A stretch of 64,000 nucleotides of DNA from Azolla caroliniana (lineage: Eukaryota; Plantae; Polypodiophyta): positions 19,592,001 to 19,656,000 of the forward strand of contig JBHGNT010000015.1 in assembly GCA_043228905.1 (NCBI GenBank), written 5' to 3'. Shown one piece after another: positions 1 through 64,000 of this stretch; positions within the stretch are counted from its first letter, which is position 1, and each line of letters begins with the position of its first letter. The translations under genes and the position numbers were made by a program. The notes under the pieces were generated by a model that was not told the DNA's origin, searched no databases, and worked only from the letters and a program-made list of their open reading frames with translations.

Positions 1-1762
1 TATTCTTCTAGAGTGAAAAGTGGCAATGGAAGTTGAAACTAATTCCATTGAGTAGAATCACACATGGGAGAAAATAAAGTCTATCGGGTAGCATCATCAA
101 TGAATGTCAAAACATAAAGATAACTTTCAACTGATGGTTTTCTCATTGGGACGCATACATCAATATGTACAAGTTGAAGCTTGTGTATTACAAAAACATT
201 TGCATCTTTTGGAAATGAAGAACTTTGCGTCTTTCCTAAAATACAAACCTCACAAACATGATTAGATGGTACATGAATGGAAGGAAGATTGCATACCATA
301 TTTTGCTTACTAAGCGTGCAAGGCTTCTGAAATTTAAATGGCCGAACCGAGCATACCATAGTTCAGAATTGCTTTGTGTTTGGGCATTCAACCCCAATGC
401 ATTTTGGTCATCAAATTTCTAATATATGTCAAGCTTGTGATTGTTGTTGAACAAACCTCCTGTTATGACAATGATGTCGTCCTTTGTACGATCATGTATT
501 GTGCATTTGTCATAGAGAAATTGGACAAGATATCCATGCATAACAATGGCAGAAACCGAAAGAAGGTTTTTGCCAGGGACATAGAGAACATTGTTTAATG
601 TGACTAAATCCCCATGACGGCTGTAATATGAACTTGACCAATGCCTTTGATGATGTAAAAAGCATTATTGGCACAAGTAATTGTGCCCGCCTTATGACAA
701 GCATCTTCAATTGACAAAGAAATTTTTGCAAGAAGCACCACTATCAAATACTACGCATTCTTAGACTCCCTTACCTATAAACATGTCATCATTTGAGGGA
801 TCATACATTGTGCATAAGAAGAATGCCCACTTATGTTGAGCAATGGTTATTTCTTCCTTCGTACCAATAGAGGTAGTAATAATAAGACTGGCTTGTTTTT
901 CTTCTCTTGACTAGGTTTACTCTTTCAACATTCACTAATGCCATAACTTGGTTTACAACAATAATTCCACTTTTCTTCTTCTTCTTATCATGGGAAGTCG
1001 AGGAAGGTTATTTTGTTTTCGGCCTTGTTGGCCATTGAACTTGCAAGAGGTAACAAAAGCTTGATCACCACTATTACGAACATCCCAATTTGCTCAATAT
1101 TGAGATTCTTGTAAGAGAAAGGAGATTAAGTCATCAATGTTGACGCTCTCTTTACCTCTTGTAAGAAACCTTATTGTCATAGTAAAGCCTTCATATGAAT
1201 CCAGAAGAGAGGCAAGAACTTTAGAAACTAATTGCTTGTTTGAAATCACTTCATGAGGTCTTTGATCTTCATCAAGAATGCATCCATGGAATCACATTTT
1301 GCATCCTTGTTTCTTAAAGTTGCCACTTGAGCATAGCAACTCGTGCTTCATTCCTTTGAGCATATAGGTTCTTTAATACAACTTGAGCACTTTTGGAGGT
1401 GGTGCAAAATCGGATATGTGGAACAATATGACGTTTAACTAATAATGCAATGAGAGCATGGGCTTGAGCATCCTTACCATCCCATTTAAGTTGTGACAAA
1501 GTAGACTTTTGAGGAGTGGAACTTGAAGCATTATTTGCGTCAATTGTTATAAAAGGGGAGGCAAAGTTTGGAGAATTACTTGAAGTTGGACATTCATCAG
1601 ATCCGATGACAATGTCCCATAGTTACTTTACAACTAATACATGTCTCACCATGTATGCCCACATAGGATAGTTAGTACCATCCAACTTATCTTCAGAATT
1701 AAGCATGCCAAAAATATTAATTAGCATGGTCATTGCAAAAAAGATTAGATCAAGAAATATTA
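1..1762 (-). mobile_element. Degenerate Ty1/copia retrotransposon A: internal gag, protease, GAG-pre-integrase and integrase region, continuing off the left edge
   Basis: Minus-strand ORF fragments read NSEDKLDGTNYPMWAYMVRHVL (copia gag N-terminus), DAQAHALIALLV...LKNLY (UBN2-type gag) and CEVCILGK...LQLVHIDVC...YVLTFIDD (integrase start). There are many stops and frameshifts. Confidence 0.9.
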
Positions 1763-1763
1763 T

Positions 1764-2383
1764 TGTGAAGAAAAGGACGATGTATGAAAAAGTGTGTGAG
1801 CACACTTTATTGTAATCCGTGTAGTTGTCGAGTGTTAGTGTGGTCAAAGAATATTAGATATTCTTATGACAAAATCATCCTCAAGTGGATATCTTGGTTA
1901 GATTCCACCAACACATTTAATAGGGCAGTCCCTTGAGGACTTGTATATAAAACCCCCTTTGGCCATTCAGTTTAGTTGATGATCTTTAGATAATTAATAT
2001 AGCTCTCTTATTCCACCAACACATTTAATAGGGCAGTCCCTTGAGGACTTGTATATAAAACCCCCTTTGGCCATTCAGTTTAGTTGATGATCTTTAGATA
2101 ATTAATATAGCTCTCTTAAGTGCATAAGCTGTCATCCCCCTATTGTGTGTTTTCTTATTTTTCTGGTTATTCTCTGTAATTCCTTCTCTTGCTTATACAT
2201 TCACTCTCTCTCACTCTCTCTCTCTCTCACACTACGCTTCTGAATACTAAACTCTACTAGAGTGTGAGGGATAGAGATCCTTCACTGAGCTCTACCATTG
2301 AAACTGTGTGAGCAGCTAGAGACGCTGTTTTAAAACCTGCTATCGTCGCTGCAGTTTTGCACAGCAAGAGGCTCACATTAACA
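1764..2383 (+). repeat. 5' LTR of copia B, 5'-truncated, with a 108-bp internal tandem duplication
   Basis: It matches 6971-7358 with about 8 substitutions. The segment 1903-2010 is repeated at 2011-2118 and includes a TATATAAAA box. The inferred end ...ttaaca at 2383 pairs with the TGTT start of the 3' LTR. Confidence 0.85.
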
Positions 2384-2413
2384 GGATCATACGAATCAAG
2401 CTAAATCAGAAAA

Positions 2414-5400
2414 ATGAATGCACAGATGGGTAGCGGACTTCCAACAGAGAAGTTGGACAGGCACAACTACGCATCTTGGGAATATAAGATGCAGCAGTAC
2501 TTAGTTGGGCAAGGGTATTGGAGTTATATCGAGGGAGCTCAGGAAACAGCCCCCGATATTACAAGTCCCAACTACCCCACATGGCAGCAAGGCGCCAGTA
2601 GGGTAATGTATTGTTTGGCAACATGTGTGCAAGATCACATGTTAAGCTATATTCGAGAAGCGAAAGCCCCAACAGAAACGTGGAAAAACTTGAAGAAGAT
2701 TTTCGCGGCTTCAACCACAGCGAGAAAACTTCAACTCCAGCAGGAGTTGAACAATATTCGGCAGGGGGATATGTCCGTGACGGACTATACCCTCCGGATC
2801 AAAGACTTATGTGATTCACTTGGCTCCATCAATGTCGCAGTTGATGATGAGATGGTGCATATCTGTCTTGGTGGCCTTGCACAAAAATATGGCTCATTTC
2901 GAACTGCCATAACAACAAGGGAGAACCCCCCAAGCTTTTTCGACTTGCTAATGGTTGAGGAGAACCATACACGGTCGAAAAGCACAGCATCTGATGGGCA
3001 GATACTATATACACATGATGATCTCAGTCGAGGTCATGGTCGTGGTCATGGAAATCGGGGGAGGAATGGCCGAGGAAGAGGTGGACGAGGTCCACAACAG
3101 TTTAATTCCAGGCAGCAAGAAGGTCGAAACAGCCAAGGGAATTCCAGTAGATAGGGGAGCTTCCACCAGCCTGCATCAACCAGGTAGAACCAGCAAACCG
3201 AGTGCTAGTATTGTGGAAAGCCTGGCCACTTTGAAGTCGTGTGTCAAAAGAAGAAGAATGACTTAGCTGCCTCACCCCGACAACAAACAAACTATGTTGA
3301 GATGGCTGACCTAGAAAACAAAGCGCCGATGTTTGTTATGCGACACCGGGCAAATAGCATGATAACAAGTGTTTCCCAACCTGATGATGTATGGTTCGTG
3401 GACTCGGGTGTCTCAAATCACATGACAAGTCATCAAGAATGGTTCATGAATTTGAGGGAACCCGAGAGACCCGGCATGGTGGAGACCGGTGATGACTCCA
3501 AACACATGATTGAGCACATTGGAGATGTGGCCCTTAACAATCACGACAACAAGGGCTACATGAAAGATGTATTGCATGTCCCGACAATCACAAAGAATTT
3601 GGTCTCGGTTGGCCAAATTGTCGAACAAGGAATGCAAGTGCGATTCAACCAGGAAGGTTGCTTCATCGAGGATAAAGGCCAACTTATCGCTCATGCAAGA
3701 AGAGAAGGTCGCATGTTTATTCTTGATGCGACGGAGGTGAACACAACAATGTATGCAAAGGGACTCAAGGCGGAGTCTGATATTGAGTTGTGGCACAAAA
3801 GGGTTGGCCATGTAAACCACGGTAAACTCCGATCAATGCAAACAAAAGGGGCCGTGCACGGATTGCCACAATTTACTTCAAAACATCCTGATAATGTATG
3901 TGAGGCGTGCCAACTAGGCAAGCAACATAGGCATCCATTCCTAAGCGAAAGAAATGTGAGTAAAGGCTTGTTGGATGTCATCCACCCAGATGTATGGGGC
4001 CCAACTCAAACAACGACAATCAGTGGGTGTAGGTACTTCGTTACCTTCATTGACGACTATTCGCGGCATACCTGGATATGCCCGATGAAGTCGAAAAGTG
4101 AGGTCTTCTCCCACTTTCTCAAGTTAAAGAATTGCTTGGAAAATGAGACGAATCGCAAGATTCGATGCTTACGGTCTGATGGTGGCCAAGAATACTTCTC
4201 AACTGAGTTCAAGGCCTTTCTAGAAGAGAAGGGGATTCGCCGGGAATTCTCTTGCCCGTACACACCACAGCAAAATGGTGTTGCTGAGCAGAAGAATCGT
4301 ACAATTCTTGAGATGGCCCACGCCATGCTGCATGAGAAGAACATGCCCAAGATCTATTGGGCAGAGGCAGCAGTTACGGCTGTGTATCTCATGAATAGGT
4401 CCACAACCGAGGGTGTCCACGACATCACCCCTCACGAGAAGTATTTTAGGGCAAAGCCAGACCTTTCGCACTTGAAGGTTTTTGGCAGCATTGCATTTGT
4501 GCATGTCCCCGATGAGAAGCGGCGAAAGCTTGACCCAAAATCAGATAAGATGATCCTCGTTGGTTACTCACTTGAGCAAAAGGGTTACAAGTGTTTTAAC
4601 CCCATCACTCAACAGTCACAAGTAAGCCGAGTTGTGGTATTTGATGAGGTGACATCATGGTATGGCCCAACATCAATGACCCCCACCGTGCTCGAAACAA
4701 GCAGATCTGGAGCAGATTCTCAGAGTGAAGAAGAAGAGATGCTAACGACCATTATGGGTGGAGAACCAGCAGAGAGTCTGCCCACACTCCAGCTGACTCG
4801 ACCTGAGGTGTCATCCACCATGAAGAAACCTCTGATGTGCTGTCACCTTTGTGCTACACCTATAGAAAGAAAAAAAAGGGCAAGAGGCCTGAGCAAGAGG
4901 CCAAGGACATGACATCTAGTGAAGACTCAGATCATTCACCCCGATCAGTCCACAGCAAGTATGAAATGAAGAAAGCCCCGGAAATGACCAAAGGAAAACT
5001 CCCTCAATCGAACCGACAAAAGAGCCTGATAGTTAGGTTCGGGTACAATGAGTACATGGCCCACCACTATGCATTCATGATGAAGGTCGCAGCAGACCAA
5101 GAACCCGAGACTTACAAAGAAGCTACCCAAGATCCCCGGTGGATCGAGGCAATGAGGGAGGAGATGCACGTGTTGTTTGACAACGATACTTGGGATTTAG
5201 TCCCATCCTCTGAAATCAAGAAAAAGCCAATTGGTTGCCGCTGGGTGTTGAAGATAAAGCATAATACGGATGGCACGGTCAATCGGTTCAAGGCTCGGCT
5301 AGTCGCCAAAGGGTATGCTCAAACCCATGGCATAGACTATGAGGAGACATTTGCCCCGGTGGCAAAAATGACCACTGTGAGGACAGTAATTGCTCTCGCA

Positions 5401-6699
5401 GCAGCGAAAGGATGGCACTTGCATCAAATGGATGTGAAGAACACATTCCTCCAAGGTGAGCTCGAGGAGGAAGTTTACATGATGCAACCACTTGGCTTCA
5501 AATCAAACAAACATCCACATGCAGTTTGCCGATTGAAGAAGCCGCTCTATGGACTGAAGCAAGCCCCAAGAGCATGGCATTCAAAGATCACATCATGTCT
5601 TCACGACATTGGCTTCCGGATGTCAAATTTTGATAACTCGTTGTATGTTCAGAACAATCCCAAAAGCCCCATCTTCTTAATCTTGTATGTCGATGACCTT
5701 GTCATCAGTGGAGAAAGCCTCACCAAGACACAAGATTAAAAAGTTGTTTTTGCAGAAGTTCGAGATGAAGGATCTGAATGACTCCACAAGGTCATTCAAA
5801 CTCCACAAGGGTTGCTACTCTCACAACGACACTATGTGTTGAACTTGCTCTACAAGTTCGGAATGACCGAGTGTAAGTCCATCTCAAGACCCCTTGATCG
5901 AAATATGAAGCTAACAGCAGATTCTAGAAAATTCTGTGAGCTGACACAATATCGCCAAATAATTGGGAGTCTTATCTACTTAACTATCACCCGACCAGAC
6001 CTCAACTATCCGGTCGGGGTTCTTAGCCAGTTCATGGAAACCCCCCGCGACACTCACATGGATTGTGCTAAGTGAGTGTTACGTTATATTAGTGGAACAC
6101 TTGATTATGGTATCTTCTATAAACGTGGAGCACCACTTCGACTCGAAGGCTTCATGGATGCTGATTGGGCCGGCAATGCATCTGATAGGCGATCCACTTC
6201 GGGATTTATGTTTTCACTCGGTAGTGGAGCAATCTCTTGGAGCAGCAAGAAACAACCAACAGTCGCTCTATCGAGCATTGAGGCGGAGTATAGGGTAGCT
6301 GGTTACGAAACTGTATGGCTTAAAAGACTACTGAAAGACTTCAACGAATTGGTGAACAAGCCAATACTGATCCACTGCGATAATCTCAACAACATCCAGC
6401 TTGCAAAGAATCCGGTGTTTCACGCCCGGACTAAGCACATTGAGGTGCACTATCATTACATCCGTGAGCGCATATTGGCCGGTGACATTGACCTCCAATA
6501 CGTTGGCACCAACATGCAAGTGGCTGATATTTTCACTAAGGCGCTAGGTCTCGACAAGCTACGGCAATTCTCAGTGGATCTAGGCCTTAGACCACTCAAT
6601 ATACTGAACTTGGGGGAGAGTAAAAGTACAAAGACAAAGGAAAACATGGAGAATCAGCACGATACAAGAGGAAGAGCGAGACCGGCATTGGCAAAGTAA
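2414..6699 (+). pseudogene. Disrupted gag-pol polyprotein of copia B
   Basis: Three in-frame TAG codons lie between 3152 and 3210. There are frameshifts near 4870 (A-run) and 5730, a small deletion near 5780 (the usual YFLGIE motif is missing) and a TGA at 6073. Confidence 0.92.
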
Positions 6700-6933
6700 G
6701 GTCAGCACATCTAATCCGACTTGACCCAGCAAGTTAGAGGAAGACTTTCCAAAGCCCGGAATTTTTGAAGCTCAAAATTTTGGATTGGCAAGATCGACAT
6801 TGCTAGATCAAGATCGAGTACATAAAAACAATGGGAAAACCACGGTCTAGTAATCAGACCAACTGCAATTGGGTCTTCAACTACACTAAGACAACCAAGC
6901 TTAAGAGGACACACAATTGACCTTGAGGGGGCG

Positions 6934-7358
6934 TGTTGAGAATCAAGTTCAACTTGTGTGAACATGTGCTTGTGAAGAAAAGGACGATGTATGAAAAAGT
7001 GTGTGAGCACACTTTATTGTAATCCGTGTAGTTGTCGAGTGTTAGTGTGGTCAAAGAATATTAGATATTCTTATGACAAAATCGTCCTCAAGTGGATATC
7101 TTGGTTAGATTACACCAACACATTTAATAGGGCAGTCCCTTGAGGACTTGTATATAAACATCCCTTTGGCCATTCAGTTTAGTTGATGATCTTTAGATAA
7201 TTAATATAGCTCTCTTAAGTGCATAAGTTGTCATCCCCCTACTGTGTGTTTTCTTATTTTTCTAGTTATTCTCTGTAATTCCTTCTCTTGCTTATACATT
7301 CACTCTCTCTCTCTCTCTCTCTCACACTACGCTTTTGAATACTAAACTCTACTAGAGT
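6934..7358 (+). repeat. 3' LTR of copia B, 3'-truncated
   Basis: It starts TGTTGAG directly after the PPT. Identity to the 5' LTR stops abruptly at actagagt (7358). Confidence 0.88.
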
Positions 7359-8164
7359 TAGATTCTTTACATTAGGGTTTGAGATTGCTGCAAAACTTGT
7401 GTCGACTATATCTCCAGAACAAAAGAATCAAGTAGAGTCAAAAGAATCAGCTCTAAATCTACATTTTGAAAAATGTGAAAATAGAGAATTTGCCTCTGCT
7501 ACAGTTTTCCACTGTTCGAACTTTTCATTGTTGTAGATGGAGCGGTTCGATGTTTTCTTAAAAGGGAAGAGATAAATAAAGAGAATGATCTGTGTATGTC
7601 CATTAGGAAGAACAGGATATGGAAAGTAATCTAAACTTGCTCTAACACCATTTGTAAAAAATGCAAGGAACTTAGACTAACTATCACACAACAAGATCTC
7701 TTAGAAGACTTAAGGAAAAACCAATAGATTAGGAAAAACAAGCTTTTGATTACAAAGATGTAGAATGGTTTATATAACCAATATCTATAGGTACTTGGAA
7801 ACCCAACAGTCACTTAATTAGGTTCACACTATTCTAACTATGTCCACACCTAACAGTTACTTAAACAGGTTCATACTATTCTAAGTATATTCACACCCAA
7901 CATTTACTTAACTAGGTTCACAGTATTCTTTACTATTTTCACACCAAAGCTTTTGATTACAAAGATGTAGAATGGTTTATATAACCAATATCTATAAGTA
8001 CTTGGAAACCCAACAGTCACTTAATTAGGTTCACACTATTCTAACTATGTCCACACCTAACAATTACTTAAACAAGTTCATACTATTCTAAGTATATTCA
8101 CATCCAACATTTACTTAACTATTTTCACACCAAAGCTTTCACATAATACACGTGAAGTGTAACA
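7359..8164 (-). mobile_element. 5' leader, PBS and 5' LTR of copia A
   Basis: gctctaacacca at 7639-7650 is the reverse complement of TGGTGTTAGAGC, an iMet-type PBS. It adjoins a TGT...ACA-bounded LTR at 7653-8164 that has an internal duplication of about 208 bp. The orientation matches the gag at about 1730 once element B is removed. Confidence 0.8.
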
Positions 8165-8365
8165 CCTTCTAGGGTGTGGTGGTGTTTGTTCTAGACTCAG
8201 CTTTTGCCCAATATGTTGCAAAATATTTGTCACCAAAATACTTTCCTCTAAGAGATCATAAAGATCTAATGTTATTTCAATGAAGCTAAGCATGTTAACT
8301 TCACGGATGCAACTAAGTGCATCAGCGACAGTGTTCATGAAACCCTTATGATATCAAATGGATCA
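8165..8365 (-). mobile_element. Short Ty3/gypsy pol remnant (end of RNase H)
   Basis: The translation FDII...NTVADALSCI resembles the gypsy N-x-VADALSR motif. Confidence 0.6.
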
Positions 8366-9258
8366 CCCTATTCTTTTCCATTTAAGTCACGGTTGGATAA
8401 TACGAGCTATATTAGAATGAGGATAGTGGACTTATACTCATGCCAAGCAACTAAAACCATTATTGCATTTCAGCATACCAACAATGATTGCCTCCATTTT
8501 CAGCCATACATAGGAAGCTCCCGTATAATGATCACTGATCACTGATTGGAATAATGTTTGAGTCACTATTGAGCTCCCGTATCCGTCTGAATTATATATG
8601 AGACATTTCAATGATTTTTGGAACTGGATGCATACATTGTCTTTGAAAGGTACCGAAGGCTAAATATCCATGAAAAAGTCAAGCATAGATAGCTTCTTGT
8701 GTAAGGAGAACCATGGCCTTGTGAATGATACGCCTAGATTAGTTGTGTACGGCCCCTTTTCCTCTCTGAAGAAGTATTCAGGTTCTGATCCTATTACCTA
8801 TGCTTGAGTGGTGTTAAACACTTTCCGTTTAGTTTTAATAAGGTCGATCAACAAATAAAGAAAGATATATTAGCATCTTTTAAGAGACCAAAATTGCCTA
8901 TGAGTGAGAACAAGTGGCATTAAGCTAAGAGATATTGATTAAAAGACAAGGATCAAATCGTTTCCTGTCATTCTATGGCTGTATAAAATACTTTTCACCG
9001 TAGACCTTCAAAAACAATAGATTGCCTCTCAAAGAGGCAATGTTAACAAAAGAAATGCAAGGAATTTAGGAAGCACCTGCTCATACGAAATTCCAACAGA
9101 AAACAGCACCTCATTTAGAAAGCATCTGCTCATACATTATTTGTCAATACAAATGCTCCCATCTTTATAGTCTTGCTTTGTCTTGTATAAATTCAAGAGT
9201 CCACATAAGGAAATTCAAACTATATAAATAGACAAAACAAAAATATACTTAAACTAAC

Positions 9259-12200
9259 CTGTAGTTGATCCTGAACCATGGAAACCACGCCAATTGATGT
9301 GCTGAATATTCCTGATTTACTGGTTCTGGAAATAACCTGTAGGCCTTTCAAATAACTCAATAAACTCGTTGATCCTGCCAAAACGTTCAAAATCTATGGG
9401 CACTTTAGACATATGAAATGAAATCTGCTAAAAATTACAATGGAAGATTATTCAACATGGATTAGGTATGCATGATCCCCCAGAATTTGCAATCAAGCAC
9501 ATTATGATTAGCTTTGTTTCACTATTGCTTCACAAAAAATGAAGTTCCTACCCATATAGGGGATGTTTCTGAAGAATCTATTCAAGGTTTCCTCTAATTA
9601 TACAGCTTATTCTTGGATAGAATAAATCCATTGAGTAACAATCTTCATAAAATTCAATGTAAATATTTCTTGTGGTTGGTCAATAAGTTACAGCTTCAAA
9701 ATGGCTATTTGCTTTTATGAGTGTGCTTGGTATTTTAATGGCTCACTCATCAAACAAGATATTACATGCATGCATGGGATGGCCTAGTGAGCTGCTTATT
9801 TATAAATGTGTTTTCTACCACTACTGTTTTGCATGAAATATGTGGACTCAAGGGAACATTACGTTGGCTGTTGGAGTGCTTTTATGAAATAAGGAGGAGA
9901 TATCACTTCCCCTTCGATAAAGCCTTTGGCCCACCCCTCCATGGAGGGTGACAGCCCATGAATTCATCTCTCCTTTCTGCAGTCTCTCTCTCTGCACATT
10001 TTCTCTCACTAGATTTACATTGTTGCAGCATTTATTACAATTGACTTTTAGAATGTACTACTATAACAGCATTTAAAGCATTGTTTTCTTTTCTCTGGAC
10101 TACTTTAACTCATTATATACCTAGGAATATTTTATATCCTTCCATAAATGCATGGGCAACAAAACCCGCTCTCATTTTTGTATTTAAAGGCTTTCAGCAT
10201 CATGAAGAAATATAATTCTTGTTTAGCCTCCTGGCATCTTACAGCCGTTTGAAACAGTTTTCTCACATCTTCAAGGTAATGGGATATAAAGACCAACATT
10301 GTTTGGGACTCTTCTTGTTATAAATAAAGAGATATAAAAATAAGTTTGTTGGACAACAATACAACCACATAAGCTAATCAAGAGAGAATCATCATAAATT
10401 TTGTTGCTACAAGTCGATGATTTGCTACACAAATAGGGTCTCAACACAACATTCTGAAAGGACTACAACGGATCAGGTGACAATATTTTTCACACATAGA
10501 CTACATCCATCGGGACCATGACTTCATTACCCTTGTTATCAACAAATCAAGGCCATTATCACCCAACCGCTAAGGTGCTTTCAGCACATCAGAAACCTCT
10601 CCATCTTGGATCAGTCAATGTTACTTTGATCAACAGCCTAGTTACGTACGGAAGTTGTTGGTAGACAGGTCCCTCCGGATGGGAAGGGAGAAGAACAGTG
10701 CCGACGAACAAACTCGGCCAAGGCCGACAGGCCGAGGCCGAAACGGAGAACCGGATGAGGAGTACCCGACTGCGGAGAGTCGGATGGTGTAGGCCCGGTA
10801 TGAACCGGATGAGGAGTACCCGACTGTGGAGAGCCGGATGGAGCCCATCGAGGCTACATTTGTAAATAGCCGAAAAGTCATATTAGTATAAATATGACTT
10901 AGGGCAAACTTTTAGTTATGAGTTGTCATTCTTGTTGTTATTCGTTTGTTGTTGGTGCAAGAAGAAATCAGAGCGCGTAACTGTATAGAGAGAGAGAGAG
11001 AGAGAGACGAGGTCGTTGCCTCTGTTGTAACCGCCGCCTGTGGCGAAGATCTGTGAGCACGAGGTCGTTGCCTCAGTGATCTCACTGTTGTATATTTCTG
11101 CATAGTGACAGTTTGCAGCTTGTGGGCTGCCGTGGTTTTTCCCCTATTTTGGGGTTTTCCACGTATACCTCTTGTGTACCATTTCTCCTCTTTTGTGTCG
11201 CGTTTCATTACCTGTTTTTCTGTGTAAGAAAAGAATCTCGGTTGTGGCCGAGCGTCGGACATAAGGAACGTCAAGTTCTCAACAGAAGCTACATGGTTTA
11301 GGTACAATTTATACTTGCACATGGACGTAACATTTGGTTGGTCGCTTCAGCCTTTTGAAGATGTTAATATAGCACATCATTTCCTTCCTCCCTTGCATTT
11401 GCTAACTGTGCCCAGGGCAGGAATTTGACGGGTGTCATGCCCGTAAAGGGCCATTTTGCCCGTCAAAAACACGCACCCAATAAAAATGTCTGTCAAGTGA
11501 CATATAAACTTACAATTTTCATTTTTCATGTGAAAGGCACCCAAAATTTATTTTCCATTAATGTCATAATACATATTATATATAGTATATTTAATATTGT
11601 AATATGTATTATGTATTATGTATTATGTATATTGTAGTATATGTACAACTATAAAATGTACATACATGATACTACAAAGACATACATAATACTATTATAA
11701 TGTTCATTGTAGTATGTACATTTTATAATAGTATAATTGTATATGTATTATGTATAATGTGAGTCGTGAGTCGTGACTAATAACTATGCTTTCAATGTTT
11801 CATTTCTAAATTCCCGAATTCCCCCTCTTTCTCTTTTCCCCCTATTTTCTCTTTTCTTGCTTTCCTTCTTCCTGCTCCTTCTTCTCGCTTCCTACTCCCT
11901 GTTCCTTGGTCATTGCCCATTGCTCCCAGCACGCTCACTACTCGTTGCTCCCTGTCGCTTCTCGGTGATTGCACATCTGCTATTTGCCACCACTCTGAGG
12001 TATGTATTTGTCTCTTTTTTTTCTATTTTCTCGCTCGAATGCATTCCTCGCTTATTTGACTCGGGTTCGATCCCCAGTTATTTGAGGGGTGGCCATAGTC
12101 ATGGGGGTCATCATGGGCGGCAATAATATGACAAATCAATCAATCTATCTCTCCTCCTGCCCTCCCCTATTCTTGTCTTAACAAACGGTGAGAGATCACA

Positions 12201-15200
12201 AATTATTACAAGAAACTAATCTCATGTTTCGACGTATTTTGTGCTTGGGCATTGGCCAGCCCCCCCCCCAATAATTCTCTTAATATCGAGTATAAATGCA
12301 GCTGGAATAGCACTTAAATTTAGATCTATGACTGGTTGATCTCCATTTCATATGACCTCTCGTAGAGTAAAACATGGTCTCACGTTTTGCATTGAGGATA
12401 CAATCTCATGCTGTCATCCTTACTTTCGATATTTTCTTGGAATAACCCCTTTGAAGTTCACGCCACTTGATTGGCTTTCTTCCCGTTTCTAGATGTACTG
12501 GGGTTGTGCTCTTAACCCCCTAAATGAAGGCAATGAAATCTCTTTTATACTTTCATTGTTTCATTCCACGAGCTTGCTGAAATGCTTCCTCCCATACCTG
12601 TTTTGTAAAGCAGAATTTGTGTGATGCATGCATACGAATGACATTGTTGTAATCTCCCATCTTTGGGTTGTGCGCAAGTGCCACATGCTCTCAAATTCAT
12701 ACTATGAATCTGTGTGGTTTCCATTCACCATGTATTCCAAGTGTGCTGACTAGGTATGGCAACACTGAGGTGTTTGAAACTGTGAACAACTTCAATTGCC
12801 TCCTCTTCATGATACTCTACAGGCTACTGACTTTCAGATTAGACATTTCTTCATAGTCTTGCAATTCGAGGACCAAAAGTGTTTCTGTGTAGACTTCTAT
12901 ACCATGGAACTTCGGAGGCACAAATAGTGCAACATCTCCCCACAACCATCCTAAGAACTCTTACCGTAACTTCGGATTTGCATGTGCATGTAAGCTAATG
13001 TGAGCCTTCATCTTTCTTCATTTTTTTTTGATAGATTGGAAGATCTAGAGTGGAAACTATCCTTTATTGCCCATCTCATCTTTGTTTTTTTTCTTGGCTT
13101 GTGAATTCTCTCAGTTTCAAGAGTATGTCCGAAGTTACGGCAATGTCTAATTTGACAGTCAATAGCCTGTAGAGTATCATGAAGAGGAGGCAATTGAAGT
13201 GGTTCATTGTTTCAAACACTTCGATGTTGCCATACCTAGTCACCACACTTGGAATACATGGTGAATGAAACCACACAGATTCATACTATGAATTTGAGAG
13301 CATGTGGCACTTGAGCACAACCCAAAGATGGGAGATTACAACAATGTCATTCGTATGCATGCATCACACAAATTCTGCTTTACAAAACAGGTATGGGAGG
13401 AAGCATTTCAGCAAGCTCGTGGAATGAAACAATGAAAGTATAAAAGAGATTTCACTGCCTTCATTTCGGGGGTTAAGAGCACAACCCCAGTACATCTAGA
13501 AACGGGAAGAAAGCCAATCAAGTGGTGTGAACTTCAAAGGGGTTATTCCAAGAAAATATCGAAAGTAAGGATGACAGCATGAGATTGTATCCTCAATGCA
13601 GAACGTGAGACCATGTTTTACTCTACGAGAGGTCATATGAAATGGAGATCAGCCAGTCATAGATCTAAATTTAAGTGCTATTCCAGCTGCATTTATACTC
13701 GATATTAAGAGAATTATTGGGGGGGGGGCTGGCCAATGCCCAAGCACAAAATACGTCGAAACATGAGATTAGTTTCTTGTAATAATTTGTGATCTCTCAC
13801 CGTTTGTTAAGACAAGAATAGGGGAGGGCAGGAGGAGAGATAGATTGATTGATTTGTCATATTATTGCCGCCCATGATGACCCCCATGACTATGGCCACC
13901 CCTCAAATAACTGGGGATCGAACCCGAGTCAAATAAGCGAGGAATGCATTCGAGCGAGAAAATAGAGAGAAATAGAAAAAAAAAAGACAAATACATACCT
14001 CAGAGTGGTGGCAAATAGCAGATGTGCAATCACCGAGAAGCGACAAGGAGCAACGAGTAGTGAGCGTGCTGGGAGCAATGGGCAACGACCAAGGAACAGG
14101 GAGTAGGAAGCGAGAAGGAGCAGGGAGTAGGAAGCGAGAAGAAGGAAAGCAAGAAAAGAGAAAATAGGGGGAAAAGAGAAAAGAGTGGGAAAAGAGAAAG
14201 AGGGGGGATTCGGGAATTTAGAAATGAAACATTGAAAGCATAGTTATTAGTCACGACTCACATTATACATAATACATATACAGTTATACTACTATAAAAT
14301 GTACATACTACAATGAACATTATAATAGTATTATGTATATGTCTTTGTAGTATCATGTATGTACATTTTATAGTATGTACATATACTACAATCTACAATA
14401 TACATAGTACATATTACAATATTAAATATACTATATATAATAGGTATTATGACATTATACAATGCCATATATATATATATGACATGGAAAATAAATTTTT
14501 AGCATGTCATTTGACTTGTATAAATTTTGGGCGCCTTTCACATGAAAAATGAAAATTGTAAGTTTATATGTCACTTGACGGACATTTTTATTGGGTGTGT
14601 GTTTTTTACGGGCATGACACCCGTCAAATTCCTGCCCTGATTGGAACGTGGTAATTCGCCTAGCGTGTTATTTCCATATTTTCTGTCAAAACTTGATAAT
14701 AATTGTATGGGGAACATGATATGTGTTCCATATCTTTGCAGGAACTGGATCTCAAGCAGTTTGAGTGGTTAGAATGTGGCAACCCAATCTAGTCGTGAAG
14801 TGGAAGAAAGGGATGGCTTTGCTTCTTGGACTCGCATAAGGATCACACCACGTCCATTGCAAAGGGTCCTAGCTAACCTTACGTAACCATATGTTTTCAT
14901 GAGTACATACATGCCATTTTGGTTGTACTTTGATTGGATTGAGATCTACAATCCATTTACAACCTGTATATCAAGTACTCGAATTACCATGTTCGATGTT
15001 GGTATCTCATTGTCTCGCAATTCATGGCCTTGGATCTTGTCCAGTGTTTCCCTACCTCTTTGGTTCAAAGAGCCCTCCTAATAGCCTATCCACTTCTCCA
15101 TCGTCATTCTTTGATTAACAGCTTCCCTAAGCAATAGAGCTTTCATAATTGCAGATCTCATTGTCCATCCACCCCTAATTCCATGGAGTATCCCTAATTC

Positions 15201-18200
15201 CATGGAGTATGTTGGCTTGATCTTGTATTGGCAATGACATAAACAGTCTCCAACATTCTATACTCTTTCCTAAATCTTAGTATTTGGGATATTTCTATGA
15301 GTTATATTAGATATTGAATTTATTTTTAACATATTTATAGGACCATGCAATTTAAGTCCTAGATTAATGTAAGTACACCTTGCCGTCAATTTAAGGCCTA
15401 AAATGGGAATGTTCTCCATTTGGTATTGAATGTTCCTAACATGCTGAAATACTGTTAAACATGCCATCTTATAAATGACTTCAGATCTCTTGGACACACC
15501 TAGATGATAGAAACTAGGTTTTGTGGCTTTTTCTGCAGCAAGTACCCAATTTGCCATGTGACCTTTGGTGGGGGATTTTGACGCATTGTCCTTACTTCCG
15601 ATATGCATTTACAAAATCTTAGCTTTCTTCAACTCTTTAGAAGCATATTAGGGATCATGGAGTGCAAACCCCTCAAAATAGTGGCATCAAAGTTTCTCTC
15701 TCATATTTTTTCTTCCTTTCCATTCCACGAGCTTGTTGAGCTACTGTCTCTTTGAATTTCAGTTCCAAAAGCAAAGTCTTAATATATTTGAAACTATGAA
15801 CCATTTCAATTACCTCCTCTTCATAACGCACTACAAGCATCCATCCTCGTTTGATAGGGCTTATCACAACGCCATTGACACTTTGGTCTTAGCCACATTG
15901 ACTGGTAGGCTCCTATATTCACAGAAAGTATGTACCCTGCTTAAAAGCTTCTGGAGTCTCCATTGAGAATATGCAAAAATTAAAACACTGTCTATATTGT
16001 GGTGTGCACATCACAATATAAATAGTAAGCAATACCGTGAAATGTCCAAGTACAAGTTGTTGCTCAAGTTCTCCTAAGGCTTTTCGGATGAACTCTTCTA
16101 GATGGGCACTAACCTACTTCTGGATACCTTCGCTACTGTTTTACAACCAATCAGTAACCGTTATGAGAACAGAAATGTGTGAAGATCGCCACTCTCTCCA
16201 AGTTTTTGGATCATCGATTTAGCTGATAACATTTCCTTTTTTTGCCAGATCAGCTAAAGATCACTTCAGTAAAAAGGTTTAAAAGGCATACTTGCTTCAT
16301 GAAACAAATATCCATTAAACATCTAATCTAAGCCTAACCAATCAGTAACCGCTATGTAAACAGAAATGTGTGAATATCTCCACTCTCTCCAAGTTTTTGG
16401 ATCGTCGCTTTAGCTGATAACATTTCCTTTTTTTGCCAGATCAGAAACATTCATTTCAGTAAAAAGGTTTGAAAGGCACACTTGGTTGGTGAAACAAATA
16501 TCCATTAAACGTCTAATCTGAGCCTAGCATAGATATATACATAATTTTGGTTCATTAAAACAATATCCATTGAATGTCAATTAGGACTAGCTTGGTAAAT
16601 TTGTAGTAATATTCCATACCTTTGTGGTCGTTTGTAGCATTGTCTCTGGATCAACATGCATATGCTTCAAGGCAAAATCCAAGAAGAGAAGTGTTAGGTT
16701 TGTATAGAAGAGGTAATTCGAAGTAACAAATCCTCTCCAATCCTCTGTGTAGACTGTGCATTTTGAGCTTGGGTCGTTACCAGAGCTACCACCTAAATTC
16801 CAAGGTTGAATATAATCTAGCCATAACTCTGCAACTTCAGAGACCTTCTTTACATGCTGAGTTAATGATGCAGACCACAATGATGATGAGAAAGCTCTCT
16901 GGAGAAACTTGTATAATGGTCTCTGCAATTGTTGCGAGTATGTACTACTAGAAGGTGTGACCGTGGAAGAATCTGGATTGCAAGAGTTAATTGTATTGTT
17001 TAACCTGTTGATGTGGTTCACAAATATCTGCAAGCTACGGATTAACCTTGAATTTAATACATGGACAGAGCTAGAAACGTGAGTTGAATCTGCATCCTCA
17101 TTACTGAGCCAGAATGCAACCAAGGTATTCACAACAAATTCTCCTCTAGCCCTAGTTTTAGATGTGTTTGAATAATTAGTACTATAGTTGTTCTCCAATG
17201 AATTTTGTCGCAGATCTGGTGGCCATGGATGATCTCCTGAAGAAATGTTAGAAGTTTCTTGCAGAGATAATGAAGAAGAAGATAATGGCGTCGAAACGGT
17301 GACAAAATGTGTCAGATAAAGATGTAGAAGGTGGAGATATGGGTCCACGATATTCAGGACCGCATTGCTATGATGTGAATGCTGACCAGATTGAGTACTA
17401 TAACCAAAACTCGATATTGACCAGTTAGTCAGAAACTTCCGTTTCTGAAACGTTTCCCCAAGACTAAATTTGTTATCTTTCGTCTGATCGGACCCATTTG
17501 TGTTTCTGTTCCCCTTTCTGTTACCGTATCTTTCTTCCTTACTGTTACTGTCACCGTTTCTGTTTCTTTCTTCTTTACTGCTACTGCTCCTTTCTTCTTC
17601 TCGCTCACAGAGAGCGTAGTAAGCAAACCAGAAGAAGAAATACTCAAAAACGTCAATTTGCAGAACAAACGTGTATGACGATGGTTCATTTGATAATGAG
17701 TTATTGGTATCGATCTGTTGCTTGATTCGATCTCTAAAGAAACTAGGCAATTTCGAGAAATTATATCTATGGCTGTGGCTATGGCGAGCTCCATAATTGA
17801 CTGATCTGCCGATAATATTGTCATTTCTCGTCAGATATGGTTGAATCCAGTGCGGGAGCCTCTCCGTGGGGAAGGCGAAGAGCAATGGCGACCTCTGAAG
17901 TTTTTCAAGTTTCGAGAAAGAGCTGAACAAAGGACCTGAAGGGCTCAACAGAGACAGAAGAGATTTCGTCTCTTGTTCAGAATTAGTCAGAGATAGCCAA
18001 CAGTCAGAGCTTCTTGCTGCAGAAGAAGGAGCACACGATAATGGAGTCTGATCACGTCTCTTTCCGTTTCCTTTTTCTTCTTCTTCTTCTTCTTCTTCTT
18101 CTTCTTCTTTTTCTTTCTGTTGGAATCCGAAGATCTTCTGCAGGAGCGATGGGAAGCTGAAAGAGAAGAAATCCCGGGCATGGGAAGCGAAATGTTGACT

Positions 18201-18368
18201 GTGTAGGAGCTCCTCTAGACAGCGGGAAGCAGTGGAGACGGAGTCAAAAGTAGTAGTACTAGAAGTAGCAGAAGAAGAAGAAGAAAGAGAATGGAAAGAA
18301 GTGGTAGGAGGAGGAGGAGAAAGGGAGGGATGGAGCTTTGGTTCTGCAGAGAAGGCGAAGGTCGCCAT
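9259..18368 (-). CDS. Sphingomyelin phosphodiesterase 4 (nSMase3/SMPD4)-like protein, exons 1-2; further 3' exons not identified
   Basis: Exon 1 is 18368-16620 (583 codons, AAG|GTATG donor) and carries DVFEYFFFWFAY, LQRPLYKFLQRAF, ELWLDYIQPW and WRGFVTSNYLFY, which parallel SMPD4-family motifs. Exon 2 is 9393-9259 (tag|ATT...CAG|gt, 45 in-frame codons ILNVLAGS...VQDQLQ). Intron 1 is 7.2 kb. Confidence 0.8.
10640..11332 (+). mobile_element. Probable solo or orphan LTR in SMPD4-like intron 1
   Basis: Termini GTTACGT...ACGTAACA are inverted. It contains a GC-rich 54-bp tandem pair (about 10750-10841), a TATAAATA box, a GA microsatellite and a repeated gaggtcgttgcctc. No TSD was seen. Confidence 0.55.
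11413..14639. mobile_element. Long foldback or inverted-repeat element with CAGGGCAGG termini; arms about 11413-12847 and 13142-14639
   Basis: cagggcaggaatttgacgggtgtcatgcccgtaaa is mirrored at the right end. Reverse-complement identity continues for about 1.4 kb, and the same ORF starts appear on opposite strands (11773+ and 14254-). The spacer is about 290 bp. Confidence 0.93.
13165..13560 (+). mobile_element. LINE RT C-terminal fragment inside the right foldback arm (mirror copy at about 12430-12825 on -)
   Basis: The degenerate translation YHEEEAIEVVHCFKH...ISASSWNE...GVKSTTPVHLETGRKPI resembles the post-RT region of non-LTR elements (IEVVxxFKYLG...LETG). Confidence 0.7.
15270..15870 (-). 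mobile_element. Degenerate LINE fragment related to the one in the foldback arms
   Basis: The translation includes YEEEVIEMVHSFKYI. Shared nucleotide words with the arms include cattccacgagcttg and ttcaattacctcctcttca. Confidence 0.65.
16145..16525. repeat. Tandem duplication, 2 x about 191 bp, in SMPD4-like intron 1
   Basis: aaccaatcagtaaccg...tatccattaaac occurs at 16145 and 16336. Confidence 0.92.
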
Positions 18369-18780
18369 GAATCCTTCCTTCTTCTTCTTCTTCTTCTTCT
18401 TCTTCTGCTATTCCTTTGCTTTCTAGCTTTTTGATTTTTCCCCCCTTGTTCTGCGTTTTGCGTTCTGCGTTTTGCGTTTGTGCTTTTTGCTTTTGCTTTT
18501 TGCTTTTTTGCCTTTGTGGTTGGAAAACATTTCAGAGGTCGCCTTTTGCTTTTTTTGTTTTTTTCCCCCTTTTTACTTCTGTTTTTCTTCTAAGTTTTGG
18601 GCTTTTTGGGCTTTTTTTGTTGTGGCCTTTATTGCTTTTTGCGTCGATCTTTTTGGCCTTTTGCTTTTTTTTTAAAAGCAGCCGCCACTCTCGACCCGCT
18701 GCATTGAAAATTAAGAAGAAGCGCCGGGGGAAGCCGTGTGAAACGAAACGGCTGTTTTCATAAACGCCTCTTGCCTAACA

Positions 18781-19001
18781 CATCATGAGCCAAGCAATCG
18801 CTATAAAAACTGCACCAAGTACCCCACGAGAACCCATCAGTTTGAGGCATCGGTTCCTATTGGGCAGTCCAATCCATTCGAACTGTTAGGACATACATCA
18901 ATAGCCAAGCAATCGCTATAAAAACTGCACCAAGTACCCCACGAGAAGCGATCAATTTGAGGCATCAGTTCCTGTTAGGCAGTCCAATCCATTCGAACTG
19001 T
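18781..19001. repeat. Tandem duplication, 2 x about 116 bp, upstream of the SMPD4-like gene
   Basis: agccaagcaatcgctataaaaactgcaccaagtaccccacgagaa...ggcagtccaatccattcgaactgt occurs twice. Confidence 0.92.
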
Positions 19002-21799
19002 CTGGACTCGGGGCTTCGAAACCGAGACCACAAACATTGTCCTTATATCTTTATTTTCATAGAAATTGAGAGTATGAAGCTTATGTCTAGAAGTTGGCTT
19101 CTCATATTCTGCCTCTGCGATATAGATACATTCATCATGGTAGTTATCTTGGAAAACCCTCATTCATTCTAAGACTTAATCTTAGATTTGAGCTTATTAT
19201 TTCGCCTTGTTCGCGACATCAACCCAAATCCCATGATTGATGTTTAATGTGAGGCTCCATCCACTCATCTAATTTTGGTAAACGAGTTAAGACCATGTAT
19301 GCTCGTAACACGCAAACAAACAAGAGATTGACATTCTTGTCACATGCACCCTTGCTTTTTTTGCAAATGCTTGGTTGTTGTTGCAGTATGCTTTCCTGCA
19401 CCTTGCCAATCAAAACTAATTTACATACTTCTAATTTAGATCCTCTCCTTGGATCATCCCTTTTTAGAGTAAGATGAATGGTTTCCAAGCTAATTTTGCT
19501 TGAGCATACTTTGCTTAGCCAACATGGATGACTATGCATTCAATGTTCTACAAGTGTTGTAGCAACTTTGACACACTCAAGCCTATAAACTTTTAAAAAA
19601 CTACTCAAATTTGAATTCTCGTTTGAAGTATTACATTATTCTCAATAAATCTAAATCTTATGTCAACGTGTGGACATTGCTTTGATGGGTTGTTATGCTG
19701 CATGTATTTGATGCTTTTGATATCGCATTTTTTCGAACTTTTCCTTCGACTAATTAATAATAACGATCATCGTCAACGTAATATTATAATCAATCATGAA
19801 ATAGACTTGTGTATTCGAAAATGCTAGATGCGAATTTCCCAAAAAAATGTGAATGTTTGAATCATTAAATCCCACGATTCCAAAACATTGCCTACTACTT
19901 TTATGGTGGGAATTTCCACATTATGATGAGCGAGTGCATTGTTATCTTCGCAAACATTCATCCATGGTTGTTATGTTGTAGTTCAAATGAAGTTTTGATG
20001 TTTCTTGTGTAATCTACATTTTTTGAAATTTGTTCCATAATTCAATAATGACAACATGATGATGGCATTACATGGAAATATCAAAATGTTAGATGACACG
20101 CCTTTAGAATTATGGCACATGAGACTTTACACACCCCTCCCCATCAAGTAGATCTAAATTTAGTTGGTTAGTGACGCTCTAACGTCATCCATGGCAAAGT
20201 AGATATGTCTAGATAGATACTTAACTCAAGCATAAATGTTCCGTTATTTATGTCTTGAAGTATGATGCCACAATCAAGAATGTGCTCTACAACAACAAGA
20301 CCAACATAACCCTCCATGCTCATTCCATGTACTTCCATGAGAAGGCGCGAGGGATTAAAGCGTAATTAACTTATTATGACAACGTGTAAGCAAGCACATT
20401 GGCTTGGTATGGTCTCTCTTTAGAGATCGAATCCCATCTAATAAAATGATGAATTTCCCCGTTTCTAATATCAGAATTGTGAGTATATATGATCATGATG
20501 TTGAAAACACTACCCTCAATTTTACTCTCTAATTCACACACGTCAACATGAGGGGCATAATGGTAAAGGTTGCGCTTTGCAACCTCGAGATATGATTTCT
20601 TTCTGGTGTATTTGGTTGGTCTTGAATTCCATTAGCCATTTTGTGGCAGATAAAATGGATAGAGTACACATGAATTTAAATGCATATGCAAAATTCCACA
20701 AGAGTTGTCAATCATGGGCTGAATGACATTCATTATAATTACACAAATTGCGAGTTGTTGGAACATAAAAAATATTACATGACAAAGAATCGTGGAAATA
20801 AAGATCGCAACCTTTGTAAATATGCTTCATGATGAGGATTTCTATGTTCTAACACATGAATCACGGCTTATTGAACCACATATCACATGTTATTGAGCCA
20901 CATGCTCCACATGTCAGGAAAATGTACAATCTCCAAACAAAATAAAGCATAAAGGCTCATTTTTGCTAAGCTAAAACGTTAGGTGTGACAAGATAAAAAA
21001 AACTGGTGATTAAATTTGCGACAAACAAAGACACGACGAGTTATTAAATTAACTATTCATCAAACCTAGAATTGCTCGAGTAATATTAGTGCCAAGTTTT
21101 GGGATGCGATGAAGATTCCTCCCTCTTGTCATGCTCAATTGTTTGATTTGATAGTGCTAACAATTTATTTGAGCTTGCTATACACAAGAACCACTAATTA
21201 AGAGTTATTTGAATGCTCATCGAACTACTGATAATAAAGAACAAATTTAACAACCTCTTTGAAGGATTTTGGATCCTTATCGTGCATCATCCAATGATAG
21301 TTTGAATTGGGAATGCCATTGACAAAACAAACAATTAACCAATTGTCCCCTTCTAGACCGGATTTTTGAAGTTGGGTTCAAGCATGGTGAACATGATCTT
21401 CTAGTGAGGAAAATTTATGGCGAGAGAGGTTCATTAATGCTTGCATTGCCTCAATGTGAGATGGAGGTTGTAGAAATTGACCCTTGAAATTTGTGACAAA
21501 GTCAGTCTAGGTATCTAGCAAAACCCCAATAGTGCGAAACCCATGCCACTAGGCAGCAAGTAGCCTTACCCCCTAATTCTCAATTCACAAATGCAATATT
21601 TGTACTATCTAGCTTGGGATAGAGCATTACAAACCAAGAAGATGGTGGGCGTGATGCCAATGGGCTCGAAGATTGGCAAGGAGGGTTTCACAATGTTGAT
21701 GGCCAAGGCAACGAGCATTTTGGGTAACTGTGGTTCGGGATGCCACCGAATAGGGACAAGGAGCTCATGTGAATGGAGATAGGGACACTACAAATATGC

Positions 21800-22065
21800 T
21801 GATGTCGATGCCGGTGTTGGCACAAGCATGTGTAGAAAAGAACATGAAAGCAAGGTTTGTGATGCCAATGGTGGTGTTGGCACAAGCATGTGCAGAAAAG
21901 AACCCGAAAGGAGGGTTTGTGAAGCTGATGCTAGTATTGGCACAAGCACGAGCAAAAAAGAACCCGAAATTAGGGTTTGGTGATGCCGATGTTGGTATTG
22001 GCACAAGCACAACCAAAAAAGAATCGGAAATCAGGGTTTGTGATGCCGATGTTGGTACTGGCATG
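21800..22065. repeat. 60-bp minisatellite, about 4.5 degenerate copies
   Basis: The unit gggtttgtgatgccgatgttggtattggcacaagca...aaaagaacccgaaa recurs with a 60-61 bp period. Confidence 0.9.
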
Positions 22066-22344
22066 GACACAGACACAGACACAAGACACAGGCACACACA
22101 GACACACACATAGACACACCTCATCATCCACTTCAACATTGATAGGGACACTGGCATTGAAGATGCCGGAACTGAAGTTGACGATCCGATGCGGACCCGG
22201 AAGAAGGTCGGTCTGGGGAAAAAGCTATGGGGATTTTGATGATTTTGATTTTAACTAGTCAATTAATTGGAATTGGGGGAAAACCCACAAATTTATTATT
22301 CCCCCAATTATCAATCAGGAAATGTTGACCAAAAGACAGACAAA

Positions 22345-22391
22345 CACAAGAGACACAGAACAGAGACAGAGACAAAGACAGAGACAGAGAC

Positions 22392-22450
<59 letters not shown>
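22345..22450. repeat. (GACAGA)n and (GA)n microsatellite in the V-ATPase B promoter or leader
   Basis: Seen directly in the sequence. Confidence 0.9.
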
Positions 22451-22451
<1 letters not shown>

Positions 22452-22846
22452 GGGTACAGAGTTCGATTCCTCCCTGTACTCATCTTATATCGACAAGCTC
22501 TGTTTCTTTGCCTTTGCTGCACCACATCTCCCCATTTTTTCTTCAGATCTTAGCCTCTTCTGCAGCACTACTACAGTGTAAGACACCTCCCACACCCCTT
22601 CCCCTCCCATTCTCTCTCTCTCTCTCTCTCTATGTGTATGAGATGGATAAATAGAATTGGGTCATCGCTCTATTACACAACATTATGCACACATATACGC
22701 GTGTGTGTATAGTTTGTTTTGTTTTGGATTTGGATCACAAATTCCGATACAATTAGTTGAGATTTCTTATTCTTCAGATCTTGTAGATCATCCACAGAGC
22801 TTTGGGGAAGACAGTGAAGGAAAAAGGACCCATAAAGCAGTAAGCA

Positions 22847-28709
<5,863 letters not shown>

Positions 28710-30407
28710 ATGATGTGTTTTGCCTACTCTCTTTGGGACATGATAGGCAATTTTTATTTTAGGAGGTGCCAAGTATACTCAAGCCATATGAGTTTGTTAA
28801 ATAAGCAGATTTGTGATCATCATTGTCCTGTTATTTAATTTGTTTGTCATAACTTCACCCACTGATTGTTTGTGGGTTTGAGTTGTGTAATCGAGTATCA
28901 TATTTTCTTATATGAAGCAAGGGTATTGCCAACCTACCTTTCCTTTGTGTGAAGGCTTTGTCATAAGTCTTGTTATTTGATTGTGAATCATATATTGTAA
29001 TCATCACTTTATAATACATGCAATGCCATTGATTAGAGTAGGAAATATTAACCATAAGAGTATGGTATCAGTTTGCATGTAATATTTAATCCCTTTTATA
29101 GTGTATGTAGAAAACTAGCTAGAGATGATATTAAAAGGTTTAAAACAGTTTTTCGTTCTATGTTTCTGAGATTCTGATTTGATATCTCACTAAAACTTAG
29201 TATAAAGTGACGTCATTGAGCAAATCATTACCTTACTGTACATTCACAATCTACCATGGATTTAGCAATTGAGAGGAGAATAAAAGATATTTTGCTCTAG
29301 GAAGCTCAGAAAATTAATAGATTCATCATTTCATCTGGGGAAGTAATGACTTCTGCAACTGCAGGAAAATTTCTTGGAGTACTCTTTGTATCTGCTAAAG
29401 TTTTCTGTGTCAAATCAAGTGGATTTATCAATGGCACCTTGCAAAGTCCATGCACATTGGAACTAACAAATATCATGTTTGCTAATAACTTGACAACAAA
29501 TCTGATATTTTTGCTTTGCCAAGTGGAATGGTGAAGTATTAGGATATCTCCATATTTGCTTCATGAATACATGCTACATAAGACTCTTCTTAACTAATTT
29601 CAAAACTGGCAAGGGCAGGACTTCGTGTATATATACAATATTATGTGTGCTAATGTAGGTACAATACTATGTTTACTAATGTACGACTATAAACCAGTCT
29701 GACTACAACAAGAATGAGAACACATGAAATTAACATTTAAATCACATTTAATGCACAGTATATTCCTCAACGCTTATTACAAAATGGATATCCCATGTTC
29801 TCTAATGAGTGTTTACATACGTTTTAGAGCTCAAATTTTCATCATGTTGTAGCTTTGATTTTCCTGATTGTCCTCGTATCCATCCCTAAGTTTGGCATCA
29901 CTCTGATAAGAATTAAGAATTGCAATAAAATAACAGGGGTTCTTTAGTGAAATGGGTATCCACATTTGTTTCTGAACCAATGGGCCTGCAAGATTACGTC
30001 TTCCTTCAAATTCTTCTTCAATTTGTAGACTTGAGAGTTGTCTGCAATGCACTCCGATTTGAGGTTCACATTGCTCTCATTGCAATCCTCCCCCAATCGC
30101 ATATCTCATTTCCCCCTTTACCCTTCCCCTCTTTTTAGTGCTCATCTCAGTAGGGGATTTCAGACCATTAACCAAAAGCATCATGACAAATACCATGCAA
30201 CAGAGCAAACGAAAGAGAGGTTGATATATGGTATCTGAAATGTAACAAAGCACATATAGAATTTAATAATTAAGGCGAAAAGGGAAACCGAAACATTAAT
30301 ACAACGCAAAATACAATTATGAAGGTGCTTTTGTTACAGGAATGAGGAGACATCTCAAGTTTCAACCTTGCCATCACCATCACCATCATTTAAGAGAGTG
30401 AGGAGAT

Positions 30408-33206
30408 CTAGGCAACTTTCTTTCGTTTGGTTGTCTGGGTGCCTCCATAGAACAAGAGCTGATACATTAAGATACTATTGGTAACAATACCAAGCAAAGT
30501 ACCCACCACCACTATCCAAATGTTAAAGAAGCCACATCTTGATTTAGATAAAAGTTCAAAGCCTTTTTCAGCTGTCCAAAAAATCTTAAGAAAACAGAAA
30601 GACAATCTTAAAGATCACTGTTAAACTTGACATATTGAAGGATACTGCTGAGAGGAGCCTTCTCTTGCAGACTTGTAAATAGCCGTGCTGAAAAATGAAA
30701 ATCAAGTGTATGAGGTGAGGCCATTCAAAAATAGAACTATTTGTCAGCTGAATTTAGATATATATGGTTACGCACCAAAGCAACCTCCAAAGTTCATAAA
30801 GTTTGTAATGAAGCTTAATTGGCCAGTACTCTTATTCTGTAGATAGAAAAATCGTAACACAACAATCCACACCATAATGAATGCAATTAATAATGAAATT
30901 CAAATATACCTGAAAATTTTCAGCAATCTGTGGAATCTTAGAAACTAAGAATATTGCATGCTGGGAAGCCTGTGCAAAGTAAACAATAAGTGAAGGGCGT
31001 AATATAAACTAGCCATGACTTGTGCATGTAATAAAGATCAATTATCAACTACCATATACTGGGCATCAAATAACTGAAGGATTAATTTATATGCATGACC
31101 TGCATGTGACATAACAATAAATGAACAACTTACATATAACGCTTCAAACAACATTGGATCCAGACGTCCTACCAGAAGATATGGAGCCAGAGCACAGTAT
31201 CTGTATAAGATTAAGAAACAGGAAGCAATAATGGTAACAGACGAGAAAGTGTTACATGGATAAAGATGATGAGAGAGAATTACTGTTCTACTGTATGCAG
31301 CCACCCCTAAGCCCTTAAACCTTTATTTGCTCAACAAAACAATGTTTTCTTGGACAGCCATATTATATTCTTATACTTTTCAATGGAATAGGATATACAC
31401 CTGTCCAAAAAACGCTCTCCCCCGTTCTACCCTAGCATACAAGACACTATTGAGACATCACTGAACTTTCTAACCAAACTGACATTACAGATTTGATATG
31501 TTGTAGTGTAAAACAGTGACAATTGTATAATGCCATCTCACAACATTAACAAATAAACAAAAGTTTAAATATCAAAAACTTGTTGATCTCATGATCGATG
31601 GATTCCGTCTAACGGGAAGAAAGCATCTCCTCAGGTAGAAATGCAGGTAGGGACATGCTCATCGCGTCAAGGCTGAGGGATATACCTGATTCACCCAGGC
31701 AAAGATGACAAATGATGTACAATGATGGACATCTAATGCAGAAAGCATGCATTCTTTTTTCTGAGAAATAACCATTTATTTTTCATCAATAAGGCTGATA
31801 GCCGTTGAGACACAATGAGGGTAGAACTATCATGTCGTTACCAGTGTATGTGTTGTGGAAGGTGCCCACACCCATGCAAGGAGCATAGACTATCTTGGAG
31901 GCATTAGTTAAAAGGTTAGACGAAGGCAGTTTTGAATATAAATTCATGCATAGTCTGAATAAGTATAGCCTGATACAATACTAGGCTTAAATATATGCAA
32001 GGGTTACCTACCCTCATGCGCACCATCGTCCTTCTCATTTTCCACATATGTAATTATATTGGTGACAAGCTTGAGTTACTCTATGCAAATCCTTAACTCA
32101 AGGTTCAAGGTTAAACATTTCTAGGTGTCACATGCAATGCATCTAGTTCTCTAGACAGCATCCATGCCTCAGCTCAAAGGATAATTGATTGGAATTAATC
32201 TTTATTTCTGGCCTTATTATGTTGTTCAATACATACATTGTCTTTTAATGACGTTGTTCCTAACACTGCCACATGCTCAAGAAACTTCTTGGTAGAAACG
32301 AAGATGTGTGTGACCATTGAAATGATTGCTGATATAATGGTATCTGAATGTTGGCAACCTAAGAATTACATGTTGATCATTTGTCTAATTCATGGGTAGA
32401 TGCATTTAAATCAAACTGACATGTTTGGAACTCTTTTGGCATTAATTCATGAACTCATATTGCAAAACTATAGCCTATTGCAATCATTATCAAAATAGCA
32501 TGATAAAAAAGGATACATTCCAGTTTTCAGCCATGTAGAAACACCCAGTGAAGAATAGTAGTACATAAGGCCAACTTGTACTATAGCTGCAAACAATCAA
32601 TAATTAAGACATTTAAGCATCAATGATCTCCAACAAAGAATACTGATCACATAGACCATGTGCTAATCTCATTGATTAAGTACAATTACATGGACTCAGC
32701 ATCAGGCCATAATCAAATACATAGTATCTATAGAACTGATGTCTATAGTGGAACTATGGTAATACATGTATGCATACATACATACATACATGTCATCCGT
32801 CTTCTAACCGACACCCATTCGTCAAAATAAATGGCAACAAAATGTGGGTTGCTCAATATAATATGTATATATATACTACCAGAATCATTACTTAACATAA
32901 GGAAACGCTGATGCTCTTGACTTACATTGAAGAAGAAGGAAAACAAGCTCTCCATAGGCGGAAAAGGACAGATCTTTGAAGATACAATATGCCAAGGCAA
33001 TGGTAAAACCTACGACTTCAAGCTCAAAAGAAGCGATGCTCAATCCTCTGATGCTTTTGTTCTTGAGGATCAAATAGATCTGAATAGAATGAGAAAGAAA
33101 GCAAGAAGGAATTAACATAAAGAATCTCAAGTGTAGACACGTTAATGAATCTCTCTTTCTGGAGGCTTAAGGTGCCATCTTTATTTATGGCATCCTTTAG
33201 GAGGGA

Positions 33207-33242
<36 letters not shown>

Positions 33243-33470
33243 TCCCCCCCACATTCCTCTGACAAAGATCAAAGTTATCATCCACGTGGGCGATAAAAGA
33301 AATCTATTCTAATCTCTATCTCTCTGTGAATCATTTACCTGTGGAAGTTTGCATATAGTAGAGGCAGCGATTATAGAGTAACCAAGTAGCTTGGAGATGA
33401 GGGGGAAAATGCAATCTGTGGTGGAAGGAAGCTCATGCTGAGAGAGAGAACGAAACACACAAGAAAGATC

Positions 33471-33473
<3 letters not shown>
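30408..33473 (-). CDS. MPDU1: Mannose-P-dolichol utilization defect 1 homolog (PQ-loop protein), 8 exons
   Basis: Exons: 33473-33339, 33079-32926, 32586-32517, 31200-31134, about 30969-30910, about 30837-30774, about 30687-30646, 30511-30408. Motifs include LISKLLGYSIIAASTICKLPQI, FSAYGE, SKIPQI, KSTGQLS and ARLFTSLQE. Confidence 0.95.
30512..30645 (-). other. U12-type GT-AG intron 7 of MPDU1
   Basis: The 5' splice site is GTATCCTTC. A branch-like TTCTTTAAC lies about 10 nt before the AG, with no pyrimidine tract. Splicing restores KAPLS-M-VVGTL. Confidence 0.87.
31201..32516 (-). other. U12-type (minor spliceosome) GT-AG intron 3 of MPDU1
   Basis: The 5' splice site is GTATCCTTT. A branch-like TTCTTAAT lies about 10 nt before the AG. 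Splicing restores KTGI-YCALAP. Confidence 0.85.
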
Positions 33474-33525
<52 letters not shown>

Positions 33526-33791
33526 GTGTGTGTGTGTATGTGTATATATTTCTGTGTCTTGTGATGGGTAGTTGCTCTGCTCTGTTCTGTATCTCTTGAT
33601 TTCAATTCAAAAACCCATTATTCCTTCCTTCCTTCCTTCTTTTCCTGAGTAGAGCTTCTATGGCATTATATAAAATCTGCCTCTCATCTCTGCTTACTCT
33701 GCCTCTCTATCTTTACCTCAGAAATTACCTCTCTCTGCCTCTGCCTCTGCCTCCAGACTTAGTAGTATGTATGTATGTAGTAGTAAATTAT

Positions 33792-34030
33792 CATAGTATG
33801 AACCATACGTACCATATCATTCGCGAATGTTTCAATCATTCGAGTATGGCAAACACCCTCGAAGTATGGTAAATACCACACCTTTTGTATTTATTATTAA
33901 GGTAAAAAAATTTTAAGGTGAGAAATTTAAGGTAAAAAGTGTAAAAAAGAAAGAAAGAAAGTTTTGATAACATACGCATTCGTTTACATTCGTATGAAAG
34001 GAATGTTTGCCAATGCATTCGAGTACTATG
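33792..34030. mobile_element. MITE-like element copy 1 (CATAGTA...TACTATG termini), about 320 bp upstream of the MPDU1 ATG
   Basis: It has short terminal inverted repeats. A diverged second copy lies 1 kb away in the same orientation. Confidence 0.65.
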
Positions 34031-34791
34031 GTAGTAATAGTGGCGGTGTGAACACACACACACACACCCCAACATGGCCCTCTCTCAGGCATTGACCTGT
34101 GCCGGTCACTTCGTAGTGTCCACATACATGAGATTGGGAAGAGGAAGAAGAAGCATATTGGCATGGACCAATTTGCTCAATGTGACTCGCTCAAATCCAT
34201 CACGAATGTGCACACTTCCGTGGGTACCCACGCCCATGATGTAAAGACCCACTAGTAAAAAAAAACGGGGGTGGGGTGGGGGGGGCATTGGGGCAATACA
34301 AAATCAATGTCCGGAGATTGCAACGGTATTTTTGGGAGCTGAAACTTGCAAGCTTAAACAAACAATCACACTGTGTACACACATCATAGGGTGTTTTGGT
34401 CACACCATTTCCACGATCTAATAAAAATAGCTCCATTCTTCTTGTTAACTTTATTGGAACTTGAATTCTCAGGAGTATTAAAAGGATCTCAGCGATAGGA
34501 ACTTGACGTCTCATGAGTATTGAAAGGACCTCAACAATAGTAATCAAACGTGATCCGCTCTCTTTAAAATGTGAAAGTTCCTGTCACTATCTCTTTTGTT
34601 TTTTTATATCCGCAGAATATACCACTATGCAACCATTGTTTCAATGATGTAGCTATTTTTCTTTAATAATATGAGTAGGACTCTAATCCGAGAAAAAGGT
34701 TAAGACTACAAAGTTTATCCCCTAGGTCCTAAGGCTTAATTCATTATGTGCTACACAAAGAAGCTTTGTGAACTAACCTTATACTTACAAG

Positions 34792-35029
34792 CATAGTATG
34801 AACCATACATACATTTGCATTCGAGAATTTTGCAATCTTCCGTGATGGTAAACACCCTTGAAGTATGGTAAATACCATACTTTGTATTCATTATTTATTA
34901 TAAGGTAAGAAAGTTAAGGTAAAAAGTGAAAAAAAAAACATAAGAATGTTTTGATAACATACGGATTCGTATTGCATTCGTATGAAAAAAGAATGTTTTC
35001 CAATGCATTTGAGTATATTACGTACTATG
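34792..35029. mobile_element. MITE-like element copy 2
   Basis: It shares catagtatgaaccatac, aaacaccct-gaagtatggtaaatacca and tttgataacatacg with copy 1, and ends in tactatg. Confidence 0.65.
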
Positions 35030-35836
35030 CAAGTTATAAGTATAATCTACCGGCACACCCAAAAAGTAGAGATTTGAACAACATTTTATAAAGCAACTCA
35101 CACACACATTATATGATTAATGCGTTGGAAACGTACACAAAGCATAAGAGTACAAAATCCCATGATTGATCTAAAACTTGTCTATGGCCAACATTCTCTT
35201 TTGGACATGCTCTGTTACTTTTTTTTATCAAATTGTGTAAGCTATCAAAAACATTAAGGTTTCATTTAGTTATTTTAAAATGTGTGGACTCGTTATTAAA
35301 GATGAGGTCTTTGATCAAGTTATGTAATTGTGTGACTATATACCACATTAATCTTCATTGCAGACTTGTTAAGAAAAACAATTCCTTAATCTGCTCCATG
35401 CTTTCCTTTCTTTCTCCCTCATCTTCTATTTGTGTAGCTTCTATTTTGACACTATTGGGAATTTTTCAGGTGAGAATCTTTTGCAATGATTGTCATATAA
35501 ATGTTTGGCACACAATCAAGTCCAATTCAATAAGCATGCATACAACTGGGAAGAAACATTGTTTATACAAGTTACTTGAGGATAAGCTCATGGAGTTTAT
35601 AAAGAAAGGTATGGATAATAACCAAATTGGTTATGTCATGAATGGATTAATTAGCAAACTCTCTAAACTAGCTAAGAAACTTCTTCGGACAATTCTAATT
35701 GAACCTAATGTTACAAATTACAATCTATGCTCTCACAAAATAAATGTGGCTCCTCAAGGACATTTTCACCATTCAACCACCAACAATTTAACCATAGTCT
35801 AAATCATTCCTTCTTGTTATTGCATCCTTGTACTCA

Positions 35837-35882
<46 letters not shown>

Positions 35883-38012
35883 CACGCACGCAACCATTTT
35901 TTATGACTCTAAATCCTCAACAATGCCATTTGTATCATCAATTCGCAATTTCATAGCCACATTAGTTACTAAAAAGTGATTGAGTTTGATGTATTGCTAA
36001 GGGGAGGAAAGGAAATTATTATTTAAGGTAGATTGAGTAACATGTTGAGAAGTATATGGGGGGAGATGATATGTAACTCTTTCATAAACGTAACATTGAG
36101 AAGAAAATTGTTGATTTGTAAACACATTGTGACAAGGTACAAAGACCTAGTGGAACTTGTAAAGGAACTTATAATTTTTTGAAAGATTCCTAACTCAATC
36201 ATTATATTGTTTTCAAGTTGTGACCACAAATACCCAAAGTTTCTAACTAAAATGTTAGTTAAAAGGGGAAAAAAAGATGTTACTATAGTTAAAAGGAAAA
36301 GACTGACACAATAACACTACTATCCTCAAAAGTAATAATTGGCATGTATTCACATCACAATACATGTCAAAGATTCTCAATGAGTATTCTTTGCACATTC
36401 CTAAAGCGATCGATGTCTTAGTCTTAGTAAGATCTTCCAAATCAATAATTGGTATCTCAAGCCATGGTGTGTGTTGCAACCAATCTCCAAAAGGTATATT
36501 GAGAGAAAAATAAAGTTTTGATCAAGATAGGAGAACAATGTGAAGTGATAAGGGTTACCAAATGAAGACTCATCAATTGATTTTCGATAGCTACCTCATG
36601 AGTATTCTGAAATTGCATGTCTCCTTTAATGTGAGAGTTGAAGAGTATCGACATGTGGCAATGGCGGCAATGGCCTTGACTACTTACCCAACTCGTTTAC
36701 ATATCAAAGTGACTATATTTTGTGGACTTCACTAGGATATTTTCATTTTCATGTATGAGTCATTCACAAATTTAGATGATGTTTACTAAAATGCACCTAC
36801 ATGTTTAGAATATTACTAAGTTCATCAAAGTTTAGTATCAAAGCTATCAACCAACTGTACATGATATTTATTATATTGCACCTATATGTTTGCCATATTT
36901 ACCAAGTATGTTGATTCTTGCTCCAAAGACACATCACTAAACTGGATCACACATGGCTTTATACACCATCTCCAAATTGACAATTTTTTGTATTACACTT
37001 GGAGCCTCCACAAATTCATGTGGCACTTACTAAACAATATCAGTTGTGACCACATAAACCATCCTCAAATTTACTTCTTTCTATACTATATCATGTTAAT
37101 TTGCACTAAGATTCTTGTAGGTTCACTCTTAATTGTTTTGATTCCAAAACTAGTTTGCAATTCCTACATGAACTATTAGAAATCACCAAACCACCTCTAA
37201 CTTGTTCCAAATTTTCAAAAAATACCAAAATACCCCTACACAAATCATGATCATGAAGAAAGACAATTAGTAAACAAGGCCATCAATTACATAAAACCCA
37301 AATCTAAGCTCAAATAAATAATATGGAATTTACCAACTAAACGTGTAGCGCTCAAGCATAAAACATTGTTCAAAAACGTGTTTGGTTGTTTGTGTGGTAG
37401 CGATAATAGTTACATTGGGAACAATTGCACTAGTAGCAACAACTTTAGTAGTGTTTGTTGTGAGGTTGCTTCAAGTTAGGCAGACCAAACATTTGAAAGT
37501 AGTATTAGTTGATGGAATAATGGTTGCACAACTATTAAGTAAGGATTCATTGAAATTAGGTTCACATCCCAATACTCTTGAGTAGAGGAATGCAACACTC
37601 TTTAGACAATCCAATACACTTCCTAACTAGCCAAAGAACTGAGATTGTCATAAACATTTTCATACAATGCAACAAGCAAGACGACCATGACATTATGATT
37701 ACTGATAAATCAATCCAACTTGTTACATGAGAATGTTGCCAAATCATACTTACAATATTCATATTTTTTAATTACAAGAACAAGAATATTACATGAAGGT
37801 GATTTGCCTGGACTTGTGCAAGGTTTTTATATACAACTGTTTGTAACTCTCAACAACATTTACAAGAACCCAGAAGACCATAGGAAAACTTTCCTGAGTC
37901 GTATTTGTAATGTATATATGCACACATTAAAGGTGTCATTTATATTGCACCTTTGGAGCTTTTCCTAGCTGAGGTAGACTTAGCATTCACAAACAGACAC
38001 TATGGATAAACC

Positions 38013-43384
<5,372 letters not shown>

Positions 43385-44267
43385 TTAAACACATAAATAC
43401 AGACTTAAATCAACAGACGAACAAAAAACACATGGAACTTTGGAAGGATGGATAGATATGCGGCTCAAACCGAACCGAACTGTTAAACCCTGGTTTAACG
43501 GTTTTTATTGGTTTGGTTTGGTTTAGAATTTTAATAAATGGCTTGATTTAATAAATTTTAATGGTTTGGTTTGGTTTAGAATTTTAATAAATGGTTTGAT
43601 TTCATGGGGGCAGTAATAAAAAAGCAAAACTCAAGATTGGACGACACCCACCGGCGTTCAAAACCTGTAGAAGCTCCTTTTTGTGTGCCTGCTTGCTTGC
43701 CCATTCCGTGAGCTTTTTTTGGGTCTCGTGTCCGAGAAGACGAGCCAACACATGACGGTGGGGGATGGCTCTTTGGTCCTCTTGGTAGGAATCCCTTGAA
43801 AGCTAGCTAGTATAGATATATGGGATGGGGGCAAAAAGATAAAATAAAGGTGTCCTGGAGTAACTTTCTTTTCTCTTCTTTTTCTTCTTGAGTCGATTTC
43901 CGCAAATGCCATATACAAACACCGATAAACTACATATTCTCTTGTCTCCCCTTGGCATGTCTTGTATTTCTGACATCGACCAGGTGACAAATGGGCGAAA
44001 AACAAAACATTCAAGAGAAAGAAGAAAGAAATACATATATATTAACGTATCTAAGACCAAATTTGAAGCATGAGAAAGAAATATGTTGATGTAATCTAAG
44101 ACCGGACTTGGACCATGAGAAAGAAGAGAGATAATAAAATGAAGATGCTCGAGAGTGGGGCCTGGGCCACAACTTGCCCGTTGTGTGTTTTCTGCCCTCC
44201 TCCTCTGACACGTACACATTCCAAAGTTTTTGGTGGACTTGGAGAAGAGCATGAGGTGGTCAGGGGT

Positions 44268-45005
44268 TCATAGAGCCTGAGGCGGGGTGGGAAAGAAGCT
44301 TGCTTGGCCGGAAAACCAGATACTAGGAAACCACTCGGGCTGTGCTTCGGCCAGAGTAGTTTTGGACAAAACCACCCTTCTTTCTTCTTATTCATAGAGC
44401 CCGAGGCGGGGTGGGAAAGAAGCTTGCATGGCCGGAAAACCACTCCGGCCCGTGCTTCGGCCAGAGTAGTTTTGGACAAAACCACCCTTCTTTCTTCTTA
44501 TTCATAGAGCCCGAGGCGGGGTGGGAAAGAAGCTTGCATGGCCGGAAAACCGCTCCGGCCCGTGCTTCGGGCAGAGTAGTTTTGGACAAAACCACCCAGC
44601 TTTCTTCTTATTCATAGAGCCCGAGGCGGGGTGGGAAAGAAGCTTGCCTCATCGAAAAACCAGATACTGTAAAACCACTCAGCCTGTGCTTCGGCTAGAG
44701 TAGCTTTGGACAAAACCACCCTTATTTCTTCTTATTCATAGAGCCCGAGGCGGGGTGGCAAAAAAGCAAACCAATTGCCGGAAAACCAGATACCGGAGAA
44801 CCACTCGGCCTGTGCTTCGGCCAGAGTAGTTTTGGACAAAACCGCCCTTCTTTCTTCTTATTCATAGAGCCCGAGGCGGGGTGGGAAAGAAGCAAACCAA
44901 TTGCCGGAAAACCAGTTACCGGAAAACCACTCGGCCCGTGCTTCGGCCAGCGTGGTTTTGGACAAAACCACCCTCAGTCCAAAACCACCCTCCTTTTCTT
45001 CTTAT
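44268..45005. repeat. Six-copy GC-rich tandem array (110-126 bp units) immediately upstream of the SET gene ATG
   Basis: catagagccYgaggcggggtgg begins units at 44268, 44393, 44503, 44613, 44737 and 44863. Each unit contains gtgcttcgg and tttggacaaaacc. Confidence 0.95.
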
Positions 45006-45043
45006 CCATTTCTCCAACCCCTTCGCTGCCAGAGAGAGAAGCT

Positions 45044-48000
45044 ATGGCGATGGCGTCTCCTTCCCTCTCCTCCATCGCCATCTCCATTGACATGCCCAGC
45101 AGAAGCAGAATCAAACACAGTCATCCTCTTGCTCCTCGTCGTCCTCATCTTCATCTTCATCTTCATCTTCGCCATCCATCCTCTCCTCCTCCCGATCTTC
45201 TTCGCTCCCCCCCGAATCTCAATATCAGTAGTTTCCATCCCAAGCTTCGTCGGAAACAACCCTGGCCTTTAATGGCTTCTCTCGGAAATTGGTCCCAGGA
45301 CTCACTCGAAGACATCAAGATTCGAGAGTTCACCTCATGGCTGAAGAAGCAAGGATTTCCTGAACAGGTCAATGAAAATTCCATAACTTGTTTATTCATC
45401 TTTTTCCTTTGTTTGGTTTTCCATATCATTGCATTTCTATACCTTTTGATATTGCATCTGCTATATCAGATCGAGATGGCTGCCTTTTATCTGATTTCTT
45501 GATTTCTTTTCGCCTTGTCCCTCAAATTTCGATTTGTCTTTTTATATTTCATTGATGTAATACATAAAACTGAAATCGTTGAATGTTGTCATATCATATT
45601 TCATAATCAGTGTCTCACGTTATCTTCACATTTTAGAGTATCTTTGATGGTGCTGTTGTTTTTTGATGTTATGATACTACAAAAGATCAGGTAGAATTTG
45701 TTTGTTTTTTGATTTCTTCTTTGTTATAATAGAGAAACTCGTGTTTCACAATATCCTTTCATTTTAGATAATCTTTGAAGTTAGCATTATTAATAGATAA
45801 CACTGAATATGTTTGTCGTTTTCTTTCATTTCTTGGTTCTGGTTACTGTAGAATGGAAGAATTAATATTGTTAGCACATAATGTCGAGAGTTTTTCCGTC
45901 TTGTGAAGGTAAAAAAATGGTTTCTTCACTGCTTGTGTTTTTTGTAGTTCCTTGAAATGGTTAATTTTTACATACAGATATGAGAAAGACTTCGAGTAGC
46001 CAGAAAAAGGAATCATTACTTCTCTGAAAAAATTGTCTAATGTTTTGGCGCCTTCACTGGTGTCTGTTGAGATTTGTTAACACAAGTAGAATGTGAGACG
46101 ACATACCTGGAGAAAAGAAAATTTTGATTGTATGACACCATTTAAATTTGAGGTGTTCAAAACAGAAATCATCTGATATGAAATAATATAAAAAATGATA
46201 AGCAAAAACTTCTGGTAAAGCATGAACATAGTTATGGTTATAAATAAGAAAAGTTGTCCTATGTTTAGAACTTATAATTTTACACGTCTTTGACTTGTCA
46301 TATAGGCTGTGGATCTAAAAATATCTGAAAGTGGAGAATTGGGATGCTTCGCTGTTCGAGATTTGCAAGTAAGAAACTGATGAGCTTGTTGCTCTTCTTC
46401 TACACTTTGACTTGAAATTATGAATTTGCTATACAGATGAAAGGTTTCTTGGGGTGAACTATCGAAATGCTACTCTAGTTTATCATAATTACAAAAATGC
46501 TTCTAAAGCTTACGAAATTCCCTAAAGGCCACAAACTATAGATTTGAGATTAGTTTATGCTTACTTAAATCTATGCTGAATCCATCTTCTTTTGTTAATT
46601 AAATCAACTTACAAAAACCTTGTCTTTTAACCCTATAAAATCAAGATGATTACTTACTTCTGGAAAAAAATTAATGACGGTTAGTTTTAGTTAATCAGAT
46701 TGATTAATGATTGATGGTTAGTATTCCCCCTTTTTCTATCTTGATAACTAGTAATAGGAATTGATCCATGCGACACTTCTTGAGTTACTAATAACTAGGA
46801 TGTAAACATGAGGCATTAATGGATGAGGCTTTGCTGAAATTGGAGAGACATTTTGGGAATTTTATAAACTTGGGTGGAATTTTGAGAATTATGGTAAAAT
46901 TAGAGCTCAATGTTTTTGATACTTTGACCCTTACTTTAATATAAGTGATGGAACACATCCGCTATGGCATTATTTACTTTATGATCATAAGAGTTGTGAG
47001 GATTTTACATCGATATGCTGCAGTTTGTGTGCTTATGGGATGCAGGCTGGTGATTTTGCGATCAAAGTACCCGAAAACTTCACCGTCACCTCAGCTGATG
47101 TTGCAAACCATCCTGTTATCTCACAACTTGCTGCTGGTGTGTAATCATATAACAGTCAATGCAAATTTTTTGTACACCTCTTTTTGTTTTGATGCTCAAA
47201 CCCTGAGACTTTGGTGAGCAAACTAAAACTTTTGCATATTCTTCTCACTCTGTATAGCACATAAATTCACTATCAAACATTGTCAAATTCATAGCTAAGG
47301 CAACCAAAAAATGTACGGCCTTACAAATATGGAGCATACTTATGGTTCTCAAGTACGTATGATCATACGTCTGGTGATTCAGTATAGTTCCTAAGCTTGA
47401 ACAGTAGCCAAAACCCTACCTAATAAATATACTTTTCAGCCTTATGGGTATTTTTTGTTTAGAAAATTAACACTGTGGAACAGTCATGAAGTTTCTCAAT
47501 CTCTTGTTACTGCATGATAGACATATTGACCAAGAATCAATTCTCTTTGTAGGGAGACCTGATTTGGTGGGCCTTGCACTCTGGCTAATATATGAGAGAT
47601 GGCTCGGTGAGAAATCTCTTTGGTATCCATATCTCAAGACCTTTCCTTCAGCAACTTTGAGCCCCATTCTATGGAATAAGTCAGAACAAGAAGCATTGTT
47701 AAAGGGCACTTCCATTGCAGGTTTCATTTCTCTTCTTGTGTGCTTTTGTACTGTGAAGGAATCTCCATTTGCTGAATATAAGTGTTTATTTGGATATCCT
47801 TAAAATGATATGCAAATTTACACTGTCAGTAGTTTTTAACACATTCAAATATCATGATCAACTGCAACAGTAGATATAAATTCAATGTATTCATGTTAAC
47901 ACCATTAAATTCATCATTTGCTGGCACACTATGTTTAGAAAACAAGTTTGCTTTTCACCATAGTTTCGTACGTAGTTATTGTGGTCAACTGCAATAATAA

Positions 48001-51000
48001 GTTATCAATTGATAAATTTTGATTACACATGATGTTTTGGGGATCATCACAATGATATGGTTTCAGGAACATTTTCCAGCTTATATGGCATGTCTGGAGA
48101 ATACACTGCATAGTTCATGAAAAGATCCATATATATTTATGCCTGAGATGTTTGTTAGGCAAGCAACATATTCTTGTCTTATGAGGTTACTCTGGCTCTT
48201 TTAATTCATTGAAAATCTATTGTTTTCATTATGTCAGAGGAAGTTAAGCAACGCTGTGCCTATCTTGAAGACGAATTCACGGATATCCTGGAAACATGTC
48301 AAAAGAAGCTCAAGGTGAAATTTTTAAGTGACTAGATTTCTAGTTTGCAGAGTCAGCAGTTGTTAATAACGTGTTTTCTTATTTTGAGCAGGATATTCCA
48401 CAAGATTTGTTCACTGTTGAATCATTTAAAAATGCCTTTTCAGTGATTGTATCAAGAGCCATATATTTGCCATCTGCAGAACTTCATGCCTTGGTATCTC
48501 CACATTTCATTTCTTTCAATTTGTTTTTAAAAATCATGGAGTTCTTATATATGAAATCCCATCTCTAGTTGGTCTTCATTATGGTTTTGAAGTTTTACTA
48601 CAGGAGAATGTTTTGATCTTGTTGACACTTGAGACTTTTGTACAAAATAAATCTGTGCAGGAAACAGATGTGAAAAAACGTGTACTGAACTAATGATGAA
48701 ATCTCAATGTGGCTGGAATAGTTGAGTGAATTCACATTGAAGCAGATTGCATGGTTACATTTCAAACCTATGGCATAAGACTGTCAGATTTTTCAGATGT
48801 GCTACTGCTGTTGTAATAAGAGGTGCCTTCTAGTCCCAATCCAGAAACAAAAAAAGATTTAATTAGTTCACGTTGTTCAAAATATGAACATGAAAATTCT
48901 CAATGACAGCGTGTTCATAACCAATTAGCCCAATCTTGCACCCCATCTAGTATTTCCATCATTACTTGACAGTAGGTGTTAAATGTACGCTTTCCCATGG
49001 AAGGTTCTAGAAATCTACAGTTCCAGGATAACCTCAAAATGCTTTGAAAACATGTCCAACTTAGTCATCTTGCTCTTAGCAGCAGAGAAATTTGATGCAA
49101 CAAGACTATCTACAGCCCTTAAATGCTCTAATATAGGTTATTGTCAACGCCATTTCACTTGTCCTTTGATTCATGCACATTCGAAATTTCATACACACAT
49201 TAAGGAAATCCCTGTCAATATTGTCCAATTACTCTTTGCGATAAAATTGGAAGAAATGAAACATGCTGAGAATCGAGGTGAGAAACCAGAGAATGAGAAA
49301 TTTCAACTTGTAATGTGCTGAAAATAACTTTCAGCCAGACATGACACATTACTTGCCCTACCATCCCATGCTCATAACCAAGAAAATCAACATTAGAATC
49401 CCAAAAACCCGACTCCGAAGAGCCTTCAACTCTGCAGAGTCTTCGGCTCCAACGAGCTATCGACTCTAGTGAGCCTTCGAGTCACCTAATGTCCGCACCT
49501 TCCTAGTCCTTGTGTCCTCCTTGGTTCAAGTCCCTGGTGGTCCTGTTCAGATTTCACATGCATTTGAGTAACATCGTGACAATGTGTAAAATACATTAAA
49601 TACTTCTTAAAATATAATGTTTTTAAAAAGAAAATTATTTTGAGTGTGTTGAATACTTCGAACGTGTATTATAAAATGTACTATAAAGAAAATATTATAA
49701 AATGGAAGATCTAAAATGTAGACTCCTTCAGAGTATTCTAAACATAGAATACACGTTTTTTAACAACTATGCATGAAACAACGTTAGCAGGACACTAAAA
49801 GGTACACAATCTTACTATTTTCTGCTGAACCTAGTTGTTGCCTTATCTTTTATATGTTTAAACCTTTTTTAGTTGAACTCATCTTATGACATACTTATTA
49901 TCCTTTGTTTGTATCATTGTAGATATTTATTTGCATTTTGCATTAGTGAAGATCTTCCCTCTATATCATTGAAATCACTTCAAGGGGATTTAATGATATG
50001 GATTCTGTTTGGCAGGTTCCCTTTGGAGATGCTGTGAACATTAGTGGTGAAAGTGATACTTTGTTTGAATACAGTGTTGACCAGCAAGCGGTAACATTTT
50101 CTCTCTTTCATTTTATTATAACATTTTCTCTCATTCATTTTATTATAACGTTTTCTCTCTTTCATTTTATTAATGAGCTTTGAAGATTGAGAATATTCTG
50201 AGGAATATGTTTGAAACTTATTTTTGCTATGATCTTTTTCCAGTGTTCATACAAAGCTTGGTTACAATTTATCATAGGATATGTCTTCATGACTTAAATG
50301 AAGCTTAAATGGCCTAAATGGCTTATAGGGTCATTTGACATTATAAATTAATATAAAATTATAAATGGTAGCCTAACAACATTTTTTCACGCTATGTGCA
50401 GGCTTGAAGGAAGTCATATGTTTAAATGCTAGTTAAAAAGTATGAATACTTGTGTCCTCCTTGTTTTGTTTTGATTAGAGATTTCTGACTCATCATAAAA
50501 CATGGAGCTGAACACAGAAGTCCCTACACCCAAGTGTCTATCTTCCCAATGTAATGGCCTCAGCTTCAACAAAAGCGCTTCTAGAGGCCAATAAAGAAAA
50601 GAGTGAACAAACTTCATGGACTGAGCAAAACATCATCACTATCATGGAGAAATGTGTGCCTTGCATTGATGTCACATTGTAGTATTACTTGGCCAATTGG
50701 TAGATCCACCATTACAATTGCTAAACATTTGAACATAATTTAATATCACATCTCAGCCACATGATTTTACTTTTGTGATCCAATCTTCTCTAAACGCATT
50801 GATATTATTGTCTAGCACATTGGAGAAGAGATTTACATATTGTAGAAATGTTACCTTGTGTGCATGTTATGTTCTTAGTTTTCAAGCAATTCATGAATGA
50901 TGCCTTGACAAGTTATGGCTTAAGTCAGCCTGTACATTAAAACAATCAATGTTGAAACTTTATTTGCCATTTAGTTACTAGTTATTTGTTTGACAAAACC

Positions 51001-54000
51001 TCGTAGCAAGAAAGTGTGCATGAATTGTTGAAACCCAGGGATTCAACATGCACAGGAGGTAACATTTCTGTGATGATGTATTTTGCAAAAGAGCTATGAA
51101 ATTTGTTCTCCAATGTGCAAGGTAATAATAATAGCTTAGATGTGTCTAGAGGAGATTGGATCACAGAACTAGAGTCCTATGCTTACGTTACTTGTGGAAT
51201 TTTTGCTTGTCCAAGTAATACTACAATGTGAACAGTGGTGTGAAACATCTTTCTCCTTGACAGTGATGATGTATTTTGCGAAAGAGCTATGAAATTTGTT
51301 CTCCAATGTGCAAGATAATAATAATAGCTTAGATGTGTCTAGAGGAGATTGGATCACAGAACTAGAGTCCTATGGTTACGTTACTTGTGGAATTTTTGCT
51401 TGGTCCATGAACTGTGCTGTCTCTTTTTTTATTGACCTCTAGAATTGTTTTTGTAGAAGTCGAGGACATTGAGTTGGGCAAAGATAGAGAGTTAGGCGTA
51501 GGGGTTTCCATGCTGAACTCCATGTTTTATGATGAATCAAAAATCTGTATTGCAAAAAATGAATTCATTATTACTAGTAGATCCTCAACACTAATCAAAA
51601 CAGTCTAGGGAAAACACATGTATTCGTACCTTTTAACTAACTTTTATAGAAGTGACTTCCTTTTTACCTACACAAAGACTGAGATAACTTAAAGAGAGGT
51701 TTTATGGTTTATGATTTTATATTAATTTATAACGTCAAACAATACTATAAGCCATTTAAGTGGTGATTTCAAACTTTATAAATTGTGAAATATTAAACCA
51801 ATACAATTTCGAACTGAACTGCTATCCCTCAAGCTAAACAAAACCCAAACGGAATCGTTGACCCATTTTGGATCTTGGAACAAACTGAACTAAAGCATTA
51901 AACCATGGTTTTATGGTTTCAATGTTTTGGCTCAAACCAAACTGTTGCCTATTTCTTGTCATACATATAGTTTTGTAATATAGTTTCCATATCCCAAATC
52001 TCAGTTCTTGGTATACATTGTTTATTTTTTTTTCTAGGTGGTGTTGAGTTTGGAGAAAAACCATAGGCAGGGAGAACAGGTGCTTGTGACTTATGGGCAA
52101 AATCGACCAAATTCTGACTTATTAATCAGGTTTTCCATAATAGTCCTGTATTGGGATTCATGAATCATAGAACATAGTTAATTTTATGATTAAGGATGAA
52201 GTTAATGTTCAGTGTAATCTTATCTGTTCAGAGTTTTTAATTTATTGTGATTATTGTTCCGCTCTCTGTATGGGGACAACATGTATTTGTTTTACTAGCT
52301 ATCTTCTACATATATTTGCTTTACATATAAATATGGAGTTTATAATCGAAGTTAAAGAAAACCTTTATGCTTTTTATTGTTTCAGCTATGGTATCGTGGA
52401 CGAGAACAACACAAATGATTTTCTTTCGATAGAGGTTAATGAAATCTTCCTATCTTATAGAGAAAGGCAATTATACTTGCATCTTCATAATGATACGAAT
52501 TCCACATCTTCGTAAAATTCCACAGGTTGGACTGGTACAGGGTGATCCCTTGCGATCACTGAAGTTACAAATATTACAAGTAGCCAATTTCCAAGATGAG
52601 CAGGAATTCCCTCTTTATCTTGACCGGTTCCCAACCCAGGTGTGTATTGGCCTATATGTTCTCACTCAGTTTCTTTCGTGTATGTGTAGTGCATATGTTG
52701 AAGGAAACATTGCATTCTTTAATGTTAATATAAGAAATATTAAACAGAATTGCAAACGTTTCAGCAAAATTGTCTTGCGCTAACACAAAATGACAAATAT
52801 TACAGCTGGTGTCTATTTATCTCATGGGTGGAATGATAAGGGTTACATGGGACAAGTTTGCACAAGTCAGAATAATCATTGATGTGGAATTTTATATCGC
52901 TTAATAGGTCCTTTTGCATATGATTTTTTTCTCACATTTTATGTACATTTGTACCGTGATTTATTATGACCTTTTTAATAATGAAAAATCCAAATACTGA
53001 AATAAATTTGACAGTCATATTTTTAAAAGAAATAAATGCTTTGGGTAAATATAGGGCCATAGATTGACATATTCGCATTCGTTGGGTTTCCCATTCGAAT
53101 GCAAACGAATACGAATACGAATGGGTAGTCAAGTATTCGTTAACCCCCCCCCCCCCCCCAAAATAAAACAAAAAAAAACTTTTTTTTAAAAAAGGTCCTA
53201 AGATAAAAAGAAAGGAACTTAACAATAAATAGGGATAATAAAAGAGGGACTTTGGGGACTTTACACTACTAAAATTTTATAATAAATGTATAACTTATAA
53301 GTATTTTTTTAAATTATTAATAAATAAAAAAAATAAAATAAAGGCTCATTAATTTCTCACTTTTTATTTCCTCAAAATTTATGGATATTTTTATCGTGAC
53401 ATTAAAAATACTTTAAACTAATCATATCTTCAAAGTTCATACTAATTAGTAATCATATTTGTATAATAGTATAAAAATATTCGTTTTAAAAAAATTAATT
53501 AATTAAAATAAGTTTCATAAACTCTCTTGACACTATAATCTATAAATGAATAATTGTTTTTTTGGTGAAATATATTTATTTAAATAAATAAATAATTTTT
53601 TATATTTATTTTACAAAACGAATGGTTTTTTAATATTCTTGGGGCCATTTTGTATTCTCGAATATGGAGAATATTGCGCATGGAGAATATCACGAATATC
53701 ACGCATGTGTCAATCTATGTATAGGGCATACAAGTTTGTTCAGACACTTAATAGATTTTTGAAAGACTTTTTCCAGCATTTAAATTTCCTCATTCTCTCA
53801 AAAATTTTCTATGAATTCTGTGCAACCTTTTTTCAGTTTCCATTTCTAGTACAAGGAGCTCTTATGCATATACCACTCTTAGGAATATGATATTTGTCCA
53901 GTCTTAGTTTATGAACATGTGAAATTTATGCTACATGTATTTGGTATTCCTATGATTCGATATTGTTTCTTTGTTATGTCCGGATTCAGACTGCATTCGT

Positions 54001-57000
54001 TTTCTATTTTGTTCTCATATATCCATGTATTAAATATATGGGCGAATTGTATATCAACACAAACCTATCCCTTGTCTTTGCAGTTGTTGTCATACATGAG
54101 GCTAGCGCGGCTGCAGGATTCAGGCTTAATTGCAAAGATCTCATTTGATAGGGATATTATTGTAAACGAGGTATACAAATGATCCTAACTATCAAAATCT
54201 GGATATTATCATAAGTCAGGTATACAAAATTTAGTTATATAAAGCTATCTAAATTTTATTCTTCTATCCTTCAAAGAGATGACTTCATACATGTATGCAT
54301 GCCTTGAAACATTGATCATAATATTGAGCCAATGAATTCTCATGGAAGATATATAAATGTCTTTCAAGAGGCTAAATGACCTATCAGGTCTAACAAGAGA
54401 TTGAAATGGTGTCTCATCTTTGAGAACTATAGGTTAAAAGAAATATAACTAAATTAGTGGAACTGCCTAAGTTACTAGAGAATCTTGGTAGCGAAGCACC
54501 TAATATTTTGAACTTAGATAGATTGAAACTTCGGCCTTGAAATATTTCTAATATGGGCCAATCCAAGATGGAGATATCTCTGATGTGAGAGAACCACCTT
54601 TGAGATTGAGTGATAATGGCCTTTATCTGTGGATAACAAGTGTGATGGGGTTGTGATCTAGACAGCCTGGTGTACTTGCATGAAAAATAGTTAATGTTGA
54701 ACCTATTGTAACCCCTCTCAACAGATGTGGTCAAGACCCTAGCATGAGAAGAAGTGATGGAGATAAAGAAAGTTGTGGTGGTTTTTTGTTCATGGACTAT
54801 TGTAGTTTTATCGTCTTCCTACAACTTCTCTCAATGTCTCTTTTCTAGAAAGAATGGTCCCAAGCATTGTTGGTCTTTGAGTTCCATTACTTGTGAGAGG
54901 CATTAGTATATCCCTCTTATTCCATGAAAAAACATCACAATGGCAAACATGGTGTTCCCCTGATTCCACACCCCAATGGCACCATTGGTAGGTCCATTAA
55001 TCCATATATTTTCATGCATATCTACCTATCTCAATCTCTAATGTTAAAAGGTCCTGAGCTGCCTTATCACACTCTAGAGCACATGTGATAGATGTGTATC
55101 CATATCAAGTGCCTGATGACAAATCCATCTTTCAATGTGTGTAAAAAGACTGCTTTATATTGCCATCTTGTAACCAAGAGCCATTGTGGGGCTGGTCCAT
55201 GTTCTTTCATTGTCCAATCTAACTATGGATGAATCTTGTTAAAATCTGGTATTATGGATTGATCTATCTCTCTGGGTTTCTAGAAATTCATCTTGATTCG
55301 AAATCTTGCAAAAAAAGCTGTGATGAATTTCATTAAAAATGTGGTGATGTAGGGTGTAGTGCATTTAACATTTGTGCCATGTGATTGGAACCATTCTTGC
55401 CTTTCAGTGTACCAACAATGTCTACTTTTGTATTGGGCCAGCTGTTTTGATAACAAAACTGCCAATCTTGAGTGTTTTTGTTTCTGGAGCTCCCAAATCC
55501 ACTGGATACTGGTGACTGATCAGAATAGTGCTTTGGTTACTATTGGGGCTGCTCCCATCTCTCCGTGGATTATATCATGGGGAACTGATGCTTTGCTTCT
55601 TATCATGCAGGTAATCAATCTGCTGAGTTATTGACTGTGTGTCCTGTAATGATTAGGTATCATGTGTTCTACTCTCTTGAAGATTGATAGAATGGAATGT
55701 TCTATCCACCTAGTAAGGAAACCTTGCTGCATAGTTCTATTAAAGATGTGTGCAAGAAGTGGAACTAAGGTGTCACGGTGTAGATAAAGTGCTCAGGACC
55801 AATAAATCTTAATCTTGGGCCTTTTCAAATTGTAACTGATGATTGGCATTTCTCAGTGTTTGTGGAGTAAAAAAAGGTGTATTTACGTGGGCGTGAGCTT
55901 GTGGGTTGGGGGAGGGCTGCTTGGAAATGCAAGCCCTCACTGAGGTGAAGTGTGCTGGTTTGCCTCACATTAAACAATTTCCATGCTCTATTACTTTCTT
56001 TTCTGAGGAACATGTACTTGCTTCAAATTTGGAAAAATATGATATCTTCTTCCTCACAAAGTGTTGGAAGGGTGCTATGTGTATGCATGTTTTTGTACAG
56101 AAAGCTAGACCTGTTTGAGTAAAGTTTTGCATATCCTACATGCATGAAGTGTATGGCAAAATCTATGCTGCTTGATATGGACTTCCAAGTGTAGTGAATG
56201 TTTATGCTCTTATATTTTTAGTTTTAAACTTTGGTTATTGATTTGTTTCTTTTATTGTGCTTCTTTCTTCTCTCTCATTCATTGAATAGCAATTCCTTTT
56301 ATAGGCCAGTACATGCATACATTTCCATTATGAGATTTTCAGAAGGTATTCTCAACACTCTTTAACAGAAATCAGGATATTTTTTCTTGATGCAGGCGAA
56401 TGAATATGAAGTTCTTACACTGCTTCTGGCTGAATGTCGCAACCGTCTCTCAAATTTTGACAGAAGTCTAGATGATGAATTACAATTAGTTAATAGCAAG
56501 GTAAGGAAGTTTTTTGAGAGTTATGATTACATATGAATTTTAAGTCATGAAGATAATCAATGAAAGGTTTGAGTTTATCGTTTATAGGATATATCAGCCA
56601 AAGAGAAGCTAATGAACTAAAGGTTTGAGCTCATCTTTTGTAGGATATATCAGCCAAGGAGAAGGTAGCAGCGAAACTACGATGCTGTGAACAAAAAATA
56701 TTGACTAATACAATGGCTGCTCTCCGAACACGGCTTGGCCCAATTAGAGGTGTTCCAACTAAAAGTGGTATGAAGGTAAACAAGTCATTATGAACAACCT
56801 AATGTAAATAAACCTAGGATAAGGTATGATCATTAACAAATATGAAACGTTATATCAACGTTTGAGACCAAGTAATTTCCATCTAGCGAGATTTGATATA
56901 TAATGTCTATTCTGAATGTGCTATTTAAACTCTATATGGGATGAAAAGCATCTGCTTGAGATGAAATTTTCTTCTTCGTTACTTATTTGCTAATAGATAT

Positions 57001-57299
57001 GTACCATATATATTATGCTTGGTCAAAGTTGAGGCTCTTAATCATATATATAATTAAGACTAAACACATAACTATACCTGGAGCATATTTAGGTAATTTC
57101 CTCTGATTTGATTATCTTTTCATCGTGTTATTTCGTAAGCAACTAGCCCATGATCTCTTGCGAGACACATGCTATTGATTTTTATTTTCAGGACCGTAAT
57201 TCAGACATCAAGGACATGTTTGGGCTTATGGAGCAAGTTGCCTCAGCTCCACAAAACTTTCTCTCAAATCTCATGAAAGGCAATGATAAAAAATTATGA
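45044..57299 (+). CDS. SET-domain protein lysine methyltransferase of the Rubisco LSMT family, probably plastid-targeted, 14 exons
   Basis: Exons: 45044-45367, 46306-46368, 47046-47136, 47553-47720, 48238-48314, 48392-48493, 50016-50090, 52038-52129, 52386-52434, 52526-52639, 54084-54170, 56396-56500, 56644-56775, 57192-57299. It has a Ser/Pro/Arg-rich transit-peptide-like N-terminus. Motifs include SLWYPYL, IVSRA, LVPFGDAVN, GEQVLVTYG..NSDLLISYG and LLSYMRL. Confidence 0.9.
50321..51752. mobile_element. Old long-TIR (Mutator-like) non-autonomous element in SET gene intron 7
   Basis: About 50321-50640 is a degenerate reverse complement of about 51385-51752 (tcatcataaaacatggag / ctccatgttttatgatga; ttataaattaatataaaa / ttttatattaatttataa). 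An internal direct duplication has a period of about 193 bp (about 51070 and 51263). Confidence 0.7.
53058..53719. mobile_element. hAT-type MITE, 662 bp, in SET gene intron 10
   Basis: The 12-bp TIR is CATAGATTGACA / TGTCAATCTATG. A perfect 8-bp TSD TATAGGGC lies at 53050-53057 and 53720-53727. Subterminal (C)GAATA repeats flank an AT-rich core. Confidence 0.93.
54410..56150 (-). mobile_element. Degenerate LINE (RT and 3' region) antisense in SET gene intron 11
   Basis: The minus-strand translation LVPLLAHIFNRTMQQGF..W..SI..IFK...PNHYRT at about 55630-55770 matches the start of a non-LTR RT. The 3' part is homologous to 63260-63600. Confidence 0.72.
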
Positions 57300-58894
57300 A
57301 GAAATGATTGCACCAAATGTCTGAACTCGAAAATTTCTTGCACCTATGGTAGATCCATGTAAAATGTAAATAGAGGAAATATTTTGTACAACAATTTAGA
57401 CTATGATTGTAAATTTGCAAAATCACACATGTGATGCAAAATGTCCAATCGATGAACCTCTTGGGTGGAGAGATAATGTCCTTGAGCCTTCTATAAAGTG
57501 TTGCTTTTCATAAAGCAATTTAATTGTTTCCAAGGTTGAAAGTCACTAGCATTTTCCTACGAGTGAAACATCGGTGTGCATAATCTCAAACTCAAAATAT
57601 TATATTTTTAATGTTTTAACACATCATCATTGTCCATGGCCATTGTGTGCGACTTCAACCCACAATGTGAGCCATTCCATCACAACACTACGTTATATAT
57701 TAAAATTAAATATTTTTATTAAAGTAAGCTTGATTGAGGTCTTGTGGTTGTTTGAAGTTTGTTATATGTGGTGTAATGAGATGTTTCCACATTGATACTC
57801 TGTATATTTTGAACACAATCCAATTATATCACGTGTCCAAAGCTTGCTTTGAATATACGAGATAATGAATCCTTTTGACATATCAACCTTGCTAGTAGTA
57901 CAAAAACTATTATGAAAGGATGACAAGGTTTTTGTAATCATTAAACCCAAGAGGAAATTACACAAATTCAATAAACCAATCCTTCTAGTAAAATTTGTAC
58001 ACTTGAGGATCATTCTCCAATCTTATTCAGTTCCATCATGATTTGGATAGGAGAAAAATATCTCCAAAGAATGGGGTAGGGTATTGTGGCAAGTGGATAT
58101 GAATATCGAGGAAGGCCAACAATAAATAAAAGAAATGAAACTCGCATCAAGGGGGGATAGGTCAAGATAAAAAGTAAATACACATGTTGATAGTACTGCA
58201 CAATCAACACATGATGACAAGTGATAGACGGGAAAAGAAAAAGTTGGCACAAAAAAGGTGACGAGACACTGATGTCTTTTTAGTTTTTCGGGGCTTGGGT
58301 TTTCTGGACTTACTATCCACTTACTACCGATTTATAGATTGAGGTGAGAAACTTGAAGTGGGTATATTGTAGCTCTCGCATGCCAGAAGCTCTCCGGCTC
58401 GAAAAGATTGATGCAGTTGTGTGACAAAAAGCTTTACGAATGAAATGCCCACGAACCTTGTGGCACTACTCCAATGGGCTAATTTTAGACTTCCAATAAT
58501 GTGCATTTTTACGTTCGGCTAACAAACTAAAACTACGTTCACATCATGACGGTTTTTTTCGTGGGGGGCTTTTTTGTTTTGTCGGCGTCGCCCTTGAATG
58601 CCTGGCAAGAGAAGTTATTTGATATAAACATCATCATCATCCACTTGGAAAAAATGAACCCAAAAATATTGTGCTGTCTTTTGATTATTTATCATTTGAT
58701 CCAAAGAGCATATTTGGAAAGATAAATAAATTGATTGTTTACTTAAAGCAGGCAGACTTTAGAAAATGGAATGTATGCATATGCATTTAAGGGTGATGTC
58801 TTTTGTTGGATCAATCTGAGAGACTGAAGAGAAGAGAGACACTGAGATTGAAGAACAGAGGACAGGGAACTCTCTGCTTATTTATTGAGCTTTT

Positions 58895-61800
58895 ATGGCT
58901 ATCATCGATCCTCCTGGAGAGAAGCTCCTGCCAGGTTGCTCTTCCGACCGCTGGGGATATCAAATCCATACTTCCTCGGATCAATGTATTCAACACATCA
59001 ATTCTCACTACTTGGAGGTCTGCTTCTATTAGATTTCTTAATGTTTGATGATTCGAGGCATGGTGTTTTGCCAATCCTGCCACCTGTCTGTATCAATCTT
59101 CCTGTTTATGCTCAAAAGAAAATAAATATCTGAAGCTAAAATATTTCATAATCCAGAAAGGCAGATATGTAGCTTAAAGGTGTTCCATGAATAACAGAAA
59201 TGGAAATTGTACTAAGCACAAGGCTTATGAAAACCCATTTTCTTAAATCGCGTTTCCTTCATCAGATTAGTTTTTTTTCTAGTGATTGTTCTCTCTGTTT
59301 ATATCTCTCTTTACAGGTTTTATCATATGGAGCTAATCAGAAGATCATCCATAAAGCTGTGGAAGATGACCATAGCTGTGCTCTTGCACTTGCTTTATCT
59401 GCTGTACATTCCTATAAAAGTAATACAAATGATGCCTTGATCCATTTGGCGGAAGCTAAGAGCTATCTGGTAACTAAATCAAGATTTTGGTGCATTCTAA
59501 ATTGCATAATTTATGTTCTCCTTGATGTGAAAGACCTCATTTCAATGAAAGTTGATACTGAAATTATAACTGTGCTTGAGCATCAATGACAGTTGATTGC
59601 TCAGACTTCGTTGTTGGATGATGATTTAATTCGTTGGGTTCCCTCTGCTCTGTTTGCAACTGTTAACTAGTATATATTATAAATAAATAAATAAATATAT
59701 TATTTCGGTTTGTCCACTTTCTTTTCAGCTTATATTTTGAGCCTTATGTTAGGACTTCCATGTGCTAAAATCTGTTGCCTTCACTTCTGTCTGTGGACTT
59801 AAAAAAGGTAGCAATGCTCAATTGTATTGCAGATAGATGCAACCCCTTACGAGAGGAGTATAATAGCCGCTGCGGAGGCATTAATAGAAGGCCAGTGGGA
59901 GGCTGCTATAAGCGCTTATACAAAGGTATTAATAGGCCATTACCCCTTAGCACAAGAATAGTGAATATGTGAAACTCACACATCTTGAATTCAGGTGTTG
60001 GATGAGTTCCCGAAAGATTTGGTTTCCTTGAAAAGGGCTCAGGTGCTTTGCTTCTATAGAGGGAAATCTGATGAATCTTTGAGACTTGCTCAAAAGGTAT
60101 GATGTTTTTGTAAGATATCTTTCTTGTCTTCACCATGATCAAATCCTGAAATCTGGGGGTTTCTGTTGTAACTGGGAATTTTTGCCATCATCATTACTTA
60201 GTTTGTACAACACATCTTTAAATGTGATAGAATGTTTTTTGAATTACTTTTATGATCCTTGACCTACTCTTGTCACTTATAACGGATTAGGATAATGTCG
60301 CTTTCATGCTGCACATGATGAGGTTGTTGATTGTATATTTTATTGAGCTAGTCTCTCTAGAGGTAAATATTGCTCTTTTAGCCTTTGTATTTGTTTGAAT
60401 GTTTTCCACTTTGTTTTCTTTTATTATTATCTTTGCTTTCTGTCCTCTTTTGCATTCCATTTTCCCATCTTTTGGGGGCGTTCTCTTTTCTTTTATATTT
60501 GAAGTTCTTATGTTTTCTTGTTTGCCATCATAATGCTGAGTCTTCCCATCACATCTTGAAATGTAATAGAAAATTGCTCCATTGGTTCTTCTATGAGTCT
60601 ACACCTAGTCTACACCTATGGTGGGGAATTGGTGACAAGTAAGGGCAATGCAACTTTTTCCCTCGATTTGCATCACGATGCTGAAATTCTTGCACCTTCT
60701 TGACCTGCAGACTCTAGAGTTCAAGAACCTGCTGTTAACATTTCTGTTTGTAAACATGCTTCTACTTTATTTGCGTTTATTTAATATTTTTTTGGATTTG
60801 ATTTTATAACTCTCTCTTTTTGTTTTTTTGGGTTTATCTGTAGCGTTATTATTGTAACATTAAAATCTTGGTTTGGATTTGTGAGACTGTGTATATTGTC
60901 TTTGGTCATGTTTTTATGTTCTGTTTAGTCTTTATGTTGTTAATTCTTAGTCTTGGTTTAAATTTATAAACCTTTATATATTATTCTGGACAGGTTCTTC
61001 CAGCTAATAAAGATTCACCTTATATATATGGAATGCTTGCATTTTCCCTTTTGGAAACACGGCGTTTCGATGAAGCAGAAGCAGCAGCCAAAACAGCTCT
61101 TGACATAGAGAGGACTGATCAATGGGCCCAACATGCTGTATGAGAAAAGACTTTCTCTCTTTCGTGTTTTTCTATTATGGCCTGGGTTATATTCAACTGG
61201 TTAACGTTTCCTGTTTTATGCAGCTCTGTCATGTTTACCAATACAGATGCCTTTTTCATGATGCTATTATATTCATGGAGAGGAACAAACTGTTGTGGAA
61301 CAATTGCTGCTCTTTTATGTAACCGTGAGAGGGGCACACTATTCATTACTTCCTCAGTTTGATTTTTTGCTCAAATTTTCCTCATTTTCATTTTAACCGT
61401 TTGATTTTGATATTGGCAATAGGTACAGTCACAATTGGTGGCATCTGGCTCTTTTATACATGGACTGGGGTTGTAGTTATGCATTAAACAAAGTTGTTGA
61501 GATATTTGATATCCATATATGGCCTGCCCGATGCCGGGATCTGGGAGGCTCTGTACAGGTGGTTAGCATAAAACCATTTTGTGCCTTCTTGTAGCTCATT
61601 TTAGTGTCCTGTATTGTGCACCTTAATGGTGATGCGAAACGTTAACTGAAACCAGCAAATTATTGCAGAGGAAACATGGTGAAGAGCCAAAATATAGCTC
61701 TTCAACAGTTTTTTTAGCAATATTTTGCTCATTCTAATACTTATTTCTATCTTGAAGACTTCCTGATCCTCATGTTCACTCTTGCAAGATAATCCAAAGA

Positions 61801-63918
61801 GTGCTGGGAATACTACTCCAAGCATTGGATTGGCATCGTACCTGCCTCATCCTAAGAATATAGATGTGCGCTTTCACTATATGTTATTATCTATGCTCTG
61901 TGGCACTTTGCCTCAGCCATTCAATCTATTGAACATTTTCAGAATACTGATTATTGAACTGAAATCATTTTCTGCCTTATAGTTCTCATATGTGGCACCA
62001 TTTCATATTTACTCATCTGTGCTTTGGGTTCACATGCTGATAGTTATTATTAGTCTTCAAATGAAACAAAACCTTCCATATTTTCTTTTGGAAAGTATGA
62101 TTTGGATGAAATGTATATTGTGACTCATGTCAAGGTAGTTCCAGCATTCCTTTTCCTCTGTCCTTCCTTCTACAACGTTCTCTTTACCCTAATGTTGATG
62201 TTGGTTGAAAGTTTATTGATAGTTGGCTATCTTTCTTTCCTATTTTCAAAGTAAAATAGATTTATGCATATGAACCCATATGCTTTATGCAATTGAACCG
62301 ATTTGGCACGCTTTCAATTAATAATTGAGGTCTCCTTTTTGCAACTTCAGCTGCATGGTTTGGTAAGTTATTTAAAGGCACACATCATCTGGAATCACTA
62401 AAAGTAGTACTAATTTTGCTGTTTGATAGGTATCTTTGAATGCGCTTGGTCTTCTTTTGCGCCTTGAGTTGCGTGGTTATGGGGATTGCATACGGACCCA
62501 CATTTTTGAAGTAGCAGAGCATCTATGTGATCCAGTAAGGCAGATTCTGAAACAATGAACTGTTTTTGTAATTAAAGAACTGAACATGATGCTTCAGGAA
62601 GAAATGCTTATTATCCTTTTTTTGTCCTTTTCTAATATACTTGGTCATGCCTAGATGTTGTGGCACAATGAGTGGCTCTTGGATGGCCTGGCTGTTTGGG
62701 CTTTAGCTTATGTGGGCCAGTTGAGCACATCAGAACAACTTCTAAAACAGATACAGGAAAGGTGAGGCATATTTATTATTAGTTGACACGAGTTCTTATA
62801 TGGATAGCAAGCTGACTGTGGAACTTTTGAACAGAGTCCATTCCTTGGGTCCAAATGAACAAGGAAACCTACAGGTGTTTGTAAAGGTACGTCTTTGAAT
62901 GCTAAATAGATCTGGTTATGGCGAACTTTCTGCTATTTTTAGTGGAACTTTCTGCAAGTCTTAGCGATATTGGAGAATTTGATTGTTAATGGTACACACT
63001 CTCTGCTGGCTGAATATGATCCCAAATGAAAAATAAGGAGGCATCCAGACTTCCCTTTCTATATGTCAGCTCAAAGTAATGATAAAAACATCAAGCTTCA
63101 AAATTAAAAATGCAAGTTTGGACAGTTTTTGTTTAAGTTTGATAGATTTTATGAGACTGAATGAGATATGCTGTGTCATATTTGCAAACAATAAACCAAA
63201 ATACATATAACTCAATTAGTAAAGCTGTGTAAGGTACTAGCTATTCTTGTTAGCTAAGCACTTAACATTCTGAGCTTAGATGAACTTAAACTTCTGCCTT
63301 GAAGGATTTCCAACATAGGCCAATCCAAGATGGAGTAGTCTCCAGAGTGAGGCAAGCACCGTTGATGTGGGAGGGATAATTTCCTTGATTGGTTGATAAC
63401 AAGGGTGATGGGGGGCATGGTCTAGATGGAGGTGTCTTACATGCACGATAAAATGTCTATTGTCCGATTTATTGCAATCCATTTGAATGTTGTGGTCGAA
63501 ACTCTTCTTGTGTAGCCCTTGGTTGACCTGTAACGTGAATGTTGCAGCTAAAGAAGGTTGTGATGGTTTTTTGCTGATGAATTTTTGTAGTTGTATTGTT
63601 AACATTCCACAAGTTCTGTCTATGTCTCTCGATTTCTAATAAGAACAAGAACAATCATAAGTATCCTTGCTCTTTATATTCCATTACCTTGTGAAGTGGA
63701 CTAAACCCGTCTTCAGAGAGACAGTGGTATCTCCCTTGTATTTCATAAAAAACACTACAATGAGAAACATAAAGAGAGATGAAATGTTACATCCCAATGA
63801 TATTTGTTACAAGGTCTTATTTTTGCAGCTTGCTGAGAGCATGTATGAGTATGGGAAAGGTAACCCTGAAGAAGCCTTCAATGTCCTGGGCGCTTCCTTT
63901 GATACTCTTCAGCTCAAG
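58895..63918 (+). CDS. TTC38: Tetratricopeptide repeat protein 38 homolog, first 11 exons, continuing past the window
   Basis: Exons: 58895-59017, 59317-59469, 59833-59925, 59995-60096, 60994-61137, 61224-61318, 61423-61558, 62430-62534, 62655-62761, 62835-62886, 63829-63918. Motifs include DRWGY, FPKDLVSLKRAQVLCFY, YIYGMLAF, WAQHALCHV and HNWWHLAL. Confidence 0.92.
63225..63780 (-). mobile_element. LINE 3'-end remnant in TTC38 intron 10
   Basis: It shares ggccaatccaagatggag, gataacaag-gtgatgggg and colinear flanks with 54500-54830. Confidence 0.65.
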
Positions 63919-64000
63919 GTGTGGTGGTTGGCTCAATTTCAATGCATATATTGTAACCATTTTCATTATGCAGAGACAAAATCCTGGTGGTGTTATTTTT

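Follow-up and report, generated by a model that had tools for sequence, protein, structure and literature searches.

An intronic foldback in the fern Azolla caroliniana read as an immobile, two-left-end rearrangement of a hAT transposon with the anatomy of a killer locus

We have analyzed a window of 64,000 nucleotides from Azolla caroliniana (assembly GCA_043228905.1, contig JBHGNT010000015.1, positions 19,592,001 to 19,656,000; all coordinates below are those of the window), in which the first intron of an SMPD4-like gene holds a long foldback. We read the locus as an immobile rearrangement of one hAT copy, in which two left ends would stand face to face, joined at the transposase start codon, and in which transcription from the host gene would produce a hairpin that could silence the hAT family in trans. 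To this explanation as a whole we give a probability of roughly 0.6. We hold its anatomical core, two left ends and a turn-back with both arms coming from one hAT lineage, with high confidence.

The initial annotation had claimed two near-perfect reverse-complement arms of about 1.4 kb around a spacer of about 290 bp, and the inverted repeat is indeed found, at 11413-12847 and 13142-14639. The alignment of the arms has 1398 columns with 29 substitutions (20 transitions) and 13 indels, its longest perfect run is 314 bp, and the spacer between the aligned arms is 294 bp. The terminal 20-mer of the arms occurs twice, with zero occurrences expected. Divergence is uneven along the arms (p 1e-4): 2.1% plus 12 indels in the outer 600 bp, 1.0% and no indels in the middle part, rising to 7.9% over the 127 bp nearest the spacer. 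Some ancestral segments are kept by one arm only, 19 bp in the left, and 29 and 26 bp in the right. A scan over all tip offsets finds no direct repeat that would be a target-site duplication.

The identity of the tips comes from other members of the family. A scan with the terminal 32-mer collects 12 contigs (L004-L015) with 12 different flanks, and in all of them the junction falls exactly at the first base. One of these contigs, L005, is a complete hAT of 4462 bp with an intact 747-aa transposase ORF. The protein matches PF05699 with 28.5 bits, above the cut-off, and PF25431 with an E-value of 1e-15; D224/D295/E688-type motifs can be located in it, and it is 47-55% identical to proteins of Adiantum and Ceratopteris. 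It is akin to the C17orf113/ZNF862-like group of hAT transposases (PF25431, PF14291, PF05699) present in ferns, mosses and Taxus, whereas the window itself encodes just two transposase codons. The L005 TIR pair is 21 bp long and imperfect, with repeated TGACGG-type motifs at both ends. Thus, the parent has the marks of the hAT superfamily: a dimerisation domain, DDE-type motifs, short TIRs starting CAG/TAG, and subterminal repeats. The left TIR of L005 is the tip of the window's repeat, and its right TIR has a different sequence from base 7 onward. Therefore both tips in the window are left ends. The transposon-like termini first proposed for the foldback are confirmed in that both tips end exactly at a hAT TIR, but that TIR comprises only the outermost 21 bp of each arm.

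The family is multi-copy, and some of its members are intact. Contigs of arm and spacer have depths of 110-400 in three DNA runs, in comparison with 16-22 for contigs of single-copy exons, and a rough reading of the depth in run X1 gives about 8-10 close copies. Several family assemblies carry intact 747-aa ORFs, so that a target for silencing exists. Among 17 insertion flanks, 12 have an A at -2 and 8 have a T at -7, and a symmetry test gives p 0.06 for 8 bp and 0.01 for 2 bp, both results being drawn from copies with no more than one true flank each. Neither a scan of viral contigs for the right TIR nor an Rfam search gave a match.

The stretch 11413-13130 (forward strand) is the left end of this element, colinear with the parent from the TIR to transposase codon 2. 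A blastn comparison places L005 positions 1014-2279 on 11854-13130 at 93%, and positions 366-961 on 11413-11907; and L005, L013, L017 and L019-L022 all follow the left arm and spacer to codon 2, and then continue into the ORF. The left arm opens with the true 21-bp left TIR (11413-11433, forward strand), the tip shared by the 12 contigs with different flanks. It includes at 11800-11999 (forward strand) a CT-rich stretch, conserved in L005, L013 and L019-L022, which we infer to be a 5′ UTR exon of the hAT with a GT donor at 12000. The loop (12848-13127) aligns with L005 as the unduplicated rest of the parent's 5′ region, with a putative acceptor at 13113-13114 or 13120-13121 and the transposase ATG at 13125, so that the first two codons occupy 13125-13130. 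The turn-back junction follows at 13128-13130 with a 3-nt microhomology, TCC, which is transposase codon 2 and is shared with the inverted strand at 12975-12977. From there, the right arm (13128-14639, reverse strand) repeats this left end in inverted orientation: it takes 14 bp from 12964-12977, skips about 114 bp, and then runs from 12847 back to 11413, ending in a second left TIR (14619-14639, reverse strand, by comparison with the TIR of L005). The 8 bases outside this TIR match the nTnnnnAn target bias of the hAT family.

To the left, the foldback is bordered by the 3′ tail of an RTE-X-like LINE that has a match in Adiantum. The right flank (14640-15391) is a truncated repeat of very high copy number, with depth in the thousands, and it is not colinear with the left flank. 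A comparison of the right flank to the LINE of the left flank gives no match, and we rejected a reading of the two flanks as parts of a single LINE that lost a short segment, because the right flank does not continue that LINE.

A second sequence inside the arms needs a different account from the one it was first given, which took the inner 400 bp or so of each arm as a LINE fragment captured by the arms. The LINE-like piece is larger, about 12130-13058 (reverse strand), and extends through the spacer. It is present in L005, L019 and L020, and so it belongs to the 5′ region of the parent hAT and was not captured by the foldback; other high-depth copies drop out of the alignment at 13058. As it lies between the GT donor at 12000 and the AG acceptors before the ATG, it probably entered the parent's own putative 5′ UTR intron long ago. 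Its identity as a LINE is weakly supported: a protein comparison scores 59 against a shuffle maximum of 49, Pfam has no match to the arm pieces, a broad protein search with the piece returns repeat-protein noise only, a word search with it finds only this locus, and an atlas search gives no match. The neighboring piece that had been called related is likewise LINE-like, a separate and older fragment of an RT end at 15390-16000 (reverse strand), but its RVT_1 match (E-value 0.011) is below the cut-off, and its similarity to the arm piece is confined to 52 bp at 83-85%.

The host gene is well placed around the foldback. Coding exon 1 (16620-18368, reverse strand), a candidate source of read-through transcription, matches PF14724 with an E-value of 3.6e-10, has its best matches in Ceratopteris and Adiantum, and is covered by RNA contigs of run X14. 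Exon 2 (9259-9393, reverse strand) is identified by RNA and by tblastn of fern homologs, which, with the exons searched separately, resume there at the next residue after exon 1 without any gap. The first intron of the Adiantum homolog is at the same codon as intron 1 of the host (9394-16619, reverse strand). And a contig of run X14 leaves the genome at 16620 to enter the letters of 9364-9393, and therefore the splice between exons 1 and 2 is real. The placement of the foldback in intron 1 of the SMPD4-like gene thus agrees with the initial annotation, as does the RNA junction from 16620 to 9393. No arm-derived contigs of the foldback copy appear in run X14, whose sample has two haplotypes and may be without the foldback; introns are seldom represented in such contigs, which cannot prove absence.

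A host pre-mRNA able to fold a stem of more than 1 kb had also been proposed, and the predicted fold of the host-sense strand bears this out, with about 1375 arm-to-arm pairs and a minimum free energy of -2561 kcal/mol; the inner part of the foldback has a folding z of -48. Transcription of the host through intron 1 would produce RNA with this stem, to which either inward-facing hAT promoter could possibly add. A total of 588/2080 stem 21-mers match L005 exactly, and 1638/2080 do so within 2 mismatches, while 0/2080 fall within 2 mismatches of the L005 transposase coding sequence: only leader and intron are paired. Dicing of the stem, should it occur, would yield small RNAs that match the family's TIR, subterminal region, promoter, 5′ UTR and intron but not its coding sequence, and for that reason the likely action would be transcriptional silencing in trans, like that of Ac killer 1. 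The siRNAs against the LINE family that had been envisaged find no such match. For the one testable copy (15270-16000), 0/2080 of the 21-mers are exact and 18 are within 2 mismatches, so the neighboring fragment at 15390-16000 looks too diverged to be a target. Closer free LINE copies, at 85-95%, occur in the reads, and given these there may be a minor effect on the LINE family.

That the foldback yields small RNAs seems to us slightly more likely than not. That it matters for silencing the hAT family is doubtful, and more doubtful still is the full version, in which this would be a naturally arisen, long-kept fern killer locus whose intronic hairpin, made of promoter and leader alone, gives the small RNAs that keep the hAT family transcriptionally silent. 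The same rearrangement could instead be an inert scar, its intron spliced and degraded or else heterochromatic, with the hairpin adding nothing to Pol IV-type silencing. Changes tolerated as G:U pairs do not favor the host-sense strand (8 vs. 12, p 0.5), and the mismatches carry no signal of selection for pairing; all the indels and substitutions counted above have accumulated between the arms; the host mRNA is spliced in the normal way; and intact members of the family persist. On the other hand, about 790 perfectly paired 21-nt windows remain between the arms, and the intronic hairpin of Ac killer 1, transcribed from a host promoter, did produce dsRNA and siRNA (10.1101/2020.01.07.897926). 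We regard the scar as somewhat unlikely.

The substitutions in the arms carry information about how the foldback arose. Both arms have in common 20 substitutions that are absent from 7/7 family assemblies. Because L005 is close to the version of the sister taxon (it has that allele at 13503), contigs of high depth from the taxon of the window itself are a fairer comparison, and both arms differ from these at no fewer than 5 sites (12142, 12145, 12147, 12230 and 12600). The innermost segment of the right arm carries, in addition, the private states of the left arm at 12820, 12842 and 12964, so that an origin of this inner piece from another template is not supported. The same three sites weigh against a history in which two older family members inserted independently, in opposite orientation, and gene conversion homogenised the middle of their arms. 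Such a history would account for the contrast between middle and innermost divergence, but the private states put both arms in the same lineage, and almost every one of the excess changes lies beside the junction in the right arm, as error-prone repair predicts. We consider it improbable. The 8 derived changes clustered in the right arm within 84 bp of the junction fit, we infer, error-prone repair synthesis.

For the rearrangement of one hAT copy, it is most likely, judging from the junctions, that the outer ends were made by transposase and the inner join by repair. Since the right arm stops exactly at the TIR beside unrelated DNA, this is not a plain fold-back, which would carry the left flank along. 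The transposase would have made both outer junctions, either when a daughter copy moved a short distance and inserted in inverted orientation or by alternative transposition followed by re-replication, and a microhomology-guided repair would have closed the inner one. This repair would have removed the coding region and the right end of each copy, together with any DNA in between. A loss of this kind would leave no target duplication and unrelated flanks.

A mobile foldback or Pack element with long TIRs of 1.4 kb that captured the LINE piece is very improbable. Arms and spacer are multi-copy, and the joint between left arm and spacer reaches depths of 73-148 in two studies, but that joint is the parent's normal sequence, for which reason we rejected the idea that the whole foldback is multi-copy. 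In 8/8 family assemblies the sequence runs on into the transposase with no turn-back, the parent has a 21-bp TIR and a different right end, and the tips show no target duplication. Transposition of Ac-type elements needs a left end together with a right end; the foldback has two left ends. The specific version of a long-TIR MULE was rejected upon finding L005.

An assembly artefact, whether from a read that folded back on itself or from two family copies wrongly joined, is similarly hard to credit: the inner junction and the private alleles of this copy are not found among the read contigs listed for any run (a comparison whose input was 12848-17600, with one arm only) and a look-up of the ORF across the junction found no record, but each arm has ancestral segments that its partner lacks, the two halves do not meet in register at the inner junction, the repeat ends right at the TIR beside unrelated flanks, and the exons to its left and right belong to a single gene. 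The foldback allele may be private to the assembled plant.

The closest known systems are in maize. Ac killer 1 consists of Ac 5′ ends repeated in inverted orientation inside the first intron of a host gene (10.1101/2020.01.07.897926); the p1-ww-id1 insertion is read from the host promoter, resulting in dsRNA, 21-24-nt siRNAs and heritable silencing (10.1101/2020.01.07.897926; PMC13635294). The fern locus resembles Ac killer 1 (p1-ww-id1 and id4) in being an inverted repeat of 5′ terminal sequences of the hAT superfamily, p1-ww-id1 in its position in intron 1 of a host gene that would read it from the host promoter, and the Ac killer repeats in their content of TIR, subterminal region and transposon intron. 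The Ac composite insertions, in contrast, contain 1.8-3.9 kb of Ac and are flanked by a target duplication of 8 bp, while in the fern there is no such duplication, the flanks are unrelated, and the repeat ends at the start codon. They came out of a genetic screen with siRNAs and silencing demonstrated; the fern locus is an aged natural copy in which both are hypothetical.

The comparison to Mu killer made in the initial annotation holds in that the 5′ end of an autonomous element, here a hAT, is duplicated in inverted orientation within an intron of a transcribed and spliced gene, and fails for the LINE capture. Like the fern locus, Mu killer (PMC3440606) carries its transposase-side terminus twice, on either side of an inverted duplication, and read-through from a flanking gene has been proposed for it (PMC3440606), much as the fern foldback lies inside a host gene. 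Mu killer derives from Mutator and pairs about 1.3 kb of mudrA per side, whereas the fern locus derives from a hAT and its paired region does not reach the gene body of the transposase. Long-TIR and multiple-TIR MULEs and foldback elements (PMC3310237) also have long inverted arms ending in transposon termini, but those elements are mobile and their long TIRs are their own ends, with 9-11-bp duplications and several copies of the whole unit, none of which we find at the fern locus, where the TIR measures 21 bp and the arms come from duplicating a single end. By its anatomy, then, the foldback can be described as a killer-type inverted duplication with two like termini and with new variations. 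Lacking both the target duplication and the paired gene body, and with its silencing functions hypothetical, it is not classed as a member.

In the literature we consulted, killer loci belong to maize stocks in which the event was caught soon after it occurred. If our explanation is true, a natural copy aged 1-2% facing intact transposase genes would mean that such triggers persist in wild genomes, and also that killer-type triggers extend outside seed plants. The 24-nt class of small RNAs is weak in many ferns outside Polypodiales (PMC5569507), which counts against our explanation; if it holds all the same, silencing would act in a lineage whose 24-nt pathway may be weak. A hairpin without coding sequence separates promoter silencing from the slicing of mRNA, and the private alleles of the arms tag any small RNA made at the foldback.

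The copies of the hAT family whose inverted left ends form the foldback at 11413-14639 are not all alike. Three assembled contigs (L013, L021 and L022) represent a subfamily with a 380-bp deletion, at window-equivalent positions 12145-12527, in the LINE-like insert of the element's leader, its putative 5′ UTR region. Another contig, L012, carries a copy from a related subfamily, in which positions 1265-3470 hold a truncated transposase followed by terpene synthase exons (PF03936, E-value 4e-22). These exons could be either a Pack-type capture or a simple neighbour; the contig does not include the right end of this hAT.

The foldback is flanked by other repeats in intron 1 of the SMPD4-like host gene. 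On its left is the 3′ end, with tail, of an RTE-X-like LINE (9880-11390, + strand), which has matching copies at 54400-54970 and 63165-63750 and is also matched within an intron of the orthologous Adiantum gene. A solo LTR (TG...CA, 10656-11284) sits within this LINE as an insertion, with a 5-bp target duplication that has one mismatch. On the right, the repeat at 14640-15391 reaches contig depths of up to 13,000, compared with about 20 for single-copy sequence, and near the 5′ end of the intron there is a 191-bp tandem duplication (16145-16526, 90%).

Intron 2 of the host gene contains a copia-type element (1763-7358) with LTRs that are 95-98% identical, the left one including a 108-bp tandem duplication; an older copia remnant (1-1750) adjoins it.

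A second foldback, at 50315-51758, has arms that agree in about 76% of 580 aligned columns. It is much older than the one at 11413-14639, and it is unrelated to the hAT found there. One of its arms has a 190-bp tandem duplication.

Over 15400-17600, two haplotypes are observed in each of the sequencing runs X2 and X14, one window-like and the other like taxon C, and both samples are probably hybrids. The RNA run X14, which shows the splice between exons 1 and 2, carries the label of the window's main organism despite its two haplotypes.
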